From Octopus sinensis (taxonomy: Eukaryota), in assembly GCF_006345805.1 (NCBI RefSeq), contig NW_021833976.1, forward strand, positions 1,228-65,227: a DNA stretch of 64,000 nucleotides, given 5' to 3'. The notes beneath the pieces are model-generated. The model saw only the letters and a program-made list of their open reading frames with translations, had not been told where the DNA came from and did not search any database. Position 1 is the first letter of the stretch, and every line of letters starts with the position of its first letter. A program made the position numbers and the translations under genes. Of this stretch, positions 1-64,000 are shown piece after piece.

Positions 1-22
1 ACATACATCCATCCATAAATAT

Positions 23-430
23 GAGTGGCTGTGTGGTAAGTAGCTTGCTAACCAACCACATGGTCCCGGGTTCAGTCCCACTGCGTGGCATCTTGGGCAA
101 GTGTCTTCTGCTATAGCCCCGGGCCGACCAATGCCTTGTGAGTGGATTAGGTAGACGGAAACTGAAAGAAGCCTGTCGTATATATGTACATATATATAAG
201 TGTGTGTGTGTGTATATGTTTGTGTGTGTATATGTTTGTCCCCCTAGCATTGCTTGACAACCGATGCCGGTGTATTTACGTCCCCGTAACTTAGCGGTTC
301 GGCAAAAGAGACCGATAGAATAAGTACTGGGCTTACAAAGAATAAGTCCCGGGGTCGATTTGCTCGACTAAAGGCGGTGCTCCAGCATTGCCGCAGTCAA
401 ATGACTGAAACAAGTAAAAGAGTAAAAGAG
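23..430 (+). mobile_element. tRNA-derived SINE, working family A, near full length
   Basis: A-box-like TGGCTGTGTGG, B-box-like GGTTCAGTCCC, CORE/V-like CTTGGGCAAGTGTCTT, internal (TA)/(TG) tract, 3' (GTAAAAGA)n tail; 13 copies or fragments in window. Confidence 0.9.
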
Positions 431-468
<38 letters not shown>

Positions 469-1187
469 GTATGTATATACAACATAAACTCTTAATACAT
501 AATTGTGTATGCGTATACATATGTTTACACACACACATACACACACATATATGTATGTATAATCAAATTTTTTAATTGAAAATTTTAAAATTTTAATTGT
601 ACTTCATTAGTATGCTAGTTGAGAAATACGATGGACGCAATCATATTATCAGAGTGTTTTAAAGTAGGTGCTCATCCAGTGATTGATGTGCTACTTGTAG
701 AATGTCATAAACAGCATATTCTGATTGATCTCATAACTAACATTATAATACACACCGAAGAACTATAATCCATTAAGATTTCCTCTCCGTTTCTGCAATG
801 TGACTTTTAAAAAACATATGTGATTTCTAAACATGAAGAACAAAAGGCTAAAATGTTGAAAATATCTTCATCCTCTCTCTTGGTCGGAATGGGAATTACG
901 GTCACCAAAGGCAACGGACGGACGAAAATTATTCCAACTGAGACAGTCATTATCATGTGATCAGAATAACAACATAGAATTAAGACCGTGCTTTAAAGAA
1001 AGTATCATACTGTGTTTGTCACGAAGAAAACATAACTTAAAGTTACTTCGCTTGTAATATATATGTGTGTGTTGGTGAGCATTGTAATGTGAAAGTGTTT
1101 ATGTAATTGTGTGTTGTATGTTCATGTATACACGTATATACATATATGAACTGACATATATGTATGTAGATGCATAAAAATAATCTT

Positions 1188-1231
1188 TATATATATATTA
1201 TATATATATATATATATATTAATGTATGTTT

Positions 1232-1299
<68 letters not shown>

Positions 1300-1551
1300 A
1301 TATTATATATGTATATATGTTATATATGTATATATGTATATATATATATATTATATATATATGTATATATATATTTAACGAGGAGAGAGAGAGAGAGAGA
1401 TACACTGACAGAAAGAGAGAGACCACACACACACAGAATGAAAGAGAGAGGAATATATATTATTATAATGTATTATATAAATATATATATATATATATAT
1501 AAACATACCACACACTTACACACACACTTACACACACACACACACCACACT

Positions 1552-1602
<51 letters not shown>

Positions 1603-1800
1603 CTTAATACACAAACACACACACGCGCATACACACACATATATATACATATACTTATATACATACACACGCATGCGCGCACACACACACATATATATAC
1701 ATATACTTATATACGAACATACACACACACACGTATATATATATATGCATATTTGCTTATATACCCACACTCAGACACGTATAAATGATTACACACACAT
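1188..1800. repeat. Compound (TA)n/(GA)n/(CA)n microsatellite tract
   Basis: Dinucleotide runs; explains the YI/HT-rich ORFs at 1170-1788. Confidence 0.95.
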
Positions 1801-2489
1801 ACGTAAATATACACATTCACTTGAACTGTATAAAAGCACAGTTTCCGTAGGAAGCAAAGTGCTTTTTCAGTATTTTAATCAATTTGCCTTTTTATATTTT
1901 TCTTTTTCTTTTTTTTATCCGTTCATTCTCAACATCCTTTCTAATAACCAGCAAGCAAAGCAGTTCCAACTTTCTTTCCCGAATATCACAGCATCCAGTG
2001 CTACTTAACAAACAATTCTGCGGAATTGGTTAGTCTTTCTAAGTCGATTGCTTCGCTGCTAACTCAGCGGGGATTCCGTGATCTGCTTGTAGCTGGCTCA
2101 CCTGAGCAAGCCTGGGTTCCTCCTGTTAAAAGTCGGATATTATTTGATAGCGTAAATAGTAATTGTATGAAATCAAACATGAGGGGTTTGCGATTATATT
2201 TGTATAGGAAGCATAGGATGTTTTGAGTATATAGGAGACGGAAAATTGGTTCAACGATTAATGAAACATTGATAAACATGGTGGAGTTGTTGAAATAGCA
2301 TGGCAATACAGGGATAGAGGAAATAGTAGTTTGTGATTATATAGGCGGGAACATAATGCAAATTGATTGTAGTAGACGTGTATTTGGAGAAATATTTGCT
2401 GGTTACGATTGAGGTTGTGGATGAAAAGGCGATTTCATTGTCTCCAACTCAGCTTCGTGCCTATTCATACTTACGATTAGGGATTTTCT

Positions 2490-2800
2490 GTAATGATTGA
2501 AACAAAACGATCGTAAATACAAGAGGCCAAAACAGGGTTCCTACAAAGGGTTACTGCAGAAAATGCGTACCTCGGAGATCAGAGAATATTTTTAGTTGGA
2601 GACTCTCTCCGGATTGAGAAATCAACGTACGCTACCACGGATATGTGGATTGAATATCACAGGAAAGAATCGCAAGATAGTTTATCCAAGCCAAACCAAC
2701 CGGCAGGATACCAAGGGGTGGACGAAGAACGCGATGGTTCGATGATATGATATCCATGTTATCAGTTAGTCGCGCTTGGTGATCCAACCGTAAAATGTAG
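2490..2800 (+). mobile_element. Decayed RTE-clade LINE, 3' end of RT ORF
   Basis: Manual translation gives YHGYVD and QAKPTGRIPRGGRRTRWFDDM, matching the RTE C-terminal YGHV..R / G.RPRGRPR.RW.D motifs; stops and frameshifts. Confidence 0.65.
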
Positions 2801-2881
2801 CGAGATTACTTCACATAGACTTCACATAGACATATATAGGTAGACAGACAGACAGACCAATAGATTGATAGATATATAGCT

Positions 2882-2901
2882 ATATAGATAGATAGACATA
2901 C

Positions 2902-2980
<79 letters not shown>

Positions 2981-3247
2981 CAGATAGATGGATAGATAGA
3001 TAGATAGATAAGAAAAGACGGAGAGTTGGCAGAAACGTTAACTCGCCGGGCGAAACGCTTGGCGGTATTTCGTCTGCGTTACGTTGTGAGTTCAAATTCT
3101 GCCGAGGTCGACTTTGCCTTTCATCCTTTCGGGGTCGATAAATTAAGTACCAGTTACGCACTGGGGTCGATGTAATCGACTTAATACATATGTCTGTCTT
3201 TGTTTGTCCCCTCTGTGTTTAGCCCCTTGTGGGTAATAAAGAAATAG

Positions 3248-3305
<58 letters not shown>

Positions 3306-3325
3306 GATAGATAGATAGATAGCTG
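2882..3325. repeat. (GATA)n microsatellite split by a SINE-B insertion
   Basis: GATA runs at 2882-3012 and 3249-3325. Confidence 0.95.
3017..3248 (+). mobile_element. tRNA-derived SINE, working family B
   Basis: TGGCAGAAACG A box, GAGTTCAAATTC B box, central GCCTTTCATCCTTTCGGGGTCGATAAATTAAGTACCAG, tail GTAATAAAGAAATAG. Confidence 0.9.
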
Positions 3326-4097
3326 GATAGCTGGATGTGTGAGCGTTTGTAATTGCGGGTACATTGAGTGTATTTGTGTGTACAGCCAACGGGAGAAAGA
3401 GGAAAATAAGAAAACTTTGTGTGAGACGTAAAAATTCTGTTTGGTTTACGAGTCTCTAGGATTATATATCTAGACGTATATATTGCGATTATGAGAAAGA
3501 GTTGGATTTTAGGTGGAATGGAAAATGGAATGAAAGAGTGTTGGATAAGGAAGCGTTAGTGCACTTCGGACCTGAAAGTGTAGTGGTGTTAACGTTGTTG
3601 TTCTTTTTATTATTATTGGCGGTGACTGTTGTGGTGTTTGAGATGTCGGATGTCATATAAAATCCAATTTCCACAACAGTAAAAATGCCGTTAGCATCAC
3701 CAGAAATAATCATTATTGGATTATCGAGGAAACGGGAAGAAACGGTACTGAAACCAAAATTGAAGAGAGAGAAAAAAAATAAATAAATTGCCAAATATTA
3801 ATTTTTTTATTTTTTTTTTAAGGAAATACTTTTCTTAACTACAAACATGAAGATATCTCGAAGTGTTGGAAATAATGATAAGATGGCTCAAATTTTCTCG
3901 GTTCATTTCCGAGTAATATTTTAAAAAAAAAAGGAGATATATTTTTCTTCCTTCAAACGTTCTAAGAAATGAAAACCAATTTTGGGCAATTGTAAGTCTT
4001 ACCATAGCTGAATAATTGAATCACCCTACTCATTTTTATCATCGTAATCACTATCATTATCGCCATCGTCCACTTCGGCGTGATTATCATCGTCATC

Positions 4098-4135
<38 letters not shown>

Positions 4136-4234
4136 ACTGAATTGTAACAGTAGCAGTAGCAGGCCTAGTAGCAGCATTATAGCAAAGACGACAACGGCAA
4201 CGTGGACTGAGAAGCGTTAAGATCTCCAACGGTA

Positions 4235-4371
4235 GGCGCAGGAGTAGCTGTGTGGTAAGTAGCTCGCTTTCCAACCACATGGTTCCGGGTTCGGTCCCAC
4301 TGCGTGACACCTTGGGCAAATGTCTTCTACTATGGCCTCGAGTAAACAAAACCCATTACAGTGGATTCGGT
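4235..4371 (+). mobile_element. SINE-A 5' fragment
   Basis: Head and core only, truncated where the L1/Tx1 fragment begins. Confidence 0.85.
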
Positions 4372-5925
4372 AAACTCCCATTGTGAGGCTCGTCTTTCCG
4401 CAGCTCGTCTCCTTGCGAGAGCTGCAGTCCTATGTGAAGAAGAGATCGGGACCGGACGACTGCCATATAGAATGCGGTCAGACGCTCATAGCCTTCGACT
4501 AATCAGGCAATGGGATCGGCGGATGTTCCGCTAAAGAAATTTATAGTGGATTAGCGGCAGGGAAATGCGAAGACGTTCTCGGGGAGGCTCTGGGCGCCGA
4601 CGAGAACGAGTTGGTAAGTCTGTTCTGGGGAACTTTTCGGTCGGAACTATCATGAATAATTCCCAGATGTCCTTGGCCTGGCAGTGATACCAGAGGGTTC
4701 TACCGGTTCGATATGAACTCTTCAGGCACGGATGTGCTGTCAGATGGCCTTAACCGAGGTGCGTGCAGTGACGAAGCCGTTCTGCGCGCCCTCGTTCAGT
4801 GATAAGGCATTGCCGACATGTGGGACGGATCCGTCTGTCGGCCAACTCTGTAGTGATGATCGCATCTCCACCCTCCTTCAATCGGGCAGGCAAGGCAGTT
4901 CCCTTTGCCTGGTGGCTGTGGCGAAAGATGTTGTTTGGTGGACAAGACTGAAAGGCATGAGGACAGATACATTCCTCTTTTATTGAGCTCTCTTTGGCCT
5001 CTTCAATTTTCACTTGAAAAGGAAATTGAGAGCGGAGAGGGAGGTGCTGTCCACAGTTGAATTTACTGAAAGGTGGGTGAAAGTTGCGAAAATGGCAAGA
5101 GTGGATGGCTCCTGTCTAAGTGTAGACCTGTGAGAGGGCACTTACTCCTTGGGTTTCGGAGTAATCTCAGACAGTGAGGTTCCTGGATTATCCCTAGAGA
5201 CCTTGCCTTATCAGGAGAGCCACATGTCTATCATCCTCCCCGCCATTGTTCCTTTTTTTCACCTGTGTATACTATGCATATATCCCTTCTGTTTCAGTGC
5301 GTACCGTGTATACTTCATGTTTTATCATTTCCTTATCTTTATATATAAAAGAGAGGTTGTGTGAGTGTCTGTCTCCTACGATTTAGATTCCTAACTACGC
5401 CCACATTTTGCGGTGCAGTTTAACCAAAAGCGGGTATCTTATAGTCGTGATTCATATCGAGCCCTTCTGGGTATTAGCGCGCGTCTACGATGAGTCTACG
5501 ATTTAAAAAAAAAATTACCATCATTTTTTTTTCATTTTAATGCATTTTTTCGCTATTAAATAAGGGAAGTAACTCTCTAAAATTGTCTACGATGACTCTA
5601 CGATTTAAAAAAAAATTACCATCATTTTTTTCCATTTTAATGCATTTTTTCGCTATTAAATAAGGGAAGTAACTCTCTAAAAATGTCTACGATGAGTCAC
5701 CGATTTAAAAAAAAATTACCATAATTTTTTTCCCATTCTTAGTGCATTTTGTTTTGCTATTTTTTGGCTATAACTCTCTAAAAATGCTTATATAGTTATT
5801 TCCCTTACAAACCCGAGCAACGCCGGGCGATACTGCTAGTTATATATAAACTCCAACACTTTATGTCTGTCTCTGTATTGTCTTCCTCATCATTCGCCCT
5901 AGTGGAAAATAAATGAAATCATTAT
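4372..5925 (+). mobile_element. Decayed L1/Tx1-type LINE 3' portion (ORF2 C-terminal Cys-rich domain and 3' UTR), interrupted by a Helitron
   Basis: Translations SLAWQ*YQRVLPVRYELFRHG and LVAVAKDVVWWTRLKG; the UTR resumes after 5839 and ends in AATAAATGAAAT plus ATT-like repeats. Confidence 0.7.
5336..5839 (+). mobile_element. Non-autonomous Helitron
   Basis: A|TC start, 3' hairpin CCCGAGCAACGCCGGG then CTAG|T; ~85-bp internal tandem subrepeats; related copies at 26752 and 51823. Confidence 0.85.
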
Positions 5926-6907
5926 CATTATTGTTGTTGTTGTCGTTGTTGTTACTATTAATATCGTAATTTGTTTCAAACCATCTGAAACATATATTGA
6001 TTTGTTATGTCATTCATATCAAACGGTATGTTATTCACTTTGACATGGCAAGATTCATTAAAATCTTTCCTTAATTTTTTTCTAACTATTTCGTTGAAAT
6101 TTTTTACATCGATTTCCACACATCTATATATGGTTTCAAGTAGTCGACTGATTGTTTTCATAATTTAATTATTCTTAATTACTGCTTAATAAAATCGAGT
6201 GTCTACTCAAAAAGAACAAGCGACACACACACACACATACGGACACACACACTTCCAGACACACACACACACATTTATATATACACACATGGCCTCACAT
6301 AACCTAATTGAGTCAAGTTGATTCGGTACTAGATTTTCAGTATATATCATAAAACAGAATTAATAAAGCCCTATGAGAGACATTAGATGTACTAGAAATA
6401 GTACACTGTTGAACTCAATGGCGTGCAATAATTAGCATTAGCAGAAAATGAATGTCTCTACTTCTTAGAAAATATAACACTTGAAATACCACGCTGGTTA
6501 ATTAGAAAATGTTATAGGTACAATCGGTAGATCGTACGTTTTAGATGATGTTATTTTATGTGACGATCTGTTTTTTGGTACTTTTACTACTATTTAAATT
6601 AGTCATTAGAATACAGCCATGCTGGGGCGCCACTTTGAATTGTTTAGTGAAAGAAAATGTTGCCCCCAGGATAATTTTCTTTGGAAATCTGGCACGTTTT
6701 CTTTCACACACTCTGGGCCGAACTGCTAAGTTACGAAGATGTAAATATATTATCACCGATTGTCAAGCAATGGTAGGGAACAAGCAGAAGTGGAGACTCA
6801 TGCACACGTGCACACACGCACACATACACACAAACATATGTATGTATATATTATATATATATATAAAAAGTTGAGTAGTGGGGTATCGCACGAGTGGAAT
6901 TATATAG

Positions 6908-7099
6908 GAAAGAAGGTTTGAAAATGCAATTTAAAAGATGTTTATTTACTTAACCGGTTTCACTCTTTGGTAAAAGATTGTCAAAAGTAACATTTAATAA
7001 TATGGGTTATTCAATCTTACTTTTGACAATCTTTTACCAAAGAGTGAAACCGGTTAAGTAAATAAACATCTTTTAAATTGCATTTTCAAACCTTCTTTC
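6908..7099. repeat. Perfect 83-bp inverted repeat (fold-back) with 26-bp spacer, each arm carrying an HHR motif
   Basis: 6908-6990 is the exact reverse complement of 7017-7099; TA-rich flanks. Confidence 0.95.
7017..7061 (+). ncRNA. Type I hammerhead motif, U3-A8 core variant (family F6); mirror copy on - strand at 6946-6990
   Basis: Stem I TTACTT/AAGTAA, core TTGACAA, stem II TCTTT/AAAGA, GAAA, palindromic ACCGGT, predicted cleavage after 7055. Confidence 0.65.
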
Positions 7100-7119
7100 G
7101 TATATATATATATAATATA

Positions 7120-7161
<42 letters not shown>

Positions 7162-7171
7162 TATATATATG

Positions 7172-7213
<42 letters not shown>

Positions 7214-7224
7214 TGTATATGATG

Positions 7225-7370
7225 AGTCTCCTTTCATTTTTCGTCTAAAACATATCTTGACGTGGCTTTGATCGGTCAGTGGCTATAGTAGAATACACTT
7301 GCCCAAGTTGCCGCGTAATGGAACTGAACTCAGAACCATGTGGTTGATAAGCACAGTACATCCTACACAC
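7225..7370 (-). mobile_element. Degenerate SINE-A fragment
   Basis: ACACTTGCCCAAG and GAACTGAACTCAGAACCATGTGG match the reverse complement of the SINE-A head. Confidence 0.7.
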
Positions 7371-7765
7371 ACATTGTTCCAAAGACCTTTTTATAACTTA
7401 TTGACCATTCTATGCGTGAGGGAAATGTTCTAGAAATTTCAAATTACTGTACTTTGGACGTCGTATACCCGTGTCTACATTTCCAAAAAATGTCTTCTTG
7501 ATAGGACAAATACAATCATATAGGCAACATTCAAACAGCATTTCCATATGCATTTCCGCAAACAATTGAATAAAAGCATATTGCAACTAAACCTCAACAA
7601 AACAGCAGCAAAGAGATGACCAATTCTAAGTACACCAAACATTACTCTTAAAGATCATAAATTTCAACTTACTACTGACACAAATTCCATAACATGTATT
7701 CTCCAGAACCAACCAAGCACTATATTTTAAGGAATTACTATATGTTAGCATAATGCGGTATTATA

Positions 7766-7994
7766 GGCGGCGAGCTGGCAGAAACGTTAGCACGCCGGGC
7801 GAAATGCTTAGCGGTATTTCGTCTGCGTTACGTTGTGAGTTCAAAATCCGCCGAGGTAGACTTTGCCTTTCATCCTTTCGGGGTCGATAAATTAAGTACC
7901 AGTTACGCACTGGGTCGATGTAATCGACTTAATACCTATGTCTGTCCTTGTTTGTCCCCTCTGTGTTTAGCCCCTTGTGGGTAATAAAGAAATA
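7766..7994 (+). mobile_element. SINE-B, full length, with TSD GGTATTATA
   Basis: TSD at 7757-7765 and 7995-8003. Confidence 0.92.
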
Positions 7995-8453
7995 GGTATT
8001 ATAGAATTTCATCGCGTTCCAACTATGAAACTATACTTCTCAAATCTTATATTTTGCCAATACCATCAATCAAGCAATTAATATGCAATGAATAGCATCA
8101 CTCACAAATACATCAGTCTTAGTCTTGTTGACACATTTGATTTAAAATGCGCAGAAATTTCTCGTTATCCGCCACACCAGTTGCATGAATAATTCTTATC
8201 TTGTTAAGCAGATTGATAAGTGGATGGAATAAAATAAAACAATGACAGATCTAGGAAATTATTAATAGATTATATCCAGTGTTATATATGAGATGATATC
8301 AATCGCCATCCATCTATCAATCCATCCATTCATCTATCCATCTGTCCATCCATCCATAATACATACATATATATGTGCGTGGATTAGAGCATATGTGTGT
8401 GCGTGTGCATATGTGTTTGTGTGTGTGTGTGTATATGTGTTTGTGTGTGTGTG

Positions 8454-8492
<39 letters not shown>

Positions 8493-9997
8493 AAGGTGAT
8501 AGGATTTGGATATAATATATTTAGCGATTCCGACCTCTTTAATGTTTCATATTTAAAGATTTCTTATAAAAAGAAAAAAATGCCTACCTTATATATCAAA
8601 TATCTGAAAACCACTTGGATTTGAAACAGGTTTGGAAAGAGTGTATTTGCGAGTGGTCATGTGAGATGTCCTTTGTCATTTTAAATTTATATGTGTGTAT
8701 GGTTATATATGGATGCGTATATGTGGATGTGTATATGTGTGTGTATATATGTGTGTGCTATGAGTTTAGGAAAGTGTGTTTTCCTGCGATGGCAGGTCAC
8801 AGAGTCAAATTATTTCATGAATTATTTCATGAGTTACAAAATAATTCACTTAGTTATGGTGTGAAAGACATTTTTAGTTCAATTGCCTTGTTGGCCTGTG
8901 GCACAAAACAGAGTTTTATCGAGTTATTTGGGGTGGCTTTGAAATATCTGCGTGTCTCTAAATGAGTTTAAGTGACGCGTGTGAGGGAATATCTGTATGT
9001 GTGTGTATATGGGTGTTTTGTGCGTTTGCGTGCGCGTGTGTGCGTGTGTTTTTTGTTGTTGTGTAAGCGAATTTGTCCAGTTACTTTAGCAGTAGTCATT
9101 ACATCATTATTAATAATGACATGCAATGGCCATCTGGATTGGTTCATCTGCAGGACAATTATTTTCTAATCTTCTCACTATTACATTGCTTTAGATTAGA
9201 TAATACGTCGCATAAAAAGTAGTCCCATTGCCTTCTGGTATATTGGATAACCTTGGGGGTATTTGTAGAAAGGAAAGAAGTTGAATCTGCTGTTTCCGAA
9301 TATTTCCAGATGCTTCCTGAGAGGAGTTTACGTAATTCTTTTTGTATGATGGGTTGTCGGTGGATTCCTATACGTTGGCAAGAAGACTTGTAGGTTTCAA
9401 AAACAAATTTACTTTGCACAAGCTTTCAGCATATTACAATCTCCGTCTTGCAGTTCTTTTTTTTTGCATTTTTATTTGCAAGTCGAATCCACTTTAAAAT
9501 TTAATATGGGAACTTGTTTCCAAAGAGTTGATTTTTTTCTTGTTCTTCTTGCGTATTTTACATCTATTGTTCCGTATACCTTCACACAAAATACTAAATT
9601 GCCCTCTGATGCGAATGTTGCCCTTGTGAACTATCCTTTTTATATTTACAGTTTGTTGTGAGATTTTCCTCAACTAAATTTCTCATTTTGGGATTTTTAA
9701 AGGTAATTGTTGATTTGTTTTACTGTTTAAAAATACTACACGCCAGGAATGTGCGTACTCATAAACGGATCAGCATTTCCTTTAATTTTTTGTCCATAGT
9801 TGATCTCTGTTTTATGAAGTCTAGTTTTATTGCTTCTATAATTCAATTATTTATAAATTTTATGGAGGAACTGTATTGTTTGAGAAGTCTTTAAGCTCAC
9901 TGAGTCGAGTCTGATGTATTTTTGGTTCAACTACTATTGCACTAAATAGATACGTGTGTATGTACGTGTGCGTGTGTGTATTCCCGAAACACTTTTA

Positions 9998-10562
9998 GGA
10001 CCTTTTCGGTTTGAACGGTAGTTTTCAACATAATTTCTAGGTAACTAAAAAATTTTTAACTTCGTATACTGGTAGAATGTGTTTATAAAACATCTTTTTC
10101 TTTTGGCTTTATTGAGAAAATTCTATAGTTTGTAAGATATTAGTTGTTTTTTTTTCTGCAATTTCTGCAATTTCAACCAATCAAATACGCCTATTGAGGT
10201 AAAAAACATTCTGTGTCGTGTGAATAAGTCCCTCGTTTAAGAAACAGATTGGGTTTATTTACATTTGGGAAGAAAAAAAGATATACTTACCCCCACCCCT
10301 AACCCTAACCCTAAAACAGATTGAAATGCAATAGATCGATAATAGGGTCATAACTATGGGTGACAATAACTCTTTTTATTAACTAACAGATTGGGTTTAT
10401 TTACATTTGGGAAGAAAAAAGACATACTTACCCCCACTCCTAACCCTAACCCTAACCCTAAAATAGATTGAAATGCAATTGATCAATACTAGGGTTATAA
10501 TTATGGGTGACAATTTCATATGACACCGCTAGAAAAAACTGCCGTTCAAACCGGAAAGATCC
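9998..10562. mobile_element. MITE / non-autonomous DNA transposon with ~28-bp TIRs and 8-bp TSD (Merlin- or hAT-like), containing (CCCTAA)n
   Basis: TIRs GGACCTTTTCGGTTTGAACGGTAGTTTT / AAAACTGCCGTTCAAACCGGAAAGATCC; flanks CACTTTTA and CTCTTTTA (7/8 match); internal ~135-bp duplication. Confidence 0.8.
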
Positions 10563-10660
10563 CTCTTTTAATATTCGAGACAAGTATGTTCTACCATTCT
10601 GAAGTCCTAATGAATAACAAATATAGCCATTCCTACTATTCCCGAAAAGCTTGTATTGGT

Positions 10661-11095
10661 CTTTACTCTTTTACTCTTTTACTTGCTTCAGTCAATTGAC
10701 TGCGGCCATGCTGGAGCACCGCAAATCGACCCCGGGACTTATTCTTTGTAAGCCCAGTACTTATTCTATCGGTCTCTTTTGCCGAACCGCTAAGTAACGG
10801 GGACGTAAACACACCAGCATCGGTTGTCAAGCACTGCTAGGGGGACAAATACAGACACAAACACAACACACACACACACACACACCACCACACACACCAC
10901 ACCACACATTATAATATATATATATGTATATATACATATATACGACAGGCTTCTTTCAGTTTCCGTCTACCAAATCCACTCACAAGGCATTGGTCGGCCC
11001 GGGGCTATAGCAGAAGACACTTGCCCAAGATGCCACGCAGTGGGACTGAACCCGGAACCATGTGGTTAGTAAGCAAGCTACTTACCACACAGCCA
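10661..11095 (-). mobile_element. SINE-A
   Basis: Reverse complement of family A from tail (CTTTTACT)n to head. Confidence 0.9.
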
Positions 11096-11815
11096 GAGTC
11101 ATTTATGTATGCCTCATACTGTAAAAAGGAAAAAAAATAACATCAGAGTATACGCTGTGTATAAATTTATCCCGGAATAAAAAACAAAGTTTAAGAGATC
11201 GTACATTTATCATTACTGCATTTTTCATTTTCCTATGAATCATATATATTGTATGAGGACAATTACTAAAACACAACAATCAAATCGTGTTGTAAAAATT
11301 ACGCTGTTTTTATTAACTAATATAATTAAAGAAATCTTTAGAACTATAAAAAAATATAAACTCTTCTACGTTTTATTAATTGGCCAATTAATGGTAAATT
11401 GCTAAATTTTTTTTCGTTTCATTTTATTTCATTTTATTACAGTGCAGTGCGAAAATATAGGTGACTTCTAAAATTTTATCTTCCTGATTAATAATTATTT
11501 TAAGGTTTTCGTTGAACAATATATTTGGCAATCAAATATCCTGAAGCAACACTCAAAGAACGACATCTAAAACAATTGTATTATTATTATTATTTTTTTA
11601 AAGAAGTAATATGTTAGAGGTTTAAATTTTAGTGGTAAATAAATAAAATATATTCTTAGTAAGTGGAACAGAATGGCATTTATCATGGCATTTATAAACT
11701 TTTAAAATTCATATATAAAACTGAAATGCCTAAAAACGCCATCAATTTCTTCTGCTATTTGAAAACTATTTAAACATGCAAATCGGGAATGTAAGTAGAA
11801 AATTTTTACTTTAGC

Positions 11816-11856
<41 letters not shown>

Positions 11857-11912
11857 ATATATATAATATATATTATATATATATATATATATATTATTTA
11901 TATTATATTATC

Positions 11913-12310
11913 TCTTTTACTCGTTTGCTTGTTTCCACATTTTCAGTCGTTTGACTGCGGCCATGCTGGAGCACCGCCTTTAGTCGAGCAAATCGCACCG
12001 GGACTTATTCTTTGTAAGCCCAGTACTTATTCTATCGTCTCTTTTGCCGAACTGCTAAGTGACGGGGACGTAAACACACCAGCATCGGTTGTCAAGCAAT
12101 GCTAGAGGACAAACACAGACACATACACATATATATATACATATATACGACAGGCTTCTTTCAGTTTCCATCTACCAAATCCACTCACAAGGCATTGGTC
12201 GGCCCGGGGCTATAGCAGAAGACACTTGCAAGATGCCACGCATGGGACTGAACCCGGAACCATGTGGTTGGTTAACAAGCTCCTTACCACACACAGCCAC
12301 TCCTGCGCCT
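11913..12310 (-). mobile_element. SINE-A
   Basis: Full head ...ACAGCCACTCCTGCGCC and tail repeat. Confidence 0.9.
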
Positions 12311-12334
12311 ATGCATGCATATATTATATATATA

Positions 12335-12369
<35 letters not shown>

Positions 12370-12399
12370 CTATGTATATATATATATATATAGTATATC

Positions 12400-12440
<41 letters not shown>

Positions 12441-12566
12441 ACATATATATATATATTACTATATATATACATAATACATATATATATATATATTATATAT
12501 ATATATATATATTATAATATCAGTAAGACTAAGCATATATATATATATATCTATATATATATCTAT

Positions 12567-12890
12567 GTAATCAGTAAGACTAAGCACGTGTCTGTCTTGA
12601 CACAGAGAGCTGGGGTTAGTCTTGCGGTTTGCATCACGAGGACCGAATGTACTGAAAGATGACGGACACTTGAATTATGCAAGTAATTCTTTTGTTAAGA
12701 CCCGAAACCGAGGTATGCATTTAAGTCTGTTTTTTATTTAATTTTTCATATGTACTGCCCGCCAAAGTTTGTTCTGGTGTTCGCTGAATTCTTCCTCTAG
12801 AGAATTTCCCTTGTCGTTTGATCGTGATGATCATTCTTCTAGCATTCTGGCCGGCTACCTAGCGGCCAGCCCTGCCAATATACACACACA
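12567..12890 (+). mobile_element. Solo partial copy of HHR family F2 (Penelope-like/retrozyme), core degenerate
   Basis: Reverse complement of ~29310-29630; HHR frame at 12645-12722 with core read as CTGAAAG; TA-repeat flanks. Confidence 0.8.
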
Positions 12891-12893
12891 CAT

Positions 12894-12946
<53 letters not shown>

Positions 12947-13839
12947 CAATGTATTTGCTCACAAATGATAGCAGAATTCGGCTAAACTTCTAGTTGTGTT
13001 CCACTCAGTTCGCATTTCACACTGGGAATCTTATCTAAATATTTAACAGGAAATGTCCCGTACAGGTTATTGACTCCAATATATATCTTATTCTAGACTT
13101 TTCATTAGAAATTATCGTAAATATTTTTACAATTAAACTGAGATGCTTCAAAAATTGGAAAATTATATGCATTCGACGCGTTATTGTAATCACAAATGTG
13201 ATTTGAAATCCTTCATGAGTAAAATGTAGCATACGCAAAAATTGTCCTGTCACAGATACTGTCTAAACACGTGTTGATTAAAATCTATGATATAGAAAAT
13301 AGATTTGTGTAACACGTGGAATTTTCTGTTTTTACAAGTGTGAATATTAAATCCACTAACGCACAAAATGATAATTAATGAAACGTAAATTCGTATTAAT
13401 TAACCACTAGAATTGAGATGTTTACATTCACAAAAGGCAATGCTCTTAACTACTAATCGCATGGTCGACATGGATTTAAAGATGTATCATAAGAAAATAC
13501 TTAATGCCATATATGTTGTGGTTATATCGTTTTTACACGTCATTTTATAAACGCTGACTTTTAACTGTTTCTAACAGAACAGTTATCCCTACAACTTTGC
13601 AAATTCTTCATACATATAGGTGTGTCTATGTAGTTTGTATGCATCTATCTTTGTATCTATGTTTGTACGTATGTACCTATATATATATGTGTGCATGCCA
13701 TATCATATTTCATGTATATTTGTGATACCATAAATATCTACGTATTTATGTATTTATGTATGTAATTATATATGTATTTATGTATAAATACATACACGCA
13801 TGTACGTATATATATATATATATATAAACGGGGGGGGGT

Positions 13840-13968
13840 GCACCAGCCGAAATTTGCTATGATGATTCGGTGTCTGACTGAAGATTGAAGGCTTCGAACG
13901 ATTTGTCTGTGTTCCGTGTTCGTCCCTTCCTGTATTTCACGTTCATTATATATAAAAACATTCATTCT

Positions 13969-13970
<2 letters not shown>
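13840..13970 (+). mobile_element. ~130-bp dispersed repeat (F8) with partial HHR-like motif
   Basis: Near-identical to 42005-42135; CTGAAGA followed by GAAG/CTTC and GAA; stems I and III not resolved. Confidence 0.55.
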
Positions 13971-14045
<75 letters not shown>

Positions 14046-15035
14046 CACACATATATATCTACATCTCTATCTCTTTCTCTCTTTATGTATATATGTATAT
14101 ATATATATGAATGCGTGTAGCTGTGGTTTGAATTAATTGACTGGGAACGATGATGAAATATCATCGTGTATCTCAAGCCATCAAGCCATCTTTTGGATGT
14201 TTTGTGAAGCGGAATTCCATCAAGACAAATGACGATGATGAGGGTGAGGAGTAGTCAAGAAGGAGAATGGCAATCGGGTGGAATAAGAAGAAGAAAACAA
14301 AGTAGAACGAGTAACTGGACAACGATTGCAGAGGAAGTGGAGGAGAGAGAAACGCGTAACAGTTGTTGAAGTACAAAGTAAAATTGGCGAGGAGTAGGAG
14401 GAAAAACGGTATTGCTCCTCCGTTATATGAATTTTCATTATGGTTATATGCTCGCTAGTGTTTGGATAGTTATGGGTTGCCGTGAGCTGCAAGCGAAATG
14501 CATTGCACAGCTCGTCAATGAAAATTGAAAATGGAATTGATGGGGCGTAAGTTCTTGCAGGCTACGGAACTAATAAAGCTTGACAAGACATGCCACCATT
14601 ACAAGCCGAATTCTTCAAATGGCTGTTTTCTCTGATGCTGTAGGTATTACTGCCATGTATATTGGCAAAGCAAAGTGAAAACGCAGGTGTTTGCTGCACA
14701 TGGAAGCATTAAAACATTTCAGTAGCGTCTTCTTGAATATTATATATTTATAACGAGGCTGCACGAGTAACAACTGCGCTAGCTGTATAACTAGACTGAA
14801 ATGCTCTTACTTGTGTGTCTGTCTATGGGTTTCTCTCTGTATATAAACATATATTCGCTAGTATGTAAGAAAGGGGGAGAGTGTATGAGAGAGACAGAGA
14901 GAGAGGGAGAGAGAGAACGAAAGAGAGATATAGAGGGAGAGACGGTATGTGTTTATATGGAGGTACATGTTCTTATGAAAATATGTGTAAATCAACGAAA
15001 GAATGAATAGATATGTGAAATTCTGTAAATATATA

Positions 15036-15444
15036 GGCGCACGAGTGGCTGTGTGGTAAGTAGCTTGTTAACCAGCCACATGGTTCCGGGTTCAGTCCCA
15101 CTGCGTGGCATCTTGGGCAAGTGACTTCTGCTATAGCCCCGGGCCGTCCAATGCCTTGTGAGTGGATTTGGTAGACGGAAACTGAAAGAAGCCTGTCGTA
15201 TATATGTATATATAAGTGTGTGTGTATATGTTTGTGTGTCTGTGCTTGTCCCCGTAGCATTGCTTGACAACCGATGCTGGTGTGTTTACGTCCCCGTCAC
15301 TTAGCGGTTCGGCAAAAGAGACCAATAAAATAAGTACTGGGCTTACAAAGAATAAGTTCCGGGGTCGATTTGCTCAACTAAAGGCGGTGATCCAGCATGG
15401 CCGCAGTCAAATGACTGAAACAAGTTAAAGAGTAAAATAGAGAG
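15036..15444 (+). mobile_element. SINE-A
   Basis: GGCGCACGAGTGGCTGTGTGG head through tail. Confidence 0.9.
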
Positions 15445-15556
15445 TATATGATTGCCTGTATGTCGCTGTCTATGTATATATATATATATTTGAATATTTA
15501 AGAGAGAGAGAGTATTTGAAACAGACTGACAGTGTGTGTGTCAGTGTGTATAATCC

Positions 15557-15876
15557 GGCGCGTGGCTTAGTGGTTAGGGCATTCGACTGACTATTGTAAG
15601 GTCGTGAGTTCGATTCCCGGCGATGCGTTGTGTTCTTGAGCAAGACACTTTATTTCACGTTGCTCCAGTCCACTCAGCTGGCAAAAATGAGTTGTACCTG
15701 TATTTCAAAGGGCCGGCCTTGTCACACTCTGTGTCACGCTGAATCTCCCTGAGAACTACGTTAAGGGTACTCGTGTCTGTGGATTGCTCAGTCACTTGCA
15801 CGTTAATTCCACGAGCAAGCTGTTCCGTTGATCGTATCAGCTGGGACCCTCGTCGTCGTAACCGACGGAGTGCTCC
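15557..15876 (+). mobile_element. tRNA-derived SINE, working family D (shares 3' tail with SINE-C copies at 48044 and 50872)
   Basis: TGGCTTAGTGG A box, GAGTTCGATTCC B box, CTTGAGCAAGACACTT core, tail TTGTACCTGTATTTCAAAGGGCC...AACCGACGGAGTGC. Confidence 0.85.
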
Positions 15877-16092
15877 TACTAATTCGGTACATCTAGATAT
15901 GTAAATACGTCCGTACAAACGAATGCATGAGAGGATAATTATATCTCTGTAAATGTAAAAGTGTATATAAATATGTTTTTTTGATTTTAAGTGCGTAAAC
16001 GTTTTCGTGTATATTGAGCTGTTTGTGACTGTTGTGAAGTTTATCGATATTTATATGAAGTCAGTTTATTACAAAGTTGTGTGTGTTTATAT

Positions 16093-19000
16093 TTGTATCT
16101 TTACTACCCACAAGGGGCTAAACACAGAAGGACAAACAAGGACAGACAAACGGATTAAGTCGATTAGATCGACCCCAGTGCGTAACTGGTACTTAATTTA
16201 TCGACCCCGAAAGGATGAAAGGCAAAGTTGACCTCGGCGGAATTTGAACTCAGAACGTAACGGCAGACGCAATACCTATTTCTTTACTACCCACAAGGGG
16301 CTAAACACAGAGGGGACAACAAGGACAGACAAACGGATTAAGTCGATTAGATCGACCCCGTGCGTAACTGGTACTTAATTTATCGACCCCGAAGGATGAA
16401 AGGCAAAGTTGACCTCGGCGGAATTTGAACTAAGAACGTAACGGCAGACGCAATACCATTTCTTTACTACCGCACAAGGGGCTAAACACAGAGGGGACAA
16501 ACAAGGACAGACAAAAGGATAAGTCGATTAGATCGACCCCAGTGCGTAACTGGTACTTAATTTATCGACCCCGAAAGGATGAAAGGCAAAGTTGACCTCG
16601 GCGGAATTTGACTCAGAACGTAACGGCAGACGCCATACCTATTTCTTTACTACCCACAAGGGGCTAAACACAGAGGGGACAAACAAGGACAGACAAACGG
16701 ATTAAGTCGATTAGATCGACCCCAGTGCGTAACTGGTACTTAATTTATCGACCCCGAAAGGATGAAAGGCAAAGTTGACCTCGGCGGAATTTGAACTCAG
16801 AACGTAACGGCAGACGCAATACCTATTTCTTTACTACCCACAAGGGGCTAAACACAGAGGGGACAAACAAGGACAGACAAACGGATTAAGTCGATTAGAT
16901 CGACCCCAGTGCGTAACTGGTACTTAATTTATCGACCCCGAAAGGATGAAAGGCAAAGTTGACCTCGGCGGAATTTGAACTCAGAACGTAACGGCAGACG
17001 CAATACCTATTTCTTTACTACCCACAAGGGGCTAAACACAGAGGGGACAAACAAGGACAGACAAACGGATTAAGTCGATTAGATCGACCCCAGTGCGTAA
17101 CTGGTACTAATTTATCGACCCCGAAAGGATGAAAGGCAAAGTTGACCTCGGCGGAATTTGAACTCAGAACGTAACGGCAGACGCAATACCTATTTCTTTA
17201 CTACCCACAAGGGGCTAAACACAGAGGGGACACCAAGGACAGCACAACGGATTAAGTCGATTAGATCGACCCCAGTGCGTAACTGGTACTTAATTTATCG
17301 ACCCCGAAAGAATGAAAGGCAAAGTCGACCTCGGCGGAATTTGAACTCAGAACGTAACGGCAGACGCAATACCTATTTCTTTACTACCCACAAGGGGCTA
17401 AACACAGAGGGGACAAACAAGGACAGACAAACGGATTAAGTCGATTAGATCGACCCCAGTGCGTAACTGGTACTTAATTATCGACCCCGAAAGGATGAAA
17501 GGCAAGTGACCTCGCGGAATTTGAACTCAGAACGTAAGGCAGACGCAATACCTATTTCTTTACTACCCACAAGGGGCTAAACACAGAGGGGACAACAACA
17601 AGACAGACAAAGGATTAAGTCGATTAGATCGACCCCAGTGCGTAACTGGTACTTAATTATCGACCCCGAAAGGATGAAAGGCAAAGTTGACCTCGGCGGA
17701 ATTTGAACTCAGAACGTAACGGCAGACGCAATACCTATTTCTTTACTACCCACAGGGGCTAAACACAGAGGGGACAAACAAGGACAGACAAACGGATTAA
17801 GTCGATTAGATCGACCCCAGTGCGTAACTGGTACTTAATTTATCGACCGAAAGAATGAAAGGCAAAGTTGACCTCGGCGGAATTTGAACTCAGAACGTAA
17901 CGGCAGACGCAATACCTATTTCTTTACTACCCAAGGGGCTAAACACAGAGGGGACAAACAAGGACAGACAAACGGATAAGTCGATTAGATCGACCCCAGT
18001 GCGTAAGGTACTTAATTTATCGACCCCGAAAGAATGAAAGGCAAAGTTGACCTCGGCGGAATTTGAACTCAGAACGTAACGGCAGACGCAATACCTATTT
18101 CTTTACTACCCACAAGGGGCTAAACACAGAGGGGACAAACAAGGACAGACAAACGGATTAAGTCGATTAGATCGACCCCAGTGCGTAACTGGTACTTAAT
18201 TTATCGACCCCGAAAGGATGAAAGGCAAAGTCGACCTTGGCGGAATTTGAACTCAGAACGTAACGGCAACGAAATACGGCTACGCATTTCGCCCGGATGC
18301 TAACGATTCTCTGCATCTCGCCGCCGCCTCTGTGTTTTTATTTATTTGCTGTGACGTTGTATGTGTGAATACGTACGCTTCTGCATACCGATGCGATTCC
18401 AAGGATATGAAGAAGGTGTATGGGTGATGAGATTGTGAATGTTTAAATGTGCATGATCGGTGTGTTAGTGAAGTTGGTCGTGTGTCTGTGAAGGTGTATG
18501 TGTTTCTGCTGTATGATAATGTTACGGTTTACGTGTTTATGGTGTACACTGGCTTCAAATTTTGCCACAAGGGCAGAAATTTTTAGAAGGAGGGGATGAT
18601 TCGATTACATCGACCTCAATGTGTAACTGGTACTTATTTTATCGACCACGGAAGTAGGAAACGTAAAGTCGACAACGGCGGAATTTGAACTCAGACCGTA
18701 GCGACCGGCAAAATACCTATTTCTTTACTACCCACAAGGGGCTAAACACAGTGGGGACAAACAAGCACAGTCGAACGGATTAAGTCGATTATATCGACCC
18801 CAGTGCGTAACTGATACTTATTTAATCGACCCCGAAAGGATAAAAGGCAAAGTCGACCTCGGTGAATTTAAACTCTGAAAGTAACGGCAGAACGAAATAC
18901 CTATCTTTTCTTATTACCCAACCCAAAGGGCTAAACACAGAGGGGACAAACAAGGACACACATAGGTACTAAGTCGATTACATCGACCCGAAAAAAGGAT

Positions 19001-21773
19001 GAAAGGCAAAGTCGACCTCGGTGGAATTTGAACTCACACGTAACACAGACGAAATACCTATTTCTTTATTACCCACAAGGGGCTAGACACAGAGGGGACA
19101 AACAAGGACAGACCATAAGTATTAAGTCGATTACATCGACCCCAGTGCGACCCTGTACTTAATTTAATCGACCCCGAAAGGATGAAAGGCAAAGTTGACC
19201 TCGGCGGAATTTGAACTCAGAACGTAACGGCAGACGCAATACTACTATTTCTTTACTACCCACAAGGGGCTAAACACAGAGGGCAAACAAGGAAGACAAA
19301 CGGATTAAGTCGATTGATCGACCCCAGTGCGTAACTGGTACTTAATTTATCGACCCCGAAAGGATGAAAGGCAAAGTTGACCCGGCGGATTTGAACTCAG
19401 AACGTAACGGCAGACGCAATACCTATTTCTTTACTACCCACAAGGGGCTAAACACAGAGGGGACACCAAGGACAGACAACGGATTAAGTCGATTAGATCG
19501 ACCCCAGTGCGTAACTGGTACTTAATTTAAGACCCCGAAAGAATGAAAGGCAAAGTCGACCTCGGCGGAATTTGAACTCAGAACGTAACGGCAAACGCGA
19601 CCAATACCTATTTCTTTACTACCCACAAGGGGCTAAACCCAGAGGGGACAAACAAGGACAGACAACGGATTAAGTCGATTAGATCGACCCCATGCGTAAC
19701 TGGTACTTAATTTATCGACCCCGAAGGATGAAAGGCAAAGTTGACCTCGGCGGAATTTGAACTCAGAACGTAACGGCAGACGCAATACCTATTTCTTACT
19801 ACCCACAAGGGGCTAAACACAGAGGGGACAAACAAGGACAGACAAACGGATTAGTCGATTAGATCGACCCCAGTGCGTTAACTGGTACTTAATTTATCGA
19901 CCCCGAAAGATGAAGCAAAGTTGACCTCGGCGGAATTTGGAACTCAGAACGTAACGGCAGACGCAATACCTATTTCTTTACTACCCACAAGGGGCTAAAC
20001 ACAGAGGGGACAAACAGGACAGACAACGGATTAAGTCGATTAGATCGACCCCAGTGCGTAACTGGTACTTAATTTATCGACCCCGAAAGAATGAAAGGCA
20101 AAGTTGACCTCGGCGGAATTTGAACTCAGAACGTAACGGCAGACGCAATACCTATTTCTTTACTACCCACAAGGGGCTAAACACAGGGGACAAACAGGAC
20201 GACACAACGGATTAAGTCGATTAGATCGACCCCAGTGCTCGTAACTGGTACTTAATTTATCGACCCCGAAAGAATGAAAGGCAAAGTTGACCTCGGCGGA
20301 ATTTGAACTCAGAACGTAACGGCAGACGCAATACCTATTTCTTTACTACCCACAAGGGGCTAAACACAGAGGGGACAAACAAGGACAGACAAACGGATTA
20401 AGTCGATTAGATCGACCCCAGTGCGTAACTGGTACTTAATTTATCGACCCCGAAAGGATGAAAGGCAAAGTCGACCTTGGCGGAATTTGAACTCAGAACG
20501 TAACGGCAGACGAAATACGGCTACGCATTTCGCCCGGCATGCTAACGATTCTGCCATCTCGCCGCTCTGTGTTTTTATATTATTTGCTGTGACGTTGTAT
20601 GTGTGAATACGTACGCTTCTGCATACCGATGCGATTCCAAGGATATGAAGAAGGTGTATGGGTGAGAGATTGTGAATGTTTAAATGGGCATGATCGGTGT
20701 GTTAGGTGAAGTTGGTCGTGTGGTCGTGAAGGTGGTTGTGTTTCTGCTGTATGATAATGTTACGGTTTACGTGTTTATGGTGTACACTGGCTTCAATTTT
20801 GCCACAAGGGCAGAAATTTTTAAGAAGGAGGGGATGATTCGATACATCGACCCAATGTGTACTGGTACTTATTTTATCGACCACGGAATAGGAAACGTAA
20901 AGTCGAACAACGGCGGAATTTGAACTCAGACGTAGCGACCGGCAAAATACCTATTTCTTTACTACCCACAAGGGGCTAAACACACAGTGGGGACAAACAA
21001 GCACAGTCGAACGGATTAAGTCGATTAGATCGACCCCAGTGCGTAACTGATACTTATTTAATCGACCCCGAAAGGATAAAAGGCAAAGTCGACCTCGGTG
21101 GAATTTAAACTCTGAAAGTAACGGCAGACGAAATACCTATTTCTTTATTACCCACAAGGGGCTAAACACAGAGGGGACAAACAAGGACACACATAGGTAC
21201 TAAGTCGATTACATCGACCCCGAAAGGATGAAAGGCAAAGTCGACCTCGGTGGAATTTGAACTCACAACGTAACACAGACGAAATACCTATTTCTTTATT
21301 ACCCACAAGGGGCTAGAACAGAGGGGACAAACAAGGACAGACATAAGTATTAAGTCGATTACATCGACCCCAGTGCGTAACTGGTACTTAATTTATCGAC
21401 CCCGAAGGATGAAAGGCAAAGTCGACCTCGGCGGAATTTGAACTCACAACGAACGCAGACGAAATACGGCTACGCATTTCGCCCGGCTGCTAACGCTTCT
21501 GCCAGCTCGCCGCCTTTTTTTTTTTTTTTTTTTCCAACTTATACCTATTTCTTTATTACCACAAGGGGCTAAACAGAGAGGGGACAAACAAGGACAGACA
21601 TAGGTATTAAGTCGATTACATCGACCCCAGTGCGTAACTGGTACTTAATTATCGACCCGAAAGGATGAAGGGCAAGGTCGACCTCGGCGGAATCTGAACT
21701 CACAACGTAACGCAGACGAAATACCGCTAAGCATTCGCCCGGCGTGCTAACGTTTCTGCCAGCTCGCCGCCTT
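16093..21773 (-). repeat. SINE-B-derived tandem array (~184-bp unit, about 28 units) with a ~2.24-kb higher-order duplication
   Basis: 12 homogeneous units at 16093-18325, 7 at ~19250-20565, two blocks of 4 diverged units, and one full copy at 21542-21773; junction GACGCAATACC|TATTTCTTTAC. Confidence 0.95.
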
Positions 21774-21839
21774 ATTTGTAGTGGATAAATATGCTGATAA
21801 GGAATATATTTGTATATGTTGAACACTCAGACATTTTGC

Positions 21840-21884
<45 letters not shown>

Positions 21885-21945
21885 TAGATAGATATATACA
21901 ATAATAAATCTCTGGGCGAGATATAAACAGTAACTGCCTCTATAA

Positions 21946-22032
21946 ACATAAGAGGTCAGCCATCTGAATGTGGCTAGGGTCAGGGGCCCACCACCCGCCC
22001 TGACCTACCCACATTAAGATGGCTGATCCTCT

Positions 22033-22037
<5 letters not shown>
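21946..22037. repeat. Imperfect ~40-bp-arm hairpin (mini-MITE or pre-miRNA-like)
   Basis: ACATAAGAGGTCAGCCATCTGAATGTGG... pairs with ...CCACATTAAGATGGCTGATCCTCTTATGT. Confidence 0.75.
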
Positions 22038-22072
<35 letters not shown>

Positions 22073-22099
22073 TATACAAATGCATATATATTATATTAT

Positions 22100-22141
<42 letters not shown>

Positions 22142-23002
22142 ATATATATATACATACATACATATACAAACTTGTATATATATATTGTTGTATATATATA
22201 TATATTATATATATATATATACGCAATAAAACGATTACCTACGTACCATTGTTTTCACTTGTCAATATCTTTGTACAGCGTAGTCTGTCGCTTACAAAAC
22301 ACACTTTCCAGAACGAGTTCCATTTGGCTCAACCGAAATGGAGCATGTATAAAGGTCTTCAAATGATATTTGAGCGTATTTTTTCAAGTGTCTTAATTTT
22401 TGCGCGCTGAGGCCGGAAATTACTCTACAGTTACTAAATTTCAGCAGCCAATTTACCGATTAGAGGATATTTTTTATTTAAAATTAAATAATAAGGGTAG
22501 AAATTGATGATAATCAATAAAAACCAGTGTCTTAGCAAATTTTAAAATCCTGAGATTTTTTTCTTGGGAACACATTCTTCGTGGTAATAGCGTTTGACGT
22601 CTATGTTTAGCATATAGGGTGTCCACTTTAGTGGTCATTTGTCTTAATTTTGTATGTACGTATTTTCATACACATTTATTTTTTCACTAAGATTCTATGT
22701 ATTATCCTTGTGAAAAGAGGATAGGTTGCTTCAAAGAAAATAAATGACGCAGGCAAAACGTACAAGTATTTTTTCTATAATTTTTTCCGGGTTCTTTTCC
22801 TAAGATACCATTCATCTCTCAAACTAAATAAGTCATCTGAGTAAAAACGGATTTCCGTTCTGTCTTATTCTGGTCTCTACTTTTTTTACATCGCAGTTAT
22901 TAAAAACTTCCCACCAACGGAACATTGACTGAACTTGTCCTATCTATATGTATATACGTCTGTATGTGCGTATTTGTATGTGTGTATATGTATACAACTG
23001 TA

Positions 23003-23048
<46 letters not shown>

Positions 23049-23440
23049 ATGCATATCTATCTATATCTATATATATATATACATACATACACATATATAT
23101 ATATATATATAATATATATATATATGTATGTATGTATATACACATAAGCACAGACACGCATTTATGTTTTTGATTTTCTCTATATTCTGTATCATTGTGT
23201 ACTAATATGCGTATGTATGTGTGTGTGCGTGTACGTGTGTGTATGTATGGTTTCATGTGTATATAAATATTAAATGCATCAAATAAACATAATACTTACA
23301 CACACATACACACGTGCATATATGTATTTGTGTGCATATATATATATATATGTGTGTAAGTGTATATATATTATATATATATATATATAATACACATACA
23401 CATACATACACGCACATATATATATATACACACATGTATG

Positions 23441-23474
<34 letters not shown>

Positions 23475-24151
23475 ATATTATATATGACGCGCATTAATAC
23501 ACACACACTGATTACTATATGAAGAAAATATGTTTGAGCCTCTGTACGTGTGTCTATATATTTATATGCATATACGCACATTGGAACATACACACGCATA
23601 CACACTTATATGTGCATTTATATGCATATGTATCTTCATAGAAACATACTCATATATACATATTTGTGTGTGTTTGTGTGTGCCTTTGTCTTTGTGTGTT
23701 TATAATAAAAGTTCAAATACTTAGATATCTCCATCATTTCTTACACATGTTGTAATACCCGTCTATTTATCAGATGTCTAGACGGGGTATTACAACCTGT
23801 CTACCAAATAAAAGATATTCTTTGCATTTGAACTTTTAATATTGTCTTTTAATCTTCTTGATTTGTATATTTGTTATTGATTTCTTCACAGAAGTGTGTT
23901 GTTATCTATTTTTTTTTAAATTGTGAATTCACGCACATATAATACACCCTTCATACTGGCACACACGCTATCGCACACATATACAATGAACATATATATA
24001 TACATATGTATGTAAATAAATATGCATGTGTATGAATATATATACATACACACACAATTGTATATATATATATGTTAGAAAAAGTCTACACTAACTAGTG
24101 GTTTTCAAGTTCCTGTATACAAAAATGAAATTGTATTTTCGTAATGTACTG

Positions 24152-24503
24152 TTTACTCTTGTATTTGTTTCAGTCATTTGACTGAGGCCATGCTGGAGCA
24201 CAGCTTTTAGTCGAGCAAATGACCCCTTTGTAAGCCTAGTACTTATTCTATCGGTCTCTTTTGCCGAACTGCTAAGTTACGGGGACGTAAACAGACCAGT
24301 ATCGGTTGTCAAGCGGTGTTGGTGGGACGAGCACAGACAAGCAAACAGAAGCACATACATACATATACACATATATACGACGGGCTTCTTTCAGTTTCCG
24401 TCTACCAAATCCACTCAGAAGGCTATGGTCGGCACTTGCCTAAGGTTCCACGCAGTGGGATTGGACCCGAAACCATGTGGTTCGTAAGCAAGCTACTTAC
24501 AAC
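24152..24503 (-). mobile_element. SINE-A with internal deletions, fused head-to-head to SINE-C
   Basis: Family A reverse complement; junction ACAACAGCGGGCTCGCGG. Confidence 0.85.
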
Positions 24504-24780
24504 AGCGGGCTCGCGGTCGGAAGATCGTGGTTTCGATTCCCAGACCGGGTGTTGTGTGTGTTTATTGAACGAAAACACCTAAAAGCTCCACGGTGCACTT
24601 GCAGGGTGATGGTGGTGACCCCTGTTGTACTCTTTCACCACAACTTTCTCTCACTCTCTCTCTCTCTTCCTCTTTCTTGAGTAACGCTGCAATGGACTGG
24701 CGTCCCGTGCTCTGAGCGGAACGCATAAGCCACAGAAACCGGGCAACCGGGCCCATGAGCCTTCCTAGGCTTGAAATGGG
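24503..24780 (+). mobile_element. SINE-C, 5'-truncated, alternative 3' tail
   Basis: CTCGCGGTCGG...GTTTCGATTCCCAGACCGGG body; tail GAGTAACGCTGCAATGGACTGG...GGCCCATGAGCC. Confidence 0.8.
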
Positions 24781-26052
24781 CGACGTTTATCATTTTGTTT
24801 TCTATATGAAGACAGTGAGATCGACGTTGCGCAACTTTTCTTCACTTTCAATAAATTCCCAGCGCAAATTGTCATTCATGCTTAAACGTGGTTAGATGGA
24901 CATCTTTTCTGCGATGGACGAACTTTTTGAATAACAATTTAATAATTTAATTTTTTATCTCAGATTTCTAATAATCCAAAAAAAATCACGAGTTTAAAAA
25001 ATTAAAAACATTCTTGCAGATAAAATAAATGAGATCGTTTCTTTACTTCTTTACGTATTAATGGATTCACGCTGCGAGAAATTTATCCGCAGAGCAAGGT
25101 GCATCTTATGCTAATATCAAGAAAATACTGTCTATCTTCCATGAGACCGGGAGATAAAATTATTTAGATATCGCTAACATTACGATACTAGTTCATAAAC
25201 TGATACATGATTTATTCACCTTGGATATCATACACATTTACACTTAAAACTTCCACACTAACACATAGGCGAATAACACCTAGAAGCCCGATGGCATTAA
25301 AATGGCGTTCGCAATGAGAATGCATTCGATTTGCATTATGTATAGCCAAAGAAAAAAATAATAACTGCAGGAAGTCACAAATAGAACGAAACATTGTCTT
25401 CAATATTCCGCTGCAATTGAAAACTGGACAAAGGTGTGTTAATTGATAATTATGTTTAGCGTTGAATCAAAGAATAAACGCACTCATTTAATGCTTCTTT
25501 CCTTAGTCGTTTATAATGTTCAAGGTAGAATCGCACGTACAGTTGGCAACATTCAAACAATGCACACCCCTCATGATGCTTTGAATATTCTCACAAAGGG
25601 AATTGCTATAAATCAGGTAATTCTTCAAGGTCTAACAACGATGTTTGTTTTTTAAAATCTGAATCGATGCTCCCTATGAATAATTCTCTCGTTTGATCAT
25701 GCATATTTACACAATATTTCCTTGACAAGGGGAGTTGGATCATTTGAAAAAAAGGCACATGATAAACTCGCATCGCGTATATAATTAAATTTCATTGACC
25801 AATTTGCCACGGTCATGTGATTACCTGAATTCCACAGGAAATGCATGAGATCATATCGTATAGAAAATGGCAACACTTTAGGTTTCAAGAATGTAAGTTC
25901 AAAACGTAAGCATGCTAAAGCTTGGGATACCTAAAACGATAACTGTCTTTTGCTAATCTTTGTGGTCGCATGCGTAACATTTAATGACACTAGGATCGGA
26001 AAAACAAAGAGGCAACATGCTGAAAACAGATTATGTAACCTCGGTTATTATT

Positions 26053-26269
26053 CTCTTTTTACTCTTTACTCTTTTACTTGATTCAGTCATTTGACTGCGG
26101 CCATGCTGGAGCACCGCCTTTAGTCGAGCAAATCGACCCCGGGACTTATTCTTTGTAAGCACAGTACTTATTCTATCGGTCTCTTTTGCCGAACCACTAA
26201 GTGACGGGGACCTAAACACACCAGCATCGGTTGTCAAGCAATGCAAGGGGGACAAACACAGACACACAA

Positions 26270-26313
<44 letters not shown>

Positions 26314-26478
26314 ACGACAGGCTTCTTTCAGTTTCCGTCTACCAAATCCACTCACAAGGCATTGGTCGGCCCGAGGCTATAGCAGAAGACACTTGCCCAA
26401 GATGCCACGCAGTGGGACTGAACCCGGAATCATGTGGTTGGTTAGCAAGCTACTTACCACACAGCCACTCCTGCGCCT
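26053..26478 (-). mobile_element. SINE-A
   Basis: Full-length reverse-complement copy. Confidence 0.92.
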
Positions 26479-26615
26479 GTAAGATATTATACGTAAGATA
26501 TTCCAAGAATATGTAAATATTTTGTGACTAAATAATTTCCGTATGTTTCATCTTCACGCAGATAATTGCAATTATGCCTTTTTTGTTTTCTCTACATTTC
26601 TTTTTCCTCTCAACC

Positions 26616-26652
26616 CTTTCTGTCGAAGAGCGTAGGCTCGAGATGGTAAAAG
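26616..26652 (+). ncRNA. Degenerate HHR-like motif, A6U core (F5)
   Basis: CTTT-CTGTCGA-A-GAGC GTAG GCTC, then decayed GAAA region, then AAAG; sister copy at 42275-42310. Confidence 0.4.
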
Positions 26653-26751
26653 CTATCCCATTCTTCCCAAGCGTCAACCTGTTACAAATTCTTTTTGCTC
26701 CCTAACCTCCCTTCGCTATTTGTCATCTTTAAATTTGAATTATATATTATA

Positions 26752-27264
26752 CTAGCAGTATCGCCCGGCGTTGCTCGGGTTTGTAAGGGAAATAACTATA
26801 TAAGCATTTTTAGAGAGTTACTTCTCTTATAGATGCCAATTCGGGCTTTCTTAGCCATTTCTGTTTTGGTGTCTTCAAGCCATGAAGTCGTTGTTCTAAA
26901 AGAACGCTGGTCTCCTTGACAACGCTTTACGACGTTGATTTCCTTACACTCCCTTCCCCACAGCTTCACGAGGGAGGGAAGAAGGGGGAGAAGCAAACAG
27001 GTGCAGGTGTGACCATGGACGCCAACTCCGTCGCCATCGACACACGAAAAATTATGCATTAAAATGGAATAAAAAATGATGTTAAATTATTTTTTAAATC
27101 GTAGACTCATCATAGACGCGCGCTAATACTCAGACGGGCTCGATATGAATCACGACTATAAGATACCCGAATTTGGTTAAACTGCACCGCAAAATGTGGG
27201 AGTAGTTAGGAATCTAAATCGAAGGGGACAGACACTCACACAACTACAGTTTTATATATATAGA
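26752..27264 (-). mobile_element. Non-autonomous Helitron with a different ~225-bp internal segment
   Basis: A|CTAGCAGTATCGCCCGGCGTTGCTCGGG end and ...TATATATAGA|T end shared with the 5336 copy; 26825-27050 is not present in the other copies. Confidence 0.85.
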
Positions 27265-27479
27265 TATCATATATATGCATACATTATCATACATTATAAT
27301 TGTTATTGTTCCTGTTATTATTAAATATGTGTACGCAAATGTAGTGATACGAAAGAGTGTGTGAGAATGATATAAAATGCATGAATGTATCATCGTGAGA
27401 CTTGACTGCTTGACATATACAGTAATAGCGCGTTTGAGATTAAGAAAATGTGTGAACTTACAACACATATATTCAACCG

Positions 27480-27692
27480 CACCTCGCATCATACCGTTTT
27501 GAAAAAGCGCTCGCATTCAACGGTTTTTTTCTCCCGAGTTGATAAGTTACGCTTTACCCTAGGCGCAGTAAGGTCTACTGACGCGAACCGAGTTGCACCG
27601 CATCAGAGTTCGAAATCACGTGAGCTGGATATATCTGCTTCCTCACATGTCCGCTTGTCTTATTTCTGTTTCGTCAAATTATTACGGTAAGT
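27480..27692 (+). promoter_or_regulatory. Possible promoter / non-coding first exon
   Basis: Locally CpG-rich non-repeat sequence, TCACGTGA E-box at 27616-27623, consensus donor ACG|GTAAGT at 27686/27687. Confidence 0.3.
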
Positions 27693-27877
27693 GTTTTTTT
27701 TGTGACTAATTGAGTTTTTTTTACACTTGTTTCTAGCACTCTGATATTATTTTGTACCCTTAATTATAAATTTGCTCGTAGGTTTTAATTGCTAATGTGC
27801 GTGTGCGTCTACGTCTCTACGTCTGTATTTGTATTATATGTTTAGTATAAATATGCGTGTGTATATATATCTATATG

Positions 27878-27978
<101 letters not shown>

Positions 27979-28708
27979 GTGAATATACATAAATATATAT
28001 ACGTATGTGTGCGTGCGTGTTATATATGTATGAATTTATGAATTTACATTCCTTAGACAGAACACAGAGTTACACATACATTCTTAATTCAGTTCGTTAA
28101 GTGTTTTGTCTCGGAACGAACAAAATAATTAGGCACTCAAAATAATTATTTAAACTGATTATGTATAAAGTCACACATATTTATGCCCGCGTGAGTGTGT
28201 AATTGTGTGTGTGTGGCATTCATACACACAGACAATTATATATGTCTGCGTACTGTCAACGATTTATTTTACGTATATGAAAATAAATGTCGACGTATGT
28301 ATGTATGTATGAACATATGTAAGTATGTATTTACGTGTATATGTATGCTTCATTATCACAATGTCCTCGACTTTTCCATATGATAGACTTTAAATAATAA
28401 CATCTGACCTTGGAAATAATAAGCGAAATATTAATAAAGGTGTGTCCTCATAAGTACACGAACTCGCGCACTCGAGTACACGTAAATACTATTGATAAAC
28501 CTATGCATACATCAAAACATACACACATATGTATGCTCCATGTATGTGTATATTTACTGGGTTATGTATAAAGATGATATATATGTATATATATATACAT
28601 ATATATATATGTTTGTATATATATATATGTTTGTATATATACATACATACATATGTATATATATAAATATATATATGTATATGTGTATATAAGTATATAT
28701 ATGTATTT

Positions 28709-28886
28709 GTGGCTATGTGGTGAGTAGCTTCTTAACAACCACATGGTTCCAGGTTCAGTCCCACTGCGTGGCACCTTAGGCAAGTGTCTTCTACTATAGC
28801 CTCGGGTCGACCAAACCTTGTAAATGGATTTGGTAGAAGGAAACTGAAAGAAGCCCTTCGTATATATATATTATATATATATATAG

Positions 28887-28936
<50 letters not shown>

Positions 28937-29160
28937 CGTGTGTGTATATGTTTGTGTTTCTGTGTTCGTCCACCCAACATCGCTTGACAACCGATGCTGG
29001 TATGTTTACGTCCCCGTAACTTAGCGATTCGGAAAAAGAGACCGATAGAATGAGTACTGGGCTTATATAGAATAAGGCCTGGGATCGATTTGCTCGACTA
29101 AAGGCGGTGCTCCAGCATCGCCACAGTCAAATGACTGAAACAAGTAAAAGAGTAAAAGAG
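28709..29160 (+). mobile_element. SINE-A
   Basis: Head to (GTAAAAGA)n tail with an expanded internal TA tract. Confidence 0.9.
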
Positions 29161-29468
29161 TATATATATGTATGCATGTATGCATATATATATATATATA
29201 TATAAAAATTGAGGGAGATCAATTAATATTAATTTTAATATCAATTTAAAACCAGTAGTCCAGCATTCAAAAAATCTGAGGAGTCAGAGAAAATTCAAAT
29301 ATATGTGTATATTGGCAGGGCTGAGCTGCTAGGTAGCCGGCCAGAATGCTAGAAAAAGATCATCAACGATCAAACTACAAGGGAAATTCTCTAGAGGAAG
29401 AATTCAGCGAACACCAGAACCAACTTTGGCGGGCAGGTCATATGAAAAATTATATAAATAACAGACTT

Positions 29469-29546
29469 AAATGCATACCTCGGTTTCGGTCTTAACAAAA
29501 GAATTACTTGCATAATTCAAGTGTCCGTGACTTCATCAGTACATTC
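29469..29546 (-). ncRNA. Type I hammerhead ribozyme motif (F2), canonical core, long stem II
   Basis: Sense GAATGTA-CTGATGA-AGTC...GAATTA/TAATTC...GACC-GAAA-CC GA GG-TA-TGCATTT; GUA triplet, 7-bp stem I including two G-U pairs. Confidence 0.8.
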
Positions 29547-30022
29547 GGTCCTCGAGATGCAAACCGCAAGACTAACCCCAGCTCTCTGTGTCAAGACAGA
29601 CACGTGCTTAGTCTTACTGATTACATCGGGAATAAAATTTCAAATGTCTTGGTTCCGGCGCGCTGAGAGACTCCTGAAGCGAAGGGCTGCAGTGAATAAT
29701 TCACTGCGGGTAGTGCTTACAACTAGGGAACGTATTTATTTAAATATTTAAGTATTTAAAAATTGAGGGAGATAAATTAATATTAATTTTAATATCAATT
29801 TAAAACCAGTAGTCCAGCATTGAAAATATCTGAGGAGTCAGAGAAAATTCAAATATATGTGTATATTGGCAGGGCTGGCCTGCTAGGTAGCCGGCCAGAA
29901 TGCTAGAAAAAGATCATCAACGATCAAACTACAAGGGAAATTCTCTAGAGGAAGAATTCAGCGAACACCAGAACCAACTTTGGCGGGCAGGACATATGAA
30001 AAATTATATAAATAACAGACTT

Positions 30023-30100
30023 AAATGCATACCTCGGTTTCGGTCTTAACAAAAGAATTACTTGCATAATTCAAGTGTCCGTGACTTCATCAGTACATTC
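30023..30100 (-). ncRNA. Second identical F2 hammerhead motif
   Basis: Same sequence 554 bp away. Confidence 0.8.
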
Positions 30101-30314
30101 GGTCCTCGAGATGCAAACTGCATGACTAACCCCAAGACCGAAACCGAGGTATGCATTTAAGTCTGTTATTTATATAATTTTTCATATGTCCTGCCCGCCA
30201 AAGTTGGTTCTGGTGTTCGCTGAATTCTTCCTCTAGAGAATTTCCCTTGTAGTTTGATCGTTGATGATCTTTTTCTAGCATTCTGGCCGGCTACCTAGCA
30301 GGCCAGCCCTGCTA

Positions 30315-30396
<82 letters not shown>

Positions 30397-30624
30397 TGTG
30401 TATTCAAACACAGAATGATGTTTACGGCGGACAATTATGTTCAGGAGAAATAATATACACAATCTAGTTTGGAATACGCGAAAACACGGAGACGAAGGAA
30501 TTGTGAATGAACTTGGTAAATATATGGCGAAAACAGAATGCATATATATAAATAAGTAGAAAATCTTAATTGTATCTATATGTATATACATACACACCTA
30601 TATATCTATGTATATATATCTGTG

Positions 30625-30661
<37 letters not shown>

Positions 30662-31224
30662 TTCATGCGTACATACGTACAGGGCATCATTTTGACATTC
30701 TAGCTTTATTTCTTTGTACATAAGTTCGAGGACAATATATATATAATTGCGAAAAAAATTTTAAATGCAATATCAAACAAACCAGACATCAACGACAGAA
30801 ATTGAAGAAGAACAACAGCAACTATAATAGTGAAAATAATAACAATAATGATAATGATGATGAACGTGGTTTTGGTGAATATTAGGTTTAATATAGTTTT
30901 TTTTTCCTTATTGTCTTCAGGCGTATTGGCCTTTCTAATTTGCAAAGTTGTTGTTTTTTTAAAAATTCCAAATATATTGCTTAACAGAAAAAGCTATGAA
31001 ATTAGTGCAAAAGTGTGTATTGGAGGAGAATACAAAAGTCTAATGGGAAAAGAGGTTAACAAATAGTTTTGGGTGTTTATCAATTATATATACTTAAAAA
31101 AATAAAGTTGATGGCAAAAACAATGCTTTAAGAATCGAAACACAATATGCATAAATACATTACTCATTGCATCTTCCTCTCTTTCGTTGACTCTCCATCT
31201 CTCGCTCTTTCTCCCTCCTTATCT

Positions 31225-31271
31225 AACTGTCTGTCTGTCTATGTATCTATCTATCTATCTATCTATCTATG

Positions 31272-31334
<63 letters not shown>

Positions 31335-31343
31335 TTATCTATA

Positions 31344-31380
<37 letters not shown>

Positions 31381-31445
31381 ATCTATCTATCTATCTATCT
31401 ATATGTCTGTCTATCTATCTATCTATCTATATATCTATCTATCTG

Positions 31446-31514
<69 letters not shown>

Positions 31515-31552
31515 TAATCCATCCATCTATCTATCTATCTATCAATCCATCC

Positions 31553-31590
<38 letters not shown>

Positions 31591-31595
31591 ATACT
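31225..31595. repeat. (TATC)n microsatellite
   Basis: Long tetranucleotide run; source of the YLSI ORFs. Confidence 0.97.
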
Positions 31596-31870
31596 TATCT
31601 ACTTTTAAATAGATGTAATGATTGCATTCTTCAATTAAATGGAGTTGGTCTATTAACTCTGAATATCCTTGTTGCTTATTTTGATTTTAATCACCTTATT
31701 TTGATATTGTATGGATAATACCATACTAAATTCTGGTACCTAAACTTATGTACCATATTCATCTGTATCTACTTATCCATTTAAATATATATCTGTGTAT
31801 GTGTGTGTGCATGCACACACACGTACACATGCACACACCTATATACATATATATGTATACACACACACAC

Positions 31871-31902
<32 letters not shown>

Positions 31903-31964
31903 TAAATATAGTATATGTATGTATGTAAAAGTAAAAAAAATATATACAAACTGGGACAAGGACA

Positions 31965-32070
31965 TGAAACATTTAGAAGACGACACAAAAAACAAGGACG
32001 GGACATTCGAAGCCCTCAATCATCAGTCAATAACCGGATCATCTTCGCAATTTCGGCTGATTAATCTTGA
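31965..32070 (-). mobile_element. Diverged relative of repeat F8
   Basis: Sense CAGCCGAAATTGCGAAGATGATCCGG...GACTGATGATTGAGGGCTTCGAA aligns with 13845 and 42010. Confidence 0.5.
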
Positions 32071-32097
32071 TATATATATATATATATATATATCCAT

Positions 32098-32420
32098 ATA
32101 CAGGGTGTTCCAGAGTTAATATTCATTTTCAATCCGGAAAATTTTCAGAAATCTGACAAAATTTTATATTCATTGCTTAATTTTGATACCAAGATCAATA
32201 GATTTATAAATGTTGCTTCGGAACGTGTTTGGAAATTTTCCGTTTGTATTCCTGCAGATTCCAAATTTATACTTAGCGTTACCAAGAACATTTTGAAGCA
32301 GTTGAAGTGTTTTATCCAACACTTCTAAGTTAATGTTTTGAGCAACTTTCGCTAAATTGTTGGTCCATCATGGGCATGGCGGTAGAGCAAATGACTTCAG
32401 CGAAATTGAAAACAAGCTGT
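32098..32420. mobile_element. Possible Tc1/mariner terminal remnant
   Basis: TACAGGGTGTTCC resembles a Tc1-type TIR start; partner TIR not found. Confidence 0.3.
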
Positions 32421-32542
32421 TGTGGATAGATAAGCGCAATCGAACCCGAATGAAAATGAAATCATAAATGTATTTATAAAAATTTTAATTATATAAGATT
32501 GCTAAATAAAAAGGTTTAAAATTTAACTATATATAATAATAC

Positions 32543-32730
32543 TACGAGGGGCGTTCAATAAGTAATGCCCCTGACCCAGTTCCCATAGCAGTAGAGCAAC
32601 GAAACTTGGCACAGTTATTAGTCTTTTTCTACATAGGAACCACCCAGAGTTACACGTTTCTCCCATTGTTTGATGCAGCTCTGGAGACCGATTTTTTAGA
32701 AGACCCCAGCTTGGTCCTCCAACCACGACG
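32543..32730 (+). mobile_element. Mariner-like terminal fragment
   Basis: TA|CGAGGGGCGTTCAATAAGTAATGC resembles a mariner TIR; rest truncated. Confidence 0.6.
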
Positions 32731-34151
32731 TAAATAATAATAATAACAATAATGATATATATATATACATATATATATATATGTATGTATGTATAAACAA
32801 AGGAAGTGTGTGTTTGTATGTGTGTGTAGTACGTATGCATTGCTACAGTTTTCAACTGATTTTCATTAAACTTTAAAACATTACTTATGTGCCAAGAATG
32901 GTCATGCACTATAACATTTTGCTCAGAGCTGATGCGTAACGCGAGAAACTGGCCGGAGAATGTAGGTGTTTCGCATGGGGTTTTCTCTAAAAGCTGCAGT
33001 TCTCAACCGATTCTTTCCCTTTGACTTCTGGGTTTTTCAAGCGATTCTCTCCTTTTTTCTCTCTCTATTTATTTATCTCTACTCTTTCTTTTTCTCACCC
33101 TCTGCAATACATTCTTTTCACTCTCTCTCCCTCTTTTACACTGGCTCTCTCTCCCCCCTCTCTCTCTATTTGACTGCATTGTATTTCAGTTTGGTGGTGC
33201 GTAAATATCTTTGATTTCACGCTATTTGTACGTTCTCCTTACAACATTACTTATTTAAAAAATTTTTTGCACTCCATCTATTATATACACTATTTACATT
33301 TATCCCTCAATCGAAAACCGTTTTGATACAGACGATAAGCCTTACTTACTAATCAATGAGGAAGCAAACACGCCATGAGCGTTCATGCGTTAGAAAACGA
33401 TATCCAAAAGTGGCGCAAGATTTTATCACTCAAGCTTCTACAGTTTTTTTACGCTGAAATGGCCTTTGTAAATTATGTCTACAAATTGACTTCCTTGTGT
33501 GATAAAATATTGTTTCACTTTCGTTCTGTCACTTTTAGTTCTAATGTGGAAAATCTATAATATTATTTAACTTTTATTCTTTCACTTTTGTGTGTGCGTT
33601 TGCGCGTTCCATACGGACAAGATAGTAAAGGACAGTTTATACTACAACGACGTCTCATATATGAGTATAAATATGTCTCCGACTGAATGTGTATGGGTGT
33701 TTAAATGTGTATGTCTCTTAGACTCTCCCGCATTGTAACACTCTTCAATTGCCTCCCCTCAGATTTTTCTACTTGTTGATTCATTCGCAATCTCACAAAC
33801 TTCTACACAAGAAAATACAAAATTTCAACAATGTCAATCTCATGAATAGCGTAAGCGAAACCGGTCGACAAACACAATACTCTTTCACTCATAAAATATA
33901 TTCAAGAATAAATCAAAATTATGTAAACTGTGCATTTTCCTTCTTTTATTTCACGTATATATATTGCTGCTTTACAACCCACCATGTGGGATATACGAAA
34001 TACTCGTTCTCCCTAATTTTTCTTACTATATATATATATGTTCGTATATCTGGGTGTGTGTATACATATGTATACATATATGGCTGGGTATTAATATACA
34101 CAAAAACATACGAACACATATACATTTACACACGCGTACACACACACACAA

Positions 34152-34182
<31 letters not shown>

Positions 34183-34186
34183 ACAT

Positions 34187-34236
<50 letters not shown>

Positions 34237-34239
<3 letters not shown>

Positions 34240-34548
34240 GAGGTGCAATGGCCCAGTGGTTAGGGCAGTGGGCTCGCGGTCGTAGGATCGCGGTTTCGAT
34301 TCCCAGACCGGGCGTTGTGAGTGTTTATTGAGCGAAAACACCTAAATCTCCACGAGGCTCCGGCAGTGGGTGGTGGTGATCCCTGCTGTAGTCTTTCACC
34401 ACAACTTTCTCTCACTCTTTCTTCTGTTTGGCCTGCTCGCTTAGCCAGCAGTGTGGCATCATTTGAAGGCTAAAACAATGTGAAGCGCATTGTGACCAGC
34501 GATGTGTAGCAACATCTGATAGCCTGGTCGGTCACTTGATCACATGAT
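34237..34548 (+). mobile_element. SINE-C with a third type of 3' tail
   Basis: TGGCCCAGTGG A box, GTTTCGATTCC B box; tail GGCCTGCTCGCTTAGCC...GGTCACTTGATCACATGAT. Confidence 0.88.
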
Positions 34549-35524
34549 ACATATATATATATATTACATATGTACAAAAGATAGAGCTGTAGATTTGAAA
34601 ATACCATTCCTGCATGCATACGTATGTATAACTCCAAAGACATGCGTCCATATCTATTTACATATAGTGAGAGAATCTATCTGGTAGATAGAATGTGAGA
34701 CAACCATTATATTTCTTTCACTTGTTTATTTTAGATGTACGCTATTCAAGTATTATTCATCTCTCAATCAATTCTTTATTCTATACTACTGTATCTCCCA
34801 CCGTAGATTTATAAATAGAAACCCATTAACTAAAACATTAATGAGAATATAGCTAGAATGCTTACTTTTATATTTAAGTACACTTAGAATACAATATAAC
34901 ATTCCTTTATCAATCCACTTTGCCTGCGAGATTCTAAAGATATGCCAGACAACGTGATCAGACATAATAAAAAATATATCAGAAACATGCGCATATACAG
35001 CAAAACGTCCCTTGCTTTAGCCTATATAGATTTTTTGTGTGGATGTATACATAAGTGCATGTAGGTATCTACGTGTATGTATATATATATATTTATATAC
35101 ATACATATTAAGTGTATATATATATATAATATTTATTTATTCATATAAATATATATATATATATATAGATATATATATGTATGTATATATATATATATAT
35201 ATGAATATGTATTTATCATTAAACACATACGAGCTTGGACACTTTTCCTTCCCCTGACCTAATCTTCTCTACGCTTTCGGAAGAAGAACTATGCTCCAAA
35301 TATTGAACATTTACTGTTTTTCTCACATTTGCTAAGCTCATGCAAGCTAGGTGTACTTCCATTTCTGTTGTGTTGTTATTTGTCATTTTTAATTAAAATT
35401 TCATTGGCCTATATATGTAGGTAGATACAAGCAAATGTATAATATTTATAATATATAATTACGGATATTTGCATATATATATATATAATATATAATATAT
35501 ATATATATAAAGTTAATATAAAAA

Positions 35525-35751
35525 GGCGGCGAGCTGGCAGAAACGTTAGCTCGCTGGGCGAAATGCGTGAGCTGTATTTCGTCTGTCGTCACGTTCGGTT
35601 CAAATTCCGCCGAGGTCGACTTTGCCTTTCATCCTTTCGGGTCGATAAATTAAGTACCAGTTACACACTGGGGTCGATATAATCGACTTAATCCGTTTTT
35701 CTGTCCTGTTTGTCCCCGTCTGTGTTTAGCCCCTTGTGGGTAGTAAAGAAT
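35525..35751 (+). mobile_element. SINE-B
   Basis: Full head and tail; approximate TSD ...AAGTTAAT. Confidence 0.9.
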
Positions 35752-35760
35752 ATATATATA

Positions 35761-35965
35761 AGTTAATCCAAAGAAGAAAACACAAAAAAAAACAAAAAAA
35801 CACAACAACGCGAGACGTGGAAACAAATAAAGTATTATTGGACGCTCAGGAAAAGAAAGGAAGAAGGAGGGTTAAACGTTTCGAGCGGAGCTCTTCGTCG
35901 GAAACAAGGAGAAGGAAAGATCCGAGAAGGAAGACGGAGGAAAAAAATCGCCAGCGGTACTCACG
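35761..35965 (-). mobile_element. HHR family F4 repeat (HHR motif at 35871-35905, U4C core)
   Basis: Sense GTTT-CCGACGA-A-GAGC TCC GCTC-GAAA-CGT-T-TAAC; homologous to 38673-38835 and to the fragment at 46086-46170. Confidence 0.7.
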
Positions 35966-35968
35966 AGT

Positions 35969-36027
<59 letters not shown>

Positions 36028-36520
36028 GCCTATGTGGATGTGTGGTTTTAGGCGTGTGTGCGTGCCTGCAGGAAAAATGTAAACACCTTTGCAGATATTT
36101 GAAATAATTCTTATCTGGAACTCCTTCCAGTACTCAATGATTGCATGTAAATATCGATTTCAATGCATCCTTCTAACGCCTATGACGGCGGTATTAATTC
36201 TGCGAGGTTCTCATGGTAACGCACTCTGCTTAGACGCACCCACATAACTCAAACTTTGCTGTGCGTGGGAACTGTCTGTGCAGTGGCCAGCGCCCTTCGA
36301 CAGTAGACCGGCCAAATGTCATTCGTAGCAGCATATAGAATTACAGTGACGTTTCCGACACTGCATCGAAATGGCGACTATGCCAGGAAAAAAATACCGC
36401 CTTAGTAAACGTTCTAAATTTAGATTCACGTCAATCTGTATACAAAATTGCCTTTTAAGATCATTACTTCTATCGCTAACGTTAATTTAATATATACATA
36501 TACATATATATATATATAAT

Positions 36521-36715
36521 AACAGAGATACCCGGCGTTGCCCGTGTTATATGCAATTGAAAAAGTTAGACTTTTATGTTATATTTTCTGTAATGAATTG
36601 GAATATCTATGTTTCGAATTTCATCAAAATTGCAGATCAGAGTTAGTTCCATCTTTACATACCCTAAAAAATTGCAATCGTGTCACATGTCTCCCTACAA
36701 GTGACTTTATATATA
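36521..36715 (-). mobile_element. Probable second Helitron family, short copy
   Basis: 3' hairpin CACGGGCAACGCCGGG (sense) resembles the other Helitron ends; terminal CTAG degenerate. Confidence 0.5.
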
Positions 36716-36757
36716 TATTCCAAAATATATATATATAATTATGTATATTATATATAT

Positions 36758-36794
<37 letters not shown>

Positions 36795-36798
<4 letters not shown>

Positions 36799-36999
36799 TA
36801 AGGACTGAACACGAAAAGTGGACAGTCAACATTCTAGATATAGACGTCAAATCGCCATTCTCCACAAAGAGTATGTTCTCAATAAACTCAGTTTTTATTT
36901 GGGAGTTTTATTTGAGAACATACTCTTTGTGGAGAATGGCGATTTGCGTCTATATCTAGCATGTTGACTGTCGACTTTTCGTGTTCAGTCCTTAATTTG
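36795..36999. mobile_element. Fold-back MITE (~95-bp arms), TA target duplication
   Basis: CAATTAAGGACTGAACACG...AAACTC pairs with GAGTTT...CGTGTTCAGTCCTTAATTTG; TA on both sides. Confidence 0.85.
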
Positions 37000-37017
37000 T
37001 ATGTAAAAATATTTTAA

Positions 37018-37566
37018 TCTTCGGATTCTTTTAATATGCTAGACACTGGTTTAAATTGACTATATCAATTTCTACCTTTAATTAATTTTATATTATATAT
37101 CTATATATATATATATCATTATGTATTTATAAATTATATATGTATATATATCATTCTTTTCGTGATGTCTTCTTTCGTTCGGGATGTTGACGGTTGCCCT
37201 AAACGGGAAAAGCACTTTCAAACTTGTATTTTGCTCATGGGAGTGTCCTTATAAATTGTTTGAAGCATGAAAACTGTTTCTACCACCGTTTTTCACAGCA
37301 GAAAAACAGAATTTAATTGACTAATATCAATTTCTACCTTTAATTAATTTTATATATATATATATATATCATTATGTATTTATAAATTATATATGTATAT
37401 ATATCATTCTTTTCGTGATGTCTTCTTTCGTTCGGGATGTTGACGGTTGCCCTAAACGGGAAAAGCACTTTCAAACTTGTATTTTGCTCATGGGAGTGTC
37501 CTTATAAGCTGTTTGAAGCATGAAAACTGTTTCTACCACCGTTTTTCACAGCAGAAAAACAGAATC
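37018..37566. repeat. 261-bp tandem duplication carrying the terminal module shared with F2/F3
   Basis: Units start at ~37054 and 37315; no convincing HHR found. Confidence 0.85.
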
Positions 37567-38216
37567 TCACGGAAGTGCGCCGTCCCTTCTTTTCATTCAT
37601 GCAAAACATCAAACAACGCCAGTCAGCAGACTTGTGCCTGGAGATTGCATCAAGTGACTCTTACCGGCAGAAGCTTGGTACAACATAAAGCTTGTCCCAC
37701 ACAGAACGTTTCCGGTTACTTTTGGATACCTCCCCGTATATGCATGTATATACAGCCATATAAATACACATATTACATATACACGTCTTTAAATATCTGT
37801 TTTTCTGTGAATATGTTTACGTAATTAGTGAGAGAAAATGAACAATGATATTCGTGTGCTTCTAGGTTGCATATTATAATTCAGCTTTCATTTCGTTCTC
37901 AAGATGTTTTCGTATGATTAATTATCTACTTTAAAATGGTTTGTAGAGGGCTGATGTGGTAAACATAGGAGGAATATGGATAAAAGTCTGGTTGTTTTCA
38001 ATCCATATGCTGGAATCCATAACATAATTAAAATCTTATATCTCTTTTATCTTATTCATTTCTTAACCACTATGTCTCCCCTACTTTCTCTGCTTTCGTT
38101 TTACCACGCCACTCTCTCTATATATATCCGTCTCTGTTTCTTACGTTGACGACCACCTCCTTAAGTATACGTAGTATGTATTTGAATTAATATAATATAT
38201 ATATATATATATATAG

Positions 38217-38249
<33 letters not shown>

Positions 38250-38599
38250 GTGTGTGTGTGGTGTGTGTTGTGTGTGTATGTGTGTGTGTGGGTGCGTGTG
38301 TGGGTGTGGTGTGGTGTGTGTGTGTTGAGTGTGAGTGTCCGTGTGTGCGTGTCTGTGCGTGTGATTGTATATTTGTATATATAATAATTCCGCAATATAA
38401 ACACATGTGGTGTTATGTTTGTATGAATACACTCCCGTTACATTTATATATAATTCAAACATAAGAGATACCCGAAAATAGGATATGTTTTGAAGGTAAC
38501 AGGTTTTCTTCTCTGAATAATATATAGTCTATTGACTAATTGTTCTCATTAGACCACTGGTAACTAAGAATTTTTGGTAAATATTCTTGTTCCCCAAAG

Positions 38600-38631
<32 letters not shown>

Positions 38632-38635
38632 GTAT

Positions 38636-38672
<37 letters not shown>

Positions 38673-38677
<5 letters not shown>

Positions 38678-38835
38678 ATCCAAACAAGAAAGCACAATAA
38701 ACCCAACGCGAGGACGTGGAACAAATATAGCATTATTGTACCTCAGGAAAGAGGGAAGAAGGAGGGTTTAACGTTTTCGAGCGGAGCTCTTCGTCGGAAA
38801 CATAGGAGAAGGAAAGATCCCGAGAAGGGAAGACA
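38673..38835 (-). mobile_element. HHR family F4 repeat (HHR motif at 38766-38801)
   Basis: Sense GTTT-CCGACGA-A-GAGC TCC GCTC-GAAA(A)-CGT-T-AAAC; perfect 4-bp stem I. Confidence 0.7.
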
Positions 38836-39184
38836 GAGGAAAAAAATCGCCAGTCATATATATATGATAACAACAAATTGATTGTGATTCACTACAGCTG
38901 TTTTTTTTTAATTGATGCAATAAAATAATGAATCTCGGACCGGCAGTTCATTTACAACTTTAGTCCATAGAAAGTGGAGCAACACGCGCAGTGGGTGTAC
39001 CCATGTGTGACCTTGACTATTAGATGAGTATTGAATCAGCCACTTGTGAACTCATGCATAACTAGAGTAGAAATCCAGTTTTACTTTAGTTAATACGGAT
39101 TTGTACACAATAGCGCTATCTTCGACCCTACCTTGAGTGCTTTCCCTATTTACAAACATAATTCTCACGAATCCTGCAAATTTA

Positions 39185-39480
39185 AATACATCTGTATGCA
39201 CATTATTTACATTATTTACAGTTGAAGGATATTTGTCCTGATCTTGTTTGTTCGTTGTTAACACAACGTTTCGTCTGATATACCCTCAGCCTTCATCAGG
39301 TGTATTGGGGAAAATTTCAGAGGGATGCCTTGGTCCATTTTATAACATCATCTGATCAAGGCTGGAGGGTATATCAGCCTATACGTTGTGTTAACAACAA
39401 ACAAGATGGGGACAAATATCTGTCAATTGCAAATAATATAAATAATGCACATAATTCCTCATCTCTTAAATGCAGAACTG
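39185..39480. mobile_element. HHR family F1, inverted pair
   Basis: - strand motif at 39260-39305 (CTGATGA core, one stem II mismatch); + strand decayed motif at 39352-39392; ~30-bp filler between them. Confidence 0.8.
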
Positions 39481-39944
39481 TAATATCTGTATACATATGG
39501 GCGTAGGGAGCGGAAGAAAAACAGGAACTCGCCACGAAAGAAAAGCACATACGATGGAAGGAAAAAAACACAGTAGCGCCGGTAGGGGGCTCCTTCAAAT
39601 GCAGTTGCTGTATGCGTGTCTCCCACAACAGCCCCTACACCGTCATCAGTAGCTGACACAATTTCTTCGGGCAGAGGTCCATGGTCTCTCAAGTCCGACG
39701 GATGCCTATTACCACTACTCTATGGTAAAAAGTGTGCTTCTTAACCACGTTGTTTGTGGCTCCATGGATAAATTGACTCGGGTTGATCGAAATCTTGTGA
39801 GCGAATATGGTTCAATGAAGCTGAGCAAAGCCCGTCGTCCTATATACCTATGTATGTATGTGCAATTTTGTATAATTGTCTGTACTCCACACAGATATAA
39901 ACCGGCATTGGTGAGTTTACATCGCGGTATCTTAAGCGTTCGAA

Positions 39945-40156
39945 GGGCGGCGAGCTGGCAGAATCGTTAGCACGTCGGGCGAAATGCTTAGCGGTATTGC
40001 GGCTGCCGTTACGTTGTGAGTTCAAATTCCGCATCATTCTGGGGTCGATAAATTAAGTACCAGTTACGCACTGGGGTCGATATAATCGACTTAATACCTA
40101 TGTCTGTCCATGTTTGTCTCCTCTGTGTTTAGCCCCTTGTGGGTAATAAAGAAATA
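39945..40156 (+). mobile_element. SINE-B with 18-bp TSD GGTATCTTAAGCGTTCGA
   Basis: TSD at 39926-39943 and 40157-40174; small internal deletion. Confidence 0.92.
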
Positions 40157-40424
40157 GGTATCTTAAGCGTTCGATAAACAGAAACCATTAATATATGTAC
40201 CAGATTTCAAAAGTATATGAGTACACTTTGTCACGCAGCTCGAGAATGAGAATATATAGCAGCACACACTTGAGGAACAAGTGAACCATGACGTGAATAA
40301 GGAACCTGCGTGAAACAGCTGAGGGGAAAATGCTAGCCGGAGGGATGCTTTGGTCCAGGTTATAACGCCTGTAATGAATATTTCAATTCGAAGCATTCTT
40401 GAGCCAAAATTTCAACTCTATGAG

Positions 40425-40635
40425 GCGGTGAGCTGACAGAATCGTTACCACACGTCGTAAAACGCATAGCTGTATTTCGTCCGTCTTTTTACGTTCTGAG
40501 TTCAAATTCCAACGAGGTGACTTTGTCTTGCATCCTTTCGGAATAAAATAAGTACCAGTTCTGTGCGGTGGGGATCGATGTATTCGACTTATTCCCCTCC
40601 TTATCAAATGGCTGGCCTTCTGCCAAAGGCTTAAA
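40425..40635 (+). mobile_element. Old SINE-B-related subfamily with alternative tail
   Basis: GAGTTCAAATTCC B box and CATCCTTTCGG core; tail CCCCTCC...GGCCTTCTGCCAAA. Confidence 0.7.
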
Positions 40636-41008
40636 ATCAATATTTACACGCTATTATTTCTACTTTATTTCTCCGAAAGTCTACGTTCCAAAAAAGAATT
40701 ATTTTTTCCACGATTTAAAAATAAAAATTCGAGAAGGAGAAATATTTTGTATCCAGTAACTAAACGCTCGACCATCGTGCACGAATGGTGTAATTGAAGT
40801 ATGTATTTGATTGAAGACACCAAATATATGTTTCCTTAACGTATTTAGACTTATTTCAAATTCCCCATCGCAGACACTTTCTTTCGACAAAAATATATGT
40901 ACGCGAATGTGTGTTTGTGTGTTTCTGTGTGTGAGAATATATACTGAAACACTTACACAGACACACACATATATATACATACATGTACAAGCATATATTG
41001 AAATGTAT

Positions 41009-41042
<34 letters not shown>

Positions 41043-42004
41043 GCATATATATATATATATACATATATGTACAGGCATATAGTGAAATGGATACATACAT
41101 AATACATACATACATACATACATATATATATATGTATAGGGGAGGTATACATATTTAACAATATAAGAAGCTGTGTACAGCATTCTTGTAATCATTGCAA
41201 CCAATTTCGCTTAGGTTCCTGTTTTTAATCATCTCGTGTTATAAATGGGAAGAAGAAGAAAAAATACCCACTTTTCGCGTCATCTATTAATATCGTTGGA
41301 AGAAGAGAAAAAGTGAACGAATAGCTTCTATGAATGGCTGTGTCTGCTTTACAATTCATAAAGTACAACGCTCTTTCTCCTATTGTGTATTGTGATACCT
41401 ACTTATTTTAAGTTCATATTCTTCCAGTTTAAATAATGAAACGTGAATAACATTGCGGTATATATGTATTTACATATGTGTGTGTAGATGCATAATGTTT
41501 TCATATGCTTCAAGGAATAAGCGATAACGTACGCATGTACGAACACACACAAACACACATGCTACATATAGTTTTGTACATGCATATACATATATATATG
41601 TGTATCTCCTTTTCTCTTGGTCACTGATTCTGTCCCCTGCCTTCCACCCTCTTTGATTCCCTCTCTCTCTGTCTCTCTTTCTCTCTCTCCTGCGACCTGC
41701 TGCTTCTTAAACCATTCTGTTGGCCTCGTATCTCGACCAACATGTGTCCCCGCTACCGAAACGGTAATTATTTCTACGCCAGCTATGTTGTTGTTGTTGT
41801 TTGTCTCATTTGGTCTAAAGTCGTATGACAACCACCGTTATATATATTTTGTTTATTCATTACTGTTTTCAATTTCGTTTTCGTCTCTTGTATTCACATC
41901 CGTCTTGTGCGTTCACATTCCTGTCTTCTATCAAGAAATCTAATGCTTACAGCTTATTTTTTTTTTTTTTTTGGGGCTGGCCGAGTTGGAGCAAATATCA
42001 GAAT

Positions 42005-42135
42005 TGAACAGCCGAAATTTCTATGATGATTCGGTGTCTGACTGAAGATGAAGGCTTCGAATGATTTGTCTGTGTTCCGTGTTCGTCCCTTCCTGTATTT
42101 CACGTTCATTATATATAAAAACATTCATTCTTATA
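42005..42135 (+). mobile_element. Repeat F8 copy
   Basis: Near-identical to 13840-13970. Confidence 0.6.
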
Positions 42136-42165
42136 TATAGATATATATATATATATATATTATAT

Positions 42166-42204
<39 letters not shown>

Positions 42205-42274
42205 ACATATATATATAGATACATAGGGATAATTCACAAAAAAGAAAACAAAAAACACGCTCGGGAAGGAAAAA

Positions 42275-42310
42275 GTCTTTTACGCTTCGAGCCTACGCTC
42301 TTCCACAAAA
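42275..42310 (-). ncRNA. Degenerate HHR-like motif (F5)
   Basis: Sense CTTT-TTGTGGA-A-GAGC GTAG GCTC-GAAG-CGT-A-AAAG. Confidence 0.4.
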
Positions 42311-42332
42311 AGGAACACAGAAAGAAACAATG

Positions 42333-42431
<99 letters not shown>

Positions 42432-43121
42432 CATACATATATATAATATATATAGCTTTAATTAATATATAAAATCTGATAAAATAGTTAATAATATCCA
42501 AGTTGCTTGGTTCCTATTACTCTAAAACTACTCGACCCTCATGATCTTTGCATGTATTGGAATGCTTTATATAAATAGATTTTAAATAAATAAATAACAT
42601 TTTATAACTACCAATTTATAATTATACATTATCATATAATGATTAATAATAGCATTTTATTTGATCTATAATAAATATGTGTATAACGAAAATTACAAAC
42701 AATGAATTGAATAGAGAGATACAATTGACAAACCGATAATTCATTTATATTATAATATAATATAATATACTATGAATATAATGTAATATTATATACGATA
42801 ACATAAAATACCAAAAAAAGTCCAGATGTGCAAACAATTTGTTTTGACTTATATATACATAATATATATCATTTGATTTATAAAAAATTTAATACACTTA
42901 TAAAGTCTCATCTGAAGTAAAGTTTTTACTTTAGCGAATACGGATTTTAGGTCTAAGACAATCCTTGGCTATTATGATAACATATAAAAACAATAATCTC
43001 GAGTAAGTAAGACACTGATACTTCATTTATATACCAATATATTGTTGTGTGTTATTAAAATTGTGAAAGATTGTCTTCGGAAAAAACGAGTTAGGATAAA
43101 TATTATTTGAGATATATAGAC

Positions 43122-43496
43122 TAGCTTGCTTACCAACACATGGCTCCGGGTTCAGTCCCACTACGTGGCACCTTGGGCAAGTGTCTTCTACTATAGCCTC
43201 GGGCCGACCAAAGCCTTGTGAGTGGATTTGGTAGAAGGAAACTGAAAGAAGCCCGTCGTATATATATGTATATGTGTGTGTACGTGTGTTTGTGTCTGTG
43301 TTTGTTCCCCTAGCATTTCTTGACAACCGATGCTGGATTGTTTACGTCCCCGTAACTTAGCGGTTCGGCAAAAGGGACCGATAGAATAAGTACTAGGCTT
43401 ACAAAGAATAAGTCCTTGGGTCGATGTGGTCCACTAAAGGAGGTGCTCCATGATGGCCACAGTCAAATGACTGAAACAAGTAAAAGAGTAAAAGAG
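43122..43496 (+). mobile_element. SINE-A, lacking the A box
   Basis: Begins at TAGCTTGCTTACCAAC; tail intact. Confidence 0.88.
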
Positions 43497-43774
43497 TATG
43501 TATTTCGGTATTTGCAGATTCTATTTACTTAATCACGGTGTCCGTTATAATTTTGTTGTTTTTCAATTGTAATTGTTATGTAGTTCACGCTTATAATGCA
43601 TAGGGATTGGTTTCTTAATGATCTCTTTTTAATGTTTGTCTTATCTTATTTTATGTTATATTCATAGTATATTATGTTATAATATAAACAAATAATTGCA
43701 AAGTCAATCGCATCTTGGTAATTAATATATTGTTGATATATACATACATACATATATATACACACACATACGCA

Positions 43775-43828
<54 letters not shown>

Positions 43829-43870
43829 CTATCTATCTATCTATCTATATATATATAATATATATAATAT

Positions 43871-43907
<37 letters not shown>

Positions 43908-44067
43908 TTTATAATATATTATTACATACATACATAAACGTTTGTATATGTATATATATATATGGTAGTATATATAGTATTATATATTACACATATATAT
44001 ACATGTATTATAAAATATTAAATATAATATACATATAAATATAAATGTATATATATATATATATAAC

Positions 44068-44126
<59 letters not shown>

Positions 44127-44164
44127 TATTATAGTATATATTATATATTATGTATTATATGTAT

Positions 44165-44434
44165 TGTCCCTTCTCGAGCCATGCCTGGCTCATAAGGGCC
44201 GGTTTTCAGGTTCCTTTTTGCGTATAGGCAGGCGAGCTGCAAAATGCAGGAAGAAAGAGTGAGAGAAAGTTGTGGCGAAAGAGTCAGCAGAAGTCCGCCA
44301 TTACCTTCTGCCGGAGGCGCCTGGCGCTTACGTGTTTCGCTCATAAACGCACACATCGCCTGGTCTGAGATTCGAACACCGCGATCTCTCTACCGCGAGT
44401 CCTCTGCACTAACCACTCAGCCATGTGCCTCCAC
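44165..44434 (-). mobile_element. Diverged SINE-C; tail related to the 24503 copy
   Basis: Sense head GTGGAGGCACATGGCTGAGTGG; tail ...CCGGCCCTTATGAGCCAGGCATGGCTCGAG. Confidence 0.75.
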
Positions 44435-44498
44435 ACACATACACACACACACTCGCGCGCACGCGCACAGACACACACACGCACACACAAACACATTG

Positions 44499-44594
44499 TA
44501 TATTGAGGTACAAAGATATTGCCACGAAATAGATTTATACGTACGTACGTTCATATAAAGGTATCCCGTGGCAATATCTTTATACCTCAATATA
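44499..44594. repeat. 96-nt hairpin with 28-bp arms
   Basis: TATATTGAGGTACAAAGATATTGCCACG pairs with CGTGGCAATATCTTTATACCTCAATATA (1 mismatch). Confidence 0.85.
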
Positions 44595-45563
44595 TTTGTG
44601 AATTTATTGGTGCAGCCATTATGTTATTGTGCAAGTCGAAAACATACTTCAATCGCTAATAGGGAGTGAATAATATTGTTGAAGTTATTTAAAGCTAAAC
44701 GACGATAATATAGAATTTAAGGTTAAAATTCCGTACCATCGTGTTTATTAATTTGCTGTTAATTAGCCCCAGAAACAACGAAGCAAATCAGAATTTCGTA
44801 GATTCATGTTTAATTACAAACCACGCACTGTATCAATATAATTCTTAAAGAATTGATAGAAACTATATAAATAAACGCATTTGACTTCCTTATTTCAGCC
44901 ATTTTATATTTATATGCATTTATATATTCAGAAACAACGATAACAAATAAGGAAGCAGACGATGATAAAAATATCAAAGAAAAACACCAACGGTGAGAAG
45001 AATTCCATCAATAATGGTAATTTCTGAAAATCTACTGTGGTTTAAAATGGTGGAGGAATATTTTCTTTTGTTTTGAAATGAGCGGCTTGTTTCCATCAAG
45101 ATTATTCTGTTTACCAATTAAGGTCAAAGCACAAATAGAAACAAACGTTGAAGAATTACAAAGAGAATGAAATTATGCAAATTATAGGATTTGTGTTTGC
45201 ACACTTCAGGTTCTTTTGTCTGGAAGTTCAAATAACATTCAACGATCTGCCTAAGGCAAGCTGAATATATGAAGATTTAATTTTATAAATTTCTTGCAGT
45301 ACATTATCAGTATGTCTTCAATACGTTCCATCCACAGGTGTATTGTGTCTACATATATACGTACAGTGAAATGTTTCGTATTCGAAAATAGATACGATAC
45401 GAAAACATATTAACACGTATGCCTTCTATTTTCAAATGCATTTATATACACCACAAAGGTTTGTTCATGTATGCATATCAGTACATGTTTGTTTGGTTAT
45501 GTATATATATGCATATATCTCTCATCTCTCTCTCATCTCTCTCTCTTTTCTATATATATATAT

Positions 45564-45609
<46 letters not shown>

Positions 45610-45720
45610 GTATATATGTATGTATGTATATATATATATACAGAGAGAGATAAATAGACAGATAGATAATAGAGAGACAGACAGATAGAAAAATAGAAGA
45701 TAGATAGATAGATAGATATG

Positions 45721-45760
<40 letters not shown>

Positions 45761-46016
45761 GATAGATAGATAGATAGATAAACTACATTTACTTTTGTTT
45801 ATGCATTTGTGCAAAAATCTTATTTCTCGCTATATTTAAAATTTCAATTATTTCTCAAATTAAAGTTAACTTCTAAATCAGAAACTATTACTGGTGTTTA
45901 TTACATATCACATTTGCAATTTGTATCTATATCTATATATCTTCCCCAATCCTTCTCCATCTCTCTCTCTCTCTCTCTCTCGCTGTATACTCGCATACAT
46001 GTATATCTATACATAA

Positions 46017-46060
<44 letters not shown>

Positions 46061-46171
46061 ATACATAAGCGCATTTATATATATATAGTTAATCCAACAT
46101 GAAAACACAAAGAGGAAACTCAACAACGCGAGGACGTGGAACAAGTATAGTGTTTTGGACGTCTCGGACGC

Positions 46172-46409
46172 TTCTTCCTCTTCTTCTTTTTCTTCTTCTT
46201 CTTCTTCTTCTTCTTCTTCTTCTTCTTCTTCTTCTTCTCCTCTTCCACCTCCGCCTCCTCCTCATCATCATCAGCACCCTCCCCTCCTTCTCCTCCTCTT
46301 CCTCCTCGTCCTCGTCCTCGTCCTCGTCCTCCTCGTCGTCGTCGTCCTCCTCCTCCTCCTCCTACTACTACTACTTCTTCTCCTTCTTATTCTTATTCTT
46401 ATTCTTATT

Positions 46410-46442
<33 letters not shown>

Positions 46443-46472
46443 TTACTTCTTCTCCTTATTCTTATTCTTATT

Positions 46473-46522
<50 letters not shown>

Positions 46523-46560
46523 TCTTCTGTTCCTCCTCCTCCTCCTCCTCCTTCTTCTTT
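46172..46560. repeat. Patchwork trinucleotide microsatellite (TTC/TCC/GTC/TAC)
   Basis: Visible triplet runs; poly-S/L/Y ORFs are artefacts. Confidence 0.95.
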
Positions 46561-46619
46561 CATCCTAAGGAAACATTACTAATTTTATGCCCTGAAAAGT
46601 GTTAAAAGAATAGAACCGA

Positions 46620-47665
46620 TTAGGTTCAGCAAGGCACTAGCAATAGAGAAAGAAACAAAAGAGCCCAAGGAGAGGCATTGCTATTGAAGTGTTGGTGGCG
46701 AGATCGATCCTGGACTGATTCTGCAATGCCAAACAGGGTGGATGCGTTGGCAGGGCTAGTGCATGTGCTGAAAGAAATAACGGAACTACAGCCGCTCGAT
46801 GGGTCACAATGGAAGTTGTTCAAAGTGACAAGAAAGCAACTATTCGGTCGTTGTTGGGGCAAAGTGGATGTACGGAATTTGAGCCCGAGCTGGTGTATGC
46901 CTCATTTCAGCGGCTCTTCACCCAACTATTTGGGACGAATGGCGGTTCGGTGTGCAGGATGGACTTTATTGCCAACTTCGATGGCATGTCATCACTTTTG
47001 GCAAGTGGGGCGAGGCGTTCCGAAATGCCGATACCACCTGCAGAAACACGGGATGTAATGATGGGCTGCACGCTGAGCAAATTGCCTGGCTTGGGTGGTC
47101 TGCTCTAAGAGCTTTATTATTATATACCAGACATGTTTGGCGGGCTTTTAACAGATATCTCACGCAACTGGCAGCAGAATGGGAGATTTCTTAGCTAAGT
47201 GAGCCGAGGAGAGGTGGCAATGCCGGGAAAGGACCCGAACAAGAGCAGTCAAATAGAAAATTTTCGCTGCTGAATGCAAACTTCGAAATTTTGGCAAAGA
47301 TGCCTGCGAAAATGTTGGCACTTGTCATGATGCGCAAACTGGTGCCATCCCAAGCAGATCAATCCAAGACAACCTCCACCTTATGCAACATATCATGCAA
47401 CATATCATAATGAGGCTGGCATGGGTGGGGCTTTCATCAATTTGGATCAATCTAATGCTTTTAGTAGGGCTGACCACCAATACTTGGCGGCCGGTTTTTG
47501 TCCTATTTTCCGTGGCTGTATCACAGCAAGGCACAGCAACATCAGTTCAGTAGTTCGGGTAAATGGTATCTATCGGAGCCATTCAGCACCATGCCCTCGG
47601 GCCGTCAAGGCTCTCCCCTCTCATCTCTCCTGTATGTCATAGTTCTAGGGCCACTACTTCGGATG
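46620..47665 (+). mobile_element. Decayed L1/Tx1-type LINE reverse-transcriptase region
   Basis: INLDQSNAFSRADHQYL (LD..KAFD.V.H motif), SKLPGLGGLL (K.PG.DG motif), GRQGSPLSSLLYVIVLGPLL (RQG.PLS motif); frameshifts. Confidence 0.85.
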
Positions 47666-48043
47666 TATTAGTATTAAAATATAAAAGAAAAATATAAGGA
47701 ATGCTTTGATAATATTTGTTCCAACTATTTATATTTAGAACTCACTGATATCTTATTTGAAATCAACGATTTTGGAATCGGACAACTTAAAACAACGGAT
47801 GGAGTAATCGATTATAGCGTCTTTACCCTAAACTTCAGTCTCTTAGGGCTAAATTAGAAAGAGTTCCAATATGGTAGCGTTTTGTCTTGGCTGAAATTGT
47901 GGATTCTTTTGGAATTTCTGAAATTGCAGCTTTTTTTCATATAGATATGGTCGTTGTTCTCGTCACTGCTCTTTTGTTATTCTTCTTATTGTTGCTACAA
48001 GCAAGGTGTTGTTGCTGTTTAACAGCAATATATTCGTGGTTGA

Positions 48044-48456
48044 GTGGAGGCGCAATGGCCCAGTGGTTAGGGCAGCGGACTCGCGGTCATAGGATCGCGG
48101 TTTCGATTCCCAGACCGGGCGTTGTGAGTGTTTATTGACCGAAAACACCTAAAAGCTCCACGAGGCTCCGGCAGGGGATGCTGGTGATCCCTGCTGTACT
48201 CTTTCACCACAACTTTCTCTCACTCTTACTTCCTGTTTCTGTTGTACCTGTATTTCAAGGGGCCGGCCTTGTCACTCTCTGTGTCACGCTGAATATCCCC
48301 GAGAACTACGTTAAGGGTACACGTGTCTGTGGAGTGCTCAGCCACTTACACGTTAATTTCACGAGCAGGCTGTTCCGTTGATTCGGATCAACCGGAACCC
48401 TCGTCGTCGTAACCGACGGAGTACTTCTTCTCTAAACCGACGGAGTGCTTCCCCAC
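48044..48456 (+). mobile_element. SINE-C, full length, 10-bp TSD TCGTGGTTGA
   Basis: TSD at 48034-48043 and 48457-48466; tail shared with SINE-D. Confidence 0.92.
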
Positions 48457-48555
48457 TCGTGGTTGAACAGACTTATGGACAGAAGACACTTTTATTTGGA
48501 CAATGATGTCGATATTAGTCAACATCTCATTCATTTCGTTTCACTTCTTTTTCAG

Positions 48556-48603
48556 ACCCGAGTATACTGACGTTGCAACCGCTCAAGCTTTTGTTCTTCA
48601 TGC
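48556..48603 (+). other. Candidate 48-bp symmetric micro-exon
   Basis: Polypyrimidine tract TTCACTTCTTTTTCAG| and |GTAAGT; two open frames (PEYTDVATAQAFVLH or PSILTLQPLKLLFFM); product unrecognised. Confidence 0.35.
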
Positions 48604-49721
48604 GTAAGTCAGCGGTAAACTATTTCGCATACTACCACAGACATGCACCTCGAGAAACTCCTGTCTATTTTTGTACGAACGCCTGTTATGCAGCATCACA
48701 TTAATTGCTGAGTCAATTGTCGGCCTTATTCTAATAGATAACGGTAAGGTCTGAGAGTAGTGCGCCGTCTATATCTAGCATGGAGGGCGGCTGCGTTGAG
48801 TACACAAAGCAACCATATAACCCGGAAGCGGCTTGTAATCTACAATAGTCAGACATCATTTCCGATGAAGACAGGGATAAGAGATGTTTCATCGTTTATT
48901 CCTTTTCCTTTGGGACATAAATTTCTTATTTACATTTTCTCTTTCGTTTTGCTGTCAGATAAAAAAAATCAATTAGATATATAGATTATGCAATATACTT
49001 AAAATTATTAACCTATATGACATAGACAAACAAACGGATCAGATTCTTATAAAATAAAGTAAAATAAAGCAGGAAAACGAAAAAAAAAAGAGAGGGTTTA
49101 CAAATGTAAATACAATCTAATTATAGGTGATTGAGGTATGGAGAAAAATAAATCTACATTTAAAGCAAACTATATTTTAAACAATACAACTTTATTCGAT
49201 GCAGCCATTAGCTATAAACCCCACGTTCTCATGTTATGTATGTAAATATGTTTGCGTGCATGTATGCATTTCTAAATGTATGTATATTATTATGTGAGTA
49301 TGATTGTATATGTGTTTATATGTAATCAGATTTATCCACCACAAACTAGATATCGCGTAGCGATGTCTCTCTTACAACAAAAGACACTGTAATAATGCTT
49401 CGGAGAAGGAAATAAAGAGGAATAAAATCTAAATCATAAGAAGGGGGAAAAAAAGCACAATTTCAGGAAGAAAAGGAGACGATATAGGAAAAAAAAATAA
49501 TGTAAAGAAATCGGTTCAGGAAAGAAATAGAAATAAAAACATGAAGATATATAGCAATTTCTTCATTTCTGCAAAGAAAATCAATAGTCATCTTTGAGTT
49601 GAGAGAGTTTATGGAAGGAAGTGAAAAATACCCTTGAAAATACATTATCTGCGAACAATCCCAGAAAACAAATGAGGAAATTAAGACAACAACAATAACA
49701 GCAACCGCCAAAGCAGCTTTA

Positions 49722-49757
49722 ATAATGATGATGATGATGATGATGATGATGAAGATG

Positions 49758-49804
<47 letters not shown>

Positions 49805-49853
49805 AAACAACAGCAACAGTAATAATAATAACGACGAAGATGATGATGATGAG

Positions 49854-49885
<32 letters not shown>

Positions 49886-50194
49886 CGGTGGTGGCGGTGG
49901 TGGTGGTGGTTTTGATGGTGGTGGTGGTGGTGGTGATGATGATCATGATGATCATGATCATGATGATGAACATGTTGGTGGTGGTGGTGGTGGTGGTGGT
50001 TTTGATGGCGGTGGTGGTGGTGGTGATGATGATGATGATGATGATGATAATGATGATGATGATGATGATCATGTTGGTGGTGGTGGTGGTGGTGGTGGTT
50101 TTGATGGCGGTGGTGGTGGTGGTGATGATGATGATGATGATGATGATAATGATGATGATGATGATGATGATGATTATGATGATGATGATGTTGT

Positions 50195-50242
<48 letters not shown>
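49722..50242. repeat. Compound (GAT)/(AAT)/(GGT) microsatellite with ~100-bp higher-order repeats
   Basis: Block GGT6-8 TTTGATGG(C/T) GGT5-6 (GAT)n occurs three times. Confidence 0.92.
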
Positions 50243-50243
<1 letters not shown>

Positions 50244-50871
50244 AATAGTGCCAGAGGGAATAAGAGTAAGATGATTGCGGGAGGGCTGGGTGTAAAGAAA
50301 TGTGTATAAAAATACTTTTTTTGTTAAGAGAAAGAATGTCAGGTTGGAGGAAAAAAAAAAACTTAATAAAATAATGCGAGGAAATGACAAAGAAAAAAGA
50401 AAAGGAGTCGTAATTTGGGTAGATGACAGTAAGAATATGAAAACGACATGAAAGATAGAAAATCGATTAAACGAATATAAGGTGAAAAAATATGTAGCAG
50501 GTAAGGGCAAGTACGGGAGAATAATTACTGAAGGATGCTGTATATGTAATAAACGAGTTATTTACTGTCAGTTTTCTGTTAAATAGAATTAAAAAGGCAA
50601 AGTCTCTACGGATCCCACAGTTCTATATTGGACGCTCAGGACGCTCCTCTTCTTCTTCTTCTTCTTCTTCTTCTTCTTCTTCTCTCCTCCTCCTTCTTCT
50701 TCTTCTTCTTCTTCTTCTTCTTCTTCTTCTTCTTTTTCTTTCTTCTTCTTCTTCTTCTTCTTCTTCTTCTTTCTTCTTCCTCTTCTATAAGTAAAATTAA
50801 AGACAGGCAGACTCCTTCAATTATACATCTTGGGAAGCCAAAATACCAGATTAAATTCAAATCTTACTAGA

Positions 50872-51255
50872 GTGGAGGTGCAATGGCCCAGTGGTTAGGG
50901 CAGCGGACTCGCGGTCGGAGGATCGCGGTGTCGATTCCCAGACCGGGCATTGTGAGTGTTTATTGAGCGAAAACACCTAAAAAGCTCCACGACGCTCCGG
51001 CAGTGGGTGGTGGTGAACCCTGCTGTACTCTTTCACCACAACTTTCTCTCGCTCTTTCTTCCTGTTTCTCTTGTACCTGTATTTCAAAGGGCCAGCCTTG
51101 TCACACTCTGTGTCACGCTGAATCTCCTCGAGAACTACGTTAAGGGTACACGTGTCGGTGGAGTGCTCAGCCACTTGCACGTTAATATCACGAGCAAGCT
51201 GTTCCGTTGATCGTATCAGCTGGGACCCTCATCGTCGCAACCAATGGAGTGCTCC
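50872..51255 (+). mobile_element. SINE-C
   Basis: Same head and tail as the 48044 copy. Confidence 0.9.
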
Positions 51256-51257
51256 TA

Positions 51258-51812
51258 TCTATATTTAAGATATGAGGAATTATGTACATTATTTACATTT
51301 GACGATATTTGTCCTCATCTTGTTTGTTGTTAACACATCGTTTCGGCTGATATACCCTCCAACCTTCATCAGGTGTCTTGGGGGAAATTTAGAACCTGGG
51401 TTCTCATTCCTGGGTGAAAACAAAAATATTTTGGAAATCTTTCCTTTAAAGGGGTATATTTTTCTTTCGGTATAAGATTCAGGAACAATTGCATAATCAC
51501 AAAATAATCTAGTGAAATATATCATAATTGATCCCACAGTTCTATATTTAAGGGAATAGAAATTATGTACATTATTTACATTTGACGGATATTTGTCCTC
51601 ATCTTGTTTGTTGTTAACACAACGTTTCGGCTGATATACCCTCCAACCTTCATCAGGTGTCTTGGGGAAATTTAGAAACTGGGTTCTCATTCCTGGGTGA
51701 AAACAAAAATATTTTGGAAATCTTTCCTTTAAAGGGGTATATTTTTCTTTCGGTATAAGATTCAGGAGCAATTGTATAATCACAAAATAATCTAGTGAAA
51801 TATATCATAATT
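51258..51812 (-). mobile_element. HHR family F1: 284-bp tandem dimer (retrozyme / Penelope pLTR-like)
   Basis: Two near-identical units; HHR motifs at 51332-51377 and 51616-51661. Confidence 0.88.
51616..51661 (-). ncRNA. Intact type I hammerhead motif (F1), palindromic ACGU stem III
   Basis: Sense GACAC-CTGATGA-A-GGTTG GAGGGTATAT CAGCC-GAAA-CGT-T-GTGTT; the sister copy at 51332-51377 has U16.1 changed to A. Confidence 0.8.
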
Positions 51813-51822
51813 TTATAAGGGA

Positions 51823-52222
51823 CTGGCAGTATCGCCCGGCGTTGCTCGGGTTTGTAAGGGAAATAACTATATAAGCATTTTTAGAGAGTTATAGCCAAAA
51901 AATAGCAAAAAAATGCATTAAAAATGGAAAAAAAAATGATGGTAAATTTCTTTTTAAATCGTTGACTCATCGTAGACATTTTTAGAGAGTTACTTCCCTT
52001 ATATAATAGCGAAAAAATGCATTAAAATGGAAAAAATTATGGTAATTTTTTTTAAAATCGTAGACTCATCGTAGACGCGCGCTAATACCCAGAAGGGCTC
52101 GATATGAATCACGACTATAAGATACCCGGTTTTGGTTAAACTGCACCGCAAAATGTGGGAGTAGTTAGGAATCTAAATCGTAGGAGACAGACAGCACACA
52201 ACCTCACTTTTATATATAAAGA
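51823..52222 (-). mobile_element. Non-autonomous Helitron
   Basis: Same family as the 5336 copy; sense terminus CCAG instead of CTAG; fewer internal subrepeats. Confidence 0.85.
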
Positions 52223-52478
52223 TGTCATCATGGAGTGAACAAATGTTAAGCATATTATTGTTACGCTTAGTGGGGGAAATGGTATTGTTACTAATTGATT
52301 GTTTCTTGATGGGGAGTTTAGTCTGCCGCAACAAAAAAAAACAGTTTTCGTTTTAAAAAGGAATTAAGGTCACTTTCCGTTTATAGCAAGAAGAAAAGAA
52401 AATGAAGGTTTTTAAATTTCTAATTTCGTAAGAACTGACATTTTAACAGAAAGGAGTGATAAACCATATAATCTTTCT

Positions 52479-52707
52479 GCGAGCTGGCAGAAACGTTAGA
52501 GCGCCGGGCGAAATGCGTAGTCGTTTTTCGTCTGCCGTTACGTTCTGAGTTCAAATTCCGCCGAGATCGACTTTGCCTTTAATCCTTTCGCGGTCGATAA
52601 ATTAAGTACCAGTTACGCACTGGGGTCGATGTAATCAACTTAATCCCTTTGTCAGTCCTTGTTTGTCCCCTCTATGTTTAGCCCCTTGTGGGTAGTAAAG
52701 AGATATA
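52479..52707 (+). mobile_element. SINE-B with 14-bp TSD CATATAATCTTTCT
   Basis: TSD at 52465-52478 and 52708-52721. Confidence 0.92.
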
Positions 52708-52734
52708 CATATAATCTTTCTACCCAAGTCTACC

Positions 52735-53035
52735 CATTTCTAAACTTAGATAAACTTAGATATGTTTCGACCAAAGATCGGTCCAGGCTATGTGTAACTT
52801 AATAGCACCAGCTGATAGGATTATCTAAATCTTGCTTAAGTCGAGTATTGTTTATATTCCATTGAAGTAGTGAGTTCTTGTTGAGTCAGTTGTAACAAGG
52901 TATGGCTGGCTTATCCAGTATTCCTTGTAGAAATCTGTCCAGACTCCGTTTAAAGGTGACGAGATCCTTTTCCTCTTTGATTTCTTTCGGGACAATGTTA
53001 GACAGGGCAGGGCCTGTTGAGGAAAAGAAGTTATA
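52735..53035 (-). mobile_element. CR1/L2-like LINE 3' end
   Basis: Translation NFFSSTGPALSNIVPKEIKEEKDLVTFKRSLDRFLQGILDKP...NSLLQW; 3' UTR hairpin GACC/GGTC and (ATCTAAGTTT)2 tail. Confidence 0.75.
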
Positions 53036-53369
53036 TATAAAAACGTATAATGTATTTCATTTTGATTGTGAAAGCTATATTGTGTAACGTATTTTTATAA
53101 AGATAAGCAGCGACTATATTGACGTTATGAGATTATTAGTTATAGAGACAAGGTAACTTAATATCATAGGATGATAATTGGATAGGCTGAGTTACTGTCA
53201 ATATTTACATTTTAAGTAAAGAGATAACAAATGTATGGTATTTAGATAATTTTCTTCAAATGTATTTATAAAATTATTTTCAAATATATCTGACTCATGA
53301 ATGTTAAAGGAACATATCTTTTGGGGTGCAAAATACGAGAAATTTGGATAACGATTTATTGAGGTAGCT

Positions 53370-54200
53370 TGGCTTCATGCTCTTAATTAATGGGGCTAGA
53401 GTCATTCCAGGTTGCTTGTGCAGGGGCGACATCGTGCGTAGAACCGACCAGGTTCACCAGGGTTCTCCATGGATGGCGGTCTTGTGCCAGCCCTTCGGTA
53501 TCCTCGGAGGTGACGTCGTGCTTCTGGAGGTGTCTCCAATGACGTCCTGCCGTCTGGTGTGGGGATTGCCTTAAGGCGTCTTCCAGCCCACAACTACTAA
53601 GTCGAATGGGAGAATCCGTGTAAAATGTATTTCTTTACTACCCACAAGGGGCTAAACACAGAGGGGACAAACAAGGACAGACAAACAGATTAAGTCAATT
53701 ACATCGACCCCAGTGCGTAACTGGTACTTTATTTATCGATCCCGAAAGGATGAAAGGCAAAGTCGACCGCAGCGGAATTTGAACTCAGAACGTAACGGCA
53801 GACGAGATACGGATACGCATTTCGCCCGGCGTGCTAACGTTTCTGCCAGTTCGCCGCATTGTAAAATGATCTAGCGGGAAACGCGCAAACGATGGATAGC
53901 TATGGGTTGGGAAGTTGCAGCTGATACGTCCTTGGTCTCTGTTCTTTGTTGGAAACATGACATCATCCAATATTTCCGATGGCTTTCAGGACTCTACAAT
54001 CGAAACCATCGATACTCTTCGCCGGGGTCTTTGAGAGGGGCGACCTTTCTGCAACATACAGGAGAATGGAAAGGATCGATACACTGTAGGTGCGAAGTTT
54101 TGTCTTCCGAAATATAGCGGAGGGGCACCAGTGAGACTTCCATAGGGAGCACATGAATCACGTCGGCCAGTCACAGGTTCAGTTCGTCTCCGGGAGCAGT
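53370..54200 (-). mobile_element. Decayed RTE-clade LINE 3' region, split by SINE-B
   Basis: KTKLRTYSVSILSILLY..E and FDCRVLKAIGNI, then LAQDRHPWRTLV beyond the SINE. Confidence 0.75.
53628..53859 (-). mobile_element. SINE-B nested in RTE, 9-bp TSD TGTAAAATG
   Basis: TSD at 53619-53627 and 53860-53868. Confidence 0.92.
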
Positions 54201-54543
54201 ACATTGTTTTAACATTCTGAATAAAAAGTAGTTGTCAGCTACTTCATTTACGTCTTATTGGGAAGGACACAAATATTGATTCTCGTCATATCCCTTAATT
54301 CTGAAGATCTTGACTATGCTTATTAGCACAGTTTAGCAGGAAATGCATCATTTATAATATTGTTGCTACTTGCTCTACCTCAGATCTATACAGACGTAAG
54401 CCGTTGGTTCATTGTTGTTAAGCGTTGAGTCCCTACACTGAGCAATTGTCGGCTTTATGATATCACCATAGTAGGAATGCACACGCATATCACACAAGTC
54501 ACACACACAAACACACACATATATATATATGTATGTAACTATG

Positions 54544-54609
<66 letters not shown>

Positions 54610-54614
<5 letters not shown>

Positions 54615-54832
54615 CTTTACTACCCACAAGGGGCTAAACACAGAGGGGACAAACAAGGACAGACAACGGATGAAGTCGATTACATCGACCCCAGTGCGTG
54701 ACTGGTAATTTATTTATCGACCCGGAGGGATGGAAGGCAAAGTCGACCTCGGCGGAATTTGAACTCAGAACGTAACGGCAGACGAAATACGGCTACGCAT
54801 TTCGCCCGACGTGCTAACGATTCTGCCAGCTC
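54610..54832 (-). mobile_element. SINE-B
   Basis: Reverse complement, flanked by TA and CA repeats. Confidence 0.9.
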
Positions 54833-54871
54833 ACACACAACACACACACACGCATATATATATATATATAT

Positions 54872-57440
54872 ATAATTTAACAATTGAGGGCCAAATTAAT
54901 TAATTATTAATCAATTTCACCAAGTGTTCAGTATGCAAAGGGACCATTCAAGGCGAATTAAATTATTACATTATATAAAAGGGCTAGTAAATAAATTACT
55001 TTGCCGCATACTGAACAATTAGAAATAGCAGCTAAAAAACTTTTTTAGGCTATTTCTAAACTTAAAGAAAATCTCTCTCATATATAGTGTTGCATAATTT
55101 AACTCACAAAAGTTGGGGTAATGACATCGAAAAATCAAATGCTAAGGTTATTCGAGAACGTACGTTCAAGATTAGTCAAAACAACATTTCTATCATCGGC
55201 TCGGAAATTCTTGGTTTGGATTGGAAATACTGAATAAGAACATACCCTCTCGAAGATCTGCTCCCAACTAACAGTGTCAACAAATTCAAAATAAGCAAGC
55301 GAAGAATCTCTGTTCTCCTTTCCACCAGCGTGGTTAAATCATCAAACTCTATGCTTATTTCGGTAAAGTCCGAAGCATTAATCAGAGGGAGATTAATTAT
55401 AATTTCAACAATTGAGGGCAAAAGAATTAAATTATATCAATTCACCAAGTGTTCAGTATGCAAAGGGCCATTCAAGGCGAATTCAAATTATTACATTATA
55501 TAAAAGGGCTTAGTAAAATAAATTACTTTGCCGCATATGAACTCATTAGAAATAGCAGCTAAAAAACTTTTTTAAGGCTATTTAATACTTAAGAAAATCT
55601 CTATATATATAGTGTTTGCATAATTAATCACAAAAGTTTGGGGTAATGACATCGAAAAATAATGCTAAGGTTATTCGAGAACGTAGTTTCAGATTAGTCA
55701 AAACAACATTCTATCATCGGCTCGGAACATTCTTGGTTTGGATTGGAAATACTGAAAATAAGAACATACCCTCTCGAAGATTGCTCCCAACTAACAGTGT
55801 CAACCAATTCAAAATAAGCAAGCGAAGAATCTCTGTTCTCCCCTTTCCACCAGCGTGGGTTAACATCATCAAAATCTATGCTTATTCGGTAAAGTCCGAA
55901 GCATTAATCAGAGGGAGATAATTATAATTTCAACAATTGCGGGCAAAATTAATTAATTATTAATCAATTTCACCAAGGGTTCAGTATGCAAAGGGACCAT
56001 TCAAGGCGAATTCAAATTATTAATTTATAAAAGGGCTTAGTAAAATAATTACTTTGCGCATACGAACTCATTAGAAATAGCAGATCTTCGAGAGGGTATG
56101 TTCTTATTTTCAGTATTTCCAAATCCAAACCAAGGAATTTCCGAGCCGATGATAGAAATGTTGTTTTGGACTAATCTTGAAACGTACGTTCTCGAATACT
56201 TAGCATTTGATTTTTGCGATGTCATTCCCCCAAACTTTGTGAGTTAATTATGCAACACTATATAGAGAGATTTTCTTTAAGTATTAGAAATAGCCTTAAA
56301 AGTTTTTTAGCTGCTATTTCTAATGATTCAGTATGCGGCAAAGTAATTATTTTACTAGCCCTTTTATATAATGTAATAATTTGATTCGCCTTGAATGGCC
56401 CTTTGCATACTGAACACTTGGTGAAATTGATTATAATTAATTAATTTTGCCCTCAATTGTTGAAATTAAATTAATCTCCCTCTGATTAATGCTTCGGACT
56501 TTACCGAAATAAGCATAGAGTTTGATGATGTTTAACCCACGCTGGTGGAAAGGGGAGAACAGAGATTCTTCGCTTGCTTATTTTGAATTTGTTGACACTG
56601 TTAGTTGGGAGCAGATCTTCGAGAGGGTATGTTCTTATTTTCAGTATTTCCAATCCAAACCAAGGAATTTCCGAGCCGATGATAGAAATGTTGTTTTGAC
56701 TAATCTTGAAACGTACGTTTCGAATAACCTTAGCATTTGATTTTTCGATGTCATTACCCCCAAACTTTGTGAGTTAAATTATTGCAAACACTATATATGA
56801 GAGAGATTTTCTTAAGTATTAGAAATAGCCTTAAAAAAGTTTTTTGCTGCTATTTCTAATGAGTTCAGTTGCGGCAAAGTATTTATTTTACTAAGCCCTT
56901 TTATATAATGTAATAATTTGAATTCGCCTTGAATGGTCCCTTTGCATACTGAACACTTGGTGAAATTGATTAATAATTAATTAATTTTGCCCTCAATTGT
57001 TGAAATTATAATTAATCTCCCTCTGATTAATGCTTCGGACTTTACCGAAATAAGCATAGAGTTTGATGATGTTACCCAGCTGGTGGAAAGGGGAGAACAG
57101 AGATTCTTCGCTTGCTTATTTTGAATTTGTTGACACTGTTAGTTGGGAGCAGACTTCGAGAGGGTATGTTCTTATTTTCAGTATTTCCAATCCAACCAAG
57201 GAATTTCCGAGCCGATGATAGAAATGTTTTTTGACTTCTTGAAACGTACGTTCTCGAATAACCTTAGCATTTGATTTTTCGATGTCATTACCCCCCCAAC
57301 TTTTGTGAGTTATATGCAAACCTATATATGAGAGAGATTTTCTTTAAGTATTAGAAATAGCCTTAAAAAAGTTTTTTAGCTGCTATTTCTAATGAGTTCA
57401 GTATGGGCAAAGTAATTTTTTTACTAAGCCTTTTATATAA
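54872..57440. mobile_element. HHR family F3: ~530-bp tandem array with central inversion (five HHR motifs)
   Basis: Units at 54872-56083 in one orientation and 56079-57440 inverted; HHR motifs at 55153-55203 (-), 55676-55724 (-), 56142-56194 (+), 56672-56722 (+), 57208-57256 (+); (TA)n at both ends. Confidence 0.88.
56142..56194 (+). ncRNA. Type I hammerhead motif (F3), U4C core, 8-nt palindromic stem III
   Basis: CGAG-CCGATGA-T-AGA...TCT-T-GAAA-CGTACGT-T-CTCG; predicted cleavage after 56190. Confidence 0.7.
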
Positions 57441-57672
<232 letters not shown>

Positions 57673-58708
57673 ACGATATGCCGACATCCACATTCATACT
57701 GCGCGTGCTCAGTCATCCATTTCTTCAATCCAGAGGGATTTGACACACACTCAAATATTCTAAATAGATACTCAACGCACGAAAGAAGAGAGAGATTTAC
57801 ACACGAGCATCGATTACTGAAACTTCTCACCACACACGCATATCACCACAAATTATAAGAGACGGCGGCGTCGAATGTGTGCAACATGAACAAACTCTTC
57901 CCTGCGTATTTAATCTGTAGCATACTGTTATTCCTCAATTGAACATCGACACTAATCGCGTAGACCTATCTTGAAGGATATTCCAGGTATGACCAAATCA
58001 TCGGTGTTTCGTGTGCAAAGAACACAGAAACACATTATGCAACCTTATTCTCTTTTTTTTTCTAAATACTGGAAAAGTAATAAAACAGAGAATTAGCGAT
58101 TTTGTTTCTGCCTCGAGCAACGACACACCTGAGCATAGATACGAGCAAATATTTCGTATGCATAGTATGTGGATGCTGTCTATGCATTTGTGAGAGTTCG
58201 TAAATATTTGCATATATTTGTGTGTGTATTATGGTGTGTTGTGCTGTGTGTGTATGTGCGTGTGATTTATGGCGTATTACCACAGATTATAACTTGTCAA
58301 AGTCATTCTGCTTTTTGTCCTATAATATGAATAGAGATTATGAATATTTGATAAAATAAACGTGATGATACATTTACTGTGTATGAAGTAATGAAGACAA
58401 ATATGTACTTTAGTAGCGTGAGGATTAGTGGGGAGGATATTTATAGTGACATTATAGTAATAATGTTAGTAATAGTAGTAGTGGTATAGCGGAGAAGTCT
58501 AATTAAGTATAGGAATAATACTTTGATGGATATGTAATGGTAAACATCTATACGGTGGCAGTGGATGGTGGTTGTTCGTCGTAGCCGTCGTTGCCGTCGT
58601 GCTGGTGTTGCTAGTGGTGGTGGTAGTGATGGTGGTGCTGGCAAGCTTTGGGGATGGGTCCTGTTTCTGTTGGTGTTAGTGATTTCTCTATTGTTGTTAT
58701 TATGTAAA

Positions 58709-59112
58709 CTCTTTTACTTGTTTCAGTCATTTGACCGCGGCCATGCTGGAGCACCGCCTTTAGTCGAGCAAATCGACCCCGGGACTTATTCTTTGTAAGC
58801 CCAGTACTTATTCTATCGGTCTCTTTTGCCGAACCGCTAAGTGACGGTGACATAAACACACCAGCATCGGTTGTCAAGCAATGCTAGGGGGACAAACACA
58901 GACACAAGCATATACACACACACTTATATATGCATATATACATATATACGATGGGCTTCTTTCAGTTTCCGGCTACCAAATCCACTCACAAGTCATTGGT
59001 CGGCCCGAGGCTATAGTAGAAGACACTCACCCAAGGTGCCACGCAGTGGGACTGAATCCGGAACCATGTGGTTGGTAAGCCAGCTACTTACCACACAGCC
59101 ACTCCTGCGCCT
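58709..59112 (-). mobile_element. SINE-A
   Basis: Full-length reverse-complement copy. Confidence 0.92.
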
Positions 59113-59827
59113 ATGTATGATCATAGTTTTGAATTTTTGAAACGCCATGCTGATTTTGGTGAAGGCCGTGTTGATGTTAGTATGGTGGTAGTGTTTATGT
59201 GGGTAAAATGGCATGTAACTGCCTCATTGGTGATATTTCAGCGTTTACTAAGAGTCTTTTGCACACATTCTGGTTAGTGCATCTCGTGTGCAATGCTTTG
59301 ACTTGGATAAATCGTTAACATTATGACTGAATAATCGAAAAAATAAACGTGAATCGTAACTTGAATTTAAGTGTTATTTCAGCAATACAGCTAAATCTGA
59401 ACGACAGATTGCCGTAAAAGAAATGGACACATGTCTAGGTGACATGTGGGACGGCTTCAATGGGGATATGTTAACACAGATCTCTGTAATTGTTGCGGAA
59501 ATGTTCCGGTGGAAGTTTTTAATCATATTGTGTCCACGTTTACTCCATCCACGCAACTATTATGTTCTTCAAGAAAAATTATGAATGAGAAGTGATGCTG
59601 ATTTGGAGTTTAATTTTTTGTAGATGAAGGCACAGAGTAGAACCTTTCCCATTGGTCATTTCGTGAAATTGAATTTAAAAACAATAATTATTTCAGAAAA
59701 CTATGAGACGCGATGAATTCAGTATTAGATGAGAAATAGATAATTATTGTTGCTTCGAGAATATCAGAAATAAACGCAGAGAACTTACTACGATAGCCAA
59801 ATATGGATTTAAAAATCCGATACAAGG

Positions 59828-60003
59828 CCAGTATTTTCAGGGGAGGGAGGGGTAAGTCGATTAAATCAACTCCCGTGTTCAGCTGGTACTTATTTTATCG
59901 GCCGCAAAGGGTTCAAAGATATTGTCTACCTAGGCCAAATGTGAACTCAGATCGTAATGACGGACAAAACACCGTCCAATGTGCTGACGACTCTGGTAGC
60001 TCC
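59828..60003 (-). mobile_element. Old SINE-B-related copy
   Basis: CTGGTACTTATTTTATCGG and GTGAACTCAG match family B with many substitutions. Confidence 0.6.
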
Positions 60004-60868
60004 CCACTCTACGATAGCAAAATATTGAAGAATCATTATGAGCCCTGCAAAAATAAATGTATTTGTCACTGACGTCGAAGCTACAAAGCTAACTGAATTG
60101 ATTTCAGATAGAAAATTAATGATTCGTGATTCTAATAAAGAGACTTGTTTCAGTGAGAAATACGGCATATTGGTTTTTGAGAACGCATTGACAATACTAG
60201 GAAATTGACGTCAATTTGCGGGCTTAGCATAATGCAGATTTAAATTGTATAATGTAAAAGTTACAATGTAAATTAAATAGGATTTGCGTGTTTTGAAGTG
60301 AGGCGATTTAATCAGGTTATATTTAAACTAAATTCATAGAAATAAACCACTTACTGGAAATTCGTCAGTAATTTGACAGCGATCACATGATCTGATATGG
60401 TATAAGTACTTTTTGCTTAAACGAACTCAGAGTGAAGTTACAGTTCATAGCAGAAGTTAACAGAAAGTCGTCGCATTAATGAGAATATCGGTAACTGTGA
60501 ATTGTAAAATAAATTAGCAAAAAGTAAATTTCATACGTTCCAGTAGACGAATAATGAAACGAGCTAACAATTTCTTTTCGCTTCGGTTGCTACATACTAC
60601 TTGAAAGACAGCAGTAAATTGAACGATTGCACGACCAAAAAATAATCGTAATTTTGAAATAAATTATGACAAGTGATCTCTGTTGATATTGTCATATGCT
60701 GCGGAATTACTAATATCTCACAAATATATATATAGGTCATTGAATGTGTAGCGACGTAGCAAATTTGTCATTACAAATATATTCGAAGGTAATAGCTGCA
60801 ACACAAAAATTTAAAAGCTCATATAAATCTTAAATTCTAAAAAAATATATCAATATATTATAGATATA

Positions 60869-61279
60869 GGCGCAGGGGTGGCTGTGTGGTAAGTAGCTTG
60901 CTAACCAACCACATGGTTCCGGGTTCAGTCCCACTGCGTGGCATCTTGGGCAAGTGTCTTCTGCTATAGCCCCGGGCCGACCAATGCCTTGTGAGTGGAT
61001 TTGGTAGACGGAAACTGCAAGAAGCCTGTCGTATATATGTATATATATGTATGTGTGTGTGTTTGTGTGTCTGTGTTTGTTCCCCTAGCATTGCTTGACA
61101 ACCGATGCTGGTGTGTTTACGTCCCCGTCACTTAGCGGTTCGGCAAAAAGAGACCGATAGAATAAGTATTGGGCTTACAAAAAGAATGAGTCCCGGGGTC
61201 GAGTTGCTCGACTAAAAGGCGGTGCTCCAGCATGGCCGCAGTCAAAATGACTGAAACAAGTAAAAGAAAGAAAGAAAGA
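60869..61279 (+). mobile_element. SINE-A
   Basis: GGCGCAGGGGTGGCTGTGTGG head; tail grades into (GAAA)n. Confidence 0.92.
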
Positions 61280-61681
61280 ATACAATATAACGGCAACCAC
61301 AAATACATAAATATATCCAGGCGATAGTTGCAAGGGTTGCAATTGAACACGGCTGAAAAGGAAAGATAAAACCCAGTGGAATGGGAATGATGCCAGCATG
61401 GACTTGAATAGGCATACTAGTCAGTCGATAGAATAATTGTGGTTTCACATCAGTGGGGAGACTAGAGCGTCGAAGTGTCGTCAAGAGGCAGGCCCCGAAA
61501 CGCTGCATATTCTCTCCTTAGGACTCCTGAAACCTGCACTCGGGAGTTTTCGACTTACTGCAGAGGTTTCAATGCACTGCACTTGCACTATGCATAGTAT
61601 TATTATTATTATTGTTGTTGTTGTTATCATTATTACTATTATTATTATTATTATTATATTATTATTATTATTATTATTATT

Positions 61682-61930
61682 GAGTGAGAGAGCAGTTCAT
61701 GCCATCAAAGTGACACTGGGGTAAAATATACGAAGCCCAATATACCCATCATGACTACCCGTCTGATAAAGGTACACCAGGCACATGCATCACAACCATA
61801 TGTGCGCGACATGGTGATCTCATATCAAGATAAACAGCGCATGAATTTGCAGGTGGGGCCCAGTTAGAATTTTCTTCAGGTCGAGTAGCCCATCCCGCTC
61901 AAAAGGTCCCTGAATAAGGGTTGTTTAAGG
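61682..61930 (-). mobile_element. Probable non-LTR retrotransposon 3' fragment embedded in (TAA)n
   Basis: 249-bp GC-richer insert flanked on both sides by long (ATT)n; clade (R4/Dong-like) is inferred only from target type. Confidence 0.45.
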
Positions 61931-62002
<72 letters not shown>

Positions 62003-62009
62003 GTAACAT

Positions 62010-62470
62010 ATAGTATAATTATAAACAGGGCAAAAAATGAACAACCATGATCGATGTTCGAACCTTACTGGGTTTTCATCAGAGATGCCTACATTATCCT
62101 GAAATGCTTTTGAGTTGCGTGTATTTACTATATATACATAATTGAGTTGAAAACTGTCTTATGACATTTCACTTAACGTCTATGTCCACTGCTCGCATGG
62201 ATTCGAGAGTTATTAATGTAGAAATTTGGTATCTCAGCTACTAGCATTTGAAACCCACGGAATCTAGAAGGTGTTTTTAAATTTCATTATTGTCTTTAAC
62301 CCGAGCAACGCCGGGTATTTCTGCTAGTATGGTATAATTATAAACCGTGCAAATTTTAAAGCCATTTGTCTGTAGACTGAAAAAAATGATGAACAATCTT
62401 AATCGATTTTCAAATCTTATTGGGTACTCTTCAGAGGCGGCTGCATCATTCTGACAGTCACCAGAGAATC
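62010..62470 (-). mobile_element. Old ~350-bp tandem pair with decayed HHR motifs (F7)
   Basis: Motifs at 62046-62086 (ATCT-CTGATGA-AAACC/GGTT) and 62396-62438 (CTGAAGA...GAAA-ATCGAT-TA-AGAT); both units open with GTATAATTATAAAC. Confidence 0.5.
62296..62327 (+). mobile_element. Helitron 3' terminus
   Basis: CCCGAGCAACGCCGGG hairpin, then CTGCTAG|T; 5' end not located. Confidence 0.65.
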
Positions 62471-62677
62471 AAACAGCTAAACTGTTCATATACTCGACAA
62501 ATGCAGCAGTTTCTCTATGAAAGAGTCCTTAATTTGCATAACGAAAGTGTTTAGCACTCTATAAATACCAATCGGCCTTTCAACGGAGATGTTAGTCCAC
62601 ACAGTATCATGGTATGATATAATAAATATGTAACATGTCGTATAATTATGGCAAGTTTTTAGCCATTTCTGCGCAAG

Positions 62678-62885
62678 GCAGCGAACTGGTAGAATCATTA
62701 GCACGGCGGGCGAAGTGCTTTGCGATATTTCGCCCGTTACTACATTCTGAGTTCAAACTCTGCCAACGTCTATTTATCTTTTCCTCCTTTCGGGTTCAAT
62801 AAAGTAAGTACCAGTTGAACACTAGGTTCGATGTAATCGACTCATCCCCTCCCCTAAAATTGCAGCCCTTTTGCCAAAATTTGGC
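62678..62885 (+). mobile_element. Old SINE-B-related copy with alternative tail
   Basis: GAGTTCAAACTC B box, CCTTTCGGG core, CCCCTCCCC tail. Confidence 0.7.
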
Positions 62886-63004
62886 ATACGTGATTATTCG
62901 TGTGTAGAATATGATTGACTGACTAAATGTTTGTGTAATTGTGCTTGCTTCGAGAAATATATTTCTGCTATATCTTTAAGCCTTAGACAAACATGTTACA
63001 TATA

Positions 63005-63423
63005 GGCACAGGAGTGGCTGTGTGGTAAGTAGCTTGCTAACCAACCACATGGTTCCGGGGGTTCAGTCTCACTGCGTGGCACCTTGGGCAAGTGTCTTCT
63101 ACTATAGCCTCGGGCCGACCAAAGCGTTGTGAGCGGATTTGGTCGACGGAAACTGAAAGAAGCCCGTCGTATATATGTATATATATATATGTATATGTGT
63201 GTGTTTGTGTGTCTGTGTTTGTCCCCCTAGCATTGCTTGACATCCGATGCTGGTGTGTTTATGTCCCCGTCATTTAGCGGTTCGGCAAAGAGAGACCGAT
63301 AGAGAGAGTACTGGGCTTACAAAGAATAAGTCCCGGGGTCGAGTTGCTCGACTAAAAGGCGGTGCTCCAGCATGGCCGCAGTCAAATGACTGAAACAAGT
63401 AAAAGAGTAAAAGAGTAAAGAGT
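63005..63423 (+). mobile_element. SINE-A
   Basis: Full length with (GTAAAAGA)n tail. Confidence 0.92.
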
Positions 63424-64000
63424 ATAGCAACGATACCTGATCGAGTATAAACCTGATCGAGTCGAAAATATGGCAGTTTTACTAGGATTTAAAAGACTGC
63501 TTTAGGTGTGCATTAAACCTCTTGAAAATAATGACATCTACGTCATGACGGTTACTATTGTTTCATCGTGAGTACTGAGTGTTGGTTGAGGTTTTACAAT
63601 TCGGAACTCACTGTAAGGGCTTCTGGAATAAGCCTTAAATGACACGCGCAAATGTTATTAGGGCAAATGTTTGTTGGGTAAAGATTTTTAGATATATCAG
63701 ACGATATTTTGAATGAAACGAATTCTTCAATACGTTCTTTTTTAAGGCGTGATTGAGTCGGTGGACGAGCGAAATTGGGGAATACCTTGTCAGCTGCTAG
63801 TAACAAAACAACTGTGCAACGAAGTTGTTCAGTTGAGATATATATTTTCAATGCATATTGAAATAAATGTGTCATTGTTAGGATGTGTATCAGATTAGTG
63901 ACCAAAGTTTTACCGATAAGGAAGAAAGATCTTGGAAAACGGTATATAGAACGGAAATGAGCAAATTTGTGGCCTGTTGAACTCCGGATTAGACAGAGCA

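What the first reader, a model, noticed from the sequence alone, without database searches (positions are those of the whole stretch)
54872..57440. F3: 2.6-kb palindromic array of ~530-bp units with five U4C hammerheads facing both ways
About 2.3 units in one orientation join ~2.5 inverted units at a 5-bp AGCAG microhomology (56079-56083) linking two different positions of the unit, so this is not a simple mirror. The HHR has an 8-nt palindromic stem III (ACGUACGU). Predicted + strand cuts after 56190, 56719 and 57252 give 529- and 533-nt monomers. Either strand's transcript would contain both cleavable monomers and >1 kb of self-complementary RNA (inference). Concatemer plus inversion fits rolling-circle reverse transcription with a strand switch.
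Basis: partly seen in the sequence, partly recalled or inferred. Interest (0 to 1): 0.8.

Follow-up and report, generated by a model that had tools for sequence, protein, structure and literature searches.

The report
Head-to-head retrozyme-like repeat array
A 2.6-kb block of about five near-identical, non-coding ~540-bp repeats, each with an imperfect hammerhead-ribozyme-like motif, sits head-to-head inside a (TA)n microsatellite, which matches the known insertion pattern of Penelope-like retroelements and their ribozyme-bearing passengers, so it is an interesting example of a known kind, not something new.

Summary
The structural observation holds. About 2.3 units of a ~538-bp repeat on the minus strand (54871-56083) meet about 2.6 units on the plus strand (56079-57448). 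They overlap by 5 bp (AGCAG, 56079-56083), which joins unit position ~128 to ~429, so the array is not a mirror. No other copy exists in the window.

The hammerhead call is only partly supported. All five copies carry CCGAUGA (U4C), GAAA, a palindromic helix III and a 4-bp helix I. However, helix II is weak with a U·U at its base. No Rfam hammerhead model matches, even at permissive thresholds. As assembled, only two of the five copies are free of 1-nt deletions in essential positions. Copies differ mainly by indels, which points to unpolished long-read consensus, so the units are probably identical in reality.

In both arms the sense 3' end points outward into (TA)n and the 5'-truncated end lies at the centre. 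This is the published insertion pattern of Penelope-like elements: partial tandems, an inverted 5'-truncated copy, and (TA)n targets.

Best reading: a non-autonomous, retrozyme-like element copied from multimeric or circular RNA by two target-primed cDNAs that joined by microhomology. A simple snap-back does not fit the arm lengths. It is a new member of a known kind, of moderate interest. Cleavage, transcription and read support are untested.

The parts
54833..54874 (.). Left flank microsatellite: (CA)n followed by about 22 bp of (TA)n, abutting the array. A SINE-like element (54600-54832) lies just upstream.
   Evidence: Sequence read; repeat family D11; SINE-family matches.
54871..56083 (-). 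Left arm: 2.28 units with the sense (hammerhead-like) strand on the minus strand. Its sense 3' end lies at the left (TA)n, in an ATTATAAT-like patch of the unit at about unit 291. Its 5'-truncated end lies at the junction (unit ~128).
   Evidence: BLAST; nhmmer; alignment.
55157..55679 (-). The one complete minus-strand monomer between predicted cleavage sites (523 nt as assembled).
55153..55203 (-). Hammerhead-like motif, minus strand. It has the CCGAUGA box and ACGUACGU, but GAAA reads GAA as assembled (a 1-nt deletion).
55676..55724 (-). Hammerhead-like motif, minus strand. It has the CCGAUGA box, but helix III reads ACUACGU and there are further 1-nt deletions in helix II as assembled.
56079..56083 (.). 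Inversion junction: the 5-bp microhomology AGCAG shared by both arms. In the sense RNA the two joined sites are CUGCU (unit ~128-132) and AGCAG (unit ~429-433). The 3' ends of the two antisense cDNAs would therefore be complementary to each other.
56079..57448 (+). Right arm: 2.57 units with the sense strand on the plus strand. Its 5'-truncated end lies at the junction (unit ~429). Its 3' end lies in a TTTTATATAAT patch (unit ~196) that merges into (TA)n.
56142..56194 (+). Hammerhead-like motif that passes the relaxed descriptor. The predicted cut is after 56190.
56672..56722 (+). Hammerhead-like motif with an intact core. The 3' strand of helix I lacks C1.1 as assembled. The nominal cut is after 56719.
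57208..57256 (+). Hammerhead-like motif that passes the relaxed descriptor. Helix II is shortened to 22 nt as assembled. The predicted cut is after 57252.
56191..57252 (+). Two complete plus-strand monomers, 56191-56719 and 56720-57252 (529 and 533 nt as assembled; the consensus unit is 538 nt with 33.6% G+C).
57434..57673 (.). Right flank: a 240-bp (TA)n microsatellite.
   Evidence: TRF; sequence.

Best explanation
This is one young insertion of a non-coding, ~540-nt tandem-repeat retroelement of the animal 'non-LTR retrozyme' type. It was integrated into a (TA)n microsatellite by the machinery of a Penelope-like element (PLE).

Shown:
- About five effectively identical units lie in two divergent arms.
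- In both arms the sense 3' end points outward and ends in a TA-rich patch of the unit that abuts (TA)n.
- The 5'-truncated ends of both arms meet at a 5-bp microhomology.
- Each unit carries a hammerhead-like motif with 12 of the 13 conserved core positions (U4C is the exception), a 4-bp helix I and a 2-bp helix III with a palindromic GUAC loop.

Inferred:
- A multimeric or circular RNA of the element was reverse-transcribed from both nicked (TA)n 3' ends, which annealed to UAUA-rich patches at unit ~196 and ~291.
- Each cDNA ran more than two unit lengths, so the template was a concatemer or a circle.
- The two cDNA 3' ends (…CTGCT-3' and …AGCAG-3') annealed to each other and were sealed. 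This resembles twin priming of L1.
- The ribozyme-like motif, if active, would act mainly as a dimer through the ACGUACGU palindrome. It would cut multimeric transcripts into ~540-nt monomers, probably inefficiently.
- Read-through transcription of either strand would also give a hairpin of more than 1 kb.
For: - Array geometry, orientation and junction.
- The units are effectively identical. They carry 0.8% substitutions against 3.6% indels relative to the consensus, and almost all variants are private to one copy. The gap-open to mismatch ratio is 3.5 in the array, against 0.46-0.6 for other repeats in the window. The other long tandem array in the window shows the same indel noise. This indicates assembly noise on identical units.
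- The unit has 33.6% G+C. Its ORFs have no Pfam domain and no protein homologue.
- The relaxed hammerhead descriptor hits only the array in the 64 kb. It hits 2 of 5000 dinucleotide shuffles of the unit.
- PLE insertions are partial tandems, often with an inverted 5'-truncated copy adjacent at the 5' end. (TA)n is a preferred target of the Naiad clade of PLEs (PMC8557442).
[quoted passage not shown] They have a 1-2-bp helix III with a palindromic loop and act as dimers. The axolotl HHR_Amex2 motif has a U·U at the base of helix II (PMC7229834; PMC4209133).
- U4C is a documented natural core variant. It lowers activity in vitro but still allows viroid infectivity (PMC3088659).
- Retrozymes are reported to be related to the pseudo-LTRs (pLTRs) of PLEs (bioRxiv 10.64898/2026.07.22.740005).
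Against: - No Rfam hammerhead model matches, even on 121 nt at E<=10.
- Helix II is weak (-0.5 kcal/mol). The ribozyme fold is 6.8 kcal/mol above the MFE of the 96-nt segment, and helices II and III are almost absent from the ensemble.
- U4C combined with U·U at 10.1/11.1 is likely to give poor catalysis.
- Only one locus is available. No second copy, relative or PLE ORF was found in the window or in any searchable collection. Mobility is therefore not shown.
- A unit of ~540 nt is above the 150-450 bp reported for animal retrozymes.
- The descriptor used for the chance estimate was relaxed after seeing the motif.
- There are no transcription or read-level data.
- Target-site duplications cannot be read in a microsatellite.
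Confidence: 0.5

Rival explanations
1. This is an ordinary minisatellite-type tandem repeat. Its hammerhead-like motif is a decayed relic or a coincidence. One part was inverted at the DNA level, either by microhomology-mediated template switching during replication (FoSTeS/MMBIR) or by repair of a break. No RNA intermediate was involved.
For: - Rfam does not recognise the motif, and the predicted thermodynamics do not favour the ribozyme fold.
- Only one locus is seen.
- A 5-bp microhomology is also typical of replicative template switches.
- The sense strand carries CUGCU and AGCAG 301 nt apart. These could mediate an intrastrand fold-back.
Against: - A chromosomal fold-back would make the right flank the reverse complement of the left flank, and it is not.
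- A simple inversion of the left arm does not restore a seamless tandem array, because unit 291 would abut unit 429.
- This model leaves several things unexplained: both outer ends lie in TA-rich unit patches next to (TA)n, both sense 3' ends point outward, and a complete hammerhead core with a palindromic helix III sits in a low-GC repeat (2 of 5000 shuffles).
Confidence: 0.25
2. The inversion is an assembly or sequencing artefact, such as chimeric fold-back long reads or a gap-filling error. In the real genome the array is simply direct, or belongs to two loci.
For: - The array carries indel-dominated noise typical of unpolished long-read consensus.
- It lies between (TA)n tracts, where assemblies often break.
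- Chimeric reads also join at short microhomologies.
Against: - The array is internal to the sequence and has different, non-complementary unique flanks on each side. A fold-back read would return to the same flank.
- The junction is offset by 301 nt, whereas missed-adapter or template/complement read-through gives a mirror.
- The whole array is only 2.6 kb, so ordinary long reads should span it together with both flanks.
- There are no Ns in the window.
Confidence: 0.1
3. One cDNA was made by rolling-circle reverse transcription. It then switched strand and snapped back onto itself at the AGCAG/CTGCT microhomology, copying itself to give the second arm.
For: - The complementary pentamers are 301 nt (or 232 nt the other way round) apart in the unit. 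They would allow self-priming.
- The junction has the expected microhomology.
Against: - Arm lengths do not fit. A copy of the left arm could give at most about 907 nt of right arm, but 1370 nt are present.
- A copy of the right arm would end at unit ~196, but the left arm runs on to unit ~291.
- The model therefore needs an extra deletion or truncation event.
Confidence: 0.1

Closest known systems
Animal non-LTR retrozymes (type-I hammerhead tandem repeats; Cervera & de la Peña 2020, PMC7229834)
   Same: - It is a non-coding, low-GC tandem repeat of a few hundred bp, with one type-I-shaped hammerhead motif per unit and a short array (dimers to multimers).
- Helix III has 2 bp with a palindromic tetraloop, which implies action as a dimer.
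- A U·U at the base of helix II also occurs in the axolotl HHR_Amex2 motif.
   Different: - The unit is ~540 nt, against the 150-450 bp reported.
- The core carries U4C.
- Helix II is long (25 nt) and weak.
- No Rfam model detects the motif.
- The head-to-head two-arm layout is not described in that paper ('inverted' occurs 0 times).
- Expression and circularity are unknown here.
Penelope-like element insertion architecture (pseudo-LTRs, tandem/inverted copies, microsatellite targets; PMC8557442)
   Same: - It has partial tandem copies and an inverted 5'-truncated copy joined at the 5' side.
- It is inserted in (TA)n, the preferred target reported for the Naiad clade of PLEs.
   Different: - There is no RT or GIY-YIG ORF in the array, and none was recognised in the window.
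- The repeated unit is 540 bp, not a 3-4 kb element.
- No 30-40-bp 'tail' was identified.
- Naiads are reported to lack canonical hammerheads.
L1 twin-priming inversions (Ostertag & Kazazian 2001; cited from my own knowledge)
   Same: - It has two divergent segments with their 3' ends at the target flanks.
- The 5' ends are joined internally at a short microhomology formed by complementary cDNA 3' ends.
   Different: - The element class and enzyme differ.
- The template here must be multimeric or circular, because each arm is longer than two units.
- Priming is on a (TA)n target, not on poly(A)/T-rich sites.
Natural U4C hammerhead variant in viroids (discussed in Perreault et al. 2011, PMC3088659)
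   Same: It has the same single change in the CUGA turn of the core.
   Different: - In the viroid case, reduced activity in vitro and biological function in vivo were shown.
- Here nothing was assayed, and a second weakness (U·U at 10.1/11.1) is present.

Membership tests
Hammerhead ribozyme, type I | Conserved core: C3 U4 G5 A6 N7 G8 A9, G12 A13 A14, A15.1-U16.1, H17 | tested here: inconclusive
   Twelve of the 13 fixed positions are present in the consensus and in all five CCGAUGA boxes. U4 is C in all copies. U4C is a documented natural variant with reduced activity. The canonical CUGANGA descriptor gives no hit.
Hammerhead ribozyme, type I | Three helices around the core, with a 10.1-11.1 pair (usually G-C) closing helix II | tested here: inconclusive
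   Helix I is CGAG/CUCG plus AAGG/CCUU, with pair probability 0.57-0.93. Helix III has 2 bp with a GUAC loop. Helix II has U·U at its base, then 3+3 bp around an internal loop (-0.5 kcal/mol), with pair probability about 0.03. Near-identical copies allow no covariation test.
Hammerhead ribozyme, type I | Match to the curated covariance models (Rfam hammerhead families) | tested here: not met
   No hammerhead family is listed at the gathering score, at E<=10 on 54600-57700 or at E<=10 on 56105-56225.
Hammerhead ribozyme, type I | Site-specific self-cleavage 3' of H17 | not testable with these tools
   This needs in vitro transcription of a dimeric construct.
Animal non-LTR retrozymes | Tandem repeats of about 150-450 bp, from dimers to multimers, each unit with a type-I hammerhead | tested here: inconclusive
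   The array is tandem, with 2.28 + 2.57 units. The unit is ~538 nt, above the reported range. The hammerhead status is as given above.
Animal non-LTR retrozymes | Low G+C (<45-50%), non-coding, with no LTR, PBS or PPT | tested here: met
   G+C is 33.6%. The longest consensus ORFs (116 and 75 aa) have no Pfam match and no homologue. LTR, PBS and PPT were not searched for formally, and none is evident in a 538-nt unit.
Animal non-LTR retrozymes | Dispersed copies in the genome and expression as linear and circular monomer RNA | not testable with these tools
   Only 64 kb of the genome is available and it holds no other copy. There are no relatives in the metagenome, viral or prokaryote collections.
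Penelope-like element insertion (architecture only) | Partial tandem copies with an inverted 5'-truncated copy adjacent to the 5' end | tested here: met
   The arms are divergent, with both 5'-truncated ends at 56079-56083 and both sense 3' ends outward. This was compared with the description in PMC8557442.
Penelope-like element insertion (architecture only) | Insertion bias for microsatellites, with (TA)n for Naiad | tested here: met
   (TA)n abuts both ends, at 54853-54874 and 57434-57673. The literature source is.
Penelope-like element (autonomous) | An ORF with a PLE reverse transcriptase and a GIY-YIG endonuclease | tested here: not met
   There is no ORF of 120 aa or more with real complexity in or near the array. 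The unit ORFs have no Pfam hit. If mobile, the array is non-autonomous. A full six-frame domain scan of the window was not run.

The most novel reading that the evidence does not exclude
The locus is a 'frozen' product of reverse transcription of a circular or multimeric ribozyme RNA, primed from both nicks of a (TA)n target. If head-to-head arrays with variable microhomology junctions recur genome-wide, they would give the first structural evidence for how PLE machinery integrates retrozyme circles. They would also explain how the puzzling tandem/inverted PLE structures arise. In addition, such inverted arrays would be built-in hairpin-RNA sources that could feed small-RNA or editing pathways against the element family.
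Probability: 0.15. Interest if true: 0.65.

Novelty: new member of a known kind. Interest (0 to 1): 0.35.

Why it matters
The transposition cycle of Penelope-like elements and of their ribozyme-bearing passengers is still undefined. The literature calls the tandem/inverted structures and the microsatellite bias unexplained (PMC8557442).

This is a short, young array. Its two arms cannot be copies of each other. Its outer ends sit in TA-rich patches at a (TA)n target, and its inner ends join through complementary cDNA 3' termini. That makes it a clean single-locus case for a twin-priming model on a multimeric or circular template.

It also offers a natural U4C / U·U hammerhead variant to test for residual activity. 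On its own, with one locus and no RNA or read data, it is an example and not a discovery.

Tried and rejected
- Rfam searches at three scales found no hammerhead or other ribozyme family.
- A scan of metagenome contigs with a degenerate hammerhead pattern gave five GC-rich bacterial chance matches. They have no helix I and no other similarity to the unit.
- An exact 20-mer of the most conserved part of the unit gave no hit in viral contigs. It gave one chance 20-mer in a Cytophagales MAG.
- A search in protein space with the 116-aa consensus ORF, aimed at finding spurious gene calls on related repeats, found nothing. The same approach with a SINE-derived ORF, aimed at identifying the organism, also found nothing.
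- Exact-protein look-ups of two window ORFs were not on record.
- Searches of papers for SINE sequence strings returned nothing. Supplement searches for CCGAUGA/ACGUACGU in retrozyme papers also returned nothing.
- The organism is therefore unidentified. It is eukaryotic, microsatellite-rich and SINE-rich. My recollection that the SINE looks cephalopod-like is unverified.
- The whole-unit RNA fold is only modestly more stable than shuffles (z = -2.4), so the unit is not a viroid-like rod.
- Snap-back self-copying was rejected on arm lengths.
- A simple DNA inversion was rejected because reverting it does not restore a seamless array.
- ARAGORN found no tRNA in the window.
Full report
**What is there**

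I read 54400-58000 directly. All matches lie between 54871 and 57448.
- The left arm, 54871-56083, is in minus orientation. Its unit coordinates run 291->1, 533->1, 533->128.
- The right arm, 56079-57448, is in plus orientation. Its unit coordinates run 429->533, 1->533, 1->533, 1->196.

nhmmer with a majority consensus (538 nt) gives the same picture and finds no further copy in the 64 kb.

They overlap by exactly AGCAG at 56079-56083. The bases on either side depart from what each arm would continue with. The junction joins unit ~128 on one strand to unit ~429 on the other. That is a 301-nt offset, so the array is not a mirror. I calculate that a random junction has roughly a 0.4% chance of showing 5 bp or more of microhomology.

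**Quality of the sequence**

The copies differ in an unusual way. Against the consensus there are 21 substitutions but 68 deletions and 24 insertions in 2573 nt. Nearly all variants are private to one copy.

In a self-BLAST of the window, the array has 3.5 gap openings per mismatch, whereas other repeats have 0.46-0.6. The other long tandem array (the 183-bp units at 16098-20518) shows the same indel excess, while dispersed repeats do not.

I read this as consensus noise of a long-read assembly that was not polished inside tandem repeats. Three things follow:
- The units are probably identical in the genome.
- The 529/533-nt lengths are approximate.
- Single-base deletions inside individual ribozyme-like motifs cannot be trusted either way.

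**The hammerhead-like motif**

The consensus reads ...AAGGAAUUUCCGAG CCGAUGA UAGAAAUGUUGUUUUGACUAAUCUU GAAA CGUACG U U|CUCGAAUAACCUU... .
- It has C3, G5, A6, U7, G8, A9, G12-A14, A15.1, U16.1 and H17 = U. Position 4 is C in all five copies.
- Helix I is CGAG/CUCG, with a possible AAGG/CCUU extension. It is strongly predicted, with pair probabilities of 0.57-0.93.
- Helix III is A-U and C-G closed by GUAC, so that ACGUACGU is an 8-nt palindrome. Two copies can pair through it at -9.8 kcal/mol. This is the arrangement described for animal type-I hammerheads that work as dimers (PMC4209133; PMC7229834).

Three points count against the motif:
- Helix II is 25 nt long, with a U·U at 10.1/11.1 and only 3+3 bp (-0.5 kcal/mol). 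Its pairs have about 3% probability in the ensemble and those of helix III about 0.1%.
- The ribozyme fold lies 6.8 kcal/mol above the MFE of the 96-nt segment.
- No Rfam hammerhead model matches at the gathering score, at E<=10 on 3.1 kb, or at E<=10 on 121 nt around the best copy.

Each oddity has a precedent:
- U4C is a known natural variant that lowers activity in vitro yet allows viroid infectivity (PMC3088659).
- The axolotl HHR_Amex2 motif has a 2-bp helix III with a tetraloop and a U·U at the base of helix II. It cleaves well only as a dimer.

I wrote a relaxed descriptor after seeing the motif. It hits only the array in the window, and 2 of 5000 dinucleotide shuffles of the unit. The canonical descriptor hits nothing.

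As assembled, only two of the five copies pass the relaxed descriptor (56142-56194 and 57208-57256). The other three each carry a different 1-nt deletion: C1.1 is lost at 56720, GAAA reads GAA at 55166-55168, and ACGUACGU reads ACUACGU at 55681-55687. That is about what the indel noise predicts, at roughly 1.4 indels per 56 nt.

My judgement is that this is a genuine hammerhead-derived motif of doubtful or weak activity. It is not five demonstrated ribozymes.

**The unit otherwise**

The unit has 33.6% G+C. Its longest consensus ORFs (116 and 75 aa) have no Pfam domain and no homologue. The monomer folds only modestly better than shuffles (z = -2.4). It contains a local hairpin at consensus 98-143 (-15.4 kcal/mol), and the truncation point of the left arm lies in the 3' arm of that hairpin.

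**Surroundings**

The array is bounded by (TA)n on both sides. On the left there are about 22 bp after a (CA)n run and a SINE-like element. On the right there are 240 bp.

The outer end of each arm falls in a TA-rich patch of the unit: TTTTATATAAT at unit ~196 on the right, and ATTATAAT at unit ~291 on the left. The unique flanks are not complementary to each other. The window is a repeat-rich, apparently gene-free eukaryotic region. I could not identify the organism.

**Mechanism**

The key feature is polarity. In both arms the sense strand (the one with the ribozyme-like motif) has its 3' end at the flank and its 5'-truncated end at the centre. Target-primed reverse transcription starts at the RNA 3' side and stops short of the 5' end, so this is the polarity expected if each arm is a separate cDNA primed from one side of a staggered break.

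(TA)n is self-complementary, so either nicked 3' end could anneal to the UAUA-rich patches of the RNA.

Each arm exceeds two unit lengths and the units are effectively identical. The template was therefore a concatemer or a circle copied round and round.

The sense RNA carries CUGCU at ~128-132 and AGCAG at ~429-433. The two antisense cDNAs stopping there end in ...AGCAG-3' and ...CTGCT-3'. These are complementary to each other and can anneal to close the insertion. This is the logic of L1 twin priming (from my own knowledge; I found no open paper applying it to PLEs).

[quoted passage not shown] The authors call these structures mechanistically unexplained (PMC8557442). [quoted passage not shown]

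**Why not a single strand switch**

If one cDNA had snapped back on itself at the pentamers, the second arm would be a copy of the first.
- A copy of the left arm could give about 907 nt, but the right arm has 1370 nt of unit sequence.
- A copy of the right arm would stop at unit ~196, but the left arm runs on to ~291.

Either way an extra event is needed. A chromosomal fold-back would mirror the flanks, which is not seen. Undoing a simple inversion does not restore a seamless array.

**Artefact?**

The noisy consensus and the (TA)n flanks call for caution. Several points argue against an artefact:
- The array is internal.
- It has distinct flanks.
- The junction is offset and not mirrored.
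- The array is short enough to be spanned by ordinary long reads.

I put this rival at about 10%. Only the reads can settle it.

**Comparison and verdict**

The array works like, and most probably is, a non-LTR retrozyme-type element inserted in the PLE manner. For membership of the hammerhead family, one test is failed (Rfam score) and two are inconclusive. For the retrozyme class, composition and lack of coding capacity are met, unit size is above the reported range, and dispersal and circular RNA are untestable here. The PLE-type architecture and target are met, but no PLE ORF is present.

I file it as a probable new member of a known kind. The head-to-head layout is known for PLEs but was not mentioned for retrozyme arrays in the papers I could search.

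Interest is moderate. A specialist would find it a tidy illustrative locus, and the twin-priming reading is testable genome-wide. Nothing here overturns current views, and function is unshown.

Noticed in passing
window 16098-20518 (also 3013-3248, 7765-8000, 21284-21777, 35521-35760, 52479-52710, 53625-53857, 54600-54832): There are about 24 tandem copies of a 183-bp SINE-like unit, plus dispersed copies of the same family, one of them directly left of the array. ARAGORN finds no tRNA gene. The tandem copies differ mostly by indels, like the F3 array, while the dispersed copies differ mostly by substitutions. This suggests that tandem repeats in this assembly were not polished.
   Followed up: partly
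window 23-432, 15031-15437, 26060-26481, 58708-59114, 60861-61267, 63000-63417: A dispersed ~400-bp repeat family is present in both orientations at about 90-93% identity, with substitution-dominated divergence.
   Followed up: no
window 5335-5840 and 51822-52223: A ~100-bp tandem unit (2.6 copies) at 5483-5750 has an inverted, ~92-94% identical partner about 46 kb away, next to a 283-bp tandem duplication (51258-51812).
   Followed up: no
window 46600-47650: ORF fragments in three frames have normal amino-acid complexity and include a string (INLDQSNAFSRADHQYL) that reminds me of a non-LTR reverse-transcriptase motif. Pfam gave no match, so this is unverified. It is not a recognisable Penelope-like ORF.
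   Followed up: partly
window 49839-50242, 31220-31601, 57434-57673, 12319-12566, 1188-1374: There are very long microsatellites, including (GAT)~135, (TATC)~95 and several (TA)60-126. The region is apparently gene-free.
   Followed up: no
unit consensus 98-143, e.g. window 56283-56330 and 56815-56866: There is a unit-internal hairpin (AUUAGAAAUAGCC...GCUGCUAUUUCUAAU, -15.4 kcal/mol). The 5' truncation point of the left arm (CTGCT) lies in its 3' arm, so it may be a pause site for reverse transcriptase.
   Followed up: partly
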